DNA from: a virus
Taxonomy: Duplodnaviria; Caudoviricetes
Virus record (IMG/VR): IMGVR_UViG_3300028361_000502
Span: 1 to 53,099 of that record
Reading direction: 5' to 3' (one strand)
DNA length: 53,099 bases
Part shown: positions 1-53,099 of the stretch, piece after piece
Position numbering within the stretch: position 1 is the first letter of the stretch
How the letters are laid out: the number at the start of each line of letters is the position of its first letter
Notes under the pieces: generated by a model
The model's database searches: none
Told to the model about the DNA's origin: nothing
What the model saw: only the letters and a program-made list of their open reading frames with translations
Position numbers and translations under genes: made by a program

Positions 1-125
1 TAATCAGGATCGTTCGCACGGAAGTATTGATACCAATTGGTGAAGCCGCTCTTTCTAAGAACACGGTCCCACTGCCATTCAAGATAGCGATACTTAATCC
101 AAGTCAGCGGATTTTTTGGCTTCAC
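1..125 (-). CDS. Hypothetical protein, truncated by window edge
   Basis: Open frame VKPKNPLTWIKYRYLEWQWDRVLRKSG... runs off the left edge; start uncertain. Confidence 0.5.
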   Translation of the reverse strand, partial: MKPKNPLTWIKYRYLEWQWDRVLRKSGFTNWYQYFRANDPD

Positions 126-157
126 GTTGTTGTCTCGCTCGTTCAAGGTAGATTTTG

Positions 158-379
158 TCAAATGTCAACATCCTTCTCGCACCATTCACGCCACTTCAAG
201 ATTTCTGTGTCTTTGCCGCGAACCTGTGTTTTGAGATAGCCATCTTTGATGAGACTATCAACAGTAGCAGTAACTGTCTCAACGATCTGACTTTTCTTGC
301 CAATGTACCAACCAAACACTGTGAACAGCACAGCAGTACCAAACAGCCACAATACCATTTCGTTGTAAAAAATATCCAT
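158..379 (-). CDS. Small membrane protein
   Basis: 73 aa ORF with an N-terminal hydrophobic helix. Confidence 0.7.
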   Translation of the reverse strand: MDIFYNEMVLWLFGTAVLFTVFGWYIGKKSQIVETVTATVDSLIKDGYLKTQVRGKDTEILKWREWCEKDVDI

Positions 380-528
380 TATGCTTTTACCGCCTTGTAT
401 TTCTCGATTGAGTTATATTTAGAAGAGACTCCGAATTTTTTTTCGATAATTAAAATTGCCTCTTCTTCATCCTTAGCATATAAAAGGTCCATATGCTTTT
501 TTCCTAGTATTATATGATAATAGGGCAT
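379..528 (-). CDS. Hypothetical protein (49 aa, not in ORF track)
   Basis: MPYYHIILGKKHMDLLYAKDEEEA...; TAATG overlaps with both neighbours. Confidence 0.65.
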   Translation of the reverse strand: MPYYHIILGKKHMDLLYAKDEEEAILIIEKKFGVSSKYNSIEKYKAVKA

Positions 529-776
529 TACTTGCCTTTCAGTGTTCGCATCATATCTCGATTTTCTTGTTCTACCTTTTCCTTAGCGTCACGCCACATA
601 TCACGCACAAGATACGCAAGCATGGGCAGGCATACAAACGTAATTACAACTGCAAGCCCACTACCTTCAAACAGTGATTCTAGATATGTTGCTCCTATAA
701 TGACTGCGATAAGATATACAGCAAAGCCCGTGGGCCACGCAAGATTTTTAAAAAAGTGTTTCCATACTCTGTTCAT
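528..776 (-). CDS. Two-TM membrane protein
   Basis: Start moved to MNRVWKHFF; two hydrophobic segments. Confidence 0.65.
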   Translation of the reverse strand: MNRVWKHFFKNLAWPTGFAVYLIAVIIGATYLESLFEGSGLAVVITFVCLPMLAYLVRDMWRDAKEKVEQENRDMMRTLKGK

Positions 777-780
777 AGTA

Positions 781-1503
781 TTATACCTTATAAAGTTTGA
801 CATAGTGTAACTGTGTTTCATCCACAGCAAACATTCGATTTTTGGTGTGACCCTTGACTTTGGCTTTGAGTCGTTTCATAGATCCTGCACTGTGTTCGTG
901 TGCGTTAGAGAAGCTAAAAACGTTGCCGCCAATAGCCACAGTGTAGTACCAGCGTTCCCACTGAGCACTGTAGAAACTGCGCAGGATTTTAGCAACACCT
1001 TCTACACCATCTCCCACCGTGCCCACATGAACACTGTCACGATACTCTGTGCGCAATAGTTTTTTGAACGCAATATCATCCAGTTCACGATCTACCAGTT
1101 TAGGTAGGTAACTGATAATGCCAGCAGCATTTACAGGAATAGTGTCAAGGCAGTATGTTTCGTATACACTTTTTTGGAAGTTAGTGAGACTGTCACCGAG
1201 AATCTCCATAGTGTAACGCTTGAAGTGACTGCGAGCACGTTCTACGCTGGCATAGTCTTCTTCTGTGATACTAAACGGAACATAATCGTTAGGAACGTAA
1301 ACACTGGGCATATGTCCTTTGCTGTTAAGGAAATAGCGCATTAGATTTTTGTTGGCGTGTTCTGTGGGTTGCCCTTCACTGAACCTGCGACCATCCTTTA
1401 CATAACGATAGCCGTTGATGCGATACGCAGCATATGCTAATGCCAGCATTTCTTGATTGGGAAGCGTTTTCAGTTGAACTACATCTGCGCTGTACTGTGC
1501 CAT
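781..1503 (-). CDS. Hypothetical phage protein, possible C-terminal OB-like fold
   Basis: 240 aa ORF with GAGG RBS and an upstream sigma70 promoter. Confidence 0.75.
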   Translation of the reverse strand: MAQYSADVVQLKTLPNQEMLALAYAAYRINGYRYVKDGRRFSEGQPTEHANKNLMRYFLNSKGHMPSVYVPNDYVPFSITEEDYASVERARSHFKRYTMEILGDSLTNFQKSVYETYCLDTIPVNAAGIISYLPKLVDRELDDIAFKKLLRTEYRDSVHVGTVGDGVEGVAKILRSFYSAQWERWYYTVAIGGNVFSFSNAHEHSAGSMKRLKAKVKGHTKNRMFAVDETQLHYVKLYKV

Positions 1504-1533
1504 TGTGTGCCTCTAGTGGTTACTTCCATATGT

Positions 1534-1562
1534 AATGTAGCATGACTCTAGGACTTTGTCAA
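1534..1562 (-). promoter_or_regulatory. Sigma70-type promoter
   Basis: TTGACA-N17-TACATT with TGn extension. Confidence 0.65.
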
Positions 1563-1602
1563 CACAAACTAGGTTCTTATTCTTTGATAGTTTGTTTAAT
1601 CA

Positions 1603-2499
1603 TTATAAACCTTCAAATAGTGGATTGCCCTCATTAGATATTTCGGCGAAAAAATCTTTAATTCTATTCTCTGAAATATCACAATATTCTTGTGATAGGT
1701 CCATTCCAATATATTCATGTCCTAGATCAATAGCAGCAATTCCAGTGGATCCACTTCCATTAAATGGGTCTAGTACTAATGAATTTGCGCCCGGAGCGTA
1801 AACGTTTATAAGCCAACGCATTAAGTCAATTGGTTTAGGACTAGGGTGAGTATTGTACTCGCCGCGCTCTTTTCTTGTTACTCTGGGGGCATAGAAATAT
1901 TTTTGATGATCAGATACATCAAACATTCCTACAATATTTGAAGGATATCGACCATTAGGGTTAGCATCTACCTTTTCAGTGTGTTGATCCGTCGACTTTG
2001 TAACTTCTCCGCCAAACGCTCTGCGTTTTGCGCCACCGCTGGTCCATCCTGTAGGAGGTTTTTTATCCCAAGGAATTCGAGTATCCTCGATATTGATAGT
2101 ACCAGTACCCCATTTTTTAATATTTGCCTTTATCGTTTTTTCACTAATTGGCTTTTGAGCTACAGCGATTGGTTCGTGAGCAGGTTTAAGTTTGTTCGCT
2201 TTTGCCATTTTTGTAGTAATCATCCAGATTACTTGATCTTTAATTTCGAAGCCGCCGTCTTCCATTTTCGTAGCCATTCGATGATACATTTCTGGACTAC
2301 AAAAGCTTAGGCACCAGCCGCCGGGTTTTAAAACACGAAGTACTTCCTTCCAAGTTTCGACCGGCGGCACATCTTTATCCCAACCTACTCCTGCGATTTC
2401 CATACCATATGGTGGATCTGTTACTACTAAATCTACGGAATTTTCATCTATTTTTTTTAAAAGATCAATGTTATTTCCACATAATAATTGGTATTCCAT
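1603..2499 (-). CDS. Beta-class amino (N6A/N4C) DNA methyltransferase
   Basis: Catalytic DPPY near the N-terminus; HPSPKP and SAM-binding DPFNGSGST near the C-terminus. Confidence 0.92.
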   Translation of the reverse strand: MEYQLLCGNNIDLLKKIDENSVDLVVTDPPYGMEIAGVGWDKDVPPVETWKEVLRVLKPGGWCLSFCSPEMYHRMATKMEDGGFEIKDQVIWMITTKMAKANKLKPAHEPIAVAQKPISEKTIKANIKKWGTGTINIEDTRIPWDKKPPTGWTSGGAKRRAFGGEVTKSTDQHTEKVDANPNGRYPSNIVGMFDVSDHQKYFYAPRVTRKERGEYNTHPSPKPIDLMRWLINVYAPGANSLVLDPFNGSGSTGIAAIDLGHEYIGMDLSQEYCDISENRIKDFFAEISNEGNPLFEGL

Positions 2500-2507
2500 A
2501 ATTTATC

Positions 2508-3362
2508 CTATGCTTTAAAGGCATTGCCAACGAAAATATTAAAACAAGGAGTCTGTCCACCTTGACAAATATTTTTCCAAGTTACACTTAATCTAAGAAC
2601 GTCTTTGCCACTTTTATTTTGAAGTTTTATACTTTTTCCAGAAGCTACTACTTTTGTAATATTACTATCCATATCGGTAAAATCGTAAAACTCAACAGTT
2701 TGTTTTTTGCTTTGAAAATTCTTAACAACACAATACACTAGATCACTGTTATTCGCAGCAGTTTTTGTAGTATTATTACCAGATAATAACATATTTACCC
2801 ATCTATTAACTTCAGACAAATATTTATTCATACATGTAGCAGCGTATTCGGCATATTTTTCCTGTCCGGGCGATGTAATTTTTGAAATAATATCAAGAAA
2901 TACTTCGTCTTCCGAGTCACGAATGTTTCGTAAAGTTTTAGCATAATCAGAATTATTTTTAAGAGTCCTTCCAATTCGTTCTTCGACAAGAGCAAATCGT
3001 TCTTTTTTTAACCCCAATTCTTCGTCAAATTGTGGATAAGTTTTAATATCTTTATTGATGTATTTTTTTAAGATAGCTGTACTTGTATTAGCCTTAGTGC
3101 CACTTCCGTTTTCAAAACTAAATTTAGTTTCGACTGCAAGTTCAATATCGTTAATAAGAATAACTTTAATATCACCTTTATCAGCATAGGAATTGCCGCC
3201 GGTCCATTTGGCAGATTCTACCTTAGAATTATACACAGTATTGATATGCTGTTTGATATCATCTGCAATTAAATAAAAATAATCATCTACCTCAGCATTA
3301 TTTAACGCTTTAGTAACAGCAATTTCGGCCTCTTCTGCCCAACTACGTTCATTTTCCCCCAT
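2508..3362 (-). CDS. Putative type II restriction endonuclease (PD-(D/E)xK)
   Basis: E...GDI...VETK motif; directly upstream of the MTase; AT-rich. Confidence 0.6.
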   Translation of the reverse strand: MGENERSWAEEAEIAVTKALNNAEVDDYFYLIADDIKQHINTVYNSKVESAKWTGGNSYADKGDIKVILINDIELAVETKFSFENGSGTKANTSTAILKKYINKDIKTYPQFDEELGLKKERFALVEERIGRTLKNNSDYAKTLRNIRDSEDEVFLDIISKITSPGQEKYAEYAATCMNKYLSEVNRWVNMLLSGNNTTKTAANNSDLVYCVVKNFQSKKQTVEFYDFTDMDSNITKVVASGKSIKLQNKSGKDVLRLSVTWKNICQGGQTPCFNIFVGNAFKA

Positions 3363-3366
3363 ATGG

Positions 3367-3768
3367 TTACTCCCTTGTCCATTTAAGATGACCTAGCCGT
3401 TCTTGTTCGCACCAGCGGATAAACAGACCTGTTTCTCTACCGTGTGCTTCGATCTCACTGGGTCTGTCCCAGTAGTCTATGCCCTGTTCGTTGTCTTGTG
3501 TAAGTTCGCCCTGTTGATACTGTTTTACGTGAATCAGTTCGTGTGCCAATGTAGTAAGCATTGTACGCATATCAAGGGTGCGTTTTACGTCGATCTCATA
3601 TTCGTTGCCTTCAAGTTGGCAAGCATATCCATAATTAGGATCGTTCGTCATCCTGCGGAAACTGATTTCAATGCTGGGTGAGATGCCGAACTTTTCGCAC
3701 ACAAAGATAGCCATGCTGTGTGCATACCTGCGCTGGTTGGCCGTGCCGCCATAGACGGTGATATCCAT
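3367..3768 (-). CDS. Zincin-like metallopeptidase
   Basis: TLAHELIH HExxH motif and a downstream PSEIEA glutamate. Confidence 0.75.
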   Translation of the reverse strand: MDITVYGGTANQRRYAHSMAIFVCEKFGISPSIEISFRRMTNDPNYGYACQLEGNEYEIDVKRTLDMRTMLTTLAHELIHVKQYQQGELTQDNEQGIDYWDRPSEIEAHGRETGLFIRWCEQERLGHLKWTRE

Positions 3769-3801
3769 AAGGAACCTTTATTTGTTTTCTACATTAATAT
3801 T

Positions 3802-3830
3802 AAATTAACACACTAATGTGGTATTGTCAA
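3802..3830 (-). promoter_or_regulatory. Sigma70-type promoter
   Basis: TTGACA-N17-TAATTT with TGn. Confidence 0.55.
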
Positions 3831-3833
3831 TCA

Positions 3834-4052
3834 TTATATTCTATAAGTGATGCGGCCTTTGGTAAGATCATATGGTGTCATTTCTAACTTGACTCGATCA
3901 CCCTGTACTAGTCTAATTCTAAACTTGCGCATCTTGCCGCCTGTGTAGCATACTACTTGGTGGCCATTTTCTAGTTCTACTTTAAAAGTTTGATTAGGAA
4001 GTACATCTGTTATTGTACCTTCTAATTCAATTGTATCATCATTCTTTGACAT
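3834..4052 (-). CDS. infA: Translation initiation factor IF-1
   Basis: 72 aa; [22 protein letters not shown]...GKMR..RI....[21 protein letters not shown]. Confidence 0.96.
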
Positions 4053-4236
4053 TAATGTCCTTTTCGACTTTTGTTATCACGATGTTGCCATCCTCCACGG
4101 CTATTCTAAGAACATCGCCTGGTTGCCAACCCATACGTTCAGCAATCTCAGGTGGAATGTTCATCAATACGTTATCTTTGTCACCTTCGATGTCTTTGAA
4201 GATGTCTTCTACTTTGTAAGTTATAATTTTTGTCAT
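4039..4236 (-). CDS. AbrB/MazE-like swapped-hairpin protein
   Basis: [31 protein letters not shown] pattern. Confidence 0.7.
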
Positions 4237-4244
4237 CTTGATAT

Positions 4245-4997
4245 TTAGTCCGCTAATGAGATTGAAACAGGATGATATAGATTCAAAACAGCAAAATCAT
4301 ATCCTTGAATTCTTGCTGCTTGTCCGTGTTGTGTTTTGACTTTGATCTTGCCTGCGTGAGCTAGACATGCCCATGCACTGTTTCCTATGTCATGAGTGTT
4401 GCTCACAGTTCTGAGCAGTGTACCGTCGAGCCTGCGCCAGAAGTAGTGTGTTACACTGCCTCTCTTACGACTTATATCAATGCTCTTAACAAATTCTACA
4501 GTTTCGTCTAGTTCAATGCTGTGGGACACTTCGGTAACCAACGGCTTGCTTGCCTTCATTAGAGATTCTAGTTCTTGATTTTCTCTGTAGAACTTGGGCA
4601 GAGTGACAAGGATACCAAGGTGTTCTGCGTCCATGCGAGTTCGATTCTCGCACAGTTCTTCCACAGCCATCATGTATTCGCTAATGTGTTCATTCTTCAG
4701 CCTACGCAGAGTGTATTTTTTAGCAAAGTACTCGTAGATTTTTGCTGCTGTTTTTTGATGCTGTCTTGTAACTGCTGGGTCAGTAATTATGTCAGGACGC
4801 ATACCTAGTGATTTGATAGTTTCGACGATCTGCCATTGTTCTTTGCCCGCTTCTAACATAGACACTAATATTGCTAGAGGAGGTGTGTTAAACTCAAGAT
4901 ATTCTTTGGGTTTTTCTTCTACAGCCACAGCGTTGACACATGCTGCTCCCCAGTCATCAAAGATTGATACAGGTTTTGCGTATATTGTGTTTGTCAT
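4245..4997 (-). CDS. Hypothetical phage protein
   Basis: Long ORF tightly packed in the operon; start moved to ATG 4997. Confidence 0.7.
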   Translation of the reverse strand: MTNTIYAKPVSIFDDWGAACVNAVAVEEKPKEYLEFNTPPLAILVSMLEAGKEQWQIVETIKSLGMRPDIITDPAVTRQHQKTAAKIYEYFAKKYTLRRLKNEHISEYMMAVEELCENRTRMDAEHLGILVTLPKFYRENQELESLMKASKPLVTEVSHSIELDETVEFVKSIDISRKRGSVTHYFWRRLDGTLLRTVSNTHDIGNSAWACLAHAGKIKVKTQHGQAARIQGYDFAVLNLYHPVSISLAD

Positions 4998-4999
4998 AA

Positions 5000-5728
5000 T
5001 TAATCCCACAATGATTCATAGAATTTTCCAAATAGTCTAAAACCATTGGAAATTCTTGCTTGATATGCTTTCATACCATCCCAGTCAGTTTCGCTGGTAT
5101 CTTTTTCACCTCGAATCATTTCGCTCATACCGTTTTCCAGCTTTTTCATTTTGAACTCAATTTCGCCTTTGCGGAACTGATCTTGCCAACTGTCGTCAAG
5201 TTTGTTTTCAAACGCAAAGATCATTTCATCCAACACCCAATCCCAACGAAGATGATGATTGCTGTCAATGCCGCCCCAGTCTTTTTCTTCTTGAGTAAGT
5301 TCAAGAGCCGCAGTGCTGCGAAGGTGCTCAGGAACATCTTCGTCATCTACCAAAGGTGATCCGTGCTTGGTTGCTTGAAGCTGACGCAGCATGGGCAGGA
5401 TGATATAAGCAAGAGTGTCATCCATACTCCAAGTATCCCATGGATCAATACGAACTAAGATCTTGCGATCTTTCTTGCTGTGTACCCAAGTAAGAAAACG
5501 ATTCAACCAAGTAGGCTTGCGATCGTCATCAATGAAGCTGTATACTTCGCCTACACCAGGTTCAGGCTCTACGCTGCCATAAGCAAGCAGTTCTCCAAAC
5601 TTGTGTACCCAATCAGGCTTACTGAGAATGCCATATTCACCAGGCTGTTTCTTGACCCAGAAACACAGCATTTCGGCCAATTGATATGGTCCGATCCTGT
5701 TCTTGTAAGGTCCAATTTTCACTTTCAT
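5000..5728 (-). CDS. Hypothetical phage protein
   Basis: 242 aa; IDPWDTWSMD / WDWVLDEMIFAF / GFRLFGKFYESLWD pattern typical of large-phage hypotheticals. Confidence 0.8.
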   Translation of the reverse strand: MKVKIGPYKNRIGPYQLAEMLCFWVKKQPGEYGILSKPDWVHKFGELLAYGSVEPEPGVGEVYSFIDDDRKPTWLNRFLTWVHSKKDRKILVRIDPWDTWSMDDTLAYIILPMLRQLQATKHGSPLVDDEDVPEHLRSTAALELTQEEKDWGGIDSNHHLRWDWVLDEMIFAFENKLDDSWQDQFRKGEIEFKMKKLENGMSEMIRGEKDTSETDWDGMKAYQARISNGFRLFGKFYESLWD

Positions 5729-6081
5729 TTTTTACTCCTAGCCGCAGCTTGTTTTGCTTTAAACAGTTTAACATCGTTTACAGCACTTGTCAACGCCGCA
5801 GCATAATTCAATGCCTGCTGTTCTTTTAGAATAGTACTGGCTTCGTATTCTACATAGCCACGAGTTAACAGACTCCAAATATCACGCCAACGACGGCGTC
5901 CCCAAAACCGTGTCTTCACAGTGGTATAGATGGTAACAGTTACACTATGGTCGTCTGCTTCTATGTCAACCGTATGAGCGTGATCAGGATCAGTACAGTC
6001 ACAAGGTACTTGATACCAAACGCTTTCGCCCCAATCATTTAGTTTGAGTATACCTTCTGCTGGTTTTTCAGGCTTCATCAT
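5725..6081 (-). CDS. Hypothetical protein (CxC..H motif)
   Basis: 118 aa ORF overlapping both neighbours. Confidence 0.7.
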   Translation of the reverse strand: MMKPEKPAEGILKLNDWGESVWYQVPCDCTDPDHAHTVDIEADDHSVTVTIYTTVKTRFWGRRRWRDIWSLLTRGYVEYEASTILKEQQALNYAAALTSAVNDVKLFKAKQAAARSKK

Positions 6082-6253
6082 TGTTCTCCTCGTATACTAC
6101 TATTTGCGCACTCTGCCCCCAAATAGCCGCTGCTTCTTGTGCTGCTTCGTGGGTGTCGTGTAGTACAGGTTCTACTTCATACATAGCACCTGTCGGGCGA
6201 GTTACATAGATATAATCGTCGCTTCCAAAAGGTACCATTACAGCATATTTCAT
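6068..6253 (-). CDS. Hypothetical protein
   Basis: 61 aa ORF coupled by a TAATG overlap. Confidence 0.65.
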   Translation of the reverse strand: MKYAVMVPFGSDDYIYVTRPTGAMYEVEPVLHDTHEAAQEAAAIWGQSAQIVVYEENNDEA

Positions 6254-6657
6254 TAACTTAGTCCTGCGATCAGTTTGTAATTATCCCAAGCTTTCTTAGC
6301 TGCTGGGTTTGAATCAACAACATCATCACTCAGCACTACATCATACCAATAGTGGTCTAACCTTTGAGGGTGAGCACCATACTGTCGTGGCTGGTGTAGT
6401 TTTCCCTGCTTTTTAAGATAAACACAGATGTTGCGCACTGTCTGTTCATCCGCAGCAGGAATGCTGCTCCACTCAGGAGCACTGTGTAAACTACCAGCAC
6501 CGGCGCCGCCAGCATACCCTTTCCAAATTGACCCCCATTGTGCGTCGTTTTCTGGATCAAAATCTGTACGGGCAACAATCACCAACACATCGTTGATACC
6601 AACTGTACCTTCGTAAATGTCTCTAACACAACGAGACAGCGAGCTTCCTACTTTCAT
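6253..6657 (-). CDS. Hypothetical phage protein
   Basis: 134 aa ORF, GAGG RBS, upstream promoter. Confidence 0.75.
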   Translation of the reverse strand: MKVGSSLSRCVRDIYEGTVGINDVLVIVARTDFDPENDAQWGSIWKGYAGGAGAGSLHSAPEWSSIPAADEQTVRNICVYLKKQGKLHQPRQYGAHPQRLDHYWYDVVLSDDVVDSNPAAKKAWDNYKLIAGLS

Positions 6658-6687
6658 TATATCCTCTTTTGATTATATGTTTCTTAA

Positions 6688-6715
6688 ACTATAACATAGA
6701 CTAACGTTATGTCAA
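6688..6715 (-). promoter_or_regulatory. Sigma70-type promoter
   Basis: TTGACA-N16-TATAGT with TGn. Confidence 0.6.
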
Positions 6716-6742
6716 CCGATAAATACCATATGGAGGTATAAC

Positions 6743-6877
6743 ATGGAAAAATGTACTAAATGCGGACACGATTGCCACTGCGATAAGGGCGTATGTGAAC
6801 AATGCCACAATGATGTGTGTAGCGATTGTGAACACAACGATGAATTAGATCATGCTCCTACGGATACCCAGGGCTAA
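6743..6877 (+). CDS. Cys/His-rich metallothionein-like miniprotein (44 aa, not in ORF track)
   Basis: MEKCTKCGHDCHCDKGVCEQCHNDVCSDCEH...; GGAGG RBS; ATAAATA upstream at about 6719-6725. Confidence 0.7.
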   Translation: MEKCTKCGHDCHCDKGVCEQCHNDVCSDCEHNDELDHAPTDTQG

Positions 6878-7363
6878 TCTAGCAGGGTACAGTTCGATAC
6901 TCACACTGTTGTTTTGATTGCCGCCCAGAATCTGATAGTAGTCTACACTGTCTATGGTCACTGTGCTGATGTAAAACCCAACGTGTCCCTGCCAACCCTG
7001 GTTGCCTCTTGGAAAAATCACAAGGTCACCGGCCAACGGAGCGTCTACTGATTTGCCCCAATTTAAAAAGCTTCTGGCCAGCAGTGGATGCTGGCTTACG
7101 CTTTCTGACCCAGCAATACCGCTATCGTTGAGAACAGCATTGATAAACGCTGCGCACCATTCTGTTCTTACAGGATCTACTCCGATAAATTCTCTCAGTT
7201 CTGCTCTGTGATCTTGTTCGGTATAGTCTACGTATTGTACCGCAGTTATCAGCTTGGTTTCTGTTACAGTAGGTATTCTATCAACAGTCTCAGGTATAAC
7301 GTCTCCGAGAGATATAGCACATCCACTCAGAAGTACTGCTGATAGAATTATAATTTTTTTCAT
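6845..7363 (-). CDS. TIGR02594-like NlpC/P60-CHAP peptidoglycan hydrolase lipoprotein
   Basis: Lipobox LLSGC; WCAAF, ARSFLNWG, GHVGF and LGGNQ motifs. Confidence 0.85.
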   Translation of the reverse strand: MKKIIILSAVLLSGCAISLGDVIPETVDRIPTVTETKLITAVQYVDYTEQDHRAELREFIGVDPVRTEWCAAFINAVLNDSGIAGSESVSQHPLLARSFLNWGKSVDAPLAGDLVIFPRGNQGWQGHVGFYISTVTIDSVDYYQILGGNQNNSVSIELYPARLALGIRRSMI

Positions 7364-7426
7364 TGCCCTTGCCCTCACATGTATTTATTTTGATAAATAT
7401 TATTATAAAGTTAGAGGGCACACTTT

Positions 7427-7705
7427 ATGGATTTTTTAACACTAGTTGGCGAAGTAGGTTTTCCCATTGCTGGAGCGTTAGCAGCCGGCGTGTTTGTTTT
7501 CATTACGCTGAAGTTTATACTTGCCAGTGTTACTGATTCAGTTCACACACTTAAAAACATCATGGGATCACTGGACAATCGTGTACAGACCATGAACAAC
7601 GATCTAGTCAAGATAGACGCACTGCTGAGTTATGTACTACATATCAAACCCAATGTAGAACGTATAGCTGCCAATGAGGGCAAAGATGATGCTCGTAGAG
7701 ATTAA
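7427..7705 (+). CDS. Small membrane protein (N-terminal TM plus coiled coil), holin-like
   Basis: GFPIAGA TM segment; LDNRVQTMNNDLVKID; paralogous to the next gene. Confidence 0.75.
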   Translation: MDFLTLVGEVGFPIAGALAAGVFVFITLKFILASVTDSVHTLKNIMGSLDNRVQTMNNDLVKIDALLSYVLHIKPNVERIAANEGKDDARRD

Positions 7706-7707
7706 CT

Positions 7708-8076
7708 ATGGAATTTGATATAGCAACTGCAATTAAAGATTTTGGTTTCCCAGTTGTGGCAGCAATGGGTCTCGGATATTTCATATATTATATATGGAAA
7801 TGGGTAACTGAAACTATCGATCCCATACTGGGCGAAACACAGTTTACGCTGATCAAACTGGTGGATCGTGTTAGAATGTTAGACAACGATCTTATACGTC
7901 TCAACATGAAACTCAGCATGGTGCTGGAATATAGAGGCATGTTGGAACAGTCTGGTATGCCTAAAAAAGACATAGAAGAACTGGACGATATCATAAACAA
8001 ATATCAATCAAAGAGTGCTGTGTTCAACAGTACTGGTAAAGCAGCGCCTAAGCCTGCAGAACCAAAAAAAAACTAA
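7708..8076 (+). CDS. Small membrane protein, paralog of the upstream gene, holin-like
   Basis: FGFPVVAA TM segment; LVDRVRMLDNDLIRLN. Confidence 0.75.
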   Translation: MEFDIATAIKDFGFPVVAAMGLGYFIYYIWKWVTETIDPILGETQFTLIKLVDRVRMLDNDLIRLNMKLSMVLEYRGMLEQSGMPKKDIEELDDIINKYQSKSAVFNSTGKAAPKPAEPKKN

Positions 8077-8120
8077 CAGTACCTAAATTAAAATTTGCTT
8101 GGTTCCAAAGCACACGAAAT

Positions 8121-8792
8121 TTATTGATTAGTTTTTTGTTGTTGCTGATACTTAACGTTACAGTCTTTGTATTTTTCTATTAAAATATCAGCCACAGTGT
8201 CACTACACACAGTTTCATAATGAGTGTGTGGAACTTCAACATGCGCCATGTCCGATCTGCTTTTCATACTTTCAATAGTAACAACACCATCGTTGGGCCC
8301 ACCGTGATATGGTACTTGACCAGTTGTGCTTACAACCTGTGTCCAAGGCACTGTTAATTTTATTTCCTGTGCTAGGCGTATAGGATCTGCGTTGCGTCCA
8401 ATATCTCTAAACAGCGGATAGTTTGGCACAATATATTTGGCCCAATCTGCTGTGCTGCTGCCAGCGAACGGTGTGCTGATGCTTACGCCGCCTAGTACTC
8501 TAATGTACTTGGTAAGGTGCAGAGCATACAGCCCGCCTAGACTGTGTCCTATAACAAAGTGTGGACCACGCCCTTGCACTTCTTCAGTGATCATATCTAA
8601 ATTATCACTGAAGCGATTCATACTGCTGTAGTTTACAAATATTTCTTTTGAAAAGTTTGTTTGACTTCTAAGATATTTAAAACTTAAATCAGTTTGATTG
8701 GCACCGTGTATCCAGATAACATTAACATTATCTGTTTCTTGTCCGTTGTACTCTGTGTCTTTGTTGAATATATTTTTAAAATAATTTATCAT
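8121..8792 (-). CDS. Alpha/beta hydrolase (lipase/esterase-like)
   Basis: IHG oxyanion motif, GHSLGG nucleophile elbow, STPFAGS, NDGVV, His; ATGA-coupled to the cyclase. Confidence 0.85.
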   Translation of the reverse strand: MINYFKNIFNKDTEYNGQETDNVNVIWIHGANQTDLSFKYLRSQTNFSKEIFVNYSSMNRFSDNLDMITEEVQGRGPHFVIGHSLGGLYALHLTKYIRVLGGVSISTPFAGSSTADWAKYIVPNYPLFRDIGRNADPIRLAQEIKLTVPWTQVVSTTGQVPYHGGPNDGVVTIESMKSRSDMAHVEVPHTHYETVCSDTVADILIEKYKDCNVKYQQQQKTNQ

Positions 8793-10828
8793 TTGCTTGT
8801 GGCCACAAATACGCCTGACCAGTTGTCTGGCAGGTCTTGTGTGTTCATATACTCACAACGTTCTATCCACATATCATAATATAGATCCATCTTACCTTCA
8901 AACTGTCCTTTTAATCTACGACATTCTTCTACAGCTTCAAGAAAACGTTTCTGTCTGTACAAGCCGTGCATAACAGCATGTCGTTTCCTGCTGCTATTAT
9001 AATGATTTTTAACATTGTCCAGCACTGTGTATATGCCCAGTCCAACACTCTTGCCTTTGACCTGTAGATCATCTATTTTGAGGAAGAACCAGTCTTGTGA
9101 GCATTGCTTGACTGTTGCTTCTCCGATCAGCAACAAGCATCCGTACTCTTTACATTTTGATTCGACTCTGGCTGCGGTGCTGACTGCGTCTCCCAGCACG
9201 TCGTAGCTGTGTCTTTTGGTTGATCCCATTTCCCCCAAATAGCCCAATCCAGTATTAATTCCAGCGCCCATCCCGACTGGCGGTCTTCCTTGAGGTATGA
9301 TAACCGTTTCATTAAATCTCTCCACAGCTCGTAGCATTTTTAGCCCTGTTGCTACGGCTGTGTCAGGGTGGTTTGCATCGTCTATAGGTGCGTTGTGAAT
9401 GTGCATACTAGCATCGCCAATATACTTGATAATCATACCATCAGCATCAAGCACAGGCTCTGTGATAGCATCCATATAGCCATTCATTATTTTAGTAAGT
9501 CCTTGTACGTCATCACCAAAGCTTTCACCCAATGGTGTAAATCCACGCAGGTCTGAGAATACAATGCTGACTTCTCTCTTGGTACCTTTTTTAATAAGAT
9601 CTGGATTGGTCTGTAACAGTTTAACCACAGTTGGGCTTGCGTATCCTTCAAACTGTTTCTTAATTGCCTGCTTCTGCAAGAATTCATCTACAAACTTGAT
9701 CACATATCTAATCACACCTACCAACAGTAGAAATGCTGCTGGAGTGAATCCGTCTACCAACCAGTTGTATTCTGTAAACACCCATATGCTGTAACCAATA
9801 CTCCCGCCCACGGACAACACAAAGAAGGCTATGCCCACGTATGTCCAACGAGCGAGAGCGATTAACAATATGCCAGCGAATATAAACGCTGCCAGTTCAG
9901 CACTGCTTGCCCACGCAGGGCGCTGTATGTTGGTCTCATTAAACACTGTGCCCAGCATAGCCGCTTGTAGTTCATGTGGGTACACGCCGCCTGCTGCTGT
10001 TGCTATAGGCTGGCTTAGTCCTGCTGCTGTGGGTGTAACAAACACAATACCGCCAGCAAAGTCTGTGGGTAAATCCGCAGCACTTACACTGATGCTTTTC
10101 TGACTCCAGTCAATCCATACACGGCCCAGTTCATCTGTGGGTATAACACCAAACTGTGGAATACGCAGTCTGTCAACACCCAGTGGGCTCAGTTTGATTT
10201 GAAAGCTAGGGTCGCCTGCCAATACTCTCAGCACTTCCATAGTCACGTTTGGATACAGTGTGTCTCCGCTGTAGAACACAAGCGGCACACGACGAGTAAC
10301 ACCATCTATTTCAGGAAAGGTGTTAACTATTCCACTGCCCACTGCATTTTGTTCAACCCAAGGCACGTTGGCTATAATACCAGGAACCTCTGGTATCAAA
10401 TACATATAGTCGCTGTTGATAATACTAGCACCAGGATTGATGGGTTCATTTCTGCCCTGCTCTGCGCCCAGCATGTTGACTATAACGGGATATTGCTGCA
10501 TAGCTTGTGCCAGTATTTCATCTTCGCCGGCTCTGTCAGACTCTGCCATAAACACCATGAACACTACTAGCCCAGCGCCTCTGTCATATATATCCTCTAT
10601 GAGGCTAGCATAATCACCTCTGGGCCAGGGCCATTGACCCTGTGCCTCTAAGCTAGCTTCGTCTATGTTCACAGTGTAAATGTTGTTGTTTACTGGCTCT
10701 TGATTAATTATCAATGTATCAAAATAACGCAGTTTCAAACTTTCTAAAAAGTTTGGATTTGCGTTCATCACATAGGCTAAAACAGCCAAAACCAATATAC
10801 TCCACAGAGGCGATAACAACTTTTTCAT
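8789..10828 (-). CDS. CHASE2-domain class III adenylate cyclase
   Basis: N-terminal TM, CHASE2 (IDEASL..GQWPWPR, DGVTRRVPL), three TMs, FSDLRGFT, KYIGDA, GINTG, YDVLGDAVSTAARVES. Confidence 0.93.
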   Translation of the reverse strand: MKKLLSPLWSILVLAVLAYVMNANPNFLESLKLRYFDTLIINQEPVNNNIYTVNIDEASLEAQGQWPWPRGDYASLIEDIYDRGAGLVVFMVFMAESDRAGEDEILAQAMQQYPVIVNMLGAEQGRNEPINPGASIINSDYMYLIPEVPGIIANVPWVEQNAVGSGIVNTFPEIDGVTRRVPLVFYSGDTLYPNVTMEVLRVLAGDPSFQIKLSPLGVDRLRIPQFGVIPTDELGRVWIDWSQKSISVSAADLPTDFAGGIVFVTPTAAGLSQPIATAAGGVYPHELQAAMLGTVFNETNIQRPAWASSAELAAFIFAGILLIALARWTYVGIAFFVLSVGGSIGYSIWVFTEYNWLVDGFTPAAFLLLVGVIRYVIKFVDEFLQKQAIKKQFEGYASPTVVKLLQTNPDLIKKGTKREVSIVFSDLRGFTPLGESFGDDVQGLTKIMNGYMDAITEPVLDADGMIIKYIGDASMHIHNAPIDDANHPDTAVATGLKMLRAVERFNETVIIPQGRPPVGMGAGINTGLGYLGEMGSTKRHSYDVLGDAVSTAARVESKCKEYGCLLLIGEATVKQCSQDWFFLKIDDLQVKGKSVGLGIYTVLDNVKNHYNSSRKRHAVMHGLYRQKRFLEAVEECRRLKGQFEGKMDLYYDMWIERCEYMNTQDLPDNWSGVFVATSK

Positions 10829-10842
10829 TCAGTATTTATTCA

Positions 10843-10869
10843 AAAATATAGGGCCAAGGGCCCTATATT
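10843..10869 (-). terminator. Intrinsic terminator after the curli operon
   Basis: AATATAGGGC-ccttg-GCCCTATATT hairpin followed by a T run. Confidence 0.75.
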
Positions 10870-10887
10870 GAAATGGTACAATGATGA

Positions 10888-12033
10888 TTACTGTTGGTCA
10901 ACAGTTAGGTTACAGGTTCCAGTAGTACAAACACCGTTTACCACTGTGTTGTCACTTAGGTCATGTGGTAGACTGTACAGTTGGTTCGTGTCGCCGCTCT
11001 GTGTTAGGCTAAAGTTCCAGTTGCCGCCTGAGTTGGTCAATTCAACTGTTGCTGCGTGATTGCCCAAGCCTTCTTGTAGCACTGTGACTGTGGCATTGTC
11101 GCCTAAACTTATAAGATCCAAGTAGTGTTCGCCTGATCCTTGTTGTGTGATTGTGTATGTGCCAAAACTACCATCGATGTCTAAGAACGCTTGCTTTTCG
11201 CTGTCACCCTGCTGTAAGAATGTAAGAGTGTTTGAATCGCCTACTATGTTGATGTCAGCAAAGTTTCTGTCAGTGTTGGTACCGCTCTGTGTGATGTCAG
11301 TTATGTTTGAATTACCCTGTAAGTACATTAACAAATAGTTACCATTGCTTAGTTGTGTGATGTCAACATCGTTGCTGTCGCCTATGATGGTCAAGTCAAT
11401 GTTGTTGCCTGTGGTTATGGCATTTGCGGCGTCTACCTGTGCCTGTTGTACACTGGTGATAGCACTTCTAAACACTGGTGTTGGTGCAGGAGCAGGTGCT
11501 GGCGCTGATGCAGTTTCGCCTGCTGCTAGAGGAGTTGTTGAATCAGGGACCCAAGTGCTCATAGTAGCGTTTGATGGATTTTCTTCTTCAACTGTAAATG
11601 AAGCACTATCACCTATGCTGTAGCCTTGAGCGGTTGTGATAAGTGTTCCCCAAAACCCGTCGCCCAAGTAGAATATAGCGCCGTCTGCTAGAGCTCGAAA
11701 TGTACCTGTGTTGTGGATTACTTCAGCAACTGTTCCGTCACTGTTGTATAGTGCCATACCATAAGTACCTGGATTGGTTGTTGAATCAAAAAACGCAAAG
11801 TATTGACTTGCGCTGTTGATATTTGCATAGTCTGTTGAGGTCATTCTAGATGAACTTGGTACACTTCTGTACAGATAGCTGTAGCCGCTTGTATTAAGTG
11901 TTCCGCCGCTTATACCCCATTGTACATCAAATATCTGTGCTGTACTAAATTTACCTGTTGTGATATCAGCCCATGCTGCTGAGGAAAATGTTAGTACAAA
12001 AAATACTGTTATTATTCTTATTAAATTTTTCAT
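10888..12033 (-). CDS. Secreted curlin-repeat protein with an extra N-terminal domain
   Basis: Signal peptide MKNLIR...AAWA; APAPAPAP linker; C-terminal repeats of the type I.GDSN...I.Q.G; start moved to 12033 (ATGA overlap). Confidence 0.8.
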   Translation of the reverse strand: MKNLIRIITVFFVLTFSSAAWADITTGKFSTAQIFDVQWGISGGTLNTSGYSYLYRSVPSSSRMTSTDYANINSASQYFAFFDSTTNPGTYGMALYNSDGTVAEVIHNTGTFRALADGAIFYLGDGFWGTLITTAQGYSIGDSASFTVEEENPSNATMSTWVPDSTTPLAAGETASAPAPAPAPTPVFRSAITSVQQAQVDAANAITTGNNIDLTIIGDSNDVDITQLSNGNYLLMYLQGNSNITDITQSGTNTDRNFADINIVGDSNTLTFLQQGDSEKQAFLDIDGSFGTYTITQQGSGEHYLDLISLGDNATVTVLQEGLGNHAATVELTNSGGNWNFSLTQSGDTNQLYSLPHDLSDNTVVNGVCTTGTCNLTVDQQ

Positions 12034-13124
12034 TGTGTTTGTACCACCTTTATGTTTACGTTTGTGCCACCGTCTTGTATTTGTATAGTTGCGGCATATT
12101 CGTCTTGTATGAGACTGTAGGTCCCGTGTGTGTCTGCGCTGGTTGTGATCACACTTATATGAGGCTGTCTGTCGCTTTCTATATAGATGTAACTTTCGTT
12201 TGCTGCCCATTGTATCCAAGGATATTTGTTTATACCTGGTAGAATAGCATTTTCGTCTTCAGACAATTCATCTTCGTCTAGGCCTGTGCTGAGGTTCAAC
12301 AGGTTATCCAAGTAATCATTGTTCAGTCTGTTTATATTAAGTTCTGAAAAATTCAATAGATCCTCGTCAAGTAGGTTTGCACTGAGTTGTTCGTATTCCA
12401 ATAAGTCGAAATCCAATGCTGTTGTCTGTTCTTCTTCCTCTTCTTCAGTGCCAAAGCCATTGACAAACTCTGAAGGAGGAACAATGATTAGATTGTTGTT
12501 GATATCGTTTGGACCTAACAGTAGACGCTTGGGGTCACTTGGCATCATAGCCAAACTGCTTACCATAGTGCCTTGATATGCTTCTGTAAGCAGCACTGAT
12601 CCTGCTGCGTTGCTCACTGTGATAGCGCCAACTGGACATTCATCTTCGTCGAATGTAGCGTCAGGACAGCTGGGCAATAGAATCACTAGACTGCGACCCA
12701 GTTCATCCACAGTCATACTAAAGTCTGTGCCTCTAACTGTGATGCTGGCAGTGGGTGTAGTAATGCTTACACGATCTCTGCTGTTCTTTGCTATTCTGCC
12801 TGATGCCATCTGTACAGTGCCAAGTGCCACACGCATACTCACACTGCCAGTGCCGGTGTTGGCGTCATACACAAAGTCGTCAATCACCAATTCACTCTGT
12901 TCAGTAATTCGCACTTTTGAATCGTCTTCGAATGTGATTTCTAGATTGGTTCTAGCAGTGATAAGTTTGTCCAGCATTTCCACACCAAAGCCTGTTTGTT
13001 CGAAAACAAGTTCTTCTTGACTGCGCACAGCGCCAGCAGGATTTCCATCAAACTCTGTGATGCTGCCTACTTCAGCAAGACCTATGCAGGGCGTTAATAT
13101 CATTATACCAATCCAACGCCACAT
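12030..13124 (-). CDS. FecR-domain periplasmic protein
   Basis: Signal peptide; D.L.T...LEITFEDDSKVRITEQSELVID, ITTPTASITVRGTDF FecR motifs; acidic C-terminal region. Confidence 0.88.
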   Translation of the reverse strand: MWRWIGIMILTPCIGLAEVGSITEFDGNPAGAVRSQEELVFEQTGFGVEMLDKLITARTNLEITFEDDSKVRITEQSELVIDDFVYDANTGTGSVSMRVALGTVQMASGRIAKNSRDRVSITTPTASITVRGTDFSMTVDELGRSLVILLPSCPDATFDEDECPVGAITVSNAAGSVLLTEAYQGTMVSSLAMMPSDPKRLLLGPNDINNNLIIVPPSEFVNGFGTEEEEEEQTTALDFDLLEYEQLSANLLDEDLLNFSELNINRLNNDYLDNLLNLSTGLDEDELSEDENAILPGINKYPWIQWAANESYIYIESDRQPHISVITTSADTHGTYSLIQDEYAATIQIQDGGTNVNIKVVQTQ

Positions 13125-13125
13125 C

Positions 13126-13815
13126 TTAGTTTTGCAATATGTCTACTGTGTTGCTGCTGCCTGTCACAGTCATATTCACATAGGTGTAGCCCATTGCAGT
13201 TTGTTGATCAACACTGATAGTATTGCTGTCACCGTCCACAGTCATACTGACTTGATTGAACCCGCCTGCACTGGTTTGAAACAGATTGATTTCGTTGAAG
13301 TTGCTGCTGGTGCTTTGTCCAACATCAACTATGTTAACAGCATCAGCACTGTCCAGTGCATAATTGATGATGTTGTCGCTACCAATAATGTTTGTGGTTG
13401 TGTCAGTGTTGTTTACAATTATACCATTACACACACTGTTGGTGTAGGTCTGGCAATAGGTCATTACGTTGTCACTGCCCACTATGTTTGTGGTAAATGT
13501 ATTGTTCATACCGCCAAAGATTTCTCCAGTGATGATGTTCATATCGCCTGTGGCAGTGTAGTTAAATGTAGTAGTACTAGCGCCTGATTCAAACTCTAGG
13601 TCTGCTTGGTTGGCATCGCCACTCTGTGTAATATTAACAGTGATGTCATCACCTTCAAGGTTCATTGGATCAGATTCTGTGTTGATTCTGTTGTTGCCGT
13701 TTTCCTGTAGTACGTTTACAGTTAGGTCGCCACCAGCTTGATCAATGTAAACTTCGCTGGCCATTGCTGTGCTTGCCAGCAGTGAGAACACGAGTGTGGT
13801 TATAATTTTTTTCAT
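13126..13815 (-). CDS. Curlin-like repeat protein
   Basis: Signal peptide; about 22-aa repeats ..Q.GD.N / I.GSDN; Asn/Gln/Gly/Thr rich. Confidence 0.8.
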   Translation of the reverse strand: MKKIITTLVFSLLASTAMASEVYIDQAGGDLTVNVLQENGNNRINTESDPMNLEGDDITVNITQSGDANQADLEFESGASTTTFNYTATGDMNIITGEIFGGMNNTFTTNIVGSDNVMTYCQTYTNSVCNGIIVNNTDTTTNIIGSDNIINYALDSADAVNIVDVGQSTSSNFNEINLFQTSAGGFNQVSMTVDGDSNTISVDQQTAMGYTYVNMTVTGSSNTVDILQN

Positions 13816-13840
13816 TTTTTGCCCTCTTGATAAGTTAATC

Positions 13841-14620
13841 TTATTCTTGTTGTTGGATGGACCAGATACCGTTGTCTGCTCCCTCCTTTATCATTTCTAC
13901 TATAGCTGCTTGTATAGCCAATCTCACAGCGTGATTCACGCTTTCGTTTTGACTGTTGCCTATTTCCAGTTCAACTGCTTCTGTGCCCAGTTCAATAAAG
14001 CGGAATATACCCATGTTTGTGCTGGTGCTTACCACTGTCTTTGTCACAGCCGTTGATGTAAGTATCTCACCAGTTTGTACACTCACACATCTCATACTGA
14101 TAGTGATCACATCTTCTCTGTATTGAGTATATGGTCCTATGCCTAGGTAACGTGCTCCAGCGCCACCTGTTAGTGTGTTGCTGTCATAGCCAACTATAGC
14201 GCCCTCTATAATCAGTCCAGCAAACATCAGTGGTGCTAGTTGTGTTTCGTCGCCCACGCTTTCACGTGTTTGTCTAATAATCTGTCTTTCACGTGATAGG
14301 TTTTCAAGTCCCACACGCTCTACTACTTTGAACCAAGTGCCATCGCCTACATCACGCAGTGCTTTGATAACGTATTCACTTGCGCCCTGTGTTACTGCTG
14401 TTGATATGTTGGCCAGTCTGTCACTGGGCATACGTTGTCCAGTCTTGTCTTGAAATTCATACACTGCTGCCACCATAGGTCCTGCTAGTGGAGGTAGTGC
14501 GTTCAAGTATTCTGCGTCAGTGATTACAACCTGTGCTGGTTCGCTCTCTATTCTGTTCACAGTACTGGCACAGCCTGCGAGCAGTGCGGTGGATAATAAT
14601 ACAGCCAATAGTATTTTCAT
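13841..14620 (-). CDS. csgG: Curli secretion channel CsgG
   Basis: Lipobox LAGC; AVYEFQDKTGQR, STAVTQGA, WFKVVERVGLENLSRERQIIR, GGAGARYLGIG. Confidence 0.93.
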   Translation of the reverse strand: MKILLAVLLSTALLAGCASTVNRIESEPAQVVITDAEYLNALPPLAGPMVAAVYEFQDKTGQRMPSDRLANISTAVTQGASEYVIKALRDVGDGTWFKVVERVGLENLSRERQIIRQTRESVGDETQLAPLMFAGLIIEGAIVGYDSNTLTGGAGARYLGIGPYTQYREDVITISMRCVSVQTGEILTSTAVTKTVVSTSTNMGIFRFIELGTEAVELEIGNSQNESVNHAVRLAIQAAIVEMIKEGADNGIWSIQQQE

Positions 14621-15081
14621 TAGAACGCAAACTCCCCAGTTGGCACGTCAAAGCTGCTGGTCAGTTCACCGCTTGAATTGTACACTTCTACGTAGATTCT
14701 ATCGTCTATATCTCGCTTCCAGCGTATGTTGTCACCAAACGGAGTAGTTGCTTCTGCCCATTCGCCCACAACGGTTGTGCCGCCTTCGCCAAACAATGCG
14801 TCTGCTATCTGTCTACTCAATTGAGCATAGATTCTACTTTCTAGATTGTTTTGAAACTTGTAAGCGTTGGTGTTTCTATCGTCACGCTCTGCTCTGTCTA
14901 TTTCAGCCTGTGCATCTGCACGAATCTTATCTCTGCGTTGCTGTTCCAACTGTTCGATTGTGAGAACATGTGTGCTGTATCCGTTGCCGCTGAACGCAGG
15001 CGAGTTGAAGCCAAACGTAAGTTCGCTTGCGTTTACAGAAGTAGCCAGAAATAGTGGCACAATCCAAAATAGTTTTTTCAT
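14620..15081 (-). CDS. csgF: Curli assembly protein CsgF
   Basis: Signal peptide, then SELTFGFNSPAFSG; F..NLESRIYAQLSRQI. Confidence 0.85.
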   Translation of the reverse strand: MKKLFWIVPLFLATSVNASELTFGFNSPAFSGNGYSTHVLTIEQLEQQRRDKIRADAQAEIDRAERDDRNTNAYKFQNNLESRIYAQLSRQIADALFGEGGTTVVGEWAEATTPFGDNIRWKRDIDDRIYVEVYNSSGELTSSFDVPTGEFAF

Positions 15082-15126
15082 TCTCGAGCCCTCAAAGAAT
15101 CAGTGAGCCCTCACGCTCTACTGTAC

Positions 15127-15133
15127 TATTTAT
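15127..15133 (-). promoter_or_regulatory. Late-type promoter ATAAATA for the curli operon (representative; the motif recurs in many intergenic gaps)
   Basis: TAAATA upstream of genes at about 4242, 7382, 10833, 16702, 18845, 22833, 25881, 29603, 30431, 41835, 43967, 45447, 46184, 46687, 48973; resembles the T4 late promoter TATAAATA. Confidence 0.7.
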
Positions 15134-15170
15134 CGGATCTGGCGGAAATGATTAACTGTGCTGTTTGTGT

Positions 15171-16682
15171 TTAAACAGTTGCGTTAGGATTATTAGGCTG
15201 TGTTTTGGTTTGATCTACTGGTGCAGGTTCAGCAGCAGGTGTAGAATCAGCAACTATGTCATCTTCGACTGCTGCAATTGCTTTTAATAAGCCGCCCATT
15301 TCAATAAGGCTACGAATATAACCCTTTCCACTCTCGCCCTTCAAGTTTGTACGCACTTGTATTAACATTGAATTACCTGCAAGGTTTGTTTCTTCAACTG
15401 CATCAGAGCCGATTGGTCTTCCATATATTAATATTTTAGGTGGATCTGCTTGATATTTAACTTGTAAGTCAAATTGCTCCATTGCTGCTTTAAGTTCTTT
15501 ACCGAAGTTTAGTTCTTTAAAACCCGGAGCATTTGGTGATGTTTTTAATATCACCATACTAACTTTGGGATCATTTAGTGATGCATGGTGTGCAATGCCG
15601 TTATACATGCGTTCTATAAACTTAACTTCTGCATTTGTATTTCCTGCAAGTTCTTGTTGCAGTGCTTGTGCTACGTCTTTGTATACTTCTTTAAAAATAG
15701 GATAGTTATGATTAGCATCGCTGCCATTCATTTGTTCAACGTATTTGTTGCTGATATTGATGCCAAATATACTTTTAAACAGCGTTTGCACTTTTTCATA
15801 ACTGTTGCCGGGCACTTGTCCAAACTGTTTTACATCTCCTGCTTTAGCACTAATTAAGTTAATTGAGTTGTCATCAAAATCTAAAAATAAATCTGCTTTA
15901 GTTCCTTTTTGATCAGACACTCCATCGGAGTTTACAACAATAACATTTTTATTTGGATCGTCTATTGCTTGTTTTACTGCTTGTTTTACAGCGGCGCTGC
16001 GGTTTGCCCATAGCACAGCAGACCTATTTAATCCTGTCATTTCGGGCGGAAATTCTCCTTCGCCTACTGATGTAATTACTGCGCCGAAACTAGTTTGGTT
16101 TAATACTAATACATATTTTATACTATCTTTGCCAGCAGTTGTCTGTAAGGTGCCTCTTTTATTTTTCCCTTCGTCAACAATAGTCAATCGTTTAATAACA
16201 CTTAAAACATCGTCTTCGGTAATTTCTTCACCTAATTTTTCAAATTTTGCAGTACACGCTGCTCCTAAGAACGCTTCGCCTACATCGCCAGAATTAAACG
16301 GTTTCTTAGAACCTTTCATTTCTGATGTTTTAAAAATGTCTCCTGTAGGAACTGTTTCTATTCTGCCTTTTAATTTTACTCTTACAGAACTTGGAACTTG
16401 TCCTGCTGGAATTAAAAAACCTCGGTCGTTAGCGTTTACTTCATCTTTGTCTTCGATTGGAGAGTTTTCACCGTAGAACATTTTTGCAAGACGTTCGGCC
16501 TCAGATGGTTCAAATTTTACAGTTTTACCATATGCAATTTTTGATTTACCTTCTAATTCAACATCTTTACCAGCGGCAATCATGTTGATTAGTACATCAA
16601 GGTATTGCCCTCTGTGCTTTTGTAAGTAAGCTTTACTTAGGCCTGATTCTGTTAATACTGTTTTAAACTCGTTCCAACGCAT
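15171..16682 (-). CDS. Large hypothetical protein, probable internal virion protein, possible PD-(D/E)xK fold
   Basis: N-terminal MRWNEFKTVLTES; KADLFL...LISAK motif; late promoter upstream. Confidence 0.6.
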   Translation of the reverse strand: MRWNEFKTVLTESGLSKAYLQKHRGQYLDVLINMIAAGKDVELEGKSKIAYGKTVKFEPSEAERLAKMFYGENSPIEDKDEVNANDRGFLIPAGQVPSSVRVKLKGRIETVPTGDIFKTSEMKGSKKPFNSGDVGEAFLGAACTAKFEKLGEEITEDDVLSVIKRLTIVDEGKNKRGTLQTTAGKDSIKYVLVLNQTSFGAVITSVGEGEFPPEMTGLNRSAVLWANRSAAVKQAVKQAIDDPNKNVIVVNSDGVSDQKGTKADLFLDFDDNSINLISAKAGDVKQFGQVPGNSYEKVQTLFKSIFGINISNKYVEQMNGSDANHNYPIFKEVYKDVAQALQQELAGNTNAEVKFIERMYNGIAHHASLNDPKVSMVILKTSPNAPGFKELNFGKELKAAMEQFDLQVKYQADPPKILIYGRPIGSDAVEETNLAGNSMLIQVRTNLKGESGKGYIRSLIEMGGLLKAIAAVEDDIVADSTPAAEPAPVDQTKTQPNNPNATV

Positions 16683-16704
16683 TGTTATTTCCTATTTAGA
16701 GTAT

Positions 16705-17397
16705 TTATACTATTTTAGGGAACAACATGTCACGACAGAATACATCAACAGACGCTTCATCTAAGCCTAGGCTCTTCATAGTTTTAGCTGTATGGGGATT
16801 CTGCTGTTGATTTTCGCAGTACCAGTTTTGTGCTTTTATACTCTCGTCACGATCCGCAGTGTGATCGAAAATTCTTATTTCTTCAACGTAAGCATGAAGA
16901 TTGTTTACAGCTATGTTGATGATTGCTTCTGCTTCTTCTAGAGTGTTTACATTGCCCGCGGCCAACATACGTTCAGTAAAGATGTTACGAGCCCACTCCG
17001 GTAGTTCACGCTGCTTCTTGGGTACGAAGTTGTCTACACTATCATAGTAGCCGTGTACCATAGGATGATCAGGGTCTGTTGTGATGCTGAAATCGTGGAA
17101 GGCACCTGTGATTTTGTTCTTGCCTGCGATTACGTCAAAACCATAGATTGGTGCGTTGTTGTGTAGTTGTGGGAAAATGCACACATGCATCATCCAAAGA
17201 CCTTTTGTGTCTCTAGCATCCACAACGTCAATGTGGGCACGACGAATACTGTGATTGGCCCACACACGATTGATCCATCCGTTTTGGGGTTGATTAAAGT
17301 CTTCCAGTCCCTGCTCTGATATTTCTTCAGCAAAAGTATCAAACACTGCGATAATATCGTTTTGACATTCTATCAGTCGATCCCAAATAGCACTCAT
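16705..17397 (-). CDS. Ferredoxin-dependent bilin reductase (PcyA/PcyX family)
   Basis: RRAHIDVVDAR..KGLWMMHVCIFP, PIYGFDVIAG, AFHDFS, RELPEWARNIF, QNWYCENQQQNPHT. Confidence 0.9.
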   Translation of the reverse strand: MSAIWDRLIECQNDIIAVFDTFAEEISEQGLEDFNQPQNGWINRVWANHSIRRAHIDVVDARDTKGLWMMHVCIFPQLHNNAPIYGFDVIAGKNKITGAFHDFSITTDPDHPMVHGYYDSVDNFVPKKQRELPEWARNIFTERMLAAGNVNTLEEAEAIINIAVNNLHAYVEEIRIFDHTADRDESIKAQNWYCENQQQNPHTAKTMKSLGLDEASVDVFCRDMLFPKIV

Positions 17398-17972
17398 TCT
17401 GGCAACTCCGACATCTGTTCAAATAAACGTGCTGCAAAGTCAAAACAGAGATTTGCTTCTTCTGCCATTGAATCGTCACACCTGGCTCTGATTTGTTCTT
17501 TTAATTCTTTAGCGTTGTCGTGCTGGTACATAGTAGCACTGCCCGGAACTTTCTTAGCAATCATTTGTCCGCCGCTGAGATCACCCATGTGTCTAACATA
17601 GACATGTGCCATAACCCGATGCGGATCGTCTTTGATAGTCATTAGGTGATCCATGTATTCCTTTACCGCAGGCAACAGTGGAGGCTGATTGGGCTGAAAC
17701 TCTGCCCATAGTTCTTGATAGTCTTCGTGTATTTTAGGAGCAATTCTTAGATCCGACAGCCCATGCATCATGGCAAACATTTCTAATAGATTGTATTGAG
17801 GATGTTGATTAAACAAGTAGGTAGCATAGCGTTTCTTACTGACTGTGCCGTTCAACAGTTCTTGAGCAAACGGTTGTGTCTCTGCTGTTTCGTGCATACG
17901 CTGTGTAAGAGATCTTAGATTGTTGCCCGCTGTGTCTGCGTGTTTTTCGCTGTGCTTTCTTACACTATCCAT
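17394..17972 (-). CDS. Heme oxygenase
   Basis: LRSLTQRMHETAE proximal His; AHVYVRHMGDLSGGQMI signature. Confidence 0.93.
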   Translation of the reverse strand: MDSVRKHSEKHADTAGNNLRSLTQRMHETAETQPFAQELLNGTVSKKRYATYLFNQHPQYNLLEMFAMMHGLSDLRIAPKIHEDYQELWAEFQPNQPPLLPAVKEYMDHLMTIKDDPHRVMAHVYVRHMGDLSGGQMIAKKVPGSATMYQHDNAKELKEQIRARCDDSMAEEANLCFDFAARLFEQMSELPE

Positions 17973-18277
17973 TACGATTCTTCAATCTTTAACTGTAGGA
18001 GGAAACCGTGATTGCGACTAGCGTTGATCGCTTCAACAGTTTTCTGTTCTGCTATCTCGTACTTGTAAGTGCCGATCACAGCAGATCCTTCGTTGTGAAT
18101 GTTCATAGTAAGAGTTTCAGCACTAGCATCGCTGTGGCGGAACACCTGTTTTAGAATTTCAATTACCCAATCCATAGGTGTTTGGTCGTCGTTGAGCATA
18201 ATCACATTGTACTTGCCGGGCTCTTTGACTACGTGTTTGATTGTTTCGTCTATCTTAATATCTACATCTGAGTTCAT
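17972..18277 (-). CDS. clpS: Clp protease adaptor ClpS
   Basis: YNVIMLNDDQTPMDWVIEIL, MNIHNEGSAVIG, EIAEQK. Confidence 0.92.
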   Translation of the reverse strand: MNSDVDIKIDETIKHVVKEPGKYNVIMLNDDQTPMDWVIEILKQVFRHSDASAETLTMNIHNEGSAVIGTYKYEIAEQKTVEAINASRNHGFLLQLKIEES

Positions 18278-18296
18278 GCTTTTCTCCTAGGTTATG

Positions 18297-18319
18297 TGGG
18301 GGAGATATTTCACTCCCCC
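18297..18319 (-). terminator. Stem-loop after hsp20 (possible terminator or stabiliser)
   Basis: GGGGGAG...CTCCCCC inverted repeat; no clear U tract. Confidence 0.5.
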
Positions 18320-18328
18320 TAGACTTGT

Positions 18329-18790
18329 TTAGCCTTCAATTGTGTCTTGTACAGTACCGTTAAAGTCTGTAATTGCAATCTTCTTTGGTTGTAGTTCTTC
18401 TGGAACATTACGCTTCAAATGAATATTAAGCATACCTAGTTCAAGACCTGCTTGGCGAACTTCGATATGATCTGCTAGTGTAAAGGTTCTACGGAAACTG
18501 CGACCACCGATTCCTTTGTGTAGATAGTTTACTGTTTCATCACCCTTGGGTGCAACACCTTCTACTGTGAGGATATTCTTTTCCAGTGTGATATCTAGAT
18601 TGTCCATACCAAAGCCTGCAACGGCAACACTGATCATGTATTCGTCTTCGTTGATCTGTACAATGTTGTATGGAGGATATCCGTTAGACTTTGTGTTTTC
18701 AAACACACGATCCATATCACGGAACAGTTGATCGAACCCTATAGTAGCACGATGTAGTGAGGGTAGGTCTAGAGTTTGTAATCTTGTCAT
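18329..18790 (-). CDS. ibpA: Small heat shock protein IbpA/Hsp20
   Basis: IGFDQLF, YPPYNIV, VAVAGF, YLHKGIGGRSFRRTFTLADHIEV; start moved to MTRLQ. Confidence 0.93.
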   Translation of the reverse strand: MTRLQTLDLPSLHRATIGFDQLFRDMDRVFENTKSNGYPPYNIVQINEDEYMISVAVAGFGMDNLDITLEKNILTVEGVAPKGDETVNYLHKGIGGRSFRRTFTLADHIEVRQAGLELGMLNIHLKRNVPEELQPKKIAITDFNGTVQDTIEG

Positions 18791-18842
18791 TTTATTTCTC
18801 CCGTTAAAGCAAGATATAATCGGACCCATTATGGCGTCCAAG
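18791..18842 (-). promoter_or_regulatory. ROSE-like RNA thermometer in the hsp20 leader
   Basis: UCUUGCU-uuaac-GGGAGA hairpin pairs the SD with a bulged G; preceded by a 5' hairpin TTGGAC...GTCCGA. Confidence 0.6.
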
Positions 18843-18858
18843 TTTATTTATCACAGTG

Positions 18859-19533
18859 TTATCTACCTATTGTTGTTTTTTCATATACACTATTATGTGT
18901 CTGAGTACAACGCACAAAAGTAGTACACTTTGATAACTGCTTGAGCTTAGAAGCCCCAGCATAGGTGCAGGTTGATCTGATGCCGCCAAGGATATCCTGT
19001 ACTGTATCAGCTACACTACCTCGGTAAGGTACCAAGACCGTCCTGCCTTCTGACGAACGATAGTTTTTCAATCCGCCAAAATGCTTGTCGTTTGCACTTT
19101 CACTGCTCATACCGTAGAATTGTACAAACTGTTTTGCTTCTACTAATTCTTCGCCGTTGTCATAGTGTATTTCGCCAGTCTTAAATGCTCTGTTGATAAC
19201 TTCGCCGCCGCCTTCATCGTGTCCAGCCAGCATACCACCCAGCATCACAAAGTCAGCACCCGCAGCAAATGCTTTGGCTACATCACCAGGAGTAGTACAT
19301 CCCCCGTCAGCAATGATATGACCACCAAGGCCGTGAGCAGCATCGGCACATTCGATAACTGCGGAAAGTTGCGGATATCCAACCCCGGTCTGCAATCTCG
19401 TCGTGCATACGCTATTATGTACCACTACACCCTCGATATTGTATGAATGATCTTCTTCGACTTCAAGATCATATGTGTATCCATCATATGGTTCAATTTC
19501 GAGTATATCTATTTCAACTAATTCAAATTTCAT
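18859..19533 (-). CDS. guaC: GMP reductase C-terminal part with split-intein C-half (residues 1-40)
   Basis: [20 protein letters not shown] followed by extein SVCTTR...IIADGG...FYGMSS...YRSSEG. Confidence 0.92.
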
Positions 19534-20481
19534 CTAAAATACTCCAGTCATTTTCTTTAATTTGTGATTCCCATATAACGAGATATCTATATCCGTTATC
19601 TTCTGCTTTAGAAGTAAATAATCCTTTGTTAAATCTTTTGCTTCGACCCATTCTGCATATTGATGAATATTATCATCTGTTACTGTTTCTCGATGTTTTT
19701 TATGTAAAACATAAAACTCGTGATTAGGAGTTGCTTTAATACCATTAATATTAACTATTGATTTTTTATCGTCAAATTTAAATGTATTAGTAACAGTTTT
19801 ATAAGATCCAGTGTGAGTTAAAACTTTTTCACCTTGTTTAATATCTTCGATATTCTTTAAACATTTATCAGTCTTAACTTTTTGCCCAGGAGCAAAACAT
19901 CCAGGTCCAATGCCAACTTTAACAATATCTGCTCCAGCAAGAATAAGTTCCTCCGTCATTTCACCTGTGACCACATTGCCTGCTATAATAACAAGATGTG
20001 GGAAACGTTTGCGTACTTCACGTACATGTGTTGTAAAGTGTTCTGAATATCCATTTGCAATGTCAATGCAAACATATTTTAGATTGTCTTCACACTTAGC
20101 ATACACGGCGCACAGCTTTTCAAAATCTGCTGTGCTGGTGCCTATGCTCATAGCCACATAGTCTGTGCGATTGAGTCCGTCACCATAATAGAACTCGATC
20201 AGTTCTTCCGCAGTGTAGGTTTTGACAAGGCAAGTAAAGATGCCTTGTGCGCCCAATGCATCTGCCATAGCAAATGTGCCAACACCGTCCATGTTAGCAG
20301 CCATGATAGGAATGCCTCGATAGTGTGGATCCTCTGTACAGTTGTCGGGGAAGTCTGGCACATAGTTTCTAAATATAAAACTACGTTCCAAGTCAACTTC
20401 TGAACGACTCTTAAGTGTGCTGCGCTTTGGGCGGATCAGCACATCCTTATAGTCTAGTCGTACTTCGTTGTCGATGCGCAT
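19534..20481 (-). CDS. guaC: GMP reductase N-terminal part with split-intein N-half (from Cys at 19899)
   Basis: DVLIRPKRSTLKSRS, AANMD, DIANGYSE, KVGIGPG, then CFAPGQKV...ATPNHEF (intein blocks A and B). Confidence 0.92.
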   Translation of the reverse strand: MRIDNEVRLDYKDVLIRPKRSTLKSRSEVDLERSFIFRNYVPDFPDNCTEDPHYRGIPIMAANMDGVGTFAMADALGAQGIFTCLVKTYTAEELIEFYYGDGLNRTDYVAMSIGTSTADFEKLCAVYAKCEDNLKYVCIDIANGYSEHFTTHVREVRKRFPHLVIIAGNVVTGEMTEELILAGADIVKVGIGPGCFAPGQKVKTDKCLKNIEDIKQGEKVLTHTGSYKTVTNTFKFDDKKSIVNINGIKATPNHEFYVLHKKHRETVTDDNIHQYAEWVEAKDLTKDYLLLKQKITDIDISLYGNHKLKKMTGVF

Positions 20482-20490
20482 GTTTACCTC

Positions 20491-20730
20491 TTACTGACCT
20501 AGACGGTCTTTGGCCAGCTTCTTAAGCCAACGAGATCTGCCAGCAGCTTTTGCTTTCTTACGCTTCAAACTGGGCTTTTCAAAAAACTCACGTCCACGCA
20601 GTTCTTGCATGATTCCGTCTTCTTGAATTTTCTTTTTAAACTTGCGCAGGGCAAATCCTACATCATTATTGCGAACTTCTACTTTAAGTCCTCTAACAAC
20701 CTGTTCTTGTCTTTTATCGTGTTTGGACAC
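20491..20730 (-). CDS. rpsU: Ribosomal protein bS21
   Basis: VEVRNNDVGFALRKFKKK..EDGIMQELRGREFFEKPSLKRKKAK. Confidence 0.92.
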   Translation of the reverse strand: MSKHDKRQEQVVRGLKVEVRNNDVGFALRKFKKKIQEDGIMQELRGREFFEKPSLKRKKAKAAGRSRWLKKLAKDRLGQ

Positions 20731-21115
20731 TGTGTTCTCCTATATTGACCAAAAAATCTAAATTATAAATGTGCTGCTTACTAATATGATTATACACGCT
20801 TTTTTCGGCATTTGTCAACCAGTAAGTTTTGCTTTTGCCTATCATATAAGCCAAAAGATCTCTAAAAAAGTGAGCAGTGTTGTCAACGTCAACAATCACT
20901 AAATCAACGCTTTTAAATATTCTCAACACCCATTCCATCTCAGATTCGTCATAGCGATCTCGGTCGTAGAGATAGATGTTAACATCACCTTCGAAGTGTG
21001 TGAGAAATTTATTTTGTAATTCGTTCTGTAAATCTTTGCTGGGGTACAACAACAGTATTTCAAAACTATCGTTATACAGCTGGTCGGGCGCTGTAACTAT
21101 GTTAATTTTATTCAA
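20714..21115 (-). CDS. Hypothetical phage protein
   Basis: 133 aa ORF in the operon; contains TTGACA-N18-TATAAT (20789-20818) pointing at rpsU. Confidence 0.7.
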   Translation of the reverse strand: MNKINIVTAPDQLYNDSFEILLLYPSKDLQNELQNKFLTHFEGDVNIYLYDRDRYDESEMEWVLRIFKSVDLVIVDVDNTAHFFRDLLAYMIGKSKTYWLTNAEKSVYNHISKQHIYNLDFLVNIGEHSVQTR

Positions 21116-21118
21116 AGC

Positions 21119-22825
21119 TTACCTATTTTTTAATCTATTGAATAGAGTACGTTCGTTTTGTTCGCCGTTCTGACGATAACCTTCTTCTATGTAGTTATCT
21201 TCTTGGGCGGGCTCTTCCCACGGTAAATGGTCTATAAGACCTTTGATATAAAGATTCTTGTAGTGTTTAAGCGTTGTGTCAGGGTTCGCGTCTTTCCATT
21301 GTGTTTTGTTAAGAACAAAAGCAGCGTCCTGTTCTTTGGTTTCATAAGCAATTCTGCGCTCACGCTCTTGGCTTGATTCTTCCTGTGATTCTAAATTTTG
21401 TTCTTTTTTTTCGACAAAACTTTCTGCTACTTCTAGAACAAGATCTGTAGATGAATCATCTGGTGTATGAATCGGCTCAGCATCTAGGTCTTCTTCTCCG
21501 GCCACAGCCATTCGCTCGGAAGTGTCTCGTCCTTCTTGTCCGCCTCCAACTTCGGTACTAGTGGTATCGGTGTTAGGCTCTTGCTCTGTTTTTCTGTCAA
21601 CTTGATCTTCCTTGTGTGCTACGTCAGCATCTGCCCTTGCCTGATCATAGTCTTTTTTCTCCTGCCTCAGTTTACGATGATGCTCAAATGTAAATTGACT
21701 GGCTATTAGTAGGAGAACTGCCAGTGGGTCAAACACAAATATGATTATAACTATGACCCAACGAACTGCTTCTTCGAGAATATCTTTGTCAGCGTCAGTG
21801 CCATAGACAAACTCTGCAATATATTTTACTGGACCTACTTCTGCTTCTAGCTTGCGGTATTCTGCTTCTAGTTCAAACTTGCGATCCATCATCTGATCTG
21901 TTTCAGCTTGCGTAGTGAGTATGCGTTGATTCTGTTCTTCTAACAGGGTCTGTAGACTGTTGGTGTCATTGGCTTGCAGTTGTTGTCGCAGATTGTTTAT
22001 AAGACTGTTTGAGGCTCTGACCTGTTGATCAGCGTCTGATCGTAGCCTACTTACTTCTTCTCGTGCTGCTAGAACAACTGCGTTCTGCTGTGCCTGTTGT
22101 ATTCTAGTTAACCATTGTTCACGTTCTTGTGCTTTGGCATCTTGGTACTGTTGAAATGCTCTGGCAGTAGCAGGGCCATAGTCTCCGTCTACTGCTGTGC
22201 CTACCATTGCTTGAGCACGTTCAATTTCGTCGTTGTTGATAAAGTTGCGTAGTCGTTCTAGTTCTTGATCTATTTTGGCTAACTCTTGTTCAAACAGTGC
22301 AGTCTGTTGCGCAATGATTTGATTCTGCTCGTCGATAGCAGGTTGTATACGATCATATGCACTTTCAACACGCTGTTGTTCTAGATCAATCTGCAGTTGT
22401 AGTTGATTGGTAACACTGGATCCTGTGGTTTCTAGTTCTACTATACGCTGTTCGGCTCTTAGTATGGTGTTTTGATTGCGATCAATTTCTGCATCAATAC
22501 GCTCAATCTGTGCAACGCCGTCAGCAGCGCCAGCAGTTTGTTCGATATGAGCTCTGCTGAGAAATCCGAAGATGCCCATGCTGGTGATGAACATCAGCAC
22601 CACCACTGCTAGTACTAGATAAGATTTCAGCCACCATGCTGCTTCACGCCAGTAGCGATGCAACCATACTGCTGTGACCAATTTGCCTACTTCTAGCACA
22701 CCGCCCATGATCATAATGGGAATAGCAGCCGCAGCGAAGATGGTCATAAGACCTGCTACACTGTAGTAAATTGCAACAGCACTAATTGAAAGTGCTGTGA
22801 GTAGTGTTAGTATACCTATAAACAT
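21119..22825 (-). CDS. Membrane-anchored coiled-coil protein with a peptidoglycan-binding-like motif
   Basis: Three N-terminal TMs, long Q/E-rich coiled coil, VDGDYGPATARAF, C-terminal TM with FVFDPLAV. Confidence 0.75.
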   Translation of the reverse strand: MFIGILTLLTALSISAVAIYYSVAGLMTIFAAAAIPIMIMGGVLEVGKLVTAVWLHRYWREAAWWLKSYLVLAVVVLMFITSMGIFGFLSRAHIEQTAGAADGVAQIERIDAEIDRNQNTILRAEQRIVELETTGSSVTNQLQLQIDLEQQRVESAYDRIQPAIDEQNQIIAQQTALFEQELAKIDQELERLRNFINNDEIERAQAMVGTAVDGDYGPATARAFQQYQDAKAQEREQWLTRIQQAQQNAVVLAAREEVSRLRSDADQQVRASNSLINNLRQQLQANDTNSLQTLLEEQNQRILTTQAETDQMMDRKFELEAEYRKLEAEVGPVKYIAEFVYGTDADKDILEEAVRWVIVIIIFVFDPLAVLLLIASQFTFEHHRKLRQEKKDYDQARADADVAHKEDQVDRKTEQEPNTDTTSTEVGGGQEGRDTSERMAVAGEEDLDAEPIHTPDDSSTDLVLEVAESFVEKKEQNLESQEESSQERERRIAYETKEQDAAFVLNKTQWKDANPDTTLKHYKNLYIKGLIDHLPWEEPAQEDNYIEEGYRQNGEQNERTLFNRLKNR

Positions 22826-22869
22826 TGTTAGTTATTTACGCCTGTGTGATGTAGTGATAATATAGGTGT

Positions 22870-23376
22870 TTATTCCCACCGATAAAAAATGTGTGCGCCG
22901 ATTCTGCCTACCAGTTGAAGCTCACTGGCCCAATTAGGACTAACATACGTAGCGTGATAGTGTGTAGCACCTTCTGTAAGTCCGCGATATTTGTTGTCTT
23001 CGATTACGTTCCATGCCAGCATCTGTGATTGTACCCACATGTCTGTATCAGTAGGAACATCATCCTTGCCATCACAATACCAACTGAACTGGCACTTGTG
23101 AAGCACCATATTGCCTGCACTGTCTTGAACGCCTTGTTGTACTACTGCACAAACAGTATCAGGATAGCGTCGGTCATTGGTACGATTCATTACTACATTG
23201 GCTACACCTGCACGATCAGCTAGGTTACTGCCACGTGCTTCATGATAGATGTTCAATGATAGACAATAGTGCTGAGGATATTCTTCTTGAGTGAAAAGCT
23301 GAATGCTGGGTTCTCTAGCATTAGCACTGAGTGTTGATGTCAGCCCCAACAGGATTACTGCGATAAATTTTTTCAT
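22870..23376 (-). CDS. SleB-like cell wall hydrolase (Hydrolase_2)
   Basis: CLSLNIYHEARG, VANVVMNR, CQFSWYCDG, GATHYHA, IGAHIFY; signal peptide. Confidence 0.92.
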   Translation of the reverse strand: MKKFIAVILLGLTSTLSANAREPSIQLFTQEEYPQHYCLSLNIYHEARGSNLADRAGVANVVMNRTNDRRYPDTVCAVVQQGVQDSAGNMVLHKCQFSWYCDGKDDVPTDTDMWVQSQMLAWNVIEDNKYRGLTEGATHYHATYVSPNWASELQLVGRIGAHIFYRWE

Positions 23377-23428
23377 TCTTTTCCTTGTTTTGTATTTAAG
23401 TTAGATTTCTATGCTTAAACTGTGTGTT

Positions 23429-23809
23429 TTAGTTTCTACGCATTTCCGCAATGTCTTTTGCGTCTTGTTTTTTATCTGCGAACACAGGAACCATATTGCT
23501 TTTGTGCATCGTGGCAATTCCCAGCAATTGCCGCTCGCCACTGTAGGTCAGTGACTCTTTAGCTGTGCCGTGACCAGCTACATTATTACTCAGCTTTACT
23601 GACGACTTTGTTTTGTAATCTGGGATCTCATTAATGCCTACACGCTCTCCTTTGGCGTTGGTAGGCAGTGTTGTTTTACCTACACCCATTGACTTGAGCC
23701 AAGCTTCATGTTCTGCCTGTGCTTGAGAAAGACGCTTGTTTTTGCTGGCTTTTTGCTTGCGATTGTATTTGGTTGTGGTCAGATACGGTCCCACCATGGA
23801 CATTGTCAT
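23429..23809 (-). CDS. Hypothetical phage protein
   Basis: GIATMHKSNMVPVF C-terminal motif; AGGAG RBS; start moved to 23809. Confidence 0.75.
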   Translation of the reverse strand: MTMSMVGPYLTTTKYNRKQKASKNKRLSQAQAEHEAWLKSMGVGKTTLPTNAKGERVGINEIPDYKTKSSVKLSNNVAGHGTAKESLTYSGERQLLGIATMHKSNMVPVFADKKQDAKDIAEMRRN

Positions 23810-23813
23810 AGAA

Positions 23814-23864
23814 AAACTCCTGCTGTTATTTTTATATAATAGCAGGAGTTTGATCACTTGTCAA
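23814..23864 (-). promoter_or_regulatory. Sigma70 promoter inside an RBS-sequestering inverted repeat
   Basis: TTGACA(23859-64)-N17-TATTAT; AAACTCCTGCT/AGCAGGAGTTT 11-bp arms. Confidence 0.65.
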
Positions 23865-23994
23865 GCTTATTTTTGATCCATAGGAACGCTGCATACACAG
23901 ACAGCGCCCACGCAGTTGCGACTGCTATATCAACTGCGTGAGATCGCATGTTGTAGATAAATTCTATTCCTACTTTTGCTGTTTCCGGATCCAT
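23854..23994 (-). CDS. Small membrane protein (46 aa, not in ORF track)
   Basis: MDPETAKVGIEFIYNMRSHAVDIAVATAWALSVYAAFLWIKNKLDK. Confidence 0.6.
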   Translation of the reverse strand: MDPETAKVGIEFIYNMRSHAVDIAVATAWALSVYAAFLWIKNKLDK

Positions 23995-23998
23995 GTTG

Positions 23999-25057
23999 TT
24001 ACCAGAACTTTAGTTTCTTAGCTGCTTTTTTAGCTGCATCTGCTGTGGCTTTGGCTGCATCTTCTGTTGCTTTGGCGGCTGCGTCTGCTGCTCGTTTTGT
24101 TTCTGCTGCGGCTGCGTCTGCTGCTCGTTTTACTTCTTCTGCTTTGCGCTTTGTTTCAGCTGCGGCTGCTTCAGTTGCTCGTTTTGCTGCTTCTGCTTGA
24201 CGTCTTGCTTCTGCTTCGGCTGCGTCTGCCTGTCGTAGTGCTTCTGCTGCGGCTTTGGCTGTTGCTTCTGCTGCGTCTTTGGCTGCTTCTTGCGCTGGCC
24301 TTGTATCTACGCTGACACTCAGGTCAACATCAACCCCAGCTAATAGTGCAACTTCACCACTTATACCTACAGTAGCAACACCATCATCTATAGTTGCTCC
24401 GCCGCCAACTTCAGCACCTGCCTGAACACCGATACTTGCACCACCAGTTGCAGCGCCTCCATTGCCACTGCTGTCATAAGCACTGGTAGTATTGTCAACT
24501 CCTACACTTACCCCAGCGGTTGCACCAGCATGACCTGATGCGCCATCTTTACCGATTTGAGCACTTGCACCAGCACTTGCTCCTGCTTCTGCGTGAACTG
24601 CGGTTTCGTTCTTAACTGTCACATCACCAACTTGCTGACTTATGGCCACGCTTGCTTCTGCACTGGCACCAACTTCTGCGCCCACTTCAGCATAAGCGTT
24701 ATCACCACTTACACCTGCTTGTGCTCCTGCACTTGCATGTGCTTCTGCACTGGCGCTTGCTTCAACAGTAGTATCACCGTAGGCTGCACTTGTGCCTGCT
24801 TCTGCACCAATGCTTGCTTCAGCACTTGCTGCGGCGGTTGTGTCGGTTACTTCTGTACCTGCACTTGCATGTGCTTCTGCGCTGGCATGTGCTTCTAAGT
24901 CAACGCCGCCTATAGTTGTTTCTGCGCTGGCGCTGGATGAACCGCCTATGCTTGCCTGTGGATTGTCAATGTCAGACCCTGCGGTGAAATCATTGCTAAC
25001 GCTTGTAGTAGGACCGTTGTCCTCTTCTTCGTCTTTTTTCTCTACTTGATCTGACAT
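23999..25057 (-). CDS. Ala/Gly-rich repeat protein with an Ala/Lys/Glu helical tail
   Basis: AEASAEAHASAG-type repeats; AGGAG RBS. Confidence 0.75.
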   Translation of the reverse strand: MSDQVEKKDEEEDNGPTTSVSNDFTAGSDIDNPQASIGGSSSASAETTIGGVDLEAHASAEAHASAGTEVTDTTAAASAEASIGAEAGTSAAYGDTTVEASASAEAHASAGAQAGVSGDNAYAEVGAEVGASAEASVAISQQVGDVTVKNETAVHAEAGASAGASAQIGKDGASGHAGATAGVSVGVDNTTSAYDSSGNGGAATGGASIGVQAGAEVGGGATIDDGVATVGISGEVALLAGVDVDLSVSVDTRPAQEAAKDAAEATAKAAAEALRQADAAEAEARRQAEAAKRATEAAAAETKRKAEEVKRAADAAAAETKRAADAAAKATEDAAKATADAAKKAAKKLKFW

Positions 25058-25067
25058 GAATTCTCCT

Positions 25068-25532
25068 TTACTTGTGTTCTATCAGTTTTGCTGCTTCGTA
25101 TTCATCTTTATTTACCACACCCTCTTCGAGCAAACGCTCGCGGTTCTTTTGATGCTGCGCTTCAGTTAATTCTTTTGCTCCACCGTAGTAGGGAACACAG
25201 TGTCCTTCTTCCATCATAATTTTGGTTATGAATCTGCCACCGTCGTCTATAAAGTCACCCAGCACACGGCCAAACTTACCCTTCATGTCAGTGCCATCTT
25301 TAGCAACCTGTGTGCGCAGTACGGAATACTCGCCCAGCAGTTCTTCTAGTCTCTTTTTTGCTGCTAGTCCAAACAGTTTTTCCACCGCATCTTTGGTTCT
25401 TGATTCTGGTGTGTCAATGCCCATGATACGAACACGTTCGTTGTGTATCCATATGCCAAAGCCTAGATCGATATCTACATCTACTGTGTCGCCATCTACA
25501 ACTCGTAGTACTTTTACTCTATATTCATACAT
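25068..25532 (-). CDS. Staphylococcal nuclease-like (thermonuclease) protein
   Basis: RVVDGDTVDVDIDLGF, RVRIMGIDTPES, GKFGRVLG. Confidence 0.88.
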   Translation of the reverse strand: MYEYRVKVLRVVDGDTVDVDIDLGFGIWIHNERVRIMGIDTPESRTKDAVEKLFGLAAKKRLEELLGEYSVLRTQVAKDGTDMKGKFGRVLGDFIDDGGRFITKIMMEEGHCVPYYGGAKELTEAQHQKNRERLLEEGVVNKDEYEAAKLIEHK

Positions 25533-25554
25533 TTATTTTGCCCTCTTGAGTAGT

Positions 25555-25574
25555 GTAGGGCCCGCAGGCCCTAC
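25555..25574 (-). terminator. Stem-loop
   Basis: GTAGGGC...GCCCTAC inverted repeat. Confidence 0.5.
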
Positions 25575-25580
25575 TGTATG

Positions 25581-25835
25581 TTATCTATTGTATTTGGGTG
25601 ATCCCCAAAGGTCTTTAGCGTTTACTCGTATAAAACGCTTGTCGGGTTCGTTAGGATTAGGATTTGATATAGTAAGAACTACATTCTTACCTTTTGCCCA
25701 AGCAGCACGTTGATTAAACATACGTTCACCGCTGGCCAAATAGTCTTTACGCATTGCTTTTTTCACGCCATTGCTGACATTACTGTGTTTTCCTTGGCTT
25801 ATAAAGCCTTTGCTGTTGCCGCCTTTTTTACCCAT
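25581..25835 (-). CDS. Small basic hypothetical protein
   Basis: 84 aa; AGGAG RBS; AWAKGKNVVLTISNPN motif. Confidence 0.7.
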   Translation of the reverse strand: MGKKGGNSKGFISQGKHSNVSNGVKKAMRKDYLASGERMFNQRAAWAKGKNVVLTISNPNPNEPDKRFIRVNAKDLWGSPKYNR

Positions 25836-25896
25836 TGAGGTTCTCCTTTGTTAAAAATATGCCCTCACTTATTATAGTAGTATTTATTGATTTCAA

Positions 25897-25919
25897 TAAA
25901 AAAGGGCCCGAAGGCCCTT
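25897..25919 (-). terminator. Intrinsic terminator after the porin
   Basis: AAGGGCC-ttcg-GGCCCTT followed by a T run. Confidence 0.8.
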
Positions 25920-25950
25920 GATTGTAGTATGGTTTACTGAGTTCAGTAAA

Positions 25951-26742
25951 TTAGAAGCTGAAGCTTACACCAGCGCCTACGCTGTTTGTTTCAGCGTCAA
26001 CGTTGTATGTGCCTTCTGCGTATACATTTAGACCATTGAAGTCATATGCTACACCAGCACCAACATTTTGAAATGCGTCCGCATCGTCACCGTTTACAAA
26101 CGCTGTAACGATCTTATAGCCTGCACTTGCTTCATAAGCAACTACTTCAGTAGCAGTTGCGTAGGTCACAATGCCACCAACCGCAACGTCAGCAGTTACA
26201 CTATAATCTGCTCGTACACCCACTGTGTAGTCTTCGCTGTCGACGTTGTAGTCTGCTACACCAGTAACAGCACCTGCACCAATGTCAAGTGTATAAGCAG
26301 CCTGTAGATTTTCAATGTCACCAATGTCAGTAGTGATGTCAGTGAATCCAACCAGCACTGCGGCTGCGCCAAATTCCACAATCAACGACTCGTGGTCGCT
26401 TGCAGGGTTTGCAATAGTATCGCCGCCTACGATTTCAAAATCATTACCGATAAAAATGTCACCCTGATCTCCAAAAGACACAGTAACAGCATCAGTTGCT
26501 ATGCCAAGTTGCCATTCGTCAACAGTCAAATTGCCAGCATCAACTGATTCAAGATTGAATCCGCTAAAAGCAAGGCCCGCGCCAGTATCAGCAGTTACAC
26601 CAAAACCCAGTGTGGTTTCAGCTACATAGTTGCCAGCTGTGTTTTCAGTAATTTCAACGCCAACTGAACCACCAAGTTCTGCTGCGGTGGTTGTGCCTGC
26701 TACGAATAGTGTGGCTACAGTTGCCATAAATAGATTGCGCAT
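25951..26742 (-). CDS. Outer-membrane beta-barrel/porin, alphaproteobacterial type
   Basis: Signal peptide; alternating beta strands; acidic; ends in VGAGVSFSF (terminal Phe beta-signal). Confidence 0.8.
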   Translation of the reverse strand: MRNLFMATVATLFVAGTTTAAELGGSVGVEITENTAGNYVAETTLGFGVTADTGAGLAFSGFNLESVDAGNLTVDEWQLGIATDAVTVSFGDQGDIFIGNDFEIVGGDTIANPASDHESLIVEFGAAAVLVGFTDITTDIGDIENLQAAYTLDIGAGAVTGVADYNVDSEDYTVGVRADYSVTADVAVGGIVTYATATEVVAYEASAGYKIVTAFVNGDDADAFQNVGAGVAYDFNGLNVYAEGTYNVDAETNSVGAGVSFSF

Positions 26743-26774
26743 GTTTTATTTCCTTTTTACATGTGTTAAACAGT

Positions 26775-26801
26775 AAAGGGCAAGTTCGATGCTTGCCCTT
26801 T
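26775..26801. other. Leader stem-loop upstream of the porin
   Basis: AAAGGGCAAG...CTTGCCCTTT 10-bp inverted repeat. Confidence 0.5.
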
Positions 26802-26821
26802 CACTATTATAGTTATAACAG

Positions 26822-27034
26822 TTATCTGCGTTTAGTCAATCGTTTTGATTGTTTACTGGGCTTTTCAGCAACAATGTCGGTTAAAGTGTTGCGTTCCAGC
26901 AACGGTAACACTGCTGCTTCTGATTGACTGCGGTTCCATTTGAACTGCTTTTCTGCTTCTTTAAGCATGTCCTCTACGGCATCGTGTCTTGCTATAATGC
27001 CGTAGAGCATTCGATCTATTTCAATCCAATTCAC
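26822..27034 (-). CDS. Hypothetical protein
   Basis: GTG start overlapping the TGA of the upstream ORF. Confidence 0.6.
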   Translation of the reverse strand: MNWIEIDRMLYGIIARHDAVEDMLKEAEKQFKWNRSQSEAAVLPLLERNTLTDIVAEKPSKQSKRLTKRR

Positions 27035-27207
27035 TTTTTGGATTCTTTTTCCGCCTTGGTTAATTTGTTGTTCCAAGTGCTGTTGCTGATACCCAGTTCG
27101 CTGGGCATGGGCTTGGTTTTTCCTACAGTAACTTCGCCGCCTTTTTTGAGAAACTGCTGAATCAATTCTTCATCTGTGTTCTTTTTTGGTTGATGATTCA
27201 TTGCCAT
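27031..27207 (-). CDS. Small protein (58 aa, not in track) with an LIQQFLKKGGEV motif reminiscent of the SutA RNAP-binding segment
   Basis: MAMNHQPKKNTDEELIQQFLKKGGEVTVGK... Confidence 0.55.
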   Translation of the reverse strand: MAMNHQPKKNTDEELIQQFLKKGGEVTVGKTKPMPSELGISNSTWNNKLTKAEKESKK

Positions 27208-27210
27208 AGT

Positions 27211-27318
27211 TTATAGGCCGCCTAGTAACTCTTCTAGTTTCTTTTTACTCTGTCCACGAACCTTTGCAGCTATAATGTTCATCAATACGTCAATTGCGTC
27301 TTTAAGTGAATCAGTCAT
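27211..27318 (-). CDS. Small hypothetical protein (35 aa, not in track)
   Basis: MTDSLKDAIDVLMNIIAAKVRGQSKKKLEELLGGL; TAATG overlap with AOX. Confidence 0.55.
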   Translation of the reverse strand: MTDSLKDAIDVLMNIIAAKVRGQSKKKLEELLGGL

Positions 27319-27929
27319 TATATATTCCTTTTCATTCCTTTGATTAAGGTATCTGCCATGCTGTGGTTAACATCTGCGTGGCCTTGCTCGTCTGCTCTCA
27401 CTGCTATTACAACATCACGCAATGTTGCGTCATCTGCTAGATTATAATAGTCACGAGCAATGTTGGGTGCAGCGATATTCTCTACTCTGCCAGCGTCAAT
27501 TTCTTCCAGATAGTGAGTATAACTTACCACTGCTTGATCTTCAAAGTAGCCTACCATTCTGTGTGCTGTGGTTGGGAAGAATACGTAAAGAATAAAATAA
27601 AAGTGCCAAAACACAAACTGTGCAAATAGAATCAACAGTCTTTCAAAGCGACTTGGCTTTGCGATCTCAACAAAGATCATAAGATGCATACGCTCGTTTT
27701 CTGCTTCTTCTAGCAGCGTTTTGATCCAGCCACGTTCGTCTGGTGCTATGTTGCGCAGGCTGCGTAGGTGCTGCCACATACCTGCTACCATGCCTGGAAC
27801 ACCTGCCACAGTCTCTAGAACAACTGCACGATGTCCATAGCGTTTGGCGAAGAATGTGTCCGCGAACCAACGAAAAGTCATTGTTAAAAAATAAGCAACT
27901 CTATCACTGAAGTCTTTGGGCTGTCTCAT
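27318..27929 (-). CDS. aox: Alternative oxidase (ubiquinol oxidase)
   Basis: LETVAGVPGMV, HLRSLR, EEAENERMHL, HRMVGYFE, VRADEQGH diiron motifs. Confidence 0.94.
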   Translation of the reverse strand: MRQPKDFSDRVAYFLTMTFRWFADTFFAKRYGHRAVVLETVAGVPGMVAGMWQHLRSLRNIAPDERGWIKTLLEEAENERMHLMIFVEIAKPSRFERLLILFAQFVFWHFYFILYVFFPTTAHRMVGYFEDQAVVSYTHYLEEIDAGRVENIAAPNIARDYYNLADDATLRDVVIAVRADEQGHADVNHSMADTLIKGMKRNI

Positions 27930-28288
27930 ACATGTTCACCGTTGTTTGCGCGGCCGTTGTACTTTGCGCCTGCTGTTACTAATTTGTTTACGGAAGTTGG
28001 GTTGCGATTTGCTTCACGGAATGTGATAGCAGTGATTGCAACTCCGCTGATCAGCAGTATGTGAAACACTGCACTGATGCCAAACGCAACAAAGCTGCCC
28101 AGCATAGCAGCAAAGAGGCCGCTCCATACAAATGCTAGACTTTGAAATACCATATGGGCCGCCATAGGGTCTAGATTCTTTAGTAGTGAGTTTTCGATAG
28201 TCATTACGCTATCCCACATCTCTCTAGGCATAGCAATTACAGTCTTCACTGTGGTAACTATGCCTACTGGCTTTGCTTTTCTGTTCAT
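27926..28288 (-). CDS. Membrane protein coupled to AOX
   Basis: Two TM helices, each with a His; ATGA overlap with aox. Confidence 0.7.
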   Translation of the reverse strand: MNRKAKPVGIVTTVKTVIAMPREMWDSVMTIENSLLKNLDPMAAHMVFQSLAFVWSGLFAAMLGSFVAFGISAVFHILLISGVAITAITFREANRNPTSVNKLVTAGAKYNGRANNGEHV

Positions 28289-28506
28289 TGTGTGTTCCTC
28301 TGTATGTTGTATGTATAATATATAGCATACAAATAGACCAAAGTCTACTTATATAGGTGCGTTAAAGTGTAGCAGATACTTACAGTTTCAGAGTGGTGCG
28401 TTTTGTATCCCACTATTTGTAACCCAATGTCCTAATCCTAGTTTAACGGGCACATTCTCTTACCCAGCTGATAAAACTATGTTAAACCTTTTTGCCGTCT
28501 GTAAGT

Positions 28507-28788
28507 GTAAGTTGATTCTGTTACTAGGTTCAACTTACAAAACCCTCACATACCCTTAGGCTGCTATTGCCATCTCTGGCGCTCTATTTGCGTTTGCATT
28601 TAGAATGTTTGACTGAATAACGTAGGTCAACACGAATACCTAAAAATAAGTTTTTAACGCCCGTCGATCCCTTTCGCCCCCGGAGTAAAACACACATTTA
28701 TATATGTGCTTTATGGTGGAGGCGTTGGCCTTCGAAAGCCAAGTCCGGTACATCAATCACCTATTCGTGATTAAACTATAAGACAGTA
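28507..28788 (-). ncRNA. ssrA: Circularly permuted (two-piece) tmRNA
   Basis: Acceptor piece ends CGCCTCCACCA (28714); 32-nt hairpin spacer; coding piece starts GGGGGCGAAAGGGATCGAC (28681) with G3-U70; tag frame 28597-28556 ANANRAPEMAIAA-stop; terminal CCTAGTAACAGAA hairpin. Confidence 0.92.
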
Positions 28789-29541
28789 TTATTTCCTATA
28801 GTATTCCATTCTACGACCTTTATACCAACCGTTTGGTATCTCGCCGCTCGTGTATTTATTTTCTTTTGTTGTTGGATTATAGATCCAAAAATTTCCATAA
28901 ACTCCAGACTTTCTCTTTAGCCTATCTCTTGCTTCTGTAATCCTTATCCATCCTTCTTGTATATTATATACGGAAAAAACTCGTTTGTCAAGATTGAATC
29001 TCGAAGTATCTGTAAGATTTTCTGGAACACACCAGCATTTGTCTTTCATACTATTATTTTCTTTTTGATATTTAGAAACTTTTTTGTATGATTCCTTATA
29101 GACATCAGGGTTGTCTCTAATCTTCCTTTCTTTAGATTCGTTAGCTTTTTTACTAAGATTTACAACTTCAGGGTCGCCCTTCTTAAATGAAGTTGATCGA
29201 AGTCCACCTCCTTTTTTAGCACCTTTTAATCTTGCTGCTTGGGCAGCAGGCGCCTTATTCCAAGTACTCCATCCTCCGTCGCCTTCTTCTATTTTAAGAT
29301 TAGCCCATTCGTTAGATTCGACAATATTAAAACGGTTGCTGTATTCTATGCCCTTTTCTTTAATAACATCTTTACTGTCTGTTATTATTAATATTTCTGT
29401 AGAGATATCAGCACCGTGTTTTTTAAGATGATTTGTCCATCGTGTACCACTGCCTTTATAAGTATATGGGTCAGCAGATGTCTGACCTAGGTATTTTAAT
29501 CCTGTTTGATTGTGTGTTTTTACATATAAATAATATGTCAT
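28789..29541 (-). CDS. Free-standing GIY-YIG-like homing endonuclease
   Basis: YYLYVKTHNQTGLKYLGQT, YKGSG, WANL..E.GDGG; AT-rich; AAGGAG RBS; own TAAATA promoter. Confidence 0.82.
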   Translation of the reverse strand: MTYYLYVKTHNQTGLKYLGQTSADPYTYKGSGTRWTNHLKKHGADISTEILIITDSKDVIKEKGIEYSNRFNIVESNEWANLKIEEGDGGWSTWNKAPAAQAARLKGAKKGGGLRSTSFKKGDPEVVNLSKKANESKERKIRDNPDVYKESYKKVSKYQKENNSMKDKCWCVPENLTDTSRFNLDKRVFSVYNIQEGWIRITEARDRLKRKSGVYGNFWIYNPTTKENKYTSGEIPNGWYKGRRMEYYRK

Positions 29542-29629
29542 TGCTGGAAATCTCCTTTAGTATTTTTAGAGTAGTTGGGACTGCCATCCGCGAACTACAT
29601 TATTATTTATCTAAAAGAGTTATTTTTGC

Positions 29630-29685
29630 CCGGTACCGCCCCCAGGTCCAGAATGTGTCCACGTTGTTTCAACGTTTACAAGTTT
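29630..29685 (-). pseudogene. Relic 5' part of a previous tmRNA acceptor piece
   Basis: AAACTTGTA...GGACCTGGGGGCGGTACC (alphaproteobacterial T-arm) with no acceptor stem or CCA; directly after a TTGACA/TATAAATA promoter (29685-29714). Confidence 0.7.
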
Positions 29686-29740
29686 ATTTATACACTCTTT
29701 TTATGATTTGTCAACTATTTCGATCTGCTCTGGTTTGTCC

Positions 29741-29920
29741 TCAGCCTAGATACCACGGATCTAAATTCAACTGTCGAGCAACTTCTGCCGCTTGTTCTAC
29801 ACTGTTACAGCTGGTGACCATATCACCTTTGCGGCCTCCTATGCGGATTCGCCACAGTGTCTTGCCCAGTGTGGTAACTTCTTCATATACTCGAAAGTCT
29901 GTTCGTGTTTTGGTAACCAT
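29741..29920 (-). CDS. Hypothetical protein (59 aa, not in track)
   Basis: MVTKTRTDFRVYEEVTTLGKTLWRIRIGG...; AGGA RBS. Confidence 0.6.
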   Translation of the reverse strand: MVTKTRTDFRVYEEVTTLGKTLWRIRIGGRKGDMVTSCNSVEQAAEVARQLNLDPWYLG

Positions 29921-29950
29921 TGTATTTTCCTACTCTATGGTTGGTTGATA

Positions 29951-30166
29951 TTATTCAAATCGTTCTACTACGCTGATAGAATGTTTACAACGACCGTGAA
30001 ATTGAAATCCAGTACAGTCGCAGGTAAAACCTTGTTCAGTAAGGGCAACTGTGTAGAAACTGTCCTTTTTGCTGCCAGCAACACTCCATTCAGTGCCTAG
30101 CAACAGATTGCCTTTGAAGTTCCAGTCTGTGGGTTTCAAGTAGCGTTTGGAGTATTTCTTAGACAC
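29951..30166 (-). CDS. SWIM zinc-finger protein
   Basis: FTCDC.GFQFHGRCKH; upstream promoter TTGACA-N16-TATATT (30203-30230). Confidence 0.8.
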   Translation of the reverse strand: MSKKYSKRYLKPTDWNFKGNLLLGTEWSVAGSKKDSFYTVALTEQGFTCDCTGFQFHGRCKHSISVVERFE

Positions 30167-30234
30167 AGTTGCCCTCGCTTGCTTCGTTCACATCGTGCTA
30201 TCAATATAACAGATGTTTAGAATTTGTCAAGCAA

Positions 30235-30426
30235 TTATTTGTGTTTTTTGTTCCATGCTGCTTCAAAGCCTTCTAAATGAATCTGCGCTTCGTGGTTTCC
30301 CCAGACACGATTGAAGTAACTGTTTTCCATTTTGCGTATTTCTTGTTCTGGCCAGCTGTCAGGTACAAGATGTCCCTTTACCATCCAGAACAGTTGATTG
30401 GCCCATTTGCGCTCGTTTTGTGTCAT
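30235..30426 (-). CDS. Hypothetical protein
   Basis: Start moved to MTQNERKW, 4 nt after TAAATA. Confidence 0.6.
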   Translation of the reverse strand: MTQNERKWANQLFWMVKGHLVPDSWPEQEIRKMENSYFNRVWGNHEAQIHLEGFEAAWNKKHK

Positions 30427-30463
30427 ACAGTATTTACAACACAACTGTTTTATTGCGCTAACA

Positions 30464-30646
30464 TTACATTTCGTTCTTGCGTTCTTGGATTTCTTTGCGG
30501 CGATCTTTTGTAAGTTTGTGTAGATCTCCCAGTGCCTTGCGGGCTCTGGAAGCTGCGGCCTTGACACCCTTTTCTTCAAAAGACTGTGCTTCTTTTAGAT
30601 AGTTGTTGAAAGCGAAAATGATCTCATCGTGTGTGTTTGTTGTCAT
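30464..30646 (-). CDS. Histone H1-like Hc1-type small DNA-binding protein
   Basis: FEEKGVKAAASRARKALGDLHKLTKDRRKEI; AGGAG RBS. Confidence 0.75.
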   Translation of the reverse strand: MTTNTHDEIIFAFNNYLKEAQSFEEKGVKAAASRARKALGDLHKLTKDRRKEIQERKNEM

Positions 30647-31242
30647 GCTGGTTCTCCTGTGATGTGTTCGTAGATTTCTTTCCAGTTCAAGCACTTGACC
30701 ATGCCGTCCAGTACAGGTTCATTCATGTTAAATCCATGCTCAACCAGTATAGGCTTCAAGCCAAACTTCAAACCAGCAACTGCGTTTTCATACTTGTCTT
30801 CGATCCAATAGCGTCCTGTGCCTTGATACAGTTCCAATGCTTCATCCTTGTCAGCACCAGTGTCCAAACACATCAGGTGAGTAAATGCTGTGGGTCCGAA
30901 CAGTTTCTCTAAATTCATTTTACGCAGTTTGTAAGCACTGTCATCAAGGCTAAGACTGGTAATACAATGAAACACATAACCATGTTCTTCATGCAGTCGC
31001 TTTACATAATACATAGCATCACGCAGTGCAGGTAGAAAGCCAATCGCAGCACTCTCGTTGAAGATTTTTACTTTGGTCTTTGCTTCTGACTTGGAGATAT
31101 CAAACCGTTCTGATAGATCATAGTAGTGATTACCGTTTAGAATTTGATTGTAACCGTGCTGTTCCATCCATGTGCAGAACGCATACTCCCAGTTGAAAAG
31201 TACGCCATCCGCGTCTGTCAAGATTACTTTGTCGTTTGTCAT
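30643..31242 (-). CDS. HAD-family 5'(3')-deoxyribonucleotidase-like protein
   Basis: ILTDADGVL, CITS, K, WIEDK HAD motifs; promoter TTGACA-N17-TATTAT at 31275-31303. Confidence 0.8.
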   Translation of the reverse strand: MTNDKVILTDADGVLFNWEYAFCTWMEQHGYNQILNGNHYYDLSERFDISKSEAKTKVKIFNESAAIGFLPALRDAMYYVKRLHEEHGYVFHCITSLSLDDSAYKLRKMNLEKLFGPTAFTHLMCLDTGADKDEALELYQGTGRYWIEDKYENAVAGLKFGLKPILVEHGFNMNEPVLDGMVKCLNWKEIYEHITGEPA

Positions 31243-31299
31243 ATTGAGCCTTTCTAATGCCTTATTGTGTTACTATAATAACATAGACATTAGAGTTTG

Positions 31300-32259
31300 T
31301 CAACCTCTACCTACCTGCTGAAGTGCAGTCACTGCCCATGGAAACTGTGGCAGGCTGGTTCTACTGCCGTTTGGTCCCCATGCTCTAGCACCTTCAACAT
31401 CTATATGAGTAAAGGTGTTGTACAGTCCTATACCGCCTATACCCTGTCGCACAGCCTCTTGTATGAACTGCGATCGCTGTGCTTGTGTAAAACTGCTTTG
31501 TACAATATCTAAAGCGTTGCCTCTTATGTGAGCACTGCTTTTAACGCCGCCTACTCTTTGGTTGTATTCCGGGCTACGATAGGCGCTGGTCACAGTGAGT
31601 TGAATGTTCATAGCCTGCGCAACTGCTATTGCTTTTTCTGCAAGTTGTGAATTGACTCTACTGTCTGTATGGGGAAGGAATACTAGCCATTCGCCGCCTT
31701 CTGCAGGCGGCCCTGCGCCTGGACCTTCTTGTGGTTCTCCGCCAGCCGCTGCTTGACCTGAGGGCAATGCGCCTGACTCACCTGTGACAGGACTTATTCC
31801 GCCTATACCGCCATCACCATATTCAAATGGGTCATTTCTCGTAGACGAGCCGCCCGCGGCTGCTTCATCTGCTGCGCCTTGAATTACCGCAGCGGCTTGT
31901 TCGTCGCTGACAAAAGGCATAGGAGCACCTACAAAGATATTACCTGCTATGCTTTGAACATTGGCAACATCTCCGGCCCAGACAGTGGATTGGTTTTGAA
32001 CAATTGTTTTGGCACCGCATATTCTTAAATCGTTGTTTCTATGAACTGGATTTCCATAAACAAATACAGATGCTGAACCTTCTGCTGAAGCAGGATTACA
32101 ATGCGGGGCTGCTGGACACAGTGCATCAGGAAAAGCAGGATCGCTGTATTCGATTACATTATTACCTTCAATGTATACTGTACGAGGGTTTTGTGGAATT
32201 AAGGCGCCGCCAGCATGTGTGTTAGGATCGTTTTTAACTGCCCATAACTCTTCAGACAT
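31300..32259 (-). CDS. PAAR-like spike-tip domain fused to a peptidase M15 (Zn D-Ala-D-Ala) domain
   Basis: N-terminal D.NTH.GG...TVYIEG...H....EGSASVFVYG.PVHR..D...CG; C-terminal TSAYRS..YN.RVGG...SAH..GNALDI...HID. Confidence 0.8.
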   Translation of the reverse strand: MSEELWAVKNDPNTHAGGALIPQNPRTVYIEGNNVIEYSDPAFPDALCPAAPHCNPASAEGSASVFVYGNPVHRNNDLRICGAKTIVQNQSTVWAGDVANVQSIAGNIFVGAPMPFVSDEQAAAVIQGAADEAAAGGSSTRNDPFEYGDGGIGGISPVTGESGALPSGQAAAGGEPQEGPGAGPPAEGGEWLVFLPHTDSRVNSQLAEKAIAVAQAMNIQLTVTSAYRSPEYNQRVGGVKSSAHIRGNALDIVQSSFTQAQRSQFIQEAVRQGIGGIGLYNTFTHIDVEGARAWGPNGSRTSLPQFPWAVTALQQVGRG

Positions 32260-32733
32260 TTAATCTACCGAGGGTTCCGCAGGACCTGCAGACGGAACAC
32301 TAAAAGTAACAGCAATAGTATCAAAGGAACTTACCTCAAAGTCATCTTGGCTACCTCCAGTCACGTTACTAATTGAGGAGACAGTTCCAGGAGGTGTTGT
32401 AGGAACAGTTCTGATTGCAGGAGTAAGTTCTCGTTGAATTGCTTCTTTGGTTAAATTGGTGCGTGTTCCGTTGGGTGCTACTTCAATTTTTTCTGTACCA
32501 AATTGTATTGTTACAACACGGGGCGTCCCGTCGGCGGCGGGGCGGATTTCTGCTGTTTTTAAATTTATCTCATCTTGCAGTCCTTGTTTAGAATAGTTTG
32601 TACCCATTCTATGCGAAGACACAATTTCTCCTGTCTCAGTGTCTCTAACAGTAAGTACTAGACTATACATATCATTACCAGTTGCTGGATGCGATTTTGT
32701 AGACCGCGATGATGTTAGAAACTCAAGCGCCAT
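32260..32733 (-). CDS. Hypothetical, possibly structural
   Basis: 157 aa ORF abutting the PAAR gene. Confidence 0.6.
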   Translation of the reverse strand: MALEFLTSSRSTKSHPATGNDMYSLVLTVRDTETGEIVSSHRMGTNYSKQGLQDEINLKTAEIRPAADGTPRVVTIQFGTEKIEVAPNGTRTNLTKEAIQRELTPAIRTVPTTPPGTVSSISNVTGGSQDDFEVSSFDTIAVTFSVPSAGPAEPSVD

Positions 32734-32825
32734 TAATAAAATCCTAAATATGTAGTAGGCAAAACGTTAACAAAAAGTTTAAAAGACCTTTCGTTTACTC
32801 TAAATGCTTTTGGCATTGACGCTCC

Positions 32826-33113
32826 TTAGACTAATATTCCTGTTGTGCTGCTAACATACTGTTTTGCCATTTCTGAATCAGTCTTGGCAACAAAAAGTGT
32901 AGCACTTTTATTTATACTGATTTTAGCGTCAGGATTTACAGTGAACGCTAGGGGTCCTAGACCAATGCCTTGAGCTGTGGCCATAATAGCCATTGGCTTT
33001 TGAACTGTGATGGATGCTGTAGATTCTTCTACCATTCGTGCTACAATTTCTTCGCCTGCTGTGGTTTTGATAGTGACTGTGTCGCCTGCTCTGTATGGTG
33101 TTTCGATAATCAT
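32826..33113 (-). CDS. Hypothetical phage protein (small beta-barrel, Sm-like pattern)
   Basis: GDTVTIKTTAGEEIVAR; ATGA-coupled to glutaredoxin. Confidence 0.7.
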   Translation of the reverse strand: MIIETPYRAGDTVTIKTTAGEEIVARMVEESTASITVQKPMAIMATAQGIGLGPLAFTVNPDAKISINKSATLFVAKTDSEMAKQYVSSTTGILV

Positions 33114-33361
33114 AATGTGTGTCCTGTTCCTGTATAACCTGTTTCTTCGATATATTTTGCTAGTTCTGTATAGCCGCCCACTTTGAACCCGTTTACTACA
33201 ATCTGAGGTACTGTCTTGGCTAGGGGAAATGTTTCTAAAAGCTGTTCACGTGTGTAGTCCACGTCCAGTGTTTTGTATTCGTAGACATAGCCCCGTGAGT
33301 CACATAGTTCTTTGGCTGCTTTACAATAGCCGCAGCCTGGCTTTCCGTATATTAGTATCAT
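33110..33361 (-). CDS. Glutaredoxin
   Basis: CGYC, TVPQI, VGGYTEL. Confidence 0.93.
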   Translation of the reverse strand: MILIYGKPGCGYCKAAKELCDSRGYVYEYKTLDVDYTREQLLETFPLAKTVPQIVVNGFKVGGYTELAKYIEETGYTGTGHTL

Positions 33362-34491
33362 AGACTGAATCTTTTTTGAATTATTTCTAATTTCCAGCCC
33401 GTTGTTTTTCCTTTTTTAGGAATAGGCCAGTTTTTTTGTATTTGCATTTTTAGTGTACTCCAACTTAGATTGTTTTTCTTACAAAATTCTACTGCTTCGC
33501 CGCCGCATAAAATATGTTCAACGCTTTGAGGTGATGTTAATTTATATGTGTAACTGTTTTTGTTACCTTTGCCAACTCGTAATTTTGCCTTGGCTCCTAT
33601 TAAGTCCTTTGTACTTTGCTTCTGTGTTTTGCCGTACATAGGGTTTCCAGAACCAGTATTTAATTTACTAAACTTCTTGCGTGTTTCGTCGCTGTGACGT
33701 TTAGGCCCATAGCCTCCACGTTCTTTCTGCAGGCGCGATCGCAATTCTCGTTGTTGCTGTGCTTTTTCAATACCATAAATTTCTTCGTATGTTTTGCCTC
33801 TGTGATTAGGAGGACGTGCATCTATACAGATATTAGATAATATTCCGTCTTTTTCATATCCCTTTCTGTCATAACGCTTAATCAACTCTGATTCTATATT
33901 ATACGCTAAATCTTCATCAATGATATTTTCAGCAATATACTCAATTAATGGTTCATTACCAGATGCACGTATGCTAGCAATCTTATTTTCTTTATAAACA
34001 TTCCTAGTTTCAGGAACGTCCCATAAGTGTGTTTTGGCTCGTCTACCTTTGCCTTTTCCGATATAAAAGGGTTGACTGTTTCTTGGGTCTACTAATTGAT
34101 ATACATAATACACGCTATTTTTCTCCTGCTGTATATATTTAGCAAGAGACTGAGAATAACAGTTAGGTATTGAATAATCCTCGGTTTGATTAGAACTAGC
34201 AGCAAAGATAATGTGTTCTCTGTGATCTTTATATGGGGTTATGTCTACTAGTTTGTCGTCTTTCCATATACTGTGCCGTATGGCTTGTATAACGCCAAAC
34301 CCTTTTAAAAAATAATAGCCAATTACTTTCTTTCCGCCATAGATAGTGGTATGTGTTTTAACATTATTATGACAGTTGTTGTAATCGTATGCCGAGTGTG
34401 CGTTAACAACTACAGCGCCAATCCAGTTGCAATCAAGAGACTTTGCCATAGAACGCATGTCATCTTCAACTGCAACTGGATTGTTCCACAT
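33358..34491 (-). CDS. GIY-YIG homing endonuclease with NUMOD-type repeats and an extra N-terminal domain
   Basis: YYVYQLVDPR..PFYIGKG..RR..H; GKTYEEIYG, HSDETRKK, NPMYGK; internal AGGAG-GTG start at 34113. Confidence 0.8.
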   Translation of the reverse strand: MWNNPVAVEDDMRSMAKSLDCNWIGAVVVNAHSAYDYNNCHNNVKTHTTIYGGKKVIGYYFLKGFGVIQAIRHSIWKDDKLVDITPYKDHREHIIFAASSNQTEDYSIPNCYSQSLAKYIQQEKNSVYYVYQLVDPRNSQPFYIGKGKGRRAKTHLWDVPETRNVYKENKIASIRASGNEPLIEYIAENIIDEDLAYNIESELIKRYDRKGYEKDGILSNICIDARPPNHRGKTYEEIYGIEKAQQQRELRSRLQKERGGYGPKRHSDETRKKFSKLNTGSGNPMYGKTQKQSTKDLIGAKAKLRVGKGNKNSYTYKLTSPQSVEHILCGGEAVEFCKKNNLSWSTLKMQIQKNWPIPKKGKTTGWKLEIIQKRFSL

Positions 34492-35621
34492 TAGAGGCTG
34501 AATCCTTTGAATGTGTCACTGCTAACGTCCTGTTTAGTGCCGCCAGAAACGTAAGAACTTATCTGTGTTTGCTGAGGTGCCACTTGTACTTCGCTTCCGC
34601 TAATCCATTTCTGTGTCCAAGGCAGCGGATTGTTCTTGATAGTGTAGGGGCTTTTAAGATTTACATTGGTCATGCGTCGTGTACAGATCCATTCAATGTA
34701 TTCACTCAACAGTTGTGTGTTTAGGCCGATCATGCTTCCGTCTTTGAACAAATATTCTGCCCAAGCTTTTTCTTGATCTACTGCGTCGATAAACATTTGA
34801 ACGCAGGCTGCTTCTGTTTCAGATGCAATCTTTTCAAAGTCTGGATCATCCTTCTTCAGTATCTTGAGCAGCATCTGAGTTGAAGCTAGGTGCAGGTTCT
34901 CATCACGAGCAATCAACTTGATGATCTTAGCATTGCCTTCCATCTTCTTAAGTTCAGCAAACGCCCAACTACATGCAAAGCTTACATAGAAGCGAACACC
35001 TTCGAGAATGTTCACACTCATCAATGCTAGCCACAACAGTTTCTTTAATTCATAAAGATCAACCACCACAGTGTTACCGTTCACAGTGTGTACGCCTTCA
35101 CCTAGTAGATTGTAGTAACTGGCCAGTTCAATTAGGTCGTCGTAGTACTTTGAAATGTCTCCTGCACAGTCTACAATTTCTGTAATGTTCATCATCTCGT
35201 CAAAGATCTTGCTGGGGTTGGAATAGATGTTGCGGATGATGTGTGTATAGCTTCTGCTGTGGATGGTCTCAGAGAACGTCCAAGTGATGATCCAGTTCTC
35301 TAGTTCAGGTAGGCTTACAATAGTACCAAAGCTTTCTGCTGGTGCTCGACCCTGTACTGAGTCCAACAGTATTTGACGCTTGAGGTTTGAAGTAAAGATA
35401 TGTCGCTCATGGTCTGTGAGAGCCTTAAAGTCTTTGGCATCTTGATAGATGTCTATTTCCTCAGGACGCCAAAAGAATCCCAACTGCTTGTCTGTTAGTT
35501 GATCAAACTGTTTGTACTTCAGTGTATCATAACGCTGAATTGTTGGGCCACCACTTGGATCAAGGAACGCCTTTACTGTAGTATGGTCTACTGTGTTGGT
35601 GGTGTCAAATACACTGCTCAT
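34491..35621 (-). CDS. nrdB: Class Ia ribonucleotide reductase beta subunit
   Basis: FFWRPEE, QILLDSVQGR, ETIHSRSY, LEGVRFYVSF, RDENLH; promoter TTGACA-N17-TAAAAT at 35650-35678. Confidence 0.97.
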   Translation of the reverse strand: MSSVFDTTNTVDHTTVKAFLDPSGGPTIQRYDTLKYKQFDQLTDKQLGFFWRPEEIDIYQDAKDFKALTDHERHIFTSNLKRQILLDSVQGRAPAESFGTIVSLPELENWIITWTFSETIHSRSYTHIIRNIYSNPSKIFDEMMNITEIVDCAGDISKYYDDLIELASYYNLLGEGVHTVNGNTVVVDLYELKKLLWLALMSVNILEGVRFYVSFACSWAFAELKKMEGNAKIIKLIARDENLHLASTQMLLKILKKDDPDFEKIASETEAACVQMFIDAVDQEKAWAEYLFKDGSMIGLNTQLLSEYIEWICTRRMTNVNLKSPYTIKNNPLPWTQKWISGSEVQVAPQQTQISSYVSGGTKQDVSSDTFKGFSL

Positions 35622-35681
35622 TATAATAATCCTTTGATTTTAATTGTTAATTTTAACACACTGCTCACAGTGTGTCAACAT

Positions 35682-36233
35682 TTATATAGTGCAACTTTCA
35701 CATTCGCCGCCTGCATCCGCTGGGACAGCGGGCAATTCCTGTACGCTGTTATCAGATATCATTTTGTCTGTGTCCAACTCGCCTTGGCCATCGTTTGTTT
35801 GGAAATAATAAAGCTGTTTTCCGCCTAGCTTGTAGAACAACAGTAGGTGCTGTAGCATAGTGCTGAGAGGTATTTTCTCATCTTCGTAGTACTGTGGATT
35901 GTAACTGGTGTTTACACTGATGCCTTGATCAATGTATTTCTGCAACACTGCCACGATCTTTAAATAGCCTTCTGGGCTACGCTGATCCCACAGTAGATCA
36001 TATTTGTTCTTGAGCTTTTTAAACTCTGGCACTACCTGCTTGAGTACGCCATGCTTGCTCTGCTTGATTGAGATTAGACTGCGCGGTGGTTCAATACCGT
36101 TGGTAGCATTTGCAATTTGCGCACTAGTGTTATGACTAATGCATCCATTTGACAAGGTATAAGTTTCGTTGTCAGTTGAAACATCCCAAGTGTGTTCTGT
36201 TCCTGCGTCTCTTGTAATACGTTTAATTTTCAT
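35682..36233 (-). CDS. nrdA: NrdA fragment 3: split-intein C-half (35 aa) plus NrdA C-terminus
   Basis: TWDVSTDNETYTLSNGCISHN then TSAQIANATNGIEPPR...KQLYY...CESC; start moved to ATG 36233. Confidence 0.92.
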   Translation of the reverse strand: MKIKRITRDAGTEHTWDVSTDNETYTLSNGCISHNTSAQIANATNGIEPPRSLISIKQSKHGVLKQVVPEFKKLKNKYDLLWDQRSPEGYLKIVAVLQKYIDQGISVNTSYNPQYYEDEKIPLSTMLQHLLLFYKLGGKQLYYFQTNDGQGELDTDKMISDNSVQELPAVPADAGGECESCTI

Positions 36234-36487
36234 TTTAATAATTCCTCTTTTGTAATTGAACATTTTCCTTGTTTTGACACGTTATCTTCCCAGGGAATAA
36301 ATTCTAAATTTTGCAAGCTTCCTAATAGCGCAGGATCAATTCCTTCAATAAATCCTCGAGATATTGAGAATTTATGATCTAGATGATAGGCGTTGTTGAT
36401 ACCTGCTCGGCCTCTTTTTTCATAATTCACTAATAAATTTAGGTCATGTTGATTAGTATATTCCCAGTCATACGGGTTTGCTTTCAT
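36230..36487 (-). CDS. Truncated HNH-type endonuclease remnant between the intein halves
   Basis: YHLDHKFSI...NLEFIPWEDNVSK; only 85 aa; AT-rich. Confidence 0.65.
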   Translation of the reverse strand: MKANPYDWEYTNQHDLNLLVNYEKRGRAGINNAYHLDHKFSISRGFIEGIDPALLGSLQNLEFIPWEDNVSKQGKCSITKEELLK

Positions 36488-36504
36488 ATTATCTCCTGTT
36501 AGCG

Positions 36505-37461
36505 TTAATGCTTATAATTAACGCTAACAATATCGTCATCTTCTAATAAATCTTTAACTTCGATCCATTCTTTTATGTTATTTCGTAATACAAGAAGTTT
36601 GTGATTATTAGTAAATTTATATACCGATCCGTCTTCTAATTCAATTTCTGTAACAGATTGAGGGCCATTATAATAACATTCATATGCTATACTATCTGAC
36701 AATTCAACTGGTTTAAGGAATGGAAATCTCTGACCTATCATGAATTTTTCGTGAACAGTGTTAATATCAATTTTTCCGTAATCTTGAATAACTTCGGCGA
36801 GCGTTACAACTGTTCCATCTTTTAGCCTCATTTCATTTGCCAAGCTTTGACATTCACTAGGCATCAGTGCCATCAGTGTTGAGTTGCGGATGCCAGTTGT
36901 CTTAAGCTGTTCACGCAGACCTTGCCAATCCATGCGTTCTTGATGTGGTACTAGTTCGTCCAGTGCTGACGCATAGGTTTGATTAGGTGTGATGCCTAGG
37001 CCGTACTTGGTTTCAGGTGTTCCAGGGCAAGCACCAAATTCTACTGCAAGATCAGCACTGGCTTTGATCAAATAGTAACTCCAAGCTTCTGCCCATTCGT
37101 CAATCAGTGCTAGCCCTTGTGCGTCAATGTTTTGATAGCTGAGACTGTTCTTGGCCATCCAGTAAGCAAAATTGATAATGCCAATGCCCAAAGGTCTACG
37201 CTTTTCTGTACTAAGTTGGGCAGCTAGGATAGGATAGTTTTGATAGCTCAACAGTGCATCTAGTCCACGTACTGCTAAACGACATACACGCTCAAAGTCT
37301 GCTGGTGTACGAATGTTGCCCCAATTTATTGCTGACAAGGTACAAAGGCTGATAGCGGCGCCGTCGTAATCTTCTACCATTTCGTCTACATAGTAATATT
37401 CTTCGTCTTCGTGTATATCAATCTTGTCCTCAACAATTTCATATAGCCAATCATCTTTCAT
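36505..37461 (-). CDS. nrdA: NrdA fragment 2: acidic head, NrdA core, split-intein N-half (from Cys at 36852)
   Basis: ISLCTLSAINWG, RRPLGIGIINFAY, GIRNSTLMALMPSE then CQSLAN...FTNNHKL...WIEVKDL. Confidence 0.92.
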   Translation of the reverse strand: MKDDWLYEIVEDKIDIHEDEEYYYVDEMVEDYDGAAISLCTLSAINWGNIRTPADFERVCRLAVRGLDALLSYQNYPILAAQLSTEKRRPLGIGIINFAYWMAKNSLSYQNIDAQGLALIDEWAEAWSYYLIKASADLAVEFGACPGTPETKYGLGITPNQTYASALDELVPHQERMDWQGLREQLKTTGIRNSTLMALMPSECQSLANEMRLKDGTVVTLAEVIQDYGKIDINTVHEKFMIGQRFPFLKPVELSDSIAYECYYNGPQSVTEIELEDGSVYKFTNNHKLLVLRNNIKEWIEVKDLLEDDDIVSVNYKH

Positions 37462-38219
37462 TTTTTATATCCTTTTAATTTTCTAAGTTTGAACATTGAC
37501 AGTCCTGTTGCGTTTGATGCTTCTGTCATTGAACCGTATTCCACATTATCGACTACAATAGACTTTGAGAACGAATTATCGGAACCGTACATTGCTTTGC
37601 CGGGCTTGCCCTTGCTTTTCCATTCTTTACAATCATATTCTACATTTCGATTATTCGTTATTTTTTTGCACTTATAGCCTTTGTAATGCTGTTTATTTCC
37701 TCTTGCAACAGCACTCATTGCTGAAGGATTTAGATTATTTTCTTTACAATACTCTAGCATATTTTCTCGAACTATTGTTGTACCGTCAGGAGTTGTGATT
37801 TCCCACGTGTCAATTTTTAATTTATGTCTGTTATGATCGCCCCATAACTGCTTTCCTTTGTGAGGACTAGGTTTTCCTTTTTTTGCTTTAGATATCCTAT
37901 CATAATATATTTTAGCTAGCTCTGGATTATCGTGATGGCTCCAGCCTTTTCCAGAATAGTTATGCAGATTATAATACTCGCTACTATTTGCAGCATCAAC
38001 ATTGCATAAAATTTCTTGTTCTTTTGAAACTGCTTCCTCTCCAGTCATATTAGAATGTAAAATTTTTCTAGTATAATTATGAGGATTTTTATCATAAATC
38101 TCGTTAAAATAATTACTAGATGAAATATAGCCGTCACACATTGTTCCGTAATGCGACCCGATATATTTCATCTTGTCTATTTTTGATTCCCACATATAAA
38201 TAAAACCTTGCTTTTCCAT
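37458..38219 (-). CDS. GIY-YIG (Seg-like) homing endonuclease splitting nrdA
   Basis: GFIYMW...KYIGSH, YISSS, YYNL; C-terminal NUMOD/HTH repeats. Confidence 0.85.
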   Translation of the reverse strand: MEKQGFIYMWESKIDKMKYIGSHYGTMCDGYISSSNYFNEIYDKNPHNYTRKILHSNMTGEEAVSKEQEILCNVDAANSSEYYNLHNYSGKGWSHHDNPELAKIYYDRISKAKKGKPSPHKGKQLWGDHNRHKLKIDTWEITTPDGTTIVRENMLEYCKENNLNPSAMSAVARGNKQHYKGYKCKKITNNRNVEYDCKEWKSKGKPGKAMYGSDNSFSKSIVVDNVEYGSMTEASNATGLSMFKLRKLKGYKK

Positions 38220-38243
38220 AATATTATACCTTTCTGTATAATA

Positions 38244-39731
38244 TTATTTATCCTTATGTACTTTTTTGCCGTTAAGTTTTTCTTTATCAAGTCTAAGGAT
38301 ATTGCTAACTGATTTTTTATATTCTAAGTATTCCTGATACTTTTCTTTTGGTACACGAACTTTTCTCCTATGGGCTCCGTCGTTTAGATCGTTCAACGGC
38401 TTGGTAGGCAGGTCAATTTCTGCGCAAAGATTTGATTGTCTAATAGGAGCAATTGACGGAATAAAGCTGCCGTGACTGTTGGCATTGTCTACATTCTGTA
38501 GATAGATACGACCTGTGTTCTTGCGCTCTTCCATAAAGCTGCTGAACAAGTCAATAGCTTTAATAGTCTTTTTGCGCAGTTTGGTGTTGCGTTCAGCAGT
38601 TTCATACAGTTCACGGAACAGATCTTGATCCGCAAAGAAAGCATCATACAGCCCAGGAACATCTGCAGGGGAAAACAGTGTGATGTCAGCGCCCTGTATC
38701 AGTCTTTCATAAAACAGTTTGTTAAACTGTACGCCATAATCCATATGACGCACTCGATTTTCTTCTGTGCCTTTGTTGTTCTTCAGCACCAACATATCTT
38801 CTATCTCATAGTGCCATATAGGGTAGTAGATAGTGGCTGCACCGCCTCTTACTCCGCCTTGACTACAGCTTTTAACAGCTGATTGAAAGTGCTTGTAGAA
38901 AGGAATAATACCTGTATGGTAAGCATCACCTTTGCGTATAGGTGATCCGATAGCACGGATGTTGCCGCCGCCTATGCCAATGCCTGCTTTCTGACTAACA
39001 TATTTGACAATACTAGCGGCTGTGGCATTGATGCTGTCTAGGCTATCACCTGTTTCAATTAAAACACAACTTGAGAACTGACGCTGTGGTGTACGAACAC
39101 CTGCCATAACCGGTGTAGGCAAGCTGATGTCATGCTGGCTGACAGCATCGTAGTAGTCCTTGACCCAGGTTAGCCTTGACTCTTTGGGATAGTTGTGAAA
39201 CAGTGTGGCAGCGATCAGTATATAGCATACCTGCGGAGTTTCAAAGATTTCACCACTGACCCTGTTCTGTACTAGATACTTGCCGCGCAGTTGCTCCATG
39301 GCCACATAGGTTAAACTTTCATCACGCTCATGTTTTACAAAACTGTTGATGCGATCCCACTCTTCGTCTGTGTAGTATGAGATCAATTCTGGATCATAAA
39401 ATCCTAGATCAGTATTGCGTTTAACTAGGTCTTTGACAGCACAAGGTTCAAACTGTCCGTATACTTCTTTGCGCAGGGCATAGTTGATCATTCTCCCGCC
39501 TACATATTGATAGTTGGGATTTTCTTCTGAGATAAGATCCGCCGCAGCTTTGATCAGTGTTTCTTGAATCTCTTTGGTAGTAATACCGTTGTAAAACTGT
39601 ATCTGACTCTTGATTTCCACTTCGCTTGGGCTAACTCCAGTTATGTCATCACAGGCATAAAAAACAACCTTGTGTAATTTTTCAATATCTAGAGGCTCTT
39701 TGCGCCCTGCTCGCTTGGTGACTTGAATCAT
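38244..39731 (-). CDS. nrdA: NrdA fragment 1: ATP cone through the catalytic NLCAE, plus a basic tail
   Basis: MIQVTKR ATP cone, TPVMAGVRT, FSSCVLIE, GGVRGG, RQSNLCAEI; start moved to 39731. Confidence 0.95.
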   Translation of the reverse strand: MIQVTKRAGRKEPLDIEKLHKVVFYACDDITGVSPSEVEIKSQIQFYNGITTKEIQETLIKAAADLISEENPNYQYVGGRMINYALRKEVYGQFEPCAVKDLVKRNTDLGFYDPELISYYTDEEWDRINSFVKHERDESLTYVAMEQLRGKYLVQNRVSGEIFETPQVCYILIAATLFHNYPKESRLTWVKDYYDAVSQHDISLPTPVMAGVRTPQRQFSSCVLIETGDSLDSINATAASIVKYVSQKAGIGIGGGNIRAIGSPIRKGDAYHTGIIPFYKHFQSAVKSCSQGGVRGGAATIYYPIWHYEIEDMLVLKNNKGTEENRVRHMDYGVQFNKLFYERLIQGADITLFSPADVPGLYDAFFADQDLFRELYETAERNTKLRKKTIKAIDLFSSFMEERKNTGRIYLQNVDNANSHGSFIPSIAPIRQSNLCAEIDLPTKPLNDLNDGAHRRKVRVPKEKYQEYLEYKKSVSNILRLDKEKLNGKKVHKDK

Positions 39732-39765
39732 TTTTATTTCCTTGTTCTGTTGTGTGATCTGATAT

Positions 39766-40191
39766 TTATTGGAGTGATGGCATGAGGTACTGGTATTCAG
39801 AAACGGTGGTGGTGGGAACTTGGCTTCTGTGAACATGCGTATCTCCGGCTGGGCTGACAACCCTATCATCAATGAACAGTAAGTATTCTACAGATGATCT
39901 TTGTTTGTCGTGTGTAATATGTATCTCGAATCTGGCAGGAGTAAAACGGTCAGTTAATTGTAAGGTGTAGCAGATCGCAAGGATCTTCACGAACACACAA
40001 TAATTATTTTCCTTGATTATTTCCCACGGTGCAGGCCAGGTACTTTGAGTGTAAGGGTCAGCAGCAATGCTGACCTCTGGGGCACGATTGAATAGGTCAA
40101 TTGTGTCCTGTATAGGGTCTTCAGCCGTCTCTAGTGCAGATCTGAAAGATCTCCAGAGTGCTAGACGTTGCTCATATGTTTTATCGAACAT
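39766..40191 (-). CDS. Hypothetical phage protein
   Basis: 141 aa; WPAPWEII..NNYC motif. Confidence 0.7.
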   Translation of the reverse strand: MFDKTYEQRLALWRSFRSALETAEDPIQDTIDLFNRAPEVSIAADPYTQSTWPAPWEIIKENNYCVFVKILAICYTLQLTDRFTPARFEIHITHDKQRSSVEYLLFIDDRVVSPAGDTHVHRSQVPTTTVSEYQYLMPSLQ

Positions 40192-40193
40192 TA

Positions 40194-41810
40194 TTATGTT
40201 TTATATTTCACTGTGTAAACTAATTCAGCTTGGTCGCTGCTCGTAAAGTTTAACACCATGATGGACACTGTGTCAACCACTGTGTCGCCATTTTCGTCAG
40301 TTATCTGTGCGAAAAATCTTAGATTTTCTTGGAACAACACATCGCCAGTGTAGTCATATTCATCTGTAATATTGTATGTGTTGTTGTTAGGATTGACTAC
40401 TAGATTTAGTGTACCGTTTCTCGCAGCGTCTACTTGACTACTGCGATAGAAGTAATCAATCACATAGCCTTTGGCTGAGCCAAGTGCTGGAAGCTTGAAC
40501 AGTCTAGTAGCTTCAGAATATTGTCCCAGTGATATTCTGTGTGAACGGTTTATCTGTGTTATCTGTGAACCTTGTACTTCTGTGGTATAAGGAACGTTGA
40601 TAATAAAATTAGCATCATAGCCCAACAGTTCTGCTCGTTGGAAATAATCGTTTGTGCTTACGCCGCCAGGGCCATTGAATTGAATAATAGGATATCTGTT
40701 GTTGCTGGGACTGCCGCCATCGTTGCCAACATTGTAATACTTGTTGCTGTCACTGACATTGTCAACACCAATGTAAACAAAGATAGCATGACTCGCAACA
40801 TCATCAAAAGTGCTGTTTGATATTTTGTTTTGATAAGGACCCGAAAGCTGACCGCTGACGCCTAATACTGTGGTTTCGCCAAACACTATGCCTGCCCACA
40901 GTGTTTTGAATTCACAGTTGTTCCACGTGTTGTTGTTGATGTCTTGATTGCTGATCACAGCATAAGCATAACCAGATACTGATACATTTTCAAATGTGTT
41001 GTTTTGTGAAGTAACTGCTGTGCTTAGTCCTGCAAGCAGTACAGCAACATTGGACCTAGCAACTGTGTTGCCAATTTGCCATGTGCCCACGATCTTTATA
41101 TTTGTAAAAGAACTGTCTTTACAGCTCTGTAATTCAAACGCTGGTGAGCTTTGTGTTTGTATTGTAAGATCTGATATTGAAATTTGTCTAGCTTGATTTA
41201 GTGTAGTGCTGACTGCATCGCTAGCATAGCTGCCTACTGTGCTGGTTTCATTCACAGTTCTAAAAGCCACATGATTGCCAGTTATAATAACAGTTCTGTC
41301 TATGCCAGCGCCGCGAATAGTTACAAACGGCGGAAGGAATACAGTGCTGCTAATTCTATATTCGCCTGGCTCAAATATCAATTCCACTCTGCTCAGTGCT
41401 TGACCTTTGTTGGCTGCGTTGAGGTACAGTTGATCAACAGCACGTTGAATAGCCACTGTCTGATCAAGTCCATCGCCTAGAGCACCAAATGCTCTTATGC
41501 TCACACGATCATCTAGTCTTTCCTGTAGTGTTCTCAGCACAGGTGTGTTTATTGTAGTACCAGTTTGAATATTGCCTGCGCCGCTCTTGTATGCGTAGGT
41601 ATCAGCAAATTGAAACAGATCGTCGTTTTCGCTTAACAGTTTGGTATTGCCTACTAGGGGAGCACCTTCTGACACTGCACCGTTACCGATGAACAGTTCC
41701 TGTGTGTCAATTGCCCATCCCAGTTCACCTGAAGCCAGTTGTGGTAGACCCGAGCCTGCTTGTTTTCTACCTCTACGAATCTGTATTCTTGAAATTGATA
41801 CGACAGCCAC
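40194..41810 (-). CDS. Virion structural protein with a pectate-lyase-like beta-helix (tail spike/fibre-like)
   Basis: IQIRRG...LASGELGWAIDTQELFIGNG head; FGALGDGLDQTVAIQRA, PGEYRIS; Asn-rich repeats. Confidence 0.75.
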   Translation of the reverse strand: MAVVSISRIQIRRGRKQAGSGLPQLASGELGWAIDTQELFIGNGAVSEGAPLVGNTKLLSENDDLFQFADTYAYKSGAGNIQTGTTINTPVLRTLQERLDDRVSIRAFGALGDGLDQTVAIQRAVDQLYLNAANKGQALSRVELIFEPGEYRISSTVFLPPFVTIRGAGIDRTVIITGNHVAFRTVNETSTVGSYASDAVSTTLNQARQISISDLTIQTQSSPAFELQSCKDSSFTNIKIVGTWQIGNTVARSNVAVLLAGLSTAVTSQNNTFENVSVSGYAYAVISNQDINNNTWNNCEFKTLWAGIVFGETTVLGVSGQLSGPYQNKISNSTFDDVASHAIFVYIGVDNVSDSNKYYNVGNDGGSPSNNRYPIIQFNGPGGVSTNDYFQRAELLGYDANFIINVPYTTEVQGSQITQINRSHRISLGQYSEATRLFKLPALGSAKGYVIDYFYRSSQVDAARNGTLNLVVNPNNNTYNITDEYDYTGDVLFQENLRFFAQITDENGDTVVDTVSIMVLNFTSSDQAELVYTVKYKT

Positions 41811-41837
41811 GTGTCTCTCCTACGTTATTTTTAGTAT

Positions 41838-42151
41838 TTATCTATTTTTGTGTCCTATCACATCTGCCAATAATTTAACTTTCGTTTGAAAATCTTCGAG
41901 ATGTAAATCGAATTTCATTCGATTTACCCACCAGCATGTTTTGGTAAATTTGAAATGTCAACCATTGCTCTAGCAGCATTTATTTTAGAAGGGCGGCCGC
42001 CGGATCCAAAATATTTCATCCACTCTTCAATTTTATGAAAATCGTCTATACTAACTGATTCTACAAACTCTCTATCTTCGTGTGGATAGTGTCTTACATC
42101 CTTTTTAGCATTTCGGCGAAATGAATTATACTCTGGAGTCTTAACAGGCAT
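41838..42151 (-). pseudogene. Degenerate HNH-like endonuclease
   Basis: 75-aa ORF followed in a shifted frame by TCWWVNRMKFDLHLEDFQTKVKLL, an HNH-type C-terminal motif. Confidence 0.45.
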
Positions 42152-42834
42152 TATGCACAATTCTTATAATAATCGTATACTCTGTCCCATGCTTTTTTTG
42201 ACCAGTATTCCCACTCGTCGGGCCATACATCAAATTGTTGATAGGTTAGATCACGACTACACATAAAGATGTGTCCTTCACGGATATCTGTACCGTGTAC
42301 TTCATTATGTGCAATACCATAAAGAACAATTTGTAATCGATAGTCTTCAACCCATTCAGGCTTCTTGGGTTTATTAGACTGCTTAAAATCCATAATACTG
42401 GCATTGCCTTTGTATTGGCCAACTAGGTCAGTGGTGCCTGCGTAGATGCCTGGAACATACAGTGGAACTTCACTGCCCCATATCTCATCAACGTGAACCA
42501 TAGCTTCGTCACGTACAACACAGGCCATTTTGTATGCCTGCTGTGCATAGGGATTGCTGCCTGCTGATTCTGTCCACACACCATTGTCTACATAATCTTC
42601 AAGATACTTGTGCATTCTAGTGCCAACACCAGCAGCTTCAGTGGTAATCTCTTGTGCTTTGGCATGGCCTACTCTGTTGCGCCACTGTATCAAATGTGTT
42701 TGATCTTTGGTAGCACTGAGAATAGTAGTAACACTGGCTACGGGCGCTCCACCAGGTGCAGCGTATCTTCTTTTGCCGTCAACTTCAACTCGTTTTAATT
42801 TCTCGTATGTATACTTGGGTTTAATTAATGTCAT
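42151..42834 (-). CDS. PD-(D/E)xK exonuclease (Cas4/RecB-like phage exonuclease)
   Basis: SVTTILS, GTRMHKYLE, E..LY, YAGTTDL, IMDFKQS, Q...Y; promoter TTGACA-N17-TAGTAT ends 6 nt before the ATG. Confidence 0.88.
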   Translation of the reverse strand: MTLIKPKYTYEKLKRVEVDGKRRYAAPGGAPVASVTTILSATKDQTHLIQWRNRVGHAKAQEITTEAAGVGTRMHKYLEDYVDNGVWTESAGSNPYAQQAYKMACVVRDEAMVHVDEIWGSEVPLYVPGIYAGTTDLVGQYKGNASIMDFKQSNKPKKPEWVEDYRLQIVLYGIAHNEVHGTDIREGHIFMCSRDLTYQQFDVWPDEWEYWSKKAWDRVYDYYKNCA

Positions 42835-42870
42835 AGCACCATACTAACACACTATCATACTATTGTCAAG

Positions 42871-43194
42871 TTAAAGTTTGTCGCCGACATCAGTAGCACT
42901 CTTTGCCATACTGCCCACAGTGTCACTGGGGCGACCAGAGTTGCCAGGCAGGCCCTCTACGTCATCTACTTCACTGGTCTTGAATTCGATCTTGTCTTGA
43001 TCAAAGTTGGTGACCAGTGCCTGTAGGCGTGGATCTGCGTCATAGGCTGCTTTGAACACTTCGTATGTGAACTGTCCGCGGCCTTGATTCTGTAGGAAAT
43101 TATCGAGTTTTTTCACAGATAAAGCGGCCACTCCGGCCGCTTTTTGTTGTCTCAGTATACCGTAGATAAAGTCTGAATCTATACCTTCAGTTAC
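42871..43194 (-). CDS. Hypothetical protein, possibly expressed as a -1 frameshift extension of the upstream gene
   Basis: Frame is open from the A9 run (VTEGIDSDFIYGIL...); only a GTG start at 43131, buried in a hairpin. Confidence 0.6.
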   Translation of the reverse strand, partial: VTEGIDSDFIYGILRQQKAAGVAALSVKKLDNFLQNQGRGQFTYEVFKAAYDADPRLQALVTNFDQDKIEFKTSEVDDVEGLPGNSGRPSDTVGSMAKSATDVGDKL

Positions 43195-43937
43195 TTTTTT
43201 TTTGAGTACTGAACGCTTTCACGCTTTTCACGACCCATTGGTGCTTCACCACCTGCGGCTGCGTCTGCTGCGCCAAACTCGTCGTCGCCGCCTAGATCCA
43301 CTTCCATTTCATCGCCACCTTCCATGTCAGTGGTTGGTTCCATGTCCATGTCTGCGTCGTCTGCGCCCATGGTGTCCATAGGCTCTGCTTCACCTGTGAG
43401 CATACCAACACCCTGTGTAAGTGTTTGACGTGTGGTTTCCATTACACCATACATTGCTTCAAGTGCAGGCTTGATTGATGCTGTGAACGCTTCTGACTTT
43501 TCTGAACCCATCTCATCACGGATAGCATCTGCCAGTTCCAGCATTGACTCTGTCTGCATCTCCGCAGTGTCTTCCATCCAACCAGTAACACGATCAACCA
43601 TGTCCTTAGCTGCCATAACCAGTTCAGCTGAATCTTCTGCGCCTTCGTTTACTCTGCGCACTGCTTCGTCAATAGCATCTACGATGCTGTCGTCACGCTC
43701 TGATATTGCAGCGTTCAACACATCTAGGAACATCTTGTTCTTAGCATAATCTTTGTTTTGAACTGCATCAAAGCTTTCAGTTGTTTCTACATTAAACACT
43801 CGAGTGCGCAGCTTATTACGAGCATCCATTAGTTGCTCAGTAGTAAAGCTGTCAATGTCAATCTTAGCGCCGAATCGCTGTGCTAGACTTTCGTTAAGCT
43901 TCTTGGCAGTTATTTTTGTAAATTCTCTAAGGTTCAT
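43191..43937 (-). CDS. Acidic helical protein, probable head/scaffold-associated
   Basis: MNLREF start; repeated LNES/TTES/VNEG sites; late promoter. Confidence 0.65.
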   Translation of the reverse strand: MNLREFTKITAKKLNESLAQRFGAKIDIDSFTTEQLMDARNKLRTRVFNVETTESFDAVQNKDYAKNKMFLDVLNAAISERDDSIVDAIDEAVRRVNEGAEDSAELVMAAKDMVDRVTGWMEDTAEMQTESMLELADAIRDEMGSEKSEAFTASIKPALEAMYGVMETTRQTLTQGVGMLTGEAEPMDTMGADDADMDMEPTTDMEGGDEMEVDLGGDDEFGAADAAAGGEAPMGREKRESVQYSKKK

Positions 43938-43973
43938 GATATCTTCCTGGGTGAAATATGTTAATATTATTTA

Positions 43974-44396
43974 TCAATTGTCAAATATAAAACTGTCAAT
44001 TCTATTGCGTATTCTAGTAGTTTCTTCTAGAGCTAGTTCTAGTCTGACTTTTCTAACTTCTCTACTAGATTTGTCACTTGAATTTTTGATCACGTTGCGA
44101 TAAAATATTGCGTCGTTGTGGTGCTTGTTTAGATCTCTATCGTATAGCATAACCTGTTTAGTTACATTCTTGCCCTGTGCTAGACTCTTAGCTATGGCCA
44201 CTGCGCTGCTTTTGAACTGTGTCTTTGCTACTTGACTGTTGGCTTCGATGTCATAAATCAAATAGCCTTTTGAACTTTCGCGAATCACATGATTCTTAAT
44301 TCTTACGCTGCGTCCTTTGACCCAAGGCATAGCACCATCTTCGAGTCCGCGATTAACTATATCTTCTAGTTCTTTTATTAGAGTATTAGTAATCAT
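43974..44396 (-). CDS. Hypothetical protein
   Basis: 140 aa ORF in a coupled cluster. Confidence 0.7.
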   Translation of the reverse strand: MITNTLIKELEDIVNRGLEDGAMPWVKGRSVRIKNHVIRESSKGYLIYDIEANSQVAKTQFKSSAVAIAKSLAQGKNVTKQVMLYDRDLNKHHNDAIFYRNVIKNSSDKSSREVRKVRLELALEETTRIRNRIDSFIFDN

Positions 44397-44589
44397 TTGT
44401 CATCACCATAATTTGATTGTTGTACATCACTTTAGTTAGCACGCTTTTACGAATTAGATTATCAATAATGACTTGTTCCCTTTCTTGGAATTTATTTAGA
44501 GGGGTAAGCCCATTAACTGTTTCTAAAAGAGATTTTTCCTCGTTGGTAAGGTAAATCGTAAAATCTGTTATGAGCTCATTTAGTTTCAT
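44386..44589 (-). CDS. Hypothetical protein (MKLNEL start)
   Basis: 67 aa; ATGA overlap. Confidence 0.7.
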   Translation of the reverse strand: MKLNELITDFTIYLTNEEKSLLETVNGLTPLNKFQEREQVIIDNLIRKSVLTKVMYNNQIMVMTNDY

Positions 44590-44822
44590 TGTTGCTTGAC
44601 CATTACCTTGTCGCCGGGCTTGATGCCTCGATCAACAGTGCCTTTAGTAGTTTGGTCAAGTGTTAGGTTGCCACGATCATCTTTGCTGATCGCTCCTGGC
44701 TTGGTTGGATCTTTGGGAACTATGGTTTTAACTTTGGACTTGGGATCCACCAGTACAGTTTCCTGGTCATCGTCCTTTTCAATCTGTAGAACCTGCTGGC
44801 CCATTACTTCATATATTTTCAT
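44586..44822 (-). CDS. Hypothetical protein (MKIYEV start)
   Basis: 78 aa; ATGA overlap. Confidence 0.7.
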   Translation of the reverse strand: MKIYEVMGQQVLQIEKDDDQETVLVDPKSKVKTIVPKDPTKPGAISKDDRGNLTLDQTTKGTVDRGIKPGDKVMVKQQ

Positions 44823-45151
44823 ATTCTTTTTCCTGTACCTTTGCGCTTTGTTGGTCTAATTGATCTGCGGCCCACGTTTAATCTTTTTAGTTTTTGTGTT
44901 GTAGGTGATGTTCTCACAGTTCTTGAACGCTTGATGTCTGTGGTTTTTCCTTTTGCCCTGCGTGTCCTTTTTAGTGTGTTGCTGGCCTTCATGTTCTTGG
45001 GTGCGTTACAGGTAGCAGCTTTGGCAACTACACGTCCTTTTCTCGGGCCAGTGGTACAGCGATACTTGCGCACTGTGTGACCTTTGGTACCTCCGCCTTT
45101 GCCATGTCCAAATACAGTTGTAACACCTTCTATCAGTTCACGCAACCACAT
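44819..45151 (-). CDS. Highly basic protein, paralog A
   Basis: VRKYRCTTGPRKGRVVAKAATCNAP. Confidence 0.75.
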   Translation of the reverse strand: MWLRELIEGVTTVFGHGKGGGTKGHTVRKYRCTTGPRKGRVVAKAATCNAPKNMKASNTLKRTRRAKGKTTDIKRSRTVRTSPTTQKLKRLNVGRRSIRPTKRKGTGKRI

Positions 45152-45441
45152 TATCGTTTCCTCGCAGCACGGTTCATTGATTGAACACGACGACTGGCTG
45201 GATTTAATCTTTTGGTACGCTTGGCTTTCTTTGCCAATCGTTTGCCCAGTCTAGATTTAGTTCGTTTCAGTGTGACACGTTTTTTAATATCAGGCGCTGC
45301 GAAGCACTGTGCTATTTTAGCCACTATGCGTCCGCTTCTAGGGCCTGAAGAGCAGCGATACTTGCGCACCACCTTCTTGCCTGAGCGAGCCCAGGTCTGG
45401 CCTTCTTGTATAGGTTCAATAAAAAGATCACGTAATAACAT
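45151..45441 (-). CDS. Highly basic protein, paralog B
   Basis: VRKYRCSSGPRSGRIVAKIAQCFAA; start moved to MLLRDL, 5 nt after TAAATA. Confidence 0.75.
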   Translation of the reverse strand: MLLRDLFIEPIQEGQTWARSGKKVVRKYRCSSGPRSGRIVAKIAQCFAAPDIKKRVTLKRTKSRLGKRLAKKAKRTKRLNPASRRVQSMNRAARKR

Positions 45442-45461
45442 AAAGTTATTTATCGTGATTG

Positions 45462-45707
45462 TCAACTCATTAGTATTACTACGATTGTTGATAGTAGGCC
45501 AGCTATTACTGTGCCTGCTGTGCCTATCAGCACTTTGGTCATTGAGTTTTGACCAACTTTGATATCAGTATGTATTTCTTTAAGCGTAGTTTCTACGTTT
45601 GTAAGGCGATTGTCGAGGTTTACGTAGCGTAGAGCGCAGAGGTCTACGTGTGCTTCTAGGCTTTCTTTTTCTAAAGAAGTTATAGTTCTAAGTTCTGACA
45701 TCGACAT
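45462..45707 (-). CDS. Coiled-coil protein with a C-terminal TM
   Basis: LEAHVDLCALRY coiled coil and a hydrophobic C-terminus. Confidence 0.7.
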   Translation of the reverse strand: MSMSELRTITSLEKESLEAHVDLCALRYVNLDNRLTNVETTLKEIHTDIKVGQNSMTKVLIGTAGTVIAGLLSTIVVILMS

Positions 45708-45783
45708 CCTCTCTCGATTAAAGTAAACTCTGAGTTGGCCTTTAATAGTGTGTTAATCAATGCCTTGGATGCCTAATACAATT

Positions 45784-46179
45784 TTATTTATCATCTATTT
45801 CAAATTTTATGTTGGATTTATGTGGATTTTGGGTAAGAAAAACTGAATTATCAAACTGTACAGTTTCGTCAAGTTGGTCTATTATGGGTATGAGATTGAA
45901 GTCGCTGTTTAGTAGGTCAAGGTCCAGTGCAGATTCATATTCTATTTCAAAATCAAACTGCCAAACACGCTGTTTGTTTTTGTAGTCTTTGCCCAGTCCA
46001 AATTTCGCGGGTGAGTCTGTTGTGATCCGTGGTGACCTGTTGTAGGTTGGGTTTACTCTTAGACCTATGGTCTGTAGAACTGTTAGGAAGTTCTGTTGCT
46101 GTCTAGCAGCTTTGGGGTCGTCTCCACGACGAGCTCTTGTTTCTGTTATGTCAACCAGTGTGTATAATCTAAATCTCAT
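45784..46179 (-). CDS. Hypothetical phage protein
   Basis: TLVDITET, QQQNFLTVLQTIGLR; late promoter 4 nt upstream. Confidence 0.75.
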   Translation of the reverse strand: MRFRLYTLVDITETRARRGDDPKAARQQQNFLTVLQTIGLRVNPTYNRSPRITTDSPAKFGLGKDYKNKQRVWQFDFEIEYESALDLDLLNSDFNLIPIIDQLDETVQFDNSVFLTQNPHKSNIKFEIDDK

Positions 46180-46196
46180 ACAGTATTTAAAGTCAT

Positions 46197-46229
46197 AAAA
46201 AAAGCGCCACTTGAAAAGTGACGCTTTTT
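46197..46229. terminator. Intrinsic terminator, probably bidirectional
   Basis: AAAAAGCGCCACTT-gaa-AAGTGACGCTTTTT with A/T runs on both sides. Confidence 0.75.
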
Positions 46230-46247
46230 CTTAACTTATCTAAAAAA

Positions 46248-46628
46248 TTATAGACCTTCGAAAGTTGTTGGTTCTGTAACAGTTACAGTTCCGCCGCCAC
46301 CACAAGTATAAACACCTGTAGCAGTTAGCGAACCAGCTGCTGTATCTAGCTGACGACCTAAACGGATTGCGATAGTATCTAGTGACAGCGCATGGCTTTC
46401 ACCAACGATGAATACTTCTAGACCAGTGCTGATAACCTGAATCATCATACCAGTTGTACCGATTTCTTCAATAAACTGTTGTGCTGTTGCTGCTGTTAGT
46501 GCAACTGTATCATTTGCACCACTTAATACAACTTTGAATAGTGAAACTGCAAAGTTTCTTTGAATAGTTCCTAATGCTACTGGTGTTGGGTTTACACGAG
46601 CAAAATCTCTTGTTATTGCTGTTGCCAT
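46248..46628 (-). CDS. Probable abundant virion structural protein
   Basis: Ala/Thr/Gly rich; AAGGAG RBS; own late promoter and terminator. Confidence 0.6.
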   Translation of the reverse strand: MATAITRDFARVNPTPVALGTIQRNFAVSLFKVVLSGANDTVALTAATAQQFIEEIGTTGMMIQVISTGLEVFIVGESHALSLDTIAIRLGRQLDTAAGSLTATGVYTCGGGGTVTVTEPTTFEGL

Positions 46629-46716
46629 TTTATTTCTCCTTGATCTCTAAATGACCAGCCCATTACTCTATGGACTTTTATGTAATTATTTATCATCTAG
46701 ACAAAAAAGTTTATTG

Positions 46717-47583
46717 TTATCGCTTTTTTTTGGCTCTATCGTGTACTGCTCTGAGATTCTGTACATAAGCAGGGCCTGCCTGTACAATATCATCTATCAT
46801 TTCAATCACTGGCATATAGGCTTTGAGCATCTCAGCACTGACTGCGTTGCCGGCCTTGGCTTGATCTAGAAAGCGTTTGGTCAGTGCCATGTTCTTAGCA
46901 CCCACTAGATATCTATACAGTGCTATGTCTGCAGGCGAGGCTCTTATGTCAGGTGTTGAGATCTGTGGTTCTGGATCAAACACATCTGTCTTCTCTAGGT
47001 TCTTTACCGCAGCGAATTGTTCAAAGTCAGTGATAATATCACTTGATCTCAGTTTGGCACGAACTGCGAATATCAAACGTGTGACCAACAGCTTGCGTTC
47101 TTGTAGGTTAAGACCTGCAAAGTCGTTTAGGCCACGACGAATGTTTTTGTAGTCTGAGTTGGTAATTTTAAGACTGCTTTCAATTTCTACAAACAGTTTG
47201 GTAATCAGTGCAGGCTCTTTGTTCTGTGCTACACTGTTGATGTATCTGTTGATAGAGGCCACAGGCAGTCTTGTTTTCTTTTTAAGTTCTATCGCACTGT
47301 CAGGATCTTTGAGTTTGCGCTGCGCACTGTCGTTGCCCACGAGGAAGTAAACAAAATTGTAAAGGTCAGTGCCCATGATGCGGTAATATTTGTAAGATTC
47401 AAACCCAGCAGTCTTTTTACAGTATCTTTGTACTGGTAATCTAAACTGCGAGAACTGACGCATTGTTTCAAGAGCCAACAGAATCAAGTACATCCTTTCG
47501 CCGCAGTCAGTATAGGTCAAACGCTGACTGCTACCATTGTCCTTGGTCATTCTTGATTCATGTAGGTCTTTGATAAAGTCCAT
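46717..47583 (-). CDS. Hypothetical phage protein (probable virion)
   Basis: 288 aa; MDFIKDLHES start. Confidence 0.7.
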   Translation of the reverse strand: MDFIKDLHESRMTKDNGSSQRLTYTDCGERMYLILLALETMRQFSQFRLPVQRYCKKTAGFESYKYYRIMGTDLYNFVYFLVGNDSAQRKLKDPDSAIELKKKTRLPVASINRYINSVAQNKEPALITKLFVEIESSLKITNSDYKNIRRGLNDFAGLNLQERKLLVTRLIFAVRAKLRSSDIITDFEQFAAVKNLEKTDVFDPEPQISTPDIRASPADIALYRYLVGAKNMALTKRFLDQAKAGNAVSAEMLKAYMPVIEMIDDIVQAGPAYVQNLRAVHDRAKKKR

Positions 47584-47951
47584 TATTTTGCCAGTGCTAA
47601 CAGCTCTTTGAACCGATCCGGGGTCATTTCTGGCTCGTGATCTTTTGATTTTTTGTTAAAAGGAATTCCATCATCGTCAACACCTTTGTTTCTGATTCTA
47701 GTGTTGTGAACCATTTCGTCGTACACAGCTTTGATTGTTGAAAACTCGTTTGCACCCGAGCCCATTTTGTTTAGCAGCTCTGCTAGTCTTGATAGTTGAA
47801 CATAGTCTACATCGTTTAGCATTCCGCCGCCGCTGTCTGACATATCAATTCTACGCTTCAGTTTACGAGCCATATTACTTGCTGCTTTTTGCTGCTGTGT
47901 TAACTCGAAGTTGCTGCCAATATCTTTTTCTGTAATTTCATTTATTTTCAT
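47583..47951 (-). CDS. Hypothetical protein (MKINEITE start)
   Basis: 122 aa, coupled to both neighbours. Confidence 0.7.
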   Translation of the reverse strand: MKINEITEKDIGSNFELTQQQKAASNMARKLKRRIDMSDSGGGMLNDVDYVQLSRLAELLNKMGSGANEFSTIKAVYDEMVHNTRIRNKGVDDDGIPFNKKSKDHEPEMTPDRFKELLALAK

Positions 47952-48703
47952 CGCATATTTCCTAACAATTGTTTAATTCTATTTAGATGTTTATCAGCTA
48001 GACTTTCTGTTTTTACTAATTTAGTTTGAAACGTCTTGTCTTGTTCTAGATCCTGTAACAGTTCTTTACCACCATCGGGCAGTTTCGCTAGAATAGTTTC
48101 TACGCTGGCTAGGTCTTTACCTGTAGCGCCTTTGCCCAAAAGTGTTTGCGCTATCTTGTCCATGTCGTCTGTGTAGAACTTGCTCTTCTTGCCATCAGGG
48201 CCACGTGTCCATAGTCCTTCATAGGGGCTCCACAACAGGCCCTGCTTTTTGGCTAGGTTGGCCAGTGCTATCTGTTTGTGTACACCTTTGTAGGGCGATC
48301 CTTTGGGTATGTCGTGTATGTGAAACTTCTGTGCTATTTCTGCTTTGGGCACAGTCATGATGTCTACTTGTTGAGCACTGTCGCCTGCTGTGGTTCTAAC
48401 GTGTACGCTTACACCACTCTGCCCAGTTTGAAATCCTGCTTGATCAAACAGCGCTCTCAACTGTTTGCGCACTTCCTTAGCGTCAGGTGATTTAAAATGA
48501 TTTGCCAGTGCGTCAGCATCCACGATCATGTCAAGGTCGCCGCTCTGTTTGCCTGCTATTGGTGTAGCACCTGATCCTATGGGCAGAGCCTTGGCACCTA
48601 CCTTGGTCAACACACTGTTGACCTGTTTCATGATCTCAGGGATCTGACTGTGATCAAAAGGTTCCGCGTCAGAAAATACATTGCCGCCTTCACTTAGTAT
48701 CAT
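47948..48703 (-). CDS. Pol-beta superfamily nucleotidyltransferase-like protein
   Basis: IGSG...SGDLDMIVD and QVDIM catalytic pattern; MILSEGGN start. Confidence 0.7.
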   Translation of the reverse strand: MILSEGGNVFSDAEPFDHSQIPEIMKQVNSVLTKVGAKALPIGSGATPIAGKQSGDLDMIVDADALANHFKSPDAKEVRKQLRALFDQAGFQTGQSGVSVHVRTTAGDSAQQVDIMTVPKAEIAQKFHIHDIPKGSPYKGVHKQIALANLAKKQGLLWSPYEGLWTRGPDGKKSKFYTDDMDKIAQTLLGKGATGKDLASVETILAKLPDGGKELLQDLEQDKTFQTKLVKTESLADKHLNRIKQLLGNMR

Positions 48704-48953
48704 TTTTCTTAGCCTCGATTATCTTGCTAATTGAACGGCGAAACTTTCTAGGATCGCCACTCTTTATGCTGTTGAAAAAACGTCTTTCCAGTTCTGATGC
48801 TGTTTCTATGTCATACAAACTGTGTATTCTAGTTAGAAGGTTGATACTGCTTTCGATAATATTATTGGCAGTAGTATCTACAAAATGATCACTGTCACGC
48901 TTGCCGTGTACTGTGTTCAGTTCTTCTAAGATACTTCGAGTTTGTTTTTTCAT
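48690..48953 (-). CDS. Hypothetical phage protein
   Basis: TRSILEEL...NIIESSINL...ELERRFFNSIKSGDPRKF. Confidence 0.75.
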   Translation of the reverse strand: MKKQTRSILEELNTVHGKRDSDHFVDTTANNIIESSINLLTRIHSLYDIETASELERRFFNSIKSGDPRKFRRSISKIIEAKKNDTK

Positions 48954-48996
48954 ATCTATTATTCCTCAAAAGTATTTAGCGCAGCACAGTTGTAGA

Positions 48997-49749
48997 TTAT
49001 TCTTTTCGTATCTTGTGATTATAGTCGGCAGCTTGTTTGATTAGACTTAGATCCACTCCTGCCAGGTCACCAGTGTGAACTATGGCTGCGGTGTCTTTGG
49101 GAAAGCAGTGTCCGCCGTAGCCTCTTGCCTCAGTGACTTCTGTGTGGCTGTGACCTATCCTAGAGTCCTCAGCAATCATATGTTTGACCGCGGCATAGTC
49201 AACACCAGTGCTCTCACATAGATCATACACTTGATTGAAGAACGCAACTTTGGTTGCTAGGAAACTGTTGCGAAAGTATTTGGCCAGTATCAGTTCTTCT
49301 GGCTCTGCTATCTGTGTAATAAAATTAGGGTCATTGAATGCTACACGGAATACACTGTGCCAGAAGCCTACCTCATCGCCGCCCATGTACACATGTCTAG
49401 TAGATAGAAAGTCTTCAACAGCACTGGCTGCTCTTAAAAATTCTGGACTAAAGGCCAGACGATGCTGGGGGTACTGTTTTTGTATAGCACGCCAACCTTC
49501 TACGCTAACAGTGCTTTTAATTAAGATAGGAACGTGGTCTGACACTAGCCCTATTACTTCTGCTATGTTATCAAAGTTACATGAACCATTTTGGTGTGCT
49601 GGAGTACTTACACAGATAATTATGCCCTGTGGCGTACCAAAGTCTGTGTGGCCTTTTGCAGGATCATACACAGTTACATCAAACGTGTCTTTGAGTGCTG
49701 CTTGGTGTGCTTGTCCTACAAATCCGTAGCCGGCTATGAGTATGTTCAT
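48997..49749 (-). CDS. UDP-glucose/GDP-mannose dehydrogenase family, lacking the C-terminal domain
   Basis: GYGFVG Rossmann, ICVSTP, IKSTV, SPEFLR, KYFRNSFLATKV, GYGGHCFPKD. Confidence 0.9.
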   Translation of the reverse strand: MNILIAGYGFVGQAHQAALKDTFDVTVYDPAKGHTDFGTPQGIIICVSTPAHQNGSCNFDNIAEVIGLVSDHVPILIKSTVSVEGWRAIQKQYPQHRLAFSPEFLRAASAVEDFLSTRHVYMGGDEVGFWHSVFRVAFNDPNFITQIAEPEELILAKYFRNSFLATKVAFFNQVYDLCESTGVDYAAVKHMIAEDSRIGHSHTEVTEARGYGGHCFPKDTAAIVHTGDLAGVDLSLIKQAADYNHKIRKE

Positions 49750-49943
49750 TGTTTACCTTTTAGAAAATAATGTGTTATTATAGCAATAACTAAGATGCCT
49801 GTCAACACTAACCATATACTGATAGCACTGTCATTCAGTGTGTCTCTTATCCACGTCTTGCCCATTACAGTCTGAACTATAATTATTGCAGGAAATGTCA
49901 GCATATAAGCCACAAGAGGTGCTGTGAGTATTTTTATAATCAT
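49746..49943 (-). CDS. Small two-TM protein
   Basis: Start moved to MIIKILTAPL. Confidence 0.6.
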   Translation of the reverse strand: MIIKILTAPLVAYMLTFPAIIIVQTVMGKTWIRDTLNDSAISIWLVLTGILVIAIITHYFLKGKQ

Positions 49944-50103
49944 ACTGTACTTATGCTTAACCATTGGTAGGTATGCACAAATCCGCACGGTGGTATGCAC
50001 TAAAAACGGACAATTTTTGTTGATTTTGCATCTGCATTGTGTTAAATATATAGGTAATGCTGCGGTGCAGCGTTATCACACATATATAGATAGGATAAGA
50101 AAG

Positions 50104-50319
50104 ATGACAACTATGGTTGTAAATGCGTTTAACTGGGACGGCTTTTCCAGTTGGTTTAAGAATTACAGACAAAAGCTAGCTCAGAAGAGAACCTACAGAA
50201 ATACACTAAAAGAACTTAGTCAACTGTCAGACAGAGAACTGTGGGATATTGGTATCAACCGCGGCATGATTCACAGCGTTGCTATGGAAACTTATTTTGA
50301 CAACAGAGGTACAGCATGA
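50104..50319 (+). CDS. DUF1127 (YjiS-like) small protein
   Basis: RTYRNTLKELSQLSDRELWDIGINR signature. Confidence 0.85.
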   Translation: MTTMVVNAFNWDGFSSWFKNYRQKLAQKRTYRNTLKELSQLSDRELWDIGINRGMIHSVAMETYFDNRGTA

Positions 50320-50441
50320 TGTGGAATCGTATCGTAAAGTTTTTCGAACGCATGGGTCGTGCTAGAGCGGCTGCGGAATTTGCTAGAATGGGTCGTCATG
50401 ACCTTGCGAAAAAAATCATGCTGGAAGATAGAACTGCGTAA
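50316..50441 (+). CDS. Small Arg/Ala-rich protein (41 aa, not in track)
   Basis: MMWNRIVKFFERMGRARAAAEFARMGRHDLAKKIMLEDRTA; GAGG RBS; ATGA overlap. Confidence 0.7.
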   Translation: MMWNRIVKFFERMGRARAAAEFARMGRHDLAKKIMLEDRTA

Positions 50442-50448
50442 TAAACAG

Positions 50449-50477
50449 TTGACAACACTAAATAATTTTGTTACAAT
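50449..50477 (+). promoter_or_regulatory. Sigma70-type promoter
   Basis: TTGACA-N17-TACAAT with TGn. Confidence 0.7.
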
Positions 50478-50510
50478 AGTAACACATTCACACACACAAG
50501 GAGACACACA

Positions 50511-50804
50511 ATGAATGACATGACCAAACAATTTGAACAGTTTGCAGAAATGATGAAGGCATCTATGCCACAGGTAAAGCCAAACAAGAACGGCTATGAG
50601 ATTAGAACCAAGGTTCTTGAAATGGCCAAAGACAATGTATGGCAGGATTACTTTGCCAAGTGGAATGCTTTTGAAACTTCAATTACCAAAGATGGCGACG
50701 AAGTTGTTACTACAGTAACAATGCCCGAAGTACCAGGTGCCGAAGCTGTACTAGAAGCCGCAGAGAAGTTTTATGCGTTCGTAAACGTGAACAAGTCTAA
50801 ATAA
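50511..50804 (+). CDS. Hypothetical phage protein
   Basis: NGYEIRTKVLEMAKD...VLEAAEKFYAFV; AAGGAG RBS. Confidence 0.8.
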   Translation: MNDMTKQFEQFAEMMKASMPQVKPNKNGYEIRTKVLEMAKDNVWQDYFAKWNAFETSITKDGDEVVTTVTMPEVPGAEAVLEAAEKFYAFVNVNKSK

Positions 50805-50862
50805 ATTATATAATTATTATTTTACTATGTCCAGGCATAGCCTGTTATTAATTAATCAAAAG

Positions 50863-50891
50863 AAGCCCCTCTAGTTAACGCTAGGGGGGTT
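50863..50891. terminator. Terminator hairpin between convergent genes
   Basis: GCCCCTCTAG...CTAGGGGGT inverted repeat. Confidence 0.65.
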
Positions 50892-50925
50892 AATCGTTTT
50901 TACACTTATCTTTCTTGAAGATTGC

Positions 50926-52776
50926 TTATTTCTTAAAATGCACATAGAGATCATTTACGGTGGTGCCAAGACTGGTAATACGAATCTGACTGGTTCCGCC
51001 ACGCTTGGTATTTTCAACTGCCTTGGCATCGGCGGCATTCTGATCTGATACACCGCTGTTAACTGCTAAGTCGTCGCCGGTAGCGTTGGTAAAGAATATA
51101 TAAATTTCCTTACCGGGAGTGATGTTTGTGTATGCAACGGTAACTGTTTCGCCTGTGATATTAGCGTGAACATACTTGTCTGTTGCCATATCAATTGTGA
51201 GGGTCTGTCCACTGCCAAACGATCCTGCTTGGCGTGTTGCCAATGTAGTATTGGTTGCCGCAATAGTACCATTGCTGTCACGAGCCACTACCTTGCTGGC
51301 TGTGTTGTTAGTGGTAGCATCAACTGCGAATGTGCGAGCAGTTGCTCCTGTGTAGGCTCCGGTAGCAGTAATATAACTGCCCGCACTCAGCGCCTCACTC
51401 ATAGCACCGTGTATGATTCCGCCTACCCACAAGTCTTTTGCTACGCCAGCGCCGCCTGATGTTTTAAAACTGCCTGTGATAGTTGATGTAGCATCAGTGT
51501 CGTTGGTAATCTGTGTAGGCGCCGCACTGGTGATCAACTGTGTGTCTTTGTCAATGGTGAATACAACTGCCTCGCCACTGTAGATTTTAACGCCACCGCC
51601 ACTGAGTTCAAAGTAATTGCTTACGTTGCTGAGTTCTAAGTCACCTAAGTAGATAGTAGACGCATCCATATATAAATTGTTAAACGGAGCCTCGGCACTG
51701 CCCAAGTTGCTGTTAGCATCTGCTGGTAATAGGTGATTAACCACTACACCATCGCTGGTAAACTCTGCGGCTGTGACTACATTGCCAAATGCTGCTGTGC
51801 CATTGGCTGTGACATCAACTACGATCTTACCGCCTTGATTAGTAGGACCTTGATCTTCGGTTGCTACAAATGATATCTTTGCTGGTCCAAATGTTTCAAA
51901 GGTTGAATCGGTCGCTGCTTGTCCAGCGATGCGGAAGAACACTTCACCGTCTAATACCTTCGTAGGACTAGCCACTGTGCCATTGTACCTACGCCCTACG
52001 ATAATAGGATAGTTGTTGTTGGCATCATGATACACTCTGTTGACCGTGCCGTTATTGCCAGTGGTGTGCAGGATAACCCCTGTTTGATCTGGTGGAAATG
52101 TGTCGCCTGACTCGTTGCCTATAATCTCAAACGCACCTGCTGCTGTATCTGCGTCAGGCACCAACATGCGAATCTTTCCTGTTGACAACACTGAGAACAC
52201 TGGCTCAACAGCCAATGCTCCCTCAACGTCTGTGATACCATCGGCCACAGCGTGAACATGCAATTCTCCCACAATCTTAACTGTGCCTGTACCGTTACTG
52301 GCAATAACCACGCTCTCATTCTCATTAACTGACGATAACACTGCCACTGTGCTGCTGTCTACATCAGACGCTGTGGTGGCAAAGAAATCTCCGAAACTGA
52401 AACTTAATCCTGCCGAATCAATAGTCAGTGTTCCGTCTGAAGCAATAACTATGCCCGGTCCAGCTTTGATGCCACCGATGGTTGTACTGGTACCTGGCAA
52501 CAAGCGTAGAGCATTGTCAGTTACAGTTAGAGATGGGCCGGTGTTGAGTCTTAAAAACTCTCCGTCCATATTAAATGCCTGCCCGGGACGTATGCTTCCT
52601 GCTGTGGCATCTGTGGCCACTGTGACTGGAATTGGGTTGCCACCTGGAGTAACACCGTCGCTGATCTTGATTTCTCTTGTAGCATCGTCGTAGAACAATC
52701 TACCTGTGTGTCCTACATAGTTTTCACCAGTTACAGGAGCACCGTTTCTGCTGAGAAAGAAGTCGTAAATGGCCAT
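50926..52776 (-). CDS. Tail fibre/virion structural protein
   Basis: YVGHTGRLFYD...ISDGVTPGG head; TIGGIKAG, GGAGVAKDLWVGG, VVARDSNG fibre motifs. Confidence 0.75.
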   Translation of the reverse strand: MAIYDFFLSRNGAPVTGENYVGHTGRLFYDDATREIKISDGVTPGGNPIPVTVATDATAGSIRPGQAFNMDGEFLRLNTGPSLTVTDNALRLLPGTSTTIGGIKAGPGIVIASDGTLTIDSAGLSFSFGDFFATTASDVDSSTVAVLSSVNENESVVIASNGTGTVKIVGELHVHAVADGITDVEGALAVEPVFSVLSTGKIRMLVPDADTAAGAFEIIGNESGDTFPPDQTGVILHTTGNNGTVNRVYHDANNNYPIIVGRRYNGTVASPTKVLDGEVFFRIAGQAATDSTFETFGPAKISFVATEDQGPTNQGGKIVVDVTANGTAAFGNVVTAAEFTSDGVVVNHLLPADANSNLGSAEAPFNNLYMDASTIYLGDLELSNVSNYFELSGGGVKIYSGEAVVFTIDKDTQLITSAAPTQITNDTDATSTITGSFKTSGGAGVAKDLWVGGIIHGAMSEALSAGSYITATGAYTGATARTFAVDATTNNTASKVVARDSNGTIAATNTTLATRQAGSFGSGQTLTIDMATDKYVHANITGETVTVAYTNITPGKEIYIFFTNATGDDLAVNSGVSDQNAADAKAVENTKRGGTSQIRITSLGTTVNDLYVHFKK

Positions 52777-52785
52777 TTTTAATCC

Positions 52786-53064
52786 TTAGTTGTCCAACGG
52801 TTCGTCGTCTGACATTTCTTGTTGCATAACACCAGCATTTTTCTTGATAGCATTCAACTGTTGATCATCATCGTCATATGCATTAGGCATACCTTCTGAT
52901 CGTTTCATCAGTTCTAGTTTAGCCTGTAGTGGCGGGATCATAACTTCGCCTTCGCCGTCTGGACCGGGGTCAACATCAACTGGCTTCATTTGTTGTGTTG
53001 AAGAACCAGACTCAATACTGTCTAGTTTGTCTGCCAATTGTCTTAATATGTCTGCCATTTTCAT
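52786..53064 (-). CDS. Hypothetical phage protein
   Basis: MIPPLQAKLELMK motif; start uncertain. Confidence 0.65.
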   Translation of the reverse strand: MKMADILRQLADKLDSIESGSSTQQMKPVDVDPGPDGEGEVMIPPLQAKLELMKRSEGMPNAYDDDDQQLNAIKKNAGVMQQEMSDDEPLDN

Positions 53065-53099
53065 AATAGTTCTCTCTTTATAATCCAAATCTTGTTTTT

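Follow-up and report, generated by a model that had tools for sequence, protein, structure and literature searches.

Genes and motifs of the cassette

The window, by which we mean the whole 53,099-nucleotide stretch analyzed, is estimated to represent 17% of the genome of a large lake-water phage; related records reach up to 300 kb, and the relatives that carry the module are T4-like. Seven intact open reading frames lie on its minus strand in the order csgF, csgG, curlin, FecR, curlin, CHASE2 cyclase, and hydrolase. This gene content, as given in a first-pass annotation of the same DNA, proved correct by ORF and Pfam analysis, with the curlin matches falling below cut-off. The features of the region are as follows.

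15127..15134, minus strand: GATAAATA, resembling a T4-type late promoter (motif match only), 46 nt upstream of csgF
14620..15081, minus strand: csgF homologue, 153 aa, signal peptide (Pfam CsgF PF10614, E 4.5e-10, above cut-off; phrog_35372, E 5.9e-39)
13841..14620, minus strand: csgG homologue, 259 aa, putative outer-membrane lipoprotein pore, lipobox LLAGC (Pfam PF03783, E 4.3e-51)
13126..13815, minus strand: curlin-repeat protein 1, 229 aa, signal peptide, C terminus ...NTVDILQN (Curlin_rpt, E 0.0021)
12030..13124, minus strand: FecR-fold protein, 364 aa, predicted to be exported (Pfam FecR PF04773, E 5.5e-10)
10888..12033, minus strand: curlin-repeat protein 2, 381 aa, signal peptide, C terminus ...CNLTVDQQ (Curlin_rpt, E 0.0013)
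10833..10868, minus strand: 10-bp hairpin (10846-10868) and U-run (10842-10845), then AATAAATA (10833-10840)
8789..10828, minus strand: CHASE2 receptor class III nucleotide cyclase, 679 aa (CHASE2 PF05226, E 7e-38; Guanylate_cyc PF00211, E 9e-15)
8121..8792, minus strand: small cytoplasmic alpha/beta hydrolase, 223 aa, GHSLGG (Abhydrolase_6, E 5.6e-6)
7427..8076, plus strand: two paralogous phrog_18771 proteins, 92 and 122 aa (PHROG E 9.6e-31 and 1.1e-27)
6845-7378: CHAP/NlpC-P60 lipoprotein, close to the cassette and the phrog_18771 pair

By their coordinates, csgF and csgG overlap by 1 nt, and an ATGA joins both the FecR stop to the start of the second curlin gene and the cyclase stop to the hydrolase start, which bears out the tight coupling proposed at first pass. 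The FecR gene lies between the two curlin genes. The start codon of the second curlin gene is the ATG at 12033 rather than the TTG at 12219. CsgE, CsgC, and sigma-70 region 2 were not found in the 53-kb record (about 17% of the genome); the earlier statement that csgE, csgC, csgD, and an ECF sigma factor are missing agrees with this for csgE, csgC, and the sigma factor, the three covered by the search.

The hairpin after the second curlin gene has a computed folding energy of -17.6 kcal/mol (z -3.9), and none of 200 shuffled sequences was equally stable. The AATAAATA motif ends 4 nt before the cyclase ATG, which leaves little room for a leader, and it is too near that ATG to be an obvious promoter. 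Of the terminator and second late promoter that had been claimed here, the hairpin and U-run exist as a candidate terminator and the motif is present, but "late" and "second promoter" describe motif matches only. The window contains 23 copies of the string ATAAATA, where 13.1 would be expected, and 2 of 100 shuffles reach that count.

Curli-type and FecR-fold products

The products of the first genes resemble the curli system of Escherichia coli. The csgG product aligns to E. coli CsgG chains over their full length (E 5.3e-49), with a constriction loop reading ...LANISTAV where E. coli has ...ASNFSTAV, and the CsgF family match is accompanied by an N-terminal stretch, F-x-F-x-S-P-A-F-x-G-N-G-Y-S, that is conserved in an alignment of 19 sequences. 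Both curlin-like proteins are predicted to be secreted and repeat Q-x-G-x-x-N strands, and in the second the repeats follow an N-terminal domain (about 190 aa) without a match. Unlike E. coli curli proteins, however, they fall under the family cut-offs, scoring 18.4 and 19.1 bits against a Curlin_rpt cut-off of 20.7, and the second matches the NCBIfam CsgB (1.8e-5) and CsgA (2.6e-5) models far under theirs. The phage operon further differs from that of E. coli in that it includes FecR and a cyclase, while CsgE, CsgC, and a sigma regulator were not found in the window.

The FecR-fold protein consists of a signal peptide, a FecR beta domain (about residues 18-215), an acidic disordered linker (about 225-291), and a small C-terminal beta domain (AF2 model, pLDDT 70.3). 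Its head matches the C-terminal signaling domain of PupR (Z 14.6, rmsd 2.8 over 136 residues; Foldseek E 1.1e-4) and, because this PupR/FecR periplasmic fold binds an outer-membrane partner, may likewise act as a binder. In contrast to FecR/PupR anti-sigma signaling, the phage protein passes from signal peptide to FecR domain without a cytoplasmic anti-sigma domain or membrane anchor, and the window contains no ECF sigma factor.

The protein ends in ...NVNIKVVQTQ, a tail of the curlin type. A regular expression written after the alignment had been seen (hydrophobic-x-hydrophobic-x-Q, no more than 3 residues before the end) matched 52 of the 55 FecR proteins from phages, 41 of the 45 curlin-1 homologues, and 26 of the 41 curlin-2 homologues. 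Among other ORFs, the motif occurred in 28 of 1167, and neither CsgF (0 of 50) nor bacterial FecR (0 of 69) carried it. By HMM comparison, the match between the short FecR tail and the curlin tails is marginal (i-E 0.5 to 1.8). By its sequence, the FecR tail appears to be of the same short type as the curlin tails, an observation that the present analysis adds to the published description of the cassette.

A CHASE2 cyclase with a conserved catalytic core

The cyclase, which matches phrog_35576 over its full length (E 8.4e-174), is arranged as a transmembrane helix, a periplasmic CHASE2 domain, three further transmembrane helices, the catalytic domain, and, at the C terminus, a conserved domain of some 80 aa. 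All 63 sequences compared keep both metal-binding aspartates, the lysine, and the arginine, and conservation across the cassette peaks in the catalytic core, a pattern that argues for catalysis and suggests that the cyclase is under selection. At position 550, the transition-state asparagine of class III cyclases is replaced by serine, an unusual active-site change, in 44 of 47 curli-linked cyclases, whereas all 16 bacterial partners keep asparagine; at position 543, aspartate is found in 44 of the 47, compared with serine or threonine in 16 of 16. Mutation of the transition-state asparagine lowers activity in mammalian cyclases, and the activity of the phage enzyme may therefore be low or altered. 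No cNMP-binding protein was found in five records (the window and four large related phage records), so any cAMP output would need host receptors.

Linkage of the cassette in related phages

The six genes from csgF to the CHASE2 cyclase occur in identical order in the published viral type VIII secretion regions of a pelagiphage and a methylophage (HTVC008M, NC_020484; Melnitz, MZ577097), with identities of 48% (Melnitz) and 34% (HTVC008M) for the cyclase and 47-50% for CsgG; the present DNA, in contrast, is found in lake-water metagenome runs. Among the viral loci seeded with the cyclase, 48 had an upstream flank of at least 6.5 kb; all 48 contained csgF, csgG, and FecR, which lay upstream and on the same strand in 47. 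Seeding with csgG gave 46 loci that extended at least 9 kb downstream, and all 46 contained csgF, FecR, CHASE2, and the cyclase. In every relative examinable, the cyclase is therefore linked to the curli genes. The earlier view of the whole module as an uncharacterized novelty did not hold, as Wittmers et al. (2022; PMC9599517) had described the cassette, including FecR and an adenylate cyclase as putative regulators, with evidence for its expression in Pacific metatranscriptomes; the module itself is thus not new. CHASE2 is not named in the text of that article (0 occurrences), and the "histidine kinase" genes that it places before csgF may, by position only, be the phrog_18771 proteins.

The phrog_18771 proteins have an N-terminal transmembrane helix followed by a coiled coil and matched no Pfam or NCBIfam family. 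They adjoin the cassette at 39 of 39 wide-flank cyclase-seeded and 43 of 46 csgG-seeded loci, and in a collection of isolate phages they are limited to the six curli-bearing records. In Melnitz and HTVC008M, the pair lies just upstream of csgF, whereas in the window it flanks the opposite side of the cassette, on the opposite strand.

The hydrolase had been counted as part of the module, but it occurs at only 28 of 80 cyclase-seeded and 0 of 46 csgG-seeded loci and, unlike here, where it is coupled to the cyclase, is absent from Melnitz and HTVC008M. It is a later, clade-specific add-on outside the conserved module. Its Ser-84, Asp-168, and His-191 are invariant (15 sequences), and its nearest folds are TesA thioesterase, monoacylglycerol lipases, and carboxylesterases (TM about 0.5).

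Bacterial counterparts

A CHASE2 cyclase with the same extra C-terminal domain adjoins 21 of 63 bacterial FecR loci, and a TPR and Slam-like barrel gene is present in 19 of those 21. The phage cassette and this bacterial trio thus share an exported FecR-domain protein next to a CHASE2 cyclase, with an outer-membrane translocon in the cluster. They differ in that translocon: CsgG/CsgF were found at none of the 63 bacterial loci and the Slam-like barrel at none of the phage loci, where csgG and csgF adjoin FecR and the cyclase instead. They differ further in the curlin tail, which the bacterial FecR proteins lack, and in Asn-550, kept by the bacterial cyclases. At some of the bacterial loci, a Metallophos phosphoesterase or a Crp-type regulator is also encoded. 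Two Caulobacteraceae MAG contigs carry the fused module, curli genes with FecR and the cyclase, amid metabolic genes.

According to published work, a CHASE2 cyclase, FecR, a phosphodiesterase, and TPR genes cluster in Campylobacterota (PMC9239204), and a LysM-FecR gene adjoins a CHASE2 kinase in Burkholderia and Pseudomonas aeruginosa, as an operon in Burkholderia (PMC5192318). The idea that a FecR and CHASE2 sensor sits beside an outer-membrane component therefore corresponds to a recurring bacterial arrangement. Likewise, the idea that CHASE2 cyclases take outer-membrane input agrees with what is reported for Sinorhizobium meliloti, in which the barrel NsrA feeds the CHASE2 adenylate cyclases CyaD1, CyaD2, and CyaK, raising cAMP (PMC13001267, PMC7529298). 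A FecR-domain gene of the same regulon, smc02177, is reported to be dispensable for signal perception. NsrA differs from the phage CsgG in being a large barrel of about 1200 aa, and its output regulator, Clr, has no counterpart among the phage records searched.

Discussion

This locus is a copy of the published viral curli cassette with FecR and adenylate cyclase, and we give even weight, for and against, to the reading that it may act as a pore-to-cAMP relay; such a relay is plausible. The CsgG lipoprotein pore and CsgF would be made in the infected cell and inserted in the outer membrane, where the pore would export the two Sec-dependent curlin-repeat proteins. The FecR-fold protein would be exported to the periplasm and, as it shares the curlin-type C-terminal tail, may be handled by, or dock onto, the same pore or fiber. 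Its PupR-like head, on the long acidic linker, would report to the periplasmic CHASE2 domain, and the cyclase would then produce cAMP to be read by host receptors; lysis or host CRP regulons might respond. The sequences show the identities and intactness of the genes, their strict linkage, the shared tail, and the bacterial trio, whereas we infer every physical contact in this scheme, as well as the activity of the cyclase, the signal sensed, and the output.

An unlikely alternative is that two functions travel together with no relay through the pore, the curli products forming surface fibers (for aggregation as "sibling capture" or as a superinfection shield) and FecR with the CHASE2 cyclase acting independently, as a sensor in the periplasm through which cAMP resets host metabolism. 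Ideas of fibers and aggregation are in print (PMC7029224, PMC9599517), and Wittmers et al. describe podophages with curli genes and FecR that lack the cyclase (PMC9599517). Further, FecR and CHASE2 work in bacteria without curli genes (CsgG or CsgF at 0 of 63 loci), and neither FecR nor CHASE2 was present at the 20 ordinary CsgF-CsgG loci fetched from the same bacterial order. However, two separate functions would sit poorly with a FecR gene lodged between the curlin genes, its stop codon overlapping the next start codon, with a tail seen in phage-type FecR proteins only (52/55 versus 0/69), and with linkage that is complete from both seeding directions; nor did Buchholz et al. see clumping in Melnitz cultures (PMC9004378).

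A lysis-timing role, proposed for Melnitz (PMC9004378), in which CsgG/CsgF form a gated, pinholin- or secretin-like outer-membrane channel timed by the cyclase and FecR, seems to us quite improbable. It would fit the position of the cassette beside two transmembrane/coiled-coil proteins and a CHAP/NlpC-P60 lipoprotein, but that CHAP gene adjoins the cassette in few relatives only (6 loci), and the CsgF Pfam match, the conserved N-terminal stretch, and the full-length match to E. coli CsgG point to an ordinary export pore. Moreover, the proposal assumed that csgA and csgB are missing, whereas both this window and the Melnitz annotation include two secreted curlin-repeat proteins. An equally slim prospect is that the cyclase is weak or altered and serves as a scaffold or produces some other nucleotide; the Asp-543/Ser-550 pair would change its chemistry, so that cAMP would not be the output. 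The correlated switch at these positions (44/47 each, against 16/16 bacterial enzymes) favors such a change; the invariant metal aspartates and arginine and the very strongly conserved catalytic core speak against it, as does the Lys/Asp pair, the usual ATP-specifying pair in cyclases.

If the relay from curli pore to cAMP is true, the phage cassette would be a curli-pore version of the widespread bacterial trio of Slam-like barrel, FecR, and CHASE2 cyclase.

A curli-type cassette with a FecR-domain protein and a CHASE2 cyclase

The window record comprises 53,099 bases, is estimated to be 17% complete, and contains seven closely packed minus-strand ORFs spanning 15081 to 8121.

Cassette genes of the window and their Pfam matches
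14620-15081, minus: csgF; PF10614, E 4.5e-10, 40.2 bits (cut-off 25.8)
13841-14620, minus: csgG; PF03783, E 4.3e-51, 173.6 bits (cut-off 20.8)
13126-13815, minus: curlin-1; Curlin_rpt, E 0.0021, 18.4 bits, below the cut-off of 20.7
12030-13124, minus: FecR; PF04773, E 5.5e-10
10888-12033, minus: curlin-2; Curlin_rpt, E 0.0013, 19.1 bits, below the cut-off of 20.7
8789-10828, minus: cyclase; CHASE2 PF05226, E 7e-38, and class III catalytic PF00211, E 9e-15
8121-8792, minus: alpha/beta hydrolase; E 5.6e-6

The ORFs and their matches agree with the gene set csgF-csgG-curlin-FecR-curlin-cyclase-hydrolase claimed in the first-pass annotation, although both curlin matches fall below the cut-off. The NCBIfam CsgA/CsgB families score ~24 bits on a window curlin-like protein (cut-offs 160-165), and Q-x-G-x-x-N strands are visible in the translations of both weak curlin-repeat proteins. 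The window CsgG matches E. coli CsgG (E 5.3e-49) and its translation contains the lipobox LLAGC, and signal-peptide-like starts are seen in the translations of CsgF, both curlin proteins, and the FecR protein. The cyclase has a periplasmic CHASE2 domain between transmembrane (TM) helices, plus the class III catalytic domain. Curlin-2 starts with the ATG at 12033, and stop and start codons overlap at the csgF/csgG, FecR/curlin-2, and cyclase/hydrolase junctions. The window shares the CsgG lipoprotein and CsgF with E. coli-type curli secretion but, in line with the claimed absence of csgE, csgC, and an ECF sigma factor, no protein of the 53-kb record, itself a fragment (17% of the genome), matched CsgE, CsgC, or sigma-70 region 2 (Sigma70_r2).

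The annotation had also placed a terminator and a second late promoter ahead of the cyclase. Curlin-2 is followed by a 10-bp hairpin and U-run (fold -17.6 kcal/mol, z -3.9) and then by AATAAATA, whose end is only 4 nt from the cyclase ATG, an unusually short distance for a promoter. Upstream, GATAAATA stands 46 nt 5' of csgF. The string ATAAATA occurs 23 times in the window against 13.1 expected, a count reached by 2 of 100 shuffles. Because two of four large module-bearing relatives carry a T4-type major capsid gene (Gp23), T4-type late promoters are plausible for the cassette.

Linkage of the cyclase to the curli genes across phages

Full-length relatives of the cyclase occur in the isolate phages Melnitz (MZ577097; 48% identity) and HTVC008M (NC_020484; 34%), whose records also contain CsgG relatives and whose annotations give the gene order of the window (csgF, csgG, curlin, FecR, curlin, cyclase). 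A nucleotide search of the whole stretch against the phage collection gave no match. Viral contigs were scanned with the cyclase (213 relatives, 80 loci kept) and with a CsgG alignment (575 relatives, the closest 80 kept). In these samples, both of which consist of closest relatives only, csgF, csgG, and FecR were present in 48 of 48 cyclase-seeded loci having at least 6.5 kb upstream, and csgF, FecR, CHASE2, and the cyclase domain in 46 of 46 csgG-seeded loci having at least 9 kb downstream. The three genes lie upstream of the cyclase on the same strand in 47 of the 48 and are inverted in the remaining viral locus, L083. Each curlin gene was recovered in 35 of the 48 by tblastn with the window proteins as queries; the curlin proteins diverge fast. 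The proposed co-occurrence of the cyclase with the curli genes is borne out in both samples, and we conclude that the cassette linkage is real and general. Wittmers et al. (PMC9599517) describe podophages in which curli genes and FecR occur and the cyclase is missing, and Zaragoza-Solas et al. (PMC7029224) freshwater fonsimyophages that have no curli genes. As a separate observation, almost the whole of 8121-15133 is found in lake-water metagenome runs, eight of which may be its source; a further run (X9) has a share of 0.96. No RNA run was among those containing the stretch.

The module had been put forward as novel, a claim that does not hold. Zaragoza-Solas et al. 2020 describe csgF/csgG plus three unnamed neighbors (PMC7029224); Buchholz et al. 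2022 discuss the pore alone and propose a role in lysis (PMC9004378); and Wittmers et al. 2022 describe CsgF, CsgG, CsgA/B, FecR, another CsgA/B, and an adenylate cyclase in both podovirus- and myovirus-type pelagiphages, regard the FecR and cyclase genes as putative regulators, and report transcripts and an ocean-wide distribution at all 65 stations analyzed (PMC9599517). The last was the sole match of a full-text literature search on phage curli with FecR and adenylate cyclase, and CHASE2 is nowhere mentioned in its text. All six genes of this viral cassette, their order, and their shared orientation are matched by the window.

The hydrolase and phrog_18771 companions

The hydrolase, which had been counted as part of the module, lies directly 3' of the cyclase in only 28 of the 80 cyclase-seeded loci, all in a subclade with cyclases 72-78% identical to that of the window, and is found in neither Melnitz nor HTVC008M, nor in any of the 46 csgG-seeded loci; it is an addition specific to one lineage. 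Its nucleophile elbow (G-x-S-x-G) reads GHSLGG, and Ser-84, Asp-168, and His-191 are invariant in 15 sequences and probably form the catalytic triad. The predicted fold (pLDDT 69.6) has thioesterases, monoacylglycerol lipases, and carboxylesterases as nearest neighbors (TM about 0.5), all of them generic; sequence searches of PDB (E <= 1), NCBIfam, and PHROG gave no match. A role as cAMP phosphodiesterase, comparable with the Metallophos genes of bacterial clusters, found no support. In the hydrolase-bearing subclade, curlin-2 and the cyclase are separated by about 3 kb holding two genes for exported proteins (viral locus L004, 5914-8353), one of 640 aa with an outer-membrane-barrel-like end (...GFKIRF) and one of 177 aa ending ...IIRIEF. 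Genes for envelope cargo seem to accumulate in this gap.

Two further features adjoin the cassette.

7427-8076, plus: phrog_18771 pair, two small proteins divergent from the cassette, each a TM helix followed by a coiled coil
6845-7378, minus: CHAP/NlpC-P60-like protein with a lipoprotein-type signal (LLSGC), adjoining the phrog_18771 pair

Among 50,697 phage records, the phrog_18771 pair matches only the six curli-bearing ones. All 39 wide-flank cyclase-seeded loci and 43 of the 46 csgG-seeded ones have it next to the cassette, and in Melnitz and HTVC008M it is directly 5' of csgF. Wittmers et al. place one or two "histidine kinases" before csgF (PMC9599517); by position only, these may correspond to the phrog_18771 proteins, in which no kinase domain and no Pfam or NCBIfam family was found. 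In the Atlas, phrog_18771 gave viral clusters only, plus a weak YvrJ lead (0.89). The CHAP/NlpC-P60-like gene is adjacent in few relatives (6 loci).

The FecR protein and its curlin-like tail

In the AF2 model of the FecR protein (pLDDT 70.3), a well-predicted beta domain (residues 18-215) is followed by an acidic, disordered linker (residues 225-291) and a small five-strand domain at the C-terminal end. The beta domain resembles the C-terminal cell-surface signaling domain (CCSSD) of PupR (Z 14.6, rmsd 2.8, 136 residues; Foldseek E 1.1e-4). Two other structural matches, of the N-terminal part to the "cell surface anchoring domain" 5ix9 (Z 5.9) and of the C-terminal sheet to an OspA-like sheet (Z about 5), were rejected as too weak. 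The window protein shares the periplasmic domain fold of a FecR-type anti-sigma factor, but the N-terminal anti-sigma domain, the TM helix, and a cognate ECF sigma factor are missing from the window system. Because its signal peptide leads straight into the FecR domain, with neither an anti-sigma domain nor a membrane anchor in the protein and no Sigma70_r2 in the window, we ruled out that it is a FecR-type anti-sigma factor.

The FecR tail has the consensus G-x-G-G-N-N-x-I-x-I-x-Q and resembles the ends of the curlin proteins. We counted ORFs with the motif hydrophobic-x-hydrophobic-x-Q, at most 3 residues from the end, among non-identical ORFs of phage-like loci, using a pattern written after the alignment had been viewed.

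ORFs with the C-terminal tail motif
Phage FecR: 52/55
Curlin-1: 41/45
Curlin-2: 26/41
CsgF: 0/50
CsgG: 1/50
Cyclase: 5/71
Other ORFs: 28/1167
Bacterial FecR: 0/69

A hidden Markov model (HMM) of the FecR tail, run against all ORFs of phage-like loci, gave two non-FecR matches at i-E <= 1, both marginal (0.49 and 0.8) and both curlin-type proteins, and in the reverse test curlin-tail HMMs matched FecR tails at i-E 1.2-1.8 only. Because these scores were marginal, we relied upon the positional motif count instead, and because the pattern was also fixed after the data had been seen, we regard the tail as a strong positional regularity and not as proof of homology. It can be read as a putative shared signal for the pore or the fiber. 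A complex prediction for the CHASE2 periplasmic domain (26-306) with the FecR head (18-220) scored 0.00 against a mark of 0.32 and reads neither way.

The cyclase active site

Class III cyclases have six canonical residues: two metal-binding Asp, a Lys and an Asp/Thr for the substrate, and an Asn and an Arg for the transition state. The window cyclase keeps five of the six (Asp-426, Asp-472, Lys-468, Asp-543, and Arg-554) and has Ser-550 at the Asn position, as seen in the alignment to solved cyclases (phage ...YDVLGDAVSTAAR... versus ...YTILGDAVNVAAR...). All 63 cyclase sequences share the metal Asp residues, the Lys, and the Arg, and no other part of the cassette is as conserved as the catalytic core. 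The other two positions divide the curli-linked cyclases from those partnering FecR in bacteria.

Residues at two cyclase positions
543 (substrate): Asp in 44/47 curli-linked; Ser/Thr in 16/16 bacterial partners
550 (transition-state Asn): Ser in 44/47 curli-linked; Asn in 16/16 bacterial partners

The three curli-linked exceptions are L089, L094, and L097, loci binned into metagenome-assembled genomes (MAGs). A quick tree, with a midpoint root only, separates the curli-linked cyclases as a single group (support 100) from the bacterial partners; within the curli-linked group, L094 and the pair L089 and L097 branch first, then L092 (from the same set), then 43 viral rows. No cNMP-binding protein was found in five records (the window and four large related ones).

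Bacterial relatives and a fused module

A scan of species genomes with the FecR profile gave 387 relatives, of which 79 loci were kept; 16 of these (L084-L099) bear phage-type sequences, and the other 63 form the bacterial set. CsgG and CsgF were found within the flanks of none of the 63. A CHASE2 cyclase adjoins FecR in 21 of them (22 at a looser threshold) and shares an extra C-terminal domain with the phage cyclase. In 19 of the 21, there is an adjacent gene of ~480 aa with TPR repeats and weak SlipAM/TPR_Slam/DUF2860 matches, and this Slam-like gene occurs without the cyclase at 18 further bacterial FecR loci; its profile (TPR plus barrel) matched in no phage-like locus. Some bacterial loci also have a Metallophos phosphoesterase or a Crp-type regulator. 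This bacterial trio shares with the window the FecR gene adjoining a CHASE2 cyclase, whereas its TPR and Slam-like gene is replaced in the window by CsgG/CsgF. The trio fits three published systems: a gene cluster of Campylobacterota that combines a CHASE2 cyclase with a FecR protein, a phosphodiesterase, and a TPR protein (PMC9239204), a LysM-FecR/CHASE2 kinase operon (PMC5192318), and the NsrA-dependent CHASE2 cyclases of S. meliloti (PMC13001267, PMC7529298).

Two contigs from Caulobacteraceae MAGs, L093 (82 kb) and L089 (32 kb), contain csgF, csgG, two curlin-like genes, a tailed FecR, and a CHASE2 cyclase (in L089 by HMM), with no phrog_18771 gene. The bacterial status of L093 rests on its annotated flanks, which are metabolic (Metallophos just upstream, then TetR, amidohydrolase, acyl-CoA dehydrogenase, methylmalonyl-CoA mutase, and TauD), and that of L089 on the same module by HMM. 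Two other MAG-binned loci were considered: L092 is a T4-like phage contig carrying gp44, gp45, and ligase and was rejected as a bacterial home, and L097 is ambiguous. Of these four loci among the 16 with phage-type sequences, only L093 and L089 count as bacterial. CsgF occurs in 33 of 301 genomes of the order to which Caulobacteraceae belong. From the remaining 32 of these genomes, 20 CsgF-CsgG loci were retrieved, and none has FecR or CHASE2 within about 9 kb. A second scan of genome contigs, with the phage cyclase profile, gave no further bacterial fused modules, its sole three CsgG-bearing loci being on contigs already found with the FecR profile. With the Caulobacteraceae module, there is at least one exception to the published view that bacterial curli operons lack FecR and the cyclase. 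This copy may be a donor, a recipient, or a MAG mis-assembly.

Other features of the window

Several features elsewhere in the window are listed here.

16705-18277, minus: three genes directly upstream of the cassette's neighbor gene, encoding ferredoxin-dependent bilin reductase (PF05996, E 4.4e-16), heme oxygenase (E 9.2e-20), and ClpS (E 3.8e-26)
18859-20481, minus: IMPDH/GMP-reductase as two adjoining ORFs, half a domain each, with weak Hint/intein matches at the junction
28465-28809, minus: tmRNA gene (ARAGORN), tag peptide ANANRAPEMAIAA
31300-32259, minus: one ORF with a PAAR motif (E 8.3e-7) and a Peptidase_M15 domain (E 3.7e-15)
36505-39872, minus: ribonucleotide reductase large subunit in two ORFs (38244-39872 and 36505-37461), separated by a 253-aa ORF (37458-38219)

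Among isolate phages, the neighboring 503-aa ORF has relatives in Synechococcus phage ACG-2014f alone (about 30% identity, 45 records). Bilin genes are typical of cyanophages, and together with these relatives they suggest that the host could be a freshwater cyanobacterium. The IMPDH/GMP-reductase arrangement suggests an intein or a split gene, the 253-aa ORF may be an intein or homing-endonuclease insertion, and the PAAR/Peptidase_M15 ORF may encode the tip of a tail spike that hydrolyzes the cell wall. Melnitz likewise has a tmRNA near its curli block.

Discussion

For the window, the outcome is mostly a correction: the cassette itself had been described before, the hydrolase is an extra gene of one lineage, and the signaling proposed for the module is something we infer; new with the window copy are a large T4-like carrier from freshwater and the hydrolase. 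What we observe directly are the gene identities, how the genes are linked, the tail common to FecR and the curlin proteins, and the bacterial trio. The reading best supported by these is a curli-type export unit physically tied, via FecR, to a CHASE2 cyclase, in parallel with the bacterial trio; the contacts, enzyme activity, signal, and output are inferred.

A more specific version, which we consider unlikely, is that the FecR-fold protein is a reporter tethered across the outer membrane, with its tail matched to its export pore. The cassette tail would then be a curlin-type strand for CsgG/CsgF, and the FecR protein of the bacterial trio would have a different tail, for the Slam-like barrel. 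With the tail in the pore or fiber, the acidic linker would pass through the channel and the PupR-like head would sit on CHASE2, so that a pull, blockage, or contact at the surface (another phage, a neighboring cell, or a particle) would lead to cAMP. That the fiber and sensor functions are instead independent of each other, as the podophages with curli genes and FecR but no cyclase would suggest (PMC9599517), is rather unlikely. We give little credence to CsgG/CsgF serving as a lysis-timing pore. It is similarly improbable that the cyclase is an altered enzyme: Ser at position 550 would be a caveat for ordinary cyclase activity, and the highly conserved catalytic core argues for cyclase function.

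The cassette is widespread, with at least 575 viral stretches having a CsgG relative and at least 213 having the cyclase, and a phage pays about 7 kb for it. Among bacterial sensor domains whose input mechanism is not known, CHASE2 is, to our knowledge, one of the most common. Together, the shared FecR/curlin tail, the Slam-like bacterial trio, and the chromosomal fused module make a testable idea of how CHASE2 reads the surface, for which the cultured pairs Melnitz/H5P1 and HTVC008M/HTCC1062 are test systems. If the FecR protein does report across the outer membrane, orphan CHASE2 sensors would become "secretion-coupled surface sensors", and phages would gain a means to sense superinfection or contact.

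What the first reader, a model, noticed from the sequence alone, without database searches (positions are those of the whole stretch)
28631..29714. Homing endonuclease appears to have invaded the tmRNA gene and supplied a recoded tRNA-like domain
Seen in transcription order: promoter; a canonical alpha-type acceptor start cut off right after its T-loop (GGACCTGGGGGCGGTACC); a new TAAATA promoter with a GTAGTT...AACTAC leader hairpin; the GIY-YIG ORF; then a different complete acceptor piece with T-arm TTGGC-TTTCGAAG-GCCAA. The new piece pairs with the coding piece (CACGAATA 28762-69 with TATTCGTG 28631-38), whereas the relic pairs poorly. Inference: a free-standing HEG targets the conserved T-arm and carries a cleavage-immune replacement of both strands of the tRNA-like domain. 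This would be intron-less homing in an RNA gene, made possible by the permuted layout.
Basis: partly seen in the sequence, partly recalled or inferred. Interest (0 to 1): 0.8.

Follow-up and report, generated by a model that had tools for sequence, protein, structure and literature searches.

The report
Homing endonuclease gene inside phage tmRNA gene
A selfish endonuclease gene has inserted into the two-piece tmRNA gene of a lake phage, leaving a stump of the old gene upstream and a complete tmRNA with a different T-loop downstream, much as phage T4 SegB does in tRNA genes.

Summary
On the minus strand lie, in order: a sigma-70-type promoter; the 5' part of an ordinary alpha-type tmRNA acceptor piece, cut just after its T-stem (the relic, 29649..29628); a 250-aa Seg-like GIY-YIG endonuclease gene (29541..28789); and a complete permuted tmRNA (28832..28465) with a different T-loop and D-loop analogue.

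- The relic 18-mer is the T-arm of an intact acceptor piece in 116 of 119 other viral contigs. None of these has the endonuclease gene.
- Five sequence lineages share the layout relic, endonuclease gene, variant tmRNA. In one the endonuclease gene is decayed.
- Each relic is closest to a different endonuclease-free lineage.
- The window's tmRNA is a chimera, which maps a conversion tract of about 1 kb (29627 to about 28606).
- A 1,295-nt block is identical among close relatives whose flanks differ by 3-15%.
- No group I intron is detectable.

The closest known system is T4 SegB, which targets the tRNA T-arm. This is a new variant of a known kind. Cleavage specificity and immunity of the variant T-arm are inferred, not shown. 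The variant T-loop also occurs in endonuclease-free phages, so it was probably borrowed rather than newly made.

The parts
29687..29714 (-). Sigma-70-type promoter of the original tmRNA gene (TTGACA, 16 nt, TATAAA)
   Evidence: Read. The same promoter-leader layout precedes the acceptor piece in the endonuclease-free loci listed. It is present in 10 of 10 close relatives.
29650..29686 (-). Leader (5' P2 strands) of the ancestral acceptor piece; part of the relic
   Evidence: 51 of 52 nt identical to endonuclease-free L034. The 40 nt before GGAC are 93% identical to L034 and 90% to L124.
29628..29649 (-). Relic T-arm: GGAC, stem CCTGG / CCGGG, loop; cut after the T-stem, with no acceptor 3' strand and no CCA
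   Evidence: The 18-mer is unique in the window, 0 of 100 shuffles. The same 18-mer continues into ..CCACCA in 116 of 119 viral contigs. 35 of 35 left-arm BLAST alignments stop at 29632.
29542..29627 (-). 5' untranslated part of the endonuclease cassette: junction CAAAAATAACTC, ATAAATA motif (29610..29604), hairpin (29598..29571), AAGGAG (29557..29552)
   Evidence: Junction and ATAAATA are shared with L164, L005, L192 and L193, 5 of 5 lineages. Hairpin fold; it is not significant alone. The promoter role is inferred.
28789..29541 (-). Free-standing Seg-like GIY-YIG homing endonuclease gene, 250 aa
   Evidence: ORF. AlphaFold model with pLDDT 87.5. The N-terminal domain matches the I-TevI catalytic domain 1mk0/1ln0, probability 1.0, TM 0.69. 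159 viral structure matches at E<=0.001, the top ones named Seg-like or GIY-YIG. Relatives carry NUMOD3 in 17 of 56. The L005 counterpart hits PF19835 SegE_GIY-YIG.
28963..28991 (-). Perfect consensus promoter (TTGACA, 17 nt, TATAAT) inside the 3' part of the endonuclease ORF, facing the tmRNA
   Evidence: 12 of 12 matches. Present in 10 of 10 close relatives. By eye not present in L005 or L164. The function is inferred.
28714..28788 (-). New acceptor piece: P2 strand CACGAATA (28769..28762), GGAC (28746..28743), T-arm TTGGC-TTTCGAAG-GCCAA (28742..28725), acceptor 3' strand and CCA (28724..28714)
   Evidence: Rfam alignment. The exact T-arm pattern is found only in endonuclease-bearing contigs, 10 of 10. 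Fold, z = -2.2.
28682..28713 (-). Intervening segment between the two tmRNA pieces (32 nt)
28465..28681 (-). Coding piece: acceptor 5' strand GGGGGCG (28681..28675, G3.U70 kept), D-loop analogue GAAAGGGATCGAC, P2 strand TATTCGTG (28638..28631), tag ORF 28597..28556
   Evidence: It is a chimera. The P2 region is like L164 (25 of 33) and unlike L124 (14 of 29). The tag region is like endonuclease-free L124 (40 of 42) and less like L164 (32 of 42).
28606..29627 (-). Mapped conversion tract: DNA that differs from the endonuclease-free class-A allele of the same lineage
   Evidence: L124 aligns to 29692-29632 (93%) and to 28605-28516 (89%) and to nothing between. Contigs of 3 of 4 DNA runs join 28613 to 29627 or 28634 to 29632. 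Segment identities.
28440..29734 (-). Block without any difference among close relatives whose flanks have diverged
   Evidence: In 6 loci (L019-L024): 0 of 324 (tmRNA), 0 of 753 (ORF) and 0 of 143 (leader and relic) mismatches. Flanks: 24 of 164, 15-28 of 371, 18-19 of 578 and 6 of 81 to 27 of 209. Boundaries at 28439 and 29735.

Best explanation
A free-standing Seg-like GIY-YIG homing endonuclease gene has invaded the permuted (two-piece, alpha-type) tmRNA gene of a T4-like lake phage.

The resident gene was of the ordinary 'class A' type: T-loop GGCRGUA and D-loop analogue GAAAUAGGAUCGAC. It was broken at the border between the T-stem and the acceptor 3' strand. Its promoter, leader and T-arm stayed behind as a non-functional stump.

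The stretch from the break to about 28606 was replaced by donor DNA. That DNA holds the endonuclease gene and a whole 'class B' acceptor piece, intervening segment, acceptor 5' strand, D-loop analogue and matching P2 strand. The tag-coding part and the 3' end remain resident.

Inferred steps:
- The enzyme recognises class-A DNA across the T-arm and acceptor strand.
- The stump lacks one half of that site and the class-B arm lacks the other, so the carrier genome is not cut.
- In mixed infections the cut class-A allele is repaired from the carrier. The stump and leader serve as the left homology arm and the conserved resume/tag region as the right arm.
- The endonuclease gene is read from an ATAAATA late-type promoter or from the old tmRNA promoter.
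- The tmRNA of this lineage is read from a perfect consensus promoter inside the ORF.
For: Shown:
1. The relic is a true acceptor-piece 5' part. The 18-mer runs on into ..CCACCA in 116 of 119 viral contigs. The 3 exceptions are L095, a close relative of the window; L086, a chance match; and L106, where the locus ends. The same holds in 73 of 120 bacterial hits, mostly Alphaproteobacteria.
2. The ORF has the GIY-YIG fold and Seg-like relatives.
3. An endonuclease-free syntenic relative exists: L034, with tmRNA and then the alternative oxidase gene.
4. All loci found with the C-terminal domain sit directly upstream of a tmRNA: 11 viral and 6 metagenome loci, which overlap. They make five lineages (window type, L005, L164/L194, L192, L193), each with relic, endonuclease gene and class-B tmRNA.
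5. The relic leaders are 93%, 85% and 93% identical to three different endonuclease-free lineages, but 72% to each other.
6. The tract is mapped by L124 and by contigs that join across it.
7. A 1,295-nt block shows no differences while the flanks differ by 3-15%.
8. The acceptor stem covaries among carrier lineages: CGCCUCC/GGGGGCG, CACCUCC/GGGGGUG, CAUCUCC/GGGGAUG. G3.U70 is kept, so the downstream tmRNA is under selection.
9. L164 has a decayed endonuclease gene, the usual fate of a fixed homing gene.
10. L183 is a class-A gene with a 63-nt class-B patch (T-arm to D-loop), 92% identical to L164. This looks like repair without gain of the endonuclease gene.
11. No group I intron is found at E<=10.
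Against: - No cleavage, binding or cross data exist, so the target site and the immunity of the class-B arm are inferences from where the stump ends.
- Class-B T-loops occur without the endonuclease gene (L175, L169, L186, L183). The T-arm difference could therefore be incidental.
- The window's protein has no Pfam or PHROG hit by sequence. The catalytic residues were not checked by superposition.
- The five lineages carry two different N-terminal nuclease domains on one C-terminal domain, so the history is more complex than one element spreading.
- The block without differences could partly reflect ordinary recombination.
- The stump keeps a nearly intact hairpin and is 51 of 52 identical to working alleles. 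That fits recency, but also some function of its own.
- The joints rest on short sides (30-38 nt) at 85% likeness.
Confidence: 0.75

Rival explanations
1. The endonuclease is a homing enzyme, but its target is not the T-arm. It cuts elsewhere in or beside the tmRNA gene, and the different T-loop merely came along as flanking donor DNA.
For: Class-B T-loops exist in endonuclease-free phages. Free-standing T4 endonucleases often cut some distance from their genes (recalled). Co-conversion of flanks is seen here.
Against: In all five lineages the stump ends at the same structural point, right after the T-stem. The B patch of L183 is centred on the T-arm to D-loop core. The exact T-arm of the window type is found only with the endonuclease gene, 10 of 10. 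SegB gives a precedent for T-arm recognition (PMC2330249).
Confidence: 0.15
2. The layout arose by ordinary illegitimate recombination or partial duplication of the tmRNA gene. The endonuclease gene is a passenger that landed in the gap, or is inactive, and does not drive the spread.
For: The L164 copy is decayed, yet the layout persists. Phage genomes are mosaics.
Against: Five lineages in different genome contexts share the same junction next to the same C-terminal domain. The relics belong to different lineages. The ORF has 0 of 753 differences in 6 loci (L019-L024) and 0-4 in three others, beside flanks 3-15% diverged. Intact ORFs of 250-261 aa are kept in four lineages.
Confidence: 0.07
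3. The endonuclease gene lies in a self-splicing intron. The stump is exon 1 and is spliced to CGCCUCCACCA, giving a class-A acceptor piece.
For: Group I introns, a few with endonuclease genes, are known in the tmRNA T-loop (PMC11915505, passages). Joining stump and CGCCUCCACCA would give a class-A-like arm.
Against: No group I intron match at E<=10 in 28400-29800. The stump's leader does not pair with this coding piece, while the downstream piece has a perfect 8-bp helix. The stump's T-stem carries two substitutions that break a pair. The downstream acceptor stem covaries across lineages. The base before CGCC is A, not the G that ends a group I intron (rule as given in PMC11915505).
Confidence: 0.03

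Closest known systems
Phage T4 SegB (free-standing GIY-YIG homing endonuclease in the tRNA gene cluster; PMC2330249, abstract and passages read)
   Same: A free-standing GIY-YIG enzyme in a T4-like phage that sits among genes for tRNA-like RNAs. SegB recognises a 27-bp site whose conserved 11 bp are the T-stem-loop motif. It cuts at the 3' end of tRNA genes, and it is inherited together with neighbouring RNA genes while the recipient's markers are lost.
   Different: Here the gene is a tmRNA, in permuted two-piece form. The presumed target T-loop is the alpha-type GGCRGUA, not GGTTCRANTCC. The invaded gene is left as a stump and a whole replacement tRNA-like domain is carried. The C-terminal domain is not shown to be related to SegB's. 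No biochemistry exists.
Intron-less homing and marker exclusion by T4 SegF and SegG (recalled from Belle et al. 2002 and Liu et al. 2003; not read here)
   Same: The endonuclease gene lies beside its target gene. Carrier alleles differ at the site. Flanking markers are co-converted.
   Different: Those targets are protein genes, and the carrier allele differs by point changes. There is no stump plus full replacement.
Group I introns in the tmRNA T-loop, 36 of 883 with LAGLIDADG endonuclease genes (PMC11915505, passages read)
   Same: Mobile elements that aim at the T-arm region of tmRNA genes.
   Different: Those are introns that splice, in one-piece bacterial genes, with LAGLIDADG enzymes. 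Here there is no intron, a GIY-YIG enzyme, a phage and a permuted gene.
Two-piece alpha-type ssrA of marine T4-like phages (Melnitz, pelagimyophages; PMC9004378, passages read)
   Same: The same kind of phage-borne permuted tmRNA behind an early-type promoter. The 116 endonuclease-free loci here are of this kind.
   Different: No endonuclease gene or stump is described in the passages I read.
Genomic islands in tmRNA genes with a displaced gene fragment (PMC4383910, search listing only)
   Same: A mobile element restores the gene it splits and leaves a displaced fragment.
   Different: Those use a tyrosine integrase and displace the 3' fragment. Here there is no integrase, only a 250-aa endonuclease gene, and the 5' fragment is left.

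Membership tests
GIY-YIG homing endonucleases (Seg-like, free-standing) | GIY-YIG catalytic fold | tested here: met
   Model residues 1-90 match the I-TevI catalytic domain 1mk0/1ln0 with probability 1.0, TM 0.69 and rmsd 2.6. BFVD matches are Seg-like or GIY-YIG proteins.
GIY-YIG homing endonucleases (Seg-like, free-standing) | Conserved catalytic residues (two Tyr of GIY and YIG, Arg, Glu, Asn) | tested here: inconclusive
   In alignment A1, Y17, N81 and E85 are invariant and Y6 is nearly so; R34 is in the consensus. No residue-by-residue superposition was made, and Pfam GIY-YIG models do not hit this protein.
GIY-YIG homing endonucleases (Seg-like, free-standing) | Separate DNA-binding module after a linker | tested here: met
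   The model has a low-confidence linker (residues 91-117) and a second folded domain, 124-250. Relatives carry NUMOD3 in 17 of 56. The C-terminal domain is 65% identical to L005's, which sits on another nuclease domain.
GIY-YIG homing endonucleases (Seg-like, free-standing) | Present or absent at otherwise homologous loci | tested here: met
   L034 (syntenic) and L124 lack it. 116 intact class-A loci have no room for it; their spacers are at most 229 nt.
GIY-YIG homing endonucleases (Seg-like, free-standing) | Site-specific cutting of the empty allele and ORF-dependent preferential inheritance | not testable with these tools
   Needs enzyme assays and crosses.
Permuted (two-piece) alpha-type tmRNA | Covariance-model score above the curated threshold, in the order acceptor piece then coding piece | tested here: met
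   RF04321 92.3 bits (threshold 47) and RF01849 82.2 bits (threshold 50). ARAGORN calls a permuted tmRNA.
Permuted (two-piece) alpha-type tmRNA | Acceptor stem with G3.U70, a CCA end and a tag reading frame ending in alanines | tested here: met
   GGGGGCG pairs with CGCCUCC and is followed by ACCA. The stem covaries in L192 and L193. The tag is ANANRAPEMAIAA.
Permuted (two-piece) alpha-type tmRNA | Standard 7-nt T-loop | tested here: not met
   The loop is UUUCGAAG, 8 nt; Rfam aligns it with one inserted U. Class-A alleles have GGCRGUA instead. Whether this matters for function is unknown.
Permuted (two-piece) alpha-type tmRNA | Expression and processing into two RNAs | not testable with these tools
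   No run on record as RNA was listed.
Group I intron with homing endonuclease in tmRNA | Group I ribozyme core around the ORF | tested here: not met
   No Intron_gpI or other intron match at E<=10 in 28400-29800, both strands.
Integrase-borne island in a tmRNA gene | Tyrosine integrase and a displaced 3' gene fragment | tested here: not met
   Only the 250-aa endonuclease ORF lies between stump and gene. The fragment left behind is the 5' one.

The most novel reading that the evidence does not exclude
The endonuclease family acts as a natural gene drive aimed at the ordinary alphaproteobacterial tmRNA T-arm. Its pressure has shaped phage tmRNAs, spreading the class-B tRNA-like core and producing resistant mosaic alleles such as L183. 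Because the same class-A T-arm stands in chromosomal ssrA genes of Alphaproteobacteria (73 of 120 hits), the enzyme may also cut the host's ssrA. The phage would then knock out host trans-translation while supplying its own uncuttable tmRNA.
Probability: 0.15. Interest if true: 0.85.

Novelty: new variant of a known kind. Interest (0 to 1): 0.68.

Why it matters
- It extends intron-less homing from protein and tRNA genes to tmRNA.
- It shows how a selfish gene can enter an essential structured-RNA gene without an intron: by bringing a replacement for the part it destroys. A permuted gene allows this because the T-arm and acceptor half lie next to the promoter.
- It offers natural, paired 'cut' and 'uncut' T-arm alleles for finding the specificity of a new Seg-like enzyme.
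- It gives a natural experiment on which T-loop and D-loop combinations a tmRNA tolerates.
- It warns annotators that a second, truncated tmRNA-like piece upstream of a phage ssrA may be a homing scar.

I found no paper that describes this. Searches: read as listings, plus passages of PMC11915505, PMC9004378 and PMC4131195. Supplements were not read.

Tried and rejected
- The BLAST search of the 'phages' collection with 28300-30200 found nothing.
- Pfam and PHROGs gave no hit for the window's ORF, even at E<=10. phmmer against PDB sequences gave only noise.
- A scan with the 84-aa neighbour protein found only close relatives.
- My first regular expression for the coding piece was wrong and was corrected. 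One script failed, and its first repair missed the class-A sequences; both were fixed.
- Minimum-free-energy cofolding did not reproduce the textbook tmRNA fold. I used only the acceptor stem, the duplex energies and the Rfam alignment.
- L086 is a chance match of the 18-mer inside coding DNA.
- L166-L171, L178, L179, L182, L185, L187 and L188 are other tmRNA-like elements, not part of this story. ARAGORN or Rfam identified four of them as one-piece tmRNAs: L166, L167, L168 and L179.
- No RNA holder was listed among the sequencing runs, so expression and splicing could not be looked at.
- The leader hairpin is not significant by itself.
- The search of earlier findings returned nothing.
- Splicing and integrase-island readings were considered and rejected, as given under the rival explanations and the membership test.
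Full report
**What is there.** The window is a whole IMG/VR virus record of 53,099 bases. Its genes include ribonucleotide reductase, an alternative oxidase, a DNA methylase and an exonuclease. DNA runs that hold the locus are lake and salt-lake metagenomes.

On the minus strand between 29714 and 28465 lie, in order of transcription:
- a TTGACA-16-TATAAA promoter (29714..29687);
- a leader, then GGACCTGGGGGCGGTACCGGGC (29649..29628);
- an A-rich stretch with ATAAATA and a hairpin;
- an ORF of 250 aa (29541..28789);
- 19 nt after its stop, a complete permuted tmRNA.

ARAGORN calls the tmRNA at 28465-28809 with tag ANANRAPEMAIAA. Rfam gives 92.3 bits for tmRNA_permuted and 82.2 bits for alpha_tmRNA, both above threshold.

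**The relic is real.** The 18-mer GGACYTGGGGGCRGTACC occurs once in the window and in 0 of 100 shuffles, even with two mismatches allowed.
- In 116 of 119 the motif runs straight on into CAGCGNCTCCACCA or the like, that is, the 3' strand of the T-stem, the acceptor 3' strand and CCA.
- The three exceptions are L095 (a close relative of the window), L086 (a chance match inside coding DNA) and L106 (the locus ends there).
- These loci show the same layout as the window's upstream part: a sigma-70-type promoter, a leader of about 35 nt, then GGAC and the T-arm.
- By a crude pattern, the coding piece follows after 5-150 nt in 87 loci and after 152-229 nt in 21. It was not found in 8, of which 5 held 60 nt or less.
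- I gave Rfam 18 of these loci, and all 18 were confirmed as permuted tmRNAs at 76-126 bits.

So it is the ordinary alpha-type arm. I call it class A: T-loop GGCRGUA with D-loop analogue GAAAUAGGAUCGAC. In the window the arm is followed by CAAAAATAACTC instead of the acceptor strand. The cut is after the T-stem, not after the loop, and the stem's 3' strand has two substitutions (CCGGG for CCCAG).

**The ORF is a Seg-like GIY-YIG endonuclease.** Sequence libraries do not name it. Other evidence does:
- Its relatives carry NUMOD3 in 17 of 56 aligned.
- The counterpart in L005 hits PF19835 SegE_GIY-YIG.
- An AlphaFold model (pLDDT 87.5) has an N-terminal domain whose best solved matches are the I-TevI catalytic domain (probability 1.0, TM 0.69).
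- It has 159 viral structure matches at E<=0.001, led by Seg-like and GIY-YIG proteins.
- Residues 124-250 form a second domain that is 65% identical between the window and L005, although their N-terminal domains are only distantly alike.

**The downstream tmRNA is of another type.** Its arm reads GGAC TTGGC TTTCGAAG GCCAA CGCCTCCACCA. A class-A arm such as L029's reads GGAC TTGGG GGCAGTA CCCAA CGCCTCCACCA. Only the loop and the closing pair differ.
- The D-loop analogue also differs (GAAAGGGATCGAC).
- Both P2 strands also differ. The old leader pairs poorly with this coding piece.
- I call this class B.
- The exact arm of the window and L005 is found only in endonuclease-bearing contigs, 10 of 10.
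- Looser class-B arms also occur in endonuclease-free permuted tmRNAs: L183, L175, L169 and L186, at 72-100 bits.

The variant arm is therefore a natural allele type, not something the element invented.

**Five lineages share the layout.** Searches with the C-terminal domain found 11 viral loci and 6 metagenome loci; some are the same contigs. They fall into five lineages: the window type (9 contigs, 95.6-99.7% identical), L005, L164/L194, L192 and L193. Every one has a promoter, a class-A relic ending at the T-stem, an ATAAATA motif, the endonuclease gene and, directly after it, a class-B tmRNA.
- In L164 the endonuclease gene has lost its start, is frameshifted and has an internal deletion.
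- In L192 the relic is itself partly deleted.
- The acceptor stems of the downstream tmRNAs covary (CGCCUCC/GGGGGCG, CACCUCC/GGGGGUG, CAUCUCC/GGGGAUG) and keep G3.U70. These tmRNAs are therefore maintained by selection.

**Signs of movement.**
1. The 40-nt relic leaders of the window, L005 and L164 are 93%, 85% and 93% identical to three different endonuclease-free lineages, but only 72% to one another. The new acceptor leaders of the window and L164 are 82% alike.
2. L034 is a syntenic endonuclease-free relative, with tmRNA and then the alternative oxidase gene. Its leader and arm match the relic at 51 of 52 positions.
3. The window's tmRNA is a chimera. The P2 region matches class-B L164 (25 of 33) and not class-A L124 (14 of 29). 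The tag region matches L124 (40 of 42) better than L164 (32 of 42). L124 aligns to 29692-29632 and to 28605-28516 and to nothing between. All 35 left-arm alignments stop at 29632. Contigs from 3 of the 4 DNA runs laid join 28613 to 29627 or 28634 to 29632, though with short sides of 30-38 nt. The replaced tract therefore runs from 29627 to about 28606-28613, roughly 1.02 kb.
4. In six relative loci (L019-L024) the region 28440-29734 shows no difference: 0 of 324, 0 of 753 and 0 of 143. In three further relatives (L159, L160, L161) the ORF shows 1, 0 and 4 of 753 differences. The flanks in these relatives differ by 3-15%: 24 of 164, 15-28 of 371, 18-19 of 578, and 6 of 81 to 27 of 209.
5. L183 is a class-A gene, with an L061-like leader (96%) and P2 region (92%). 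Its T-arm, acceptor strand, spacer and D-loop analogue form a 63-nt class-B patch 92% identical to L164. This is what repair of a break from a class-B template without gain of the endonuclease gene would leave.

**How it most likely works.** Shown: the anatomy, the presence/absence polymorphism, the mosaic structure and the recent shared block.

Inferred: the enzyme binds class-A DNA across the T-arm and acceptor strand and cuts near their border. A carrier genome has no intact site, because the relic lacks the acceptor half and the class-B arm lacks the class-A loop. After a cut in a co-infecting class-A phage, repair copies the cassette. It uses the leader and relic on the left and the conserved resume/tag region on the right.

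The founding event was probably an illegitimate join of a cut class-A end to DNA upstream of an endonuclease gene that sat next to a class-B tmRNA.

A perfect TTGACA-17-TATAAT promoter inside the ORF (28991..28963, 12 of 12 matches) is present in 10 of 10 close relatives. By eye it is absent from L005 and L164. It may restore independent tmRNA transcription in this lineage.

**Rivals.** Splicing is unlikely. There is no intron match at E<=10, the old leader pairs poorly, and the downstream acceptor stem covaries. A different target site, or a passenger role for the ORF, cannot be excluded without enzyme data.

**Comparison with what is known.**
- Phage-borne two-piece alpha-type ssrA is known in marine T4-like phages (PMC9004378, passages).
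- Group I introns, 36 of 883 with LAGLIDADG endonuclease genes, are known in the tmRNA T-loop (PMC11915505, passages).
- The nearest functional parallel is T4 SegB, a free-standing GIY-YIG enzyme. Its 27-bp site contains the T-stem-loop motif, it cuts at the 3' ends of tRNA genes, and it carries neighbouring tRNA genes along (PMC2330249, abstract and passages).
- A 2026 paper on SegB-driven amplification (PMC13096335) was seen only as a listing.
- My searches listed no report of a free-standing endonuclease gene in a tmRNA gene. Supplements were not read.

**Verdict.** The finding is real, well supported by comparison, and a new variant of a known kind.

Noticed in passing
window 35682-39872 (minus strand): The large subunit gene of ribonucleotide reductase is in pieces (38244-39872, 36505-37461, 35682-36263). 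An HNH-type homing endonuclease ORF (37458-38219, phrog_314) lies between the first two pieces, and an unassigned 240-nt gap lies before the last. This is a second homing element in the same phage.
   Followed up: partly
window 28963-28991 (minus strand): A perfect consensus sigma-70 promoter lies inside the endonuclease ORF and points at the tmRNA. It is present in 10 of 10 close relatives.
   Followed up: partly
L183 1924-2215: An endonuclease-free mosaic tmRNA: a class-A leader and P2 region with a 63-nt class-B core, 92% identical to the endonuclease-linked L164.
   Followed up: yes
L164 2131-2741 (same sequence in L194): A decayed copy of the endonuclease gene (start lost, frameshift, internal deletion) still sits between a relic and an intact class-B tmRNA.
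   Followed up: yes
L026, L027, L049, L051, L058, L076, L102, L108, L111 (intervening segments): Some endonuclease-free class-A tmRNA genes have long intervening segments (186-229 nt) that hold small ORFs of 52-66 aa starting right after CCA. Rfam hits for L026, L027, L051 and L058 are correspondingly long. By eye, the L051 ORF starts like the window's 58-aa ORF at 27031-27207.
   Followed up: partly
L005 2109-2861; L192 1090-1866; window 28789-29541; L193 892-1677: Two different GIY-YIG N-terminal domains are joined to the same C-terminal domain. One is the classical 'YKITN..YIG' type (L005, L192). The other is the 'YLYVKTH..KYLG' type (window, L193, L164). This points to domain swapping within the family.
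   Followed up: partly
L195-L314 (genome contigs): The class-A T-arm 18-mer is the T-arm of chromosomal ssrA acceptor pieces in many Alphaproteobacteria, 73 of 120 hits. Host genes may therefore carry the presumed target too.
   Followed up: partly
L016 versus window 27349-28435: One close relative lacks the alternative oxidase gene and the 120-aa ORF downstream of the tmRNA, and has about 1 kb of other DNA there.
   Followed up: no

Follow-up and report, generated by a model that had tools for sequence, protein, structure and literature searches.

The class Ia nrdA gene of an uncultured lake jumbo phage is interrupted twice, by two different mobile cassettes, and its three pieces probably yield a working RNR large subunit through non-covalent assembly at one break and protein trans-splicing at the other, an active enzyme being the most likely product. 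The gene lies on the minus strand of IMG/VR record IMGVR_UViG_3300028361_000502, all 53,099 nucleotides of which were analysed (the window). Three open reading frames (ORFs), 39731..38244, 37461..36505 and 36233..35682, here called pieces 1, 2 and 3, jointly tile class Ia NrdA.

Layout of the three-piece nrdA

The catalytic residues of the enzyme are, in E. coli numbering, C225, N437, C439 (the thiyl-radical cysteine), E441, C462 (its redox partner), the radical-transfer YY pair and the C-terminal cysteine pair. Alignments to E. coli NrdA, with 55-70% identity over the aligned stretches, find all of them retained in the three ORFs and no frameshifts: the equivalents are C222, N434, C436 and E438 in piece 1, C40 in piece 2, and LYYFQ and CESC in piece 3. 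The ATP cone, the all-alpha domain and the complete 10-stranded barrel are accounted for by PF03477, PF00317 and PF02867 over the three ORFs, the PF02867 barrel profile (523 positions) being tiled as 1-221, 214-397 and 390-523 by pieces 1, 2 and 3, respectively.

Piece 1 (495 aa) runs from an ATG at 39731, with AGGA about 10 nt upstream, to a stop at 38244. Its native part, aa 1-451 (38379..39731), comprises the ATP cone, the all-alpha domain and the first part of the barrel; residues 3-452 align with E. coli NrdA 6-455 (E 4.8e-198), and the SNLCAE motif with the N437, C439 and E441 equivalents is followed by 44 unrelated basic residues. Piece 2 (318 aa) begins with 32 acidic residues and continues with a native part, aa 33-203 (36853..37365), which matches E. 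coli 454-623 and in which LCTL carries the C462 equivalent. Piece 3 reads ...SHN/TSAQ and matches E. coli NrdA from residue 624 onward (E 8.6e-38); this native part of 148 aa from TSAQ (35682..36128) holds the YY pair, the C-terminal CESC and the stop. Every piece is equipped with a Shine-Dalgarno sequence, a start and a stop of its own, and an intact nrdB lies directly downstream on the same strand (34491..35621; PF00268, E 3.1e-46). An initial annotation, made from the letters and their ORFs, had already described a three-piece NrdA with these coordinates and motifs, its first fragment ending shortly after NLCAE and its second starting just before LCTL, and the E. coli alignments bear this out. 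It had also proposed that the active site draws on three translation products, which holds for the ORFs, but trans-splicing would leave two polypeptides, not three.

The first interruption

Break 1 falls in the loop that separates C439 from C462 in E. coli NrdA, where a cassette of about 1.0 kb (38378..37366) contributes a basic tail on piece 1, a gene for a homing endonuclease and, on piece 2, an acidic leader. In relatives the empty site reads LNDLND-P(D/E)GE-ISLCTL; where it is filled, both flanks are retained and the tail and the leader are added. The break is not a chance event, since the sequence is uninterrupted and exactly continuous at this point in 295 of the 315 related loci screened. 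The endonuclease gene is free-standing (37458..38219, minus strand; 253 aa; phrog_314, E 5.8e-18), with a GIY-YIG-like N-terminal half and a MobE-like C-terminal domain. Residues 109-247 are 33% identical to residues 99-229 of Aeh1 MobE (E 3e-17), and by this match the two C-terminal domains are homologous. The initial annotation had called the gene GIY-YIG; the Pfam GIY-YIG profiles PF01541 (E 0.062) and PF19835 (E 0.068) both stay under their cut-offs, so the call now rests on a GFIYMW...KYIGSH motif seen by eye and on PHROG 314. The endonuclease stop overlaps the start of piece 2 as ATGA. At the other end of the gene, a predicted RNA hairpin (38218..38247, minus strand; 12-bp stem, -10.2 kcal/mol) covers the piece 1 stop, the ribosome-binding region of the endonuclease and the first bases of its AUG (z -10.7; equal folding in 0 of 200 shuffles).

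The tail (aa 452-495, GAHRRKVRVPKEKYQEYLEYKK..., with the stop at 38244..38378) and the leader (aa 1-32, MKDDWLYEIVED...YYYVDEMVEDY, 37366..37461), both on the minus strand, are not present in uninterrupted relatives and are oppositely charged: the 44 residues of the tail have a pI of 10.12 and a charge of +8.9, and the 36 residues preceding ISLC in piece 2 have a pI of 4.05 and a charge of -13.4. The tail is conserved among 12 tails, and 33 distinct related leaders were collected. Compared with the related locus L012, 35 of the 44 tail residues are identical while synonymous sites are saturated, dN is 0.198 for the tail and 0.165 for the leader against 0.146-0.206 for the native parts, and arginine codons change between the AGR and CGN families. 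Judged by these substitutions, both extensions are under purifying selection and evolve as constrained coding sequence. A natural full-length NrdA of 847 aa carries tail, linker and leader fused in frame; in an AlphaFold2 model of this fusion the insert reaches a pLDDT of only 31-71, so a folded tail-leader module is at best tentative.

The second interruption

Break 2 lies at E623/T624 in E. coli numbering, where piece 2 reads MPSE and then CQSL.... A canonical class 1 split intein is predicted here from its hallmarks, namely Cys1 (C204, in CQSL), block B TNNH and ...CISHN/T with Thr at position +1. The N-half (aa 204-318 with the stop, 36505..36852, minus strand) matches positions 10-94 of the 155 of PF14890 (E 9.2e-6) and the C-half (35 aa from Met11, MKIKRITRD...NGCISHN, 36129..36233, minus strand) positions 118-155 (E 0.12); both scores lie under the curated cut-off of 35.8 bits, and together the two halves tile the model. 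Among solved structures, the best matches of the N-half are in block B of DnaE split inteins (E 0.02). The insert is precisely absent from intein-less relatives, most of 80 loci passing directly from piece-2 residue 206 to piece-3 residue 46. The hallmarks and this exact absence agree with the earlier proposal of a split intein joining pieces 2 and 3 at MPSE/TSAQ. The boundary between C-half and TSAQ also stands as first drawn, but the start of piece 3 is most likely Met11 (36233), not 36263: GAGGA lies 8 nt upstream of the Met11 AUG, and the ORF of L019 begins at the same methionine.

The C-half is identical at 35 of 35 residues in L011, L012, L014 and L016. Against L012 the intein halves are identical at 113/114 and 45/45 residues and the native parts at 145/171 and 113/148, and this near-identity beside diverged native sequence indicates a recent transfer of the intein. 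Between the halves, where the split intein alone had been annotated, lies an overlooked ORF of 85 aa (36230..36487, minus strand). It corresponds approximately to residues 1-9 and 250-327 of a 327-aa ORF in L011 (77/78 identical), shows an HNH/EndoVII-like motif by eye, and matches phrog_5104 (E 4.8e-17; function unknown) and phrog_1035, endonuclease VII (E 0.0049). By comparison with L011, the ORF is an internally deleted remnant of a free-standing endonuclease. Its stop overlaps the start of the C-half as ATGA, and a second predicted hairpin (36496..36530, minus strand; 14-bp stem, -15.8 kcal/mol; z -5.0; equal folding in 0 of 200 shuffles) sits where piece 2 ends, immediately 5' of the AGGAG of this ORF.

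Spread of the two inserts

In relatives, each of the two sites is found both empty and filled, and on this comparison both inserts are mobile cassettes. Among the best 120 piece-2-like protein clusters, 45 carry the leader and 12 the leader together with an intein half. The two-insert arrangement is thus not unique to this contig; it is seen in those 12 clusters and in at least five IMG/VR contigs. The gene order is the same in L011, L012, L013, L016 and L019, and L012 and L013 keep the split without the endonuclease.

Proposed assembly and alternative explanations

The hairpin over its start may control the endonuclease gene of cassette 1. Pieces 1 and 2 would be translated separately and assemble non-covalently, as Aeh1 NrdA-a and NrdA-b do, helped by the tail and the leader that the cassette supplies. 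Cassette 2 would act as a split intein at E623/T624 with a decayed endonuclease, its halves docking and joining piece 2 to piece 3 by trans-splicing in a single chain that resembles NrdA-b. With pieces 1 and 2 held non-covalently and pieces 2 and 3 spliced, the active large subunit would have the composition (piece 1 / spliced piece 2+3)2 and associate with NrdB2.

A more tentative extension, whose chances may fall slightly short of even, is that tail, endonuclease and leader form a self-contained mobile cassette with built-in assembly tags, one that has spread through the nrdA alleles of jumbo phages from lakes. Such a cassette could split an essential gene at a surface loop without doing harm, because the matched pair of basic and acidic peptides would hold the halves together. 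The nuclease domain could be swapped while the MobE-type DNA-binding domain is kept, the endonuclease could be lost with the split remaining, and re-fusion could leave an insert of 85 residues in a contiguous enzyme. If this is true, selfish elements could give rise to new inserted protein modules through the re-fusion of such a cassette. Moreover, since the cassette stands beside a split intein in the same gene, a single enzyme would bear two orthogonal natural rejoining devices.

It is unlikely, though worth weighing, that nrdA is an inactive relic serving as a refuge for selfish elements, with the phage relying on the RNR of its host or on an RNR gene beyond the contig. The contig is 17% complete, so an RNR could be encoded elsewhere in the genome, and the host enzyme could render the phage gene dispensable; Campylobacter phage nrdA genes are described in PMC3653736 as apparently degenerating while propagating inteins, and decay is likewise under way in the endonuclease located between the intein halves. 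Against this stand the complete set of catalytic residues in unbroken frames, the intact downstream nrdB and the lack of a second RNR large-subunit gene in a 251-kb relative (71% complete). Selection argues the same way: the native parts have a dN of 0.146 and a dS of 2.66 relative to L012, a low ratio that could partly be older than the insertions, but constraint is just as strong on the tail and the leader, which are found only where the gene is split. That these extensions are degenerate remnants of a split intein, either in origin only, as a clasp that does not splice, or still ligating by some unusual chemistry, is improbable. A degenerate-intein origin was raised for Aeh1 by Crona et al. 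(PMC3045599), and LYEIVE in the leader resembles, by eye, block F (VYDITV) of the neighbouring inteins; however, when profiles of 33 leaders and of 13 intein C-halves were compared, the result was a probability of 0.1% and an E of 0.55 over only 2 aligned columns. Neither extension has a Pfam intein match even at E up to 10, position 1 of the tail is not Cys, Ser or Thr, and there is no terminal Asn preceding a nucleophile. Pfam, profile comparison and splice residues all agree with the initial annotation that intein motifs are missing at break 1.

The same annotation had named the removal of 37357-38375 by an intron as the finding that would overturn its account, and a group I intron holding the endonuclease ORF could in principle restore one reading frame. 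Its removal would stay in frame, a 9-nt repeat, GACGGNGCN (Asp-Gly-Ala), stands on both sides of the cassette, group I introns are reported to be frequent in phage RNR genes (PMC3653736), and Klebsiella phage KP13-7 nrdA has one. Yet Rfam yields no intron in the window at E up to 1, the group I core RF00028 included, and RF00028 is not found in L012, L093 or Aeh1 at E up to 0.1, while KP13-7 nrdA, used as a positive control, was recovered at 43.3 bits (E 7e-8). The ends of the would-be intron are conserved as protein across saturated synonymous sites and switched arginine codon families, and each piece has its own translation signals, all of which makes RNA splicing highly improbable. Lastly, a chimeric assembly of different phage strains is barely credible: the word depth of the intein region is about twice that of its flanks and several strain variants occur in the same runs, but contigs of 2036 nt and 2127 nt from two further runs (X3 and X6) bridge piece 2, leader, endonuclease, tail and piece 1 without a difference, and the order recurs in the five relatives named above.

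Comparison with known systems

Each of the two devices is known singly. A full-text literature search found no description of a non-covalent endonuclease split and a split intein in one nrdA, in line with the novelty that the initial annotation had suggested for the combination. Phage RNR genes interrupted several times and relieved by two mechanisms, intron and intein, have long been known according to PMC3653736: Bacillus phage SPbeta nrdE contains an intron and an intein, and Brochothrix phage A9 nrdE three introns and an intein. These are likewise single RNR large-subunit genes with several selfish interruptions removed by different mechanisms, but the mechanisms described there are RNA splicing and cis protein splicing, not a non-covalent split combined with a split intein.

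The second cassette resembles the fractured genes of Dassa et al. (2009, PMC2677866). In that account, too, the intein is split at the region where an endonuclease is usually inserted, an endonuclease ORF lies between the halves and overlaps the intein C-half, a hairpin precedes the endonuclease start, and the interrupted gene is one of phage nucleotide metabolism. The seven NrdA split inteins it describes all lie directly N-terminal to the thiyl-radical cysteine, whereas the present one is at E623/T624, and the 85-aa remnant matches neither of the two endonuclease types given there. The Klebsiella jumbo phages phiKp_21 (LC768485) and KP13-7 (OP617745), of the genus Alcyoneusvirus, have a split intein at the same PSE/T point with an endonuclease ORF between its halves, but their native parts are only 42-57% identical to those described here and they lack the break-1 cassette. 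KP13-7 nrdA also combines two rejoining mechanisms; beyond the shared intein, however, it is interrupted by a group I intron (RF00028) and, at the C439 site, by another split intein. The GenBank records of both phages label the nrdA pieces hypothetical proteins or partial nrdA.

The closest counterpart of the first cassette is nrdA-a/mobE/nrdA-b of Aeromonas phage Aeh1 (Crona et al. 2011, PMC3045599), where, as that report describes, non-covalent assembly of NrdA-a and NrdA-b was shown biochemically and the tails are essential for activity. The same gene is cut in the same C439-C462 loop, the PF02867 profile being divided at about position 221/222 in both; a free-standing endonuclease gene lies between two ORFs and overlaps the downstream one; and the charge polarity is shared, with a basic upstream tail and an acidic downstream leader (pI 10.1 and 4.05 here, 10.4 and 3.8 in Aeh1). 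The charged tails, the common loop and the missing intron and intein signatures support the earlier assignment of break 1 as an Aeh1-type endonuclease split. The tails here, at 44 and 32 aa, are longer and have no detectable homology to those of Aeh1 or to inteins: pairwise scores against Aeh1 were reached by 4671 (tail) and 702 (leader) of 5000 shuffles, and profile scores by 849 and 295 of 2000. What supports a functional analogy is therefore their position and charge, together with the homologous C-terminal domain of the endonuclease, whose nuclease half is H-N-H in Aeh1 MobE and GIY-YIG-like here. Additionally, the downstream piece is cut again by a split intein in the lake phage, and its cassette is widespread rather than confined to one case.

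A class Ia NrdA encoded in three pieces

The nrdA locus of the window comprises five consecutive ORFs on the minus strand (39731-35682), namely piece 1 of the reductase (39731..38244), a 253-aa ORF, piece 2 (37461..36505), an 85-aa ORF and piece 3 (36233..35682), with nrdB and then another endonuclease gene downstream on the same strand. Piece 1 (495 aa) begins at an ATG at 39731 that is preceded by AGGA, and the same MIQVTKR start is found in relatives; piece 2 has 318 aa. The initial annotation had described an NrdA divided among these three ORFs, and both the alignments to E. coli NrdA and the tiling of Pfam domains bear this out. Residues 3-452 of piece 1 align with E. coli NrdA 6-455 (E 4.8e-198), residues 31-203 of piece 2 with 454-623, and piece 3, from its residue 46 (TSAQ), with 624 onward. 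The Pfam RNR barrel profile is covered without loss by the three pieces (1-221, 214-397 and 390-523 of 523), and piece 1 also contains the ATP cone and the all-alpha domain. According to the E. coli NrdA alignment, the equivalents of C225, N437, C439 and E441 are located in piece 1, that of C462 in piece 2, and the YY pair and the C-terminal CESC in piece 3.

The estimated completeness of the window record is 17%, and in a 251-kb relative (71% complete) no RNR large-subunit gene is found outside the fragmented locus. Megablast of the window against GenBank phages returns no match.

The endonuclease gene right after nrdB, the third at the locus (33358-34491, minus strand), overlaps the nrdB stop with its start, and its product combines an unassigned N-terminal part of 125 aa with a NUMOD3 motif and a LEM-3-like GIY-YIG domain; a homolog follows nrdB in the related viral loci L011, L053, L057 and L058. 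Elsewhere on the minus strand, the window encodes, within 8789-13124, a 679-aa fusion of a CHASE2 sensor with an adenylate/guanylate cyclase domain and, nearby, a FecR-like protein; a 319-aa ORF (31300-32259) has a PAAR motif and a peptidase M15 domain fused.

The first break: tail, endonuclease and leader

Pieces 1 and 2 are separated in the C439-C462 loop, a site that is empty in the related loci L014, L018 and L020, where ...LPTKPLNDLND P(D/E)GE ISLCTLSA... runs uninterrupted. Piece 1 of the window retains ...LNDLND, after which 44 extra residues follow (GAHRRKVRVPKEKYQEYLEYKK...), a basic tail with a pI of 10.1 and a net charge of +8.9. Piece 2 starts with an acidic leader of 32 residues (MKDDWLYEIVED...YYYVDEMVEDY), native sequence returning from DGAAISLCTL, and the 36 residues preceding ISLC have a pI of 4.05 and a charge of -13.4. 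Tail, endonuclease and leader together form cassette 1 (38378..37366), at each end of which the nucleotides GACGGNGCN (Asp-Gly-Ala) are present. This cassette is bridged without differences by contigs from sequencing runs X3 and X6; runs X10 and X14 give no cover over 37402-38325 and are uninformative there, and the 24 runs listed include none of RNA.

A GIY-YIG endonuclease gene had been annotated at this break, and its identity as an endonuclease is supported by a PHROG 314 'homing endonuclease' match (E 5.8e-18); GFIYMW...KYIGSH is seen in the N-terminal half, where the Pfam GIY-YIG match itself reaches only E 0.062. Its residues 109-247 and residues 99-229 of MobE, the endonuclease whose gene splits nrdA of Aeromonas phage Aeh1, share 33% identity (E 3e-17), and this C-terminal part also matches endonuclease genes adjoining nrdA in T4-like coliphages. 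Searching IMG/VR with the single 253-aa protein returns one locus only. The stop of the endonuclease gene overlaps the start of piece 2 (ATGA), and a 12-bp hairpin (-10.2 kcal/mol, z -10.7) runs across the piece-1 stop and the ribosome-binding region of the endonuclease gene and takes in the first bases of its AUG, an arrangement reminiscent of how translation is controlled, according to PMC2677866, in mobE and in fractured-gene endonucleases.

Pieces 1 and 2 could in principle be rejoined by RNA or protein splicing. As to an intron, an Rfam scan of 33000-41000 at E up to 1 yields nothing but one chance-level microRNA match, and break 1 of L012, L093 and Aeh1 gives no match at E up to 0.1 in a scan that does recover, as positive control, the group I intron in nrdA of Klebsiella phage KP13-7 (RF00028, 43.3 bits, E 7e-8). 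In sequence comparisons, moreover, tail and leader behave as coding sequence evolving under selection: relative to L012, 35/44 tail and 22/32 leader residues are identical, dN is 0.198 for the tail and 0.165 for the leader (0.146-0.206 for the native parts, with synonymous sites of tail and leader saturated, so that no dN/dS ratio is given for them), and Arg codons alternate between the AGR and CGN families. As to an intein, the earlier reading of a break without intein motifs stands, tail and leader having no Pfam match, intein or other, at E up to 10. Derivation of the leader from an intein is likewise unsupported, a profile of 33 leaders giving a probability of 0.1% against 13 intein C-halves.

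Leader and tail are found in other NrdA proteins. Piece 2 matches 1066 proteins at E up to 1e-10, and among the best 120 cluster representatives, which were inspected, 45 carry the acidic leader; 33 of these reach the normal C-terminus and 12 end in an intein N-half, like the window. NCBI is the source of two representatives, whose contigs measure 305 and 325 kb. The tail is common to nine proteins, and one cluster (P0124; P0131, 847 aa) represents a full-length NrdA with an 85-residue insert in the loop, where tail and leader are joined in frame through GTQGTT as linker and no endonuclease, stop or intein is present. A profile of five tails finds only three further proteins, all small NrdA pieces, among 1.84 billion representatives, one per 50% cluster, which hides full-size pieces with tails from this search; a tail portable to other genes is not supported by these matches. 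In one of these three (P0133, 110 aa), the basic tail runs straight into the last ~20 endonuclease residues (...LSMYKLRKLKEAK), and it looks like a form that lost its endonuclease through internal deletion.

With family alignments as input, a predicted complex of tail (437-495 of piece 1) and leader (1-48 of piece 2) scores 0.18 where the mark is 0.32 and is no evidence either way. In AlphaFold2 models, a partial 570-aa fusion has a tail strand and helix at pLDDT 83-85 and one leader strand at ~80, and the full-length fusion P0131 has a pTM of 0.81, its insert reaching a pLDDT of just 31-71; only the predicted secondary-structure pattern, a tail strand followed by a helix, plus a leader strand, recurs in both.

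The second break: a split intein with an endonuclease remnant

Pieces 2 and 3 are interrupted at E623|T624 (PSE|T), where a split intein had been proposed between MPSE and TSAQ. The proposal holds: piece 2 reads ...ALMPSE and then CQSL..., with TNNH at block B, piece 3 reads ...NGCISHN and then T, and PSE is directly continuous with TSAQ in most of 80 related loci. Pfam Intein_splicing gives complementary matches at 10-94 (E 9.2e-6) and 118-155 (E 0.12), each under the curated cut-off, and among solved structures the N-half is matched best by DnaE split inteins, across block B (E 0.02). The real start of piece 3 is probably Met11 (36233), since GAGGA lies 8 nt upstream and the ORF of L019 starts there, and this start gives an intein C-half of 35 aa.

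The 85-aa ORF between the intein halves corresponds to about residues 1-9 and 250-327 of a 327-aa ORF in L011, L014 and L018 (77/78 identical), and thus to both ends of an intein endonuclease that was internally deleted in frame. Its family is PHROG 5104, and an HNH/EndoVII-like reading comes from a motif and one weak match (E 0.0049). The stop of this remnant overlaps the start of the intein C-half (ATGA). In runs X3 and X6, one contig skips the 129 bases 36383-36511, with TCAT instead, at a word depth above that of the window's form; in this variant, piece 2 is without its end and the remnant without its start.

The NrdA split inteins of GOS are placed directly N-terminal to the thiyl-radical Cys in PMC2677866, a site unlike PSE|T, whereas split inteins in Klebsiella phages phiKp_21 and KP13-7 occupy the site used in the window. 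KP13-7 is a cultured jumbo phage (L006, OP617745) whose nrdA (1818-7348) is interrupted by the group I intron, which has an HNH ORF, and by two split inteins that are accompanied by endonuclease genes; its pieces are annotated as nrdA_1, nrdA_2 and hypothetical proteins.

A second fractured gene of the window (18859-20481, minus strand) encodes an IMPDH/GMP-reductase-family enzyme in two abutting ORFs with a split intein, the N-half of which starts with CFAPGQ after the N piece and the C-half of which ends in VVHN, followed by S. Pfam IMPDH matches cover 2-183 and 178-337, Hint_2 and Intein_splicing are also matched, and no endonuclease gene lies between the two ORFs.

Mobility and combination of the inserts

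Break 1 is uninterrupted in 295 of the 315 related loci screened; eight have the leader-type break (the window, L011, L012, L013, L019, L092, L093 and L105) and six have, in its place, a split intein at the C439 site. Break 1 is also present in L016, a frameshifted copy. The two breaks occur in several combinations: break 1 alone (L092, L093 and L105), break 2 alone with a full endonuclease (L017 and L018), and both, with an intein without endonuclease (L019). In L012 (2503-6655) and L013 (251-kb contig), nrdA is interrupted four times and translated as four pieces: residue 289/290 holds a contiguous mini-intein, the thiyl Cys and PSE|T sites each have a split intein, and break 1 is present without its endonuclease, the tail and leader ORFs overlapping by 11 nt. 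One piece has just 99 aa, of which 17 are native residues lying between an intein C-half and the tail. L014 (955-7423) and L015 have no break 1 and three split inteins, each accompanied by a free-standing endonuclease gene of its own; the N-half of the first, after ...AVKSC, is atypically short, with 24 residues (CLDPDTYVEV...). In run X14 this N-half recurs in a loose end at position 38865, and loose ends between 38861 and 38873 in runs X3 and X6 reveal variants with the residue-289 intein.

Segment identities are in conflict among these loci. Compared with L011/L016, native piece 2 is 99% identical, the leader 62-68% and the endonuclease 79-81%; compared with L105, the leader is 84% and the native part 69% identical; compared with L012, the intein halves are 99-100% and the native parts 76-85% identical. 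Each cassette thus has a separate history and, judged from these comparisons, the break-1 and break-2 inserts are mobile and combine freely.

Proposed assembly and comparison with known systems

In the best-supported course of events, pieces 1 and 2 would be translated separately, trans-splicing would join pieces 2 and 3, and piece 1 would bind the spliced 2+3 chain non-covalently, with tail and leader helping, by analogy with Aeh1. The evolutionary states seen (with or without the endonuclease, fused again, or accompanied by one to three inteins) are a ready comparative series on how mobile elements keep insertions in essential genes harmless. Tail and leader, two short peptides paired by nature, are also candidates for tags that assemble protein fragments, and the E623|T624 split intein is a new allele to test with them.

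The initial annotation had presented the combination as one not seen described; in agreement with this, a full-text literature search that did not take in the complete set of loci of Dassa et al. found no paper with a tailed endonuclease split and a split intein in one gene. The closest parallel to break 1 is in Aeh1, where the Pfam barrel profile is cut at 221/222, as in the window, and where the tails have pI values of 10.4 and 3.8 and are reported to be essential for activity (PMC3045599). Homology to the Aeh1 tails is unsupported, although the alignment is suggestive by eye: shuffled sequences reach the observed score in 4671/5000 (tail) and 702/5000 (leader) pairwise tests and in 849/2000 (tail) and 295/2000 (leader) profile tests. 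Without significant similarity, the break-1 cassette has either arisen independently of that in Aeh1 or diverged very far from it. The split RNR of Aeh1 was cited in 2023, in a passage of PMC10448857, still as 'in at least one instance'; here the Aeh1-like solution occurs in a different cassette and is common, as the leader-bearing share of the best-matching protein clusters indicates. The tie to Aeh1 is one of functional analogy, together with a common endonuclease DNA-binding domain, and the biology of the window is a combination of two known devices rather than a new mechanism.

What the first reader, a model, noticed from the sequence alone, without database searches (positions are those of the whole stretch)
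37357..38375. Complementary basic and acidic tails at the non-intein NrdA break: a possible natural peptide clasp
Seen: fragment 1 gains a 43-aa tail with 15 K/R (AHRRKVRVPKEKY...), and fragment 2 gains a 35-aa head with 15 D/E (...EDEEYYYVDEMVEDYDG). Neither is NrdA sequence. RRKVRV and YYYVDE look like pairing beta strands. Inference: a heterodimerisation module that makes splitting of the active-site loop tolerable, analogous to split-intein electrostatics but without splicing.
Basis: partly seen in the sequence, partly recalled or inferred. Interest (0 to 1): 0.75.

Follow-up and report, generated by a model that had tools for sequence, protein, structure and literature searches.

The report
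Charged tails on endonuclease-split NrdA
A phage ribonucleotide reductase gene has been cut in two by a selfish endonuclease gene, and the two halves carry a basic and an acidic extension, the kind of arrangement already shown in Aeromonas phage Aeh1 to be needed for the enzyme to work.

Summary
NrdA fragment 1 ends in a 43-44 aa non-NrdA tail (15 K/R, net +9). Fragment 2 begins with a 34-36 aa non-NrdA head (15 D/E, net -13). They flank a 253-aa homing endonuclease gene (HEG) in a 1,026-bp AT-rich insert (window 37354-38379).

The idea is not new. Phage Aeh1 has nrdA-a/mobE/nrdA-b, broken in the same loop, with a basic C-tail and an acidic N-tail. Crona et al. 2010 showed those tails are essential for activity. 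They were not needed for the two halves to bind each other. They were needed for dimerisation of the heterodimer and for tight NrdB binding.

- The window belongs to a metagenomic family with conserved tails (30 tails, 48 heads).
- The split state is scattered among near-identical unsplit NrdAs.
- One mosaic locus (L008) switches parent at the head/core edge.
- Some alleles have lost the HEG but kept both extensions.
- One natural unsplit NrdA (P0127) holds tail and head as a single insertion.
- The HEG joins a GIY-YIG-like N-terminus to a MobE-like C-terminus.

AlphaFold2 gives strands at HRRKIRIP and YIYEDELV only in the fused protein. I could not read their pairing from coordinates. Sequence homology to the Aeh1 tails is not supported. 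Verdict: a new member of a known kind, of moderate interest.

The parts
38244..39731 (-). nrdA fragment 1 (nrdA-a type): ATP-cone, all-alpha domain, first half of the barrel including the Cys439-equivalent, then the basic tail. The mechanical ORF extends to a TTG at 39872.
   Evidence: 53% identity to Aeh1 NrdA-a up to LPT.P. Relatives start at MIQVTKR.
38247..38378 (-). Basic C-terminal tail, 44 aa from the invariant Gly (GAHRRKVRVPKEKYQEYLEYKK...). Predicted strand followed by an amphipathic helix.
   Evidence: composition. (end of NrdA similarity). (30 family tails). (strand and helix in the fused relative).
37354..38379 (-). The inserted cassette: tail-coding DNA, stop codon, 24-nt spacer with hairpin, HEG, head-coding DNA. 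It replaces about 13 nt of the unsplit allele.
   Evidence: DNA alignments to unsplit loci. (low GC). (flanking 11-nt direct repeat with 1 mismatch).
38216..38247 (-). RNA hairpin with a 12-bp stem and loop AGAAAG. It covers the purine-rich stretch and the first two bases of the HEG start codon. It is preceded by GAUAAAUAA, which contains the nrdA-a stop codon.
   Evidence: dG -10.2, z -6.45, 0 of 200 shuffles. (conserved with compensatory changes in L011, L061, L037).
37458..38219 (-). Free-standing homing endonuclease, 253 aa. The N-terminus is GIY-YIG-like. The C-terminal 140 aa are homologous to the C-terminus of Aeh1 MobE and of T4-type MobE genes next to nrdA.
   Evidence: phrog_314, E 5.8e-18. 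PF01541 below threshold at 14.3 bits, while its homologue phiN3 gp246 passes at 24.0 bits. 33% identity to Aeh1 MobE residues 99-229, E 3e-17.
37354..37461 (-). Acidic N-terminal head, 36 aa (MKDDWLYEIVEDKIDIHEDEEYYYVDEMVEDYDGAA). Its ATG overlaps the HEG stop codon (ATGA, 37458-37461).
   Evidence: (start of NrdA similarity). (48 family heads).
36505..37461 (-). nrdA fragment 2: head, barrel positions 214-397 with the Cys462-equivalent, then an N-terminal split-intein half starting at CQSLANE.
   Evidence: barrel; Intein_splicing 23.1 bits, below the 35.8 cut-off. (unsplit consensus MPAETSAQ at the junction).
36230..36487 (-). 85-aa ORF in the split-intein gap. It is the C-terminal remnant of a 327-328-aa ORF that is intact in L008 and L011.
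   Evidence: L008 980-1963, L011 5484-6470 end with the same residues. phrog_5104, E 4.8e-17.
35682..36263 (-). nrdA fragment 3: C-terminal split-intein half (ending ...SNGCISHN) followed by barrel positions 390-523.
34491..35621 (-). nrdB, the small subunit. It is the partner whose binding depended on the tails in Aeh1.
   Evidence: PF00268, E 3.1e-46. (Aeh1 surface plasmon resonance data).

Best explanation
The tail and head are the translated flanks of a mobile homing-endonuclease cassette.

Where it sits: the cassette lies in the loop of class Ia NrdA between the thiyl-radical cysteine (E. coli R1 Cys439, on fragment 1) and Cys462 (on fragment 2), after R1 residue 455. The order is tail, stop codon, regulatory hairpin, GIY-YIG/MobE-type HEG, head.

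Shown here:
- The split and its exact boundaries.
- The opposite charges.
- Conservation of both extensions in a family of marine-type phage contigs, under purifying selection.
- Exchange of cassette variants between NrdA backgrounds.
- Retention of both extensions after the HEG is lost.

Shown by others, for the Aeh1 counterpart only: the extensions stay on the mature proteins and are essential for activity.

Inferred: the tail contributes a basic beta-strand (RRKVRV) followed by an amphipathic helix (KEKYQEYLEYKKSVSNILRL). The head contributes an acidic strand (YYYVDEMV). Together they form a small module next to the alpha2 dimer interface. This module holds the two barrel strands on either side of the break in register. 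That would allow the (NrdA-a/NrdA-b)2-NrdB2 holoenzyme to form.

The cassette thus carries its own protein-level antidote, in place of an intron or intein.

Confidence by step: about 0.9 that this is an Aeh1-type HEG-fragmented NrdA with charged extensions; about 0.7 that the extensions are needed for an active enzyme; about 0.5 that tail and head pair directly through the two strands.
For: Same architecture as Aeh1: the Pfam barrel profile breaks at 221/222 in Aeh1 and at 221/214 in the window. The order is nrdA-a, HEG, nrdA-b, with HEG/nrdA-b overlap. The HEG C-terminal domains are homologous. Charge polarity and low GC match (Aeh1 values pI 10.4 and 3.8).

Aeh1 experiments: tails are present on the mature proteins, deleting both abolishes activity, and dimerisation and NrdB binding are lost.

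Family: of the 120 best hits listed, 48 are NrdA-b-type proteins with an acidic head, net -7 to -15 in 48 of 48. Of the 120 listed, 30 are NrdA-a-type proteins with a basic tail. The 29 complete tails are net +5 to +10, and one truncated tail is +2.

Purifying selection: dN/dS is 0.12-0.44 in the 5 of 6 tail pairs that could be computed, and 0.06-0.32 in 9 of 15 head pairs (dS is saturated, so values are rough).

Mobility: on a FastTree of 165 core sequences (168 aa), the split state needs at least 19 changes, at least 6 of them forced by starred branches. The window's core is 98% identical to P0068, which is unsplit at this site.

Mosaic L008: its head is 102/102 nt identical to L011's and 72/102 to the window's. 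Its core is 499/510 identical to the window's and 374/510 to L011's. The switch lies 12-54 nt past the head/core edge.

Retention without the HEG: in L009 and L010 (contigs of 101 and 251 kb) the tail ORF overlaps the head ORF by 11 nt with no HEG between them. P0127 reads through tail, GTQGTT and head in one ORF.

Structure prediction: in fused P0127, the strand HRRKIRIP and a helix over residues 188-212 fall in blocks with pLDDT 75-80, and the strand YIYEDELV has about 69. In NrdA-b alone the head has pLDDT 33-47 and no secondary structure.
Against: In Aeh1 the tail-less halves still formed the heterodimer. A simple 'clasp that holds the two halves together' is therefore not what the precedent shows.

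The window family's tails are not detectably homologous to the Aeh1 tails. The Aeh1 tail scores 1.7 bits against the family tail HMM, a score reached by 385 of 2,000 shuffles. The Aeh1 head scores 2.2 bits, reached by 361 of 2,000. Transferring the Aeh1 function therefore rests on position, polarity and the shared HEG domain, not on tail homology.

The left junction also differs. Aeh1's core ends at LPTVPM, and the window's ends six residues later.

The models are of modest quality (mean pLDDT 63.6 and 70.0). P0127 lacks the N-terminal half of the barrel. No coordinates were returned, so strand-to-strand pairing is an inference.

The most conserved head motif, WLYEIV (E8 and V10 nearly invariant), is disordered in both models and has no proposed partner.

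The tree uses FastTree on 170 columns, with rows chosen by similarity to the window.
Confidence: 0.65

Rival explanations
1. The extensions are functional but do not bind each other. Each one docks on NrdA core surfaces or on the partner heterodimer or NrdB. Opposite charge serves only for long-range steering or for repairing the damaged alpha2 interface.
For: Aeh1: the tails are dispensable for the heterodimer but required for (aa/ab)2 formation and NrdB affinity. The authors place them near the dimer-interface helices. The conserved WLYEIV motif has no predicted partner within the insertion.
Against: The head's strand appears only when the tail is in the same chain. A natural fusion of tail and head as one insertion is an intact ORF, which fits a compact unit. 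None of this is decisive.
Confidence: 0.2
2. The extensions are neutral leftovers of the insertion event. They are translated only because the cassette happened to fuse in frame.
For: No family or fold assignment for either. They are AT-rich like the HEG.
Against: Both are conserved in sequence and charge across 30 tails and 48 heads. dN/dS is below 0.45 wherever computable. They are retained intact in HEG-less alleles. The Aeh1 tails are essential.
Confidence: 0.05
3. Conservation of the tail-coding DNA reflects nucleic-acid signals for HEG expression (a late-promoter-like box and an RBS-sequestering hairpin), not a peptide function.
For: A conserved hairpin and a GAUAAAUAA box lie at the tail's last codons and the spacer. 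Similar hairpins and a TATAAATA element are described for Aeh1 mobE and for fractured genes (Dassa 2009, passages).
Against: These signals cover only the last few tail codons and the spacer. They do not cover the first 35 or so codons of the tail, nor the head. The constraint is at the protein level. The extensions persist where the HEG is gone.
Confidence: 0.05
4. Tail and head are the decayed halves of a former split intein whose HEG became free-standing. The resemblance to split-intein electrostatics would then be by descent.
For: Crona et al. raise this possibility. Split inteins sit close by in relatives: at NLC|AEI (P0068, P0075, P0146, L009) and at SQGGVRGG (P0136, P0151). By eye, WLYEIVED recalls an intein block-F-like pattern seen in those C-inteins (VYDITV.DNENFF).
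Against: No intein or HINT family hit for the tail, the head or the fused P0127, even at E up to 5. There is no Cys or Ser at the first tail position, and no His-Asn before the first core residue. The polarity (basic N-side, acidic C-side) fits only some split inteins.
Confidence: 0.05

Closest known systems
Aeromonas phage Aeh1 nrdA-a / mobE / nrdA-b (Friedrich et al. 2007, seen only as a citation; Crona et al. 2010, NAR, PMC3045599, abstract and passages read)
   Same: Class Ia nrdA is cut by a free-standing HEG in the loop between the Cys439- and Cys462-equivalents. There is a basic extension on the upstream half and an acidic extension on the downstream half. The insert is AT-rich. The HEG overlaps nrdA-b. 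The HEG C-terminal domain is homologous (33% identity, E 3e-17).
   Different: The nuclease domain is GIY-YIG-like here and HNH in Aeh1. The tails are longer (44 and 36 aa here, against roughly 32 and 26) and not detectably homologous. The left junction lies six residues further on. The window's NrdA has a second break, a split intein. The Aeh1-type head was found only in Aeh1 itself (2 of 214 records; none), whereas the window's type forms a family.
T4 MobA element splitting topoisomerase gp39/gp60, with C- and N-terminal extensions (bioRxiv 10.1101/2022.08.31.505936, passages read; also discussed in Crona 2010)
   Same: A HEG splits an essential gene and adds extensions to both products. The preprint reports HEG loss with the split and tails kept, secondary fusion, and replacement of the HNH HEG by GIY-YIG or VSR types. 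I see the same three patterns here for NrdA.
   Different: The host gene is different. The T4 element also carries a translational bypass. No function has been shown for those tails.
Fractured genes with split inteins and free-standing HEGs (Dassa et al. 2009, PMC2677866, passages read)
   Same: The genomic layout is the same (half gene, HEG, half gene). There is a hairpin upstream of the HEG and an overlap of the HEG with the downstream half. The associating parts carry opposite local charges. The window's second break (36230-36505) is of this kind.
   Different: At the break studied here there is no intein, and no splicing chemistry is possible. The two polypeptides stay separate.

Membership tests
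HEG-fragmented class Ia NrdA with assembly tails (Aeh1 type) | nrdA split into two ORFs by a free-standing HEG, with no intron or intein at that break | tested here: met
   No intein hit for the tail, the head or fused P0127.
HEG-fragmented class Ia NrdA with assembly tails (Aeh1 type) | Break in the barrel loop that separates the active-site cysteines (R1 Cys439 and Cys462) onto different polypeptides | tested here: met
   Fragment 1 aligns to R1 up to residue 455. Fragment 2 aligns from about 454-458. The Pfam profile breaks at 221/222 in both phages.
HEG-fragmented class Ia NrdA with assembly tails (Aeh1 type) | Non-NrdA basic C-terminal tail on the upstream half and acidic N-terminal tail on the downstream half | tested here: met
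   Net +9 (pI 10.1) and net -13 (pI 4.05). Aeh1 values are pI 10.4 and 3.8.
HEG-fragmented class Ia NrdA with assembly tails (Aeh1 type) | Tail-coding DNA is AT-rich relative to the flanking nrdA | tested here: met
   GC 0.31 and 0.38, against 0.44-0.46.
HEG-fragmented class Ia NrdA with assembly tails (Aeh1 type) | The HEG is MobE (HNH family) | tested here: not met
   Only the C-terminal 140 aa match MobE. The N-terminus gives a sub-threshold GIY-YIG hit (14.3 bits against a 22.6 cut-off). Its homologue phiN3 gp246 passes at 24.0 bits.
HEG-fragmented class Ia NrdA with assembly tails (Aeh1 type) | Tails homologous in sequence to the Aeh1 tails | tested here: not met
   Scores of 1.7 and 2.2 bits against the family HMMs, reached by 385 and 361 of 2,000 shuffles. 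BLAST aligns the heads only as part of the longer core match.
HEG-fragmented class Ia NrdA with assembly tails (Aeh1 type) | Tails required for enzyme activity and holoenzyme assembly | not testable with these tools
   Shown only for Aeh1. Here there is only indirect support from conservation and retention.
Split intein | HINT-domain motifs, a Cys or Ser at the first intein residue, and His-Asn followed by Cys, Ser or Thr at the C-terminal junction | tested here: not met
   The tail starts GAHRR and the head ends YDGAA before ISLC. No Pfam intein hit at E up to 5.

The most novel reading that the evidence does not exclude
The tail-HEG-head unit is a self-contained 'break-and-clasp' cassette. 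A homing endonuclease travels together with the two halves of a small associating domain. This lets it invade the active-site loop of an essential enzyme without an intron or intein.

The cassette spreads among phage NrdAs by homing. It survives loss of the endonuclease. It can re-fuse, leaving a new 80-residue insertion domain in an otherwise ordinary NrdA. That would be a route by which selfish elements add domains to proteins.

The Aeh1 tails would then be a second, independently evolved solution of the same kind at the same loop.
Probability: 0.4. Interest if true: 0.6.

Novelty: new member of a known kind. Interest (0 to 1): 0.4.

Why it matters
The principle, oppositely charged extensions that rescue a gene broken by a homing endonuclease, has rested on one phage, Aeh1. 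In 2010 its tails had no database relatives. A 2022 preprint mentions further cases only as unpublished.

This window and its relatives give a second family, with dozens of sequences, at the same loop. The family offers natural experiments:
- cassette variants swapped between near-identical NrdA backgrounds;
- HEG-less alleles that keep both extensions;
- a re-fused single-chain form.

These make several questions directly approachable: how the extensions act (direct pairing or repair of the dimer interface), whether they are portable tags for reassembling split proteins, and how selfish elements leave lasting insertions in enzymes.

Tried and rejected
1. Complex prediction of the two extensions alone (fragment 1 residues 452-495 of the 495-aa form, fragment 2 residues 1-36, each with its family alignment). 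It returned no verdict: score 0.28 against a mark of 0.32, and the controls were not run. This counts neither for nor against binding.

2. Homology of the window family's tails to the Aeh1 tails. The HMM test is no better than shuffles. A first script failed on an option conflict and was corrected.

3. Intein origin. No HINT or intein hits and no junction residues.

4. Origin of the insertion. Pfam, PHROGs and the protein atlas gave nothing beyond RNR fragments.

5. Cultured phages with the same head. 0 of 75 matching records cover the head. BLAST's low-complexity filter may hide it. The near-DNA search found no close record.

6. Aeh1-type head in the 5.8-billion-protein set. 9 candidates, none at E of 1e-3 or better.

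7. DNA of the fused P0127. The fusion junction could therefore not be read at the nucleotide level.

8. Foldseek of the P0127 model. Only R1 structures were returned, with nothing on the insertion.

9. PDB sequence search and NCBIfam for the HEG gave nothing.

10. Folding the insertion on its own was not attempted. The fold tool takes whole returned proteins only.

11. Earlier findings of this scan: none on record.
Full report
WHAT IS THERE

The window is a 53,099-bp IMG/VR virus record, with CheckV completeness about 17%. Between 33.1 and 39.9 kb, all on the minus strand, lies a ribonucleotide reductase operon broken up by mobile elements. In order:
- nrdA fragment 1 (38244-39731; ATP-cone, all-alpha domain, barrel profile positions 1-221 of 523)
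- a 253-aa homing endonuclease gene, HEG (37458-38219)
- nrdA fragment 2 (36505-37461; barrel 214-397, ending in an N-terminal split-intein half)
- an 85-aa ORF (36230-36487)
- nrdA fragment 3 (35682-36263; C-terminal intein half plus barrel 390-523)
- nrdB (34491-35621)
- a second HEG with NUMOD3 and GIY-YIG hits (33358-34491)
- a small glutaredoxin-like ORF

NrdA similarity of fragment 1 ends at residue 498-500 of the 542-aa ORF. That corresponds to E. coli R1 residue 455. Similarity of fragment 2 begins at residue 35-37, or 29-31 by phmmer.

The 44 residues after the invariant Gly of fragment 1 hold 15 K/R and 6 D/E (net +9, pI 10.1). The first 36 residues of fragment 2 hold 15 D/E and 2 K/R (net -13, pI 4.05). 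Within the window's own crude ORF set these are the most extreme termini. Only 0.6% and 0.3% of equally long windows reach these charges.

At the DNA level, unsplit relatives align up to 38380-38375 and again from 37353. The window therefore has a 1,026-bp insert where, for example, L014 has 13 nt. The insert is AT-rich: GC 0.31 (tail), 0.335 (HEG) and 0.38 (head), against 0.44-0.46 in the core. It is bracketed by an 11-nt direct repeat with one mismatch, which encodes (N/Y)-D-G-A at both ends.

IT IS A KNOWN KIND OF THING

Aeromonas phage Aeh1 carries nrdA-A, mobE and nrdA-B in the same order. Its barrel profile is broken at 221/222, against 221/214 here.

Crona et al. 2010 (PMC3045599; abstract and passages read) report the following:
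- The Aeh1 C-tail is basic (pI 10.4) and the N-tail acidic (pI 3.8).
- Their DNA is AT-rich.
- They had no database matches at the time.
- They remain on the mature proteins.
- Deleting both abolishes activity.
- The tail-less halves still form the heterodimer.
- Deletion prevents dATP-driven formation of (aa/ab)2 and weakens NrdB binding.

That paper already draws the parallel to split-intein electrostatics. It proposes that such tails may be a general answer to fragmentation, citing T4 gp39/gp60.

A 2022 preprint (10.1101/2022.08.31.505936; passages read) says that several other Myoviridae have similar MobE insertions in nrdA with conserved extensions, but only as unpublished.

Two literature searches returned no later study of these NrdA tails.

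HOW THE WINDOW RELATES TO AEH1

- Fragment 1 is 53% identical to Aeh1 NrdA-a up to LPT.P.
- Fragment 2 is 43% identical to NrdA-b.
- The HEGs share only their C-terminal 140 residues (33% identity, E 3e-17). That region also matches the MobE-type genes next to nrdA in T4-like coliphages.
- The N-terminal nuclease domain differs. Aeh1 MobE is annotated as HNH. The window's HEG gives a sub-threshold GIY-YIG hit (14.3 bits, profile positions 2-68 of 78), and its homologue phiN3 gp246 passes the cut-off.
- The tails themselves are not demonstrably homologous. Against HMMs of the window's family, the Aeh1 tail and head score 1.7 and 2.2 bits, scores reached by 385 and 361 of 2,000 shuffles.
- The left junction differs by six residues.

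The two cases share the loop, the charge polarity and the HEG's probable DNA-binding domain. The extensions may be independent inventions or may have diverged beyond recognition.

A FAMILY, AND NATURAL VARIANTS

Searching 5.8 billion proteins with fragment 2 residues 1-80 gave 263 hits. Of the 120 listed, 48 are NrdA-b-type proteins (255-353 aa) with an acidic head built on two motifs, WLYEIV and (E/D)YVY.DE.VEDYDG. All 48 are net -7 to -15.

Searching with fragment 1 residues 440-542 gave 2,791 hits. Of the 120 listed, 30 are NrdA-a-type proteins with a basic tail. There are two subtypes...RRKVRVPKEKYQEYLEYKK...ILRL..E.FNGKK and ...PVKKNIKMTKENYQKYLIWRKNNPNTPLPNS. The 29 complete tails are net +5 to +10.

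The closest full-length NrdAs (765-772 aa) read LPTKPLNDLNDPEGEISLCTLSA straight through the site.

One listed protein, P0127, is an unsplit NrdA. It is 570 aa, N-terminally cut by its 3,003-nt contig, and its cluster has 2 members. It reads tail, then GTQGTT, then head, then core as a single ORF with no HEG.

In L009 and L010 (contigs of 101 and 251 kb) the HEG is also absent but the gene is still split. A 99-aa ORF (C-intein, 17 NrdA residues, tail) overlaps the head-bearing ORF by 11 nt.

L011, L061 and L037 carry the same HEG type as the window (68-80% identity).

THE CASSETTE MOVES

On a FastTree of the 168 core residues after the break (165 distinct rows: 112 unsplit, 48 split, 1 fused, 4 unclassified), the split state needs at least 19 changes. 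At least 6 are forced by well-supported branches.

The window's core is 98% identical to P0068, which is unsplit at this site.

L008 is a clean mosaic:

| Region | L008 vs L011 | L008 vs window |
|---|---|---|
| Head (102 nt) | 102/102 | 72/102 |
| Core (510 nt) | 374/510 | 499/510 |

The switch lies 12-54 nt past the head/core edge.

Caveats: the rows were chosen by similarity to the window, the alignment is short, and the method is fast rather than careful.

THE EXTENSIONS ARE SELECTED AS PROTEIN

dN/dS is 0.12-0.44 for the 5 of 6 tail pairs that could be computed. It is 0.06-0.32 for 9 of 15 head pairs. dS is above 1, so these are rough. The core gives 0.05-0.28. Retention of intact extensions in HEG-less alleles points the same way.

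DO TAIL AND HEAD PAIR?

AlphaFold2 on P0127, using an alignment of 65 split, unsplit and fused rows, gave a modest model (mean pLDDT 63.6) because half the barrel is missing. Within it:
- HRRKIRIP is an 8-residue strand and KEKYQEY...EKF a helix (block pLDDT 75-80 for residues 181-200).
- The linker and WLYEIV are disordered.
- YIYEDELV is an 8-residue strand (about 69).

Folding a complete NrdA-b with the same head as the window (P0006, 36-row alignment) leaves residues 1-39 without secondary structure, at pLDDT 33-47.

The head strand thus appears only when the tail is present. No coordinates were available, so the pairing is inferred.

MOST LIKELY MECHANISM

I think the tail strand and the head strand form an antiparallel pair, with the amphipathic tail helix packed on it. 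This would build a small module at the mouth of the break. The module would keep the two flanking barrel strands and the Cys439 and Cys462 elements in register. Because the loop lies near the alpha2 interface, it would also restore the surface needed for dimerisation and NrdB binding.

Which steps are shown and which are inferred:
- Shown here: anatomy, conservation, mobility.
- Shown for Aeh1 only: the extensions are essential.
- Inferred: the pairing and the link to dimerisation in this family.

The role of the conserved WLYEIV motif is unexplained.

VERDICT

The phenomenon has been published since 2007-2010. This is a new member, arguably a second tail family with a different nuclease domain. 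Its value lies in the natural variants it brings.

Noticed in passing
window 38216-38252 (minus strand); L011 3716-3745; L061 1345-1368; L037 134-158: A hairpin lies immediately upstream of the HEG start codon and includes its first bases. In the window the stem is 12 bp, the loop is AGAAAG, dG is -10.2 kcal/mol and 0 of 200 shuffles fold as well. It is conserved with compensatory changes in three relatives. It is preceded by GAUAAAUAA, which contains the nrdA-a stop codon. It resembles the RBS-sequestering hairpin and late-promoter box described for Aeh1 mobE and for fractured genes.
   Followed up: partly
window 35682-37461: There is a second break in the same NrdA. The split intein's N-half starts at CQSLANE after ...MPSE, and its C-half ends ...CISHN before TSAQ. 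This makes a three-ORF nrdA. The 85-aa ORF in the gap (36230-36487) is the C-terminal remnant of a 327-328-aa ORF that is intact in L008 and L011, so the endonuclease in this gap has been largely deleted in the window.
   Followed up: partly
L009 2003-6155 (and L010): A four-piece NrdA. A further split intein sits at the thiyl-radical cysteine (NLC|AEI). This leaves a 99-aa ORF made of a C-intein, 17 NrdA residues and the basic tail. It overlaps the head-bearing ORF by 11 nt, with no HEG between them.
   Followed up: partly
P0127 (metagenomic protein, residues about 178-258): A natural NrdA in which tail and head are fused in frame through GTQGTT, with the HEG gone. It is a single-chain version of the module. 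Its contig could not be fetched, so the DNA junction is unread.
   Followed up: partly
L008 6-620 compared with window 36850-37461 and L011 4501-5112: A recombinant allele. Its head is identical to L011's, and its core is 98% identical to the window's. The switch lies within about 50 nt of the cassette's right edge.
   Followed up: yes
window 33358-34491: A second free-standing HEG (377 aa; NUMOD3 at E 3e-8, LEM-3-like GIY-YIG at E 2.3e-5) lies between nrdB and the glutaredoxin-like gene. A related ORF follows nrdB in L061.
   Followed up: no
P0136, P0151, P0146, P0068, P0075 (metagenomic proteins): Relatives carry split or contiguous inteins at two further NrdA sites: before SQGGVRGG and at NLC|AEI. 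This NrdA lineage is broken at four or more different places in different phages.
   Followed up: no
window 39766-40191: A 141-aa ORF upstream of nrdA is conserved in the same position in L009 and L011 (MF(D/E)K.YE.RL..W..F...LET...). No function was sought.
   Followed up: no
window 39732-39872: The mechanical ORF of fragment 1 starts at a TTG 47 codons upstream of the ATG (MIQVTKR) used by all relatives. The extra residues overlap the upstream ORF and are probably not translated.
   Followed up: partly
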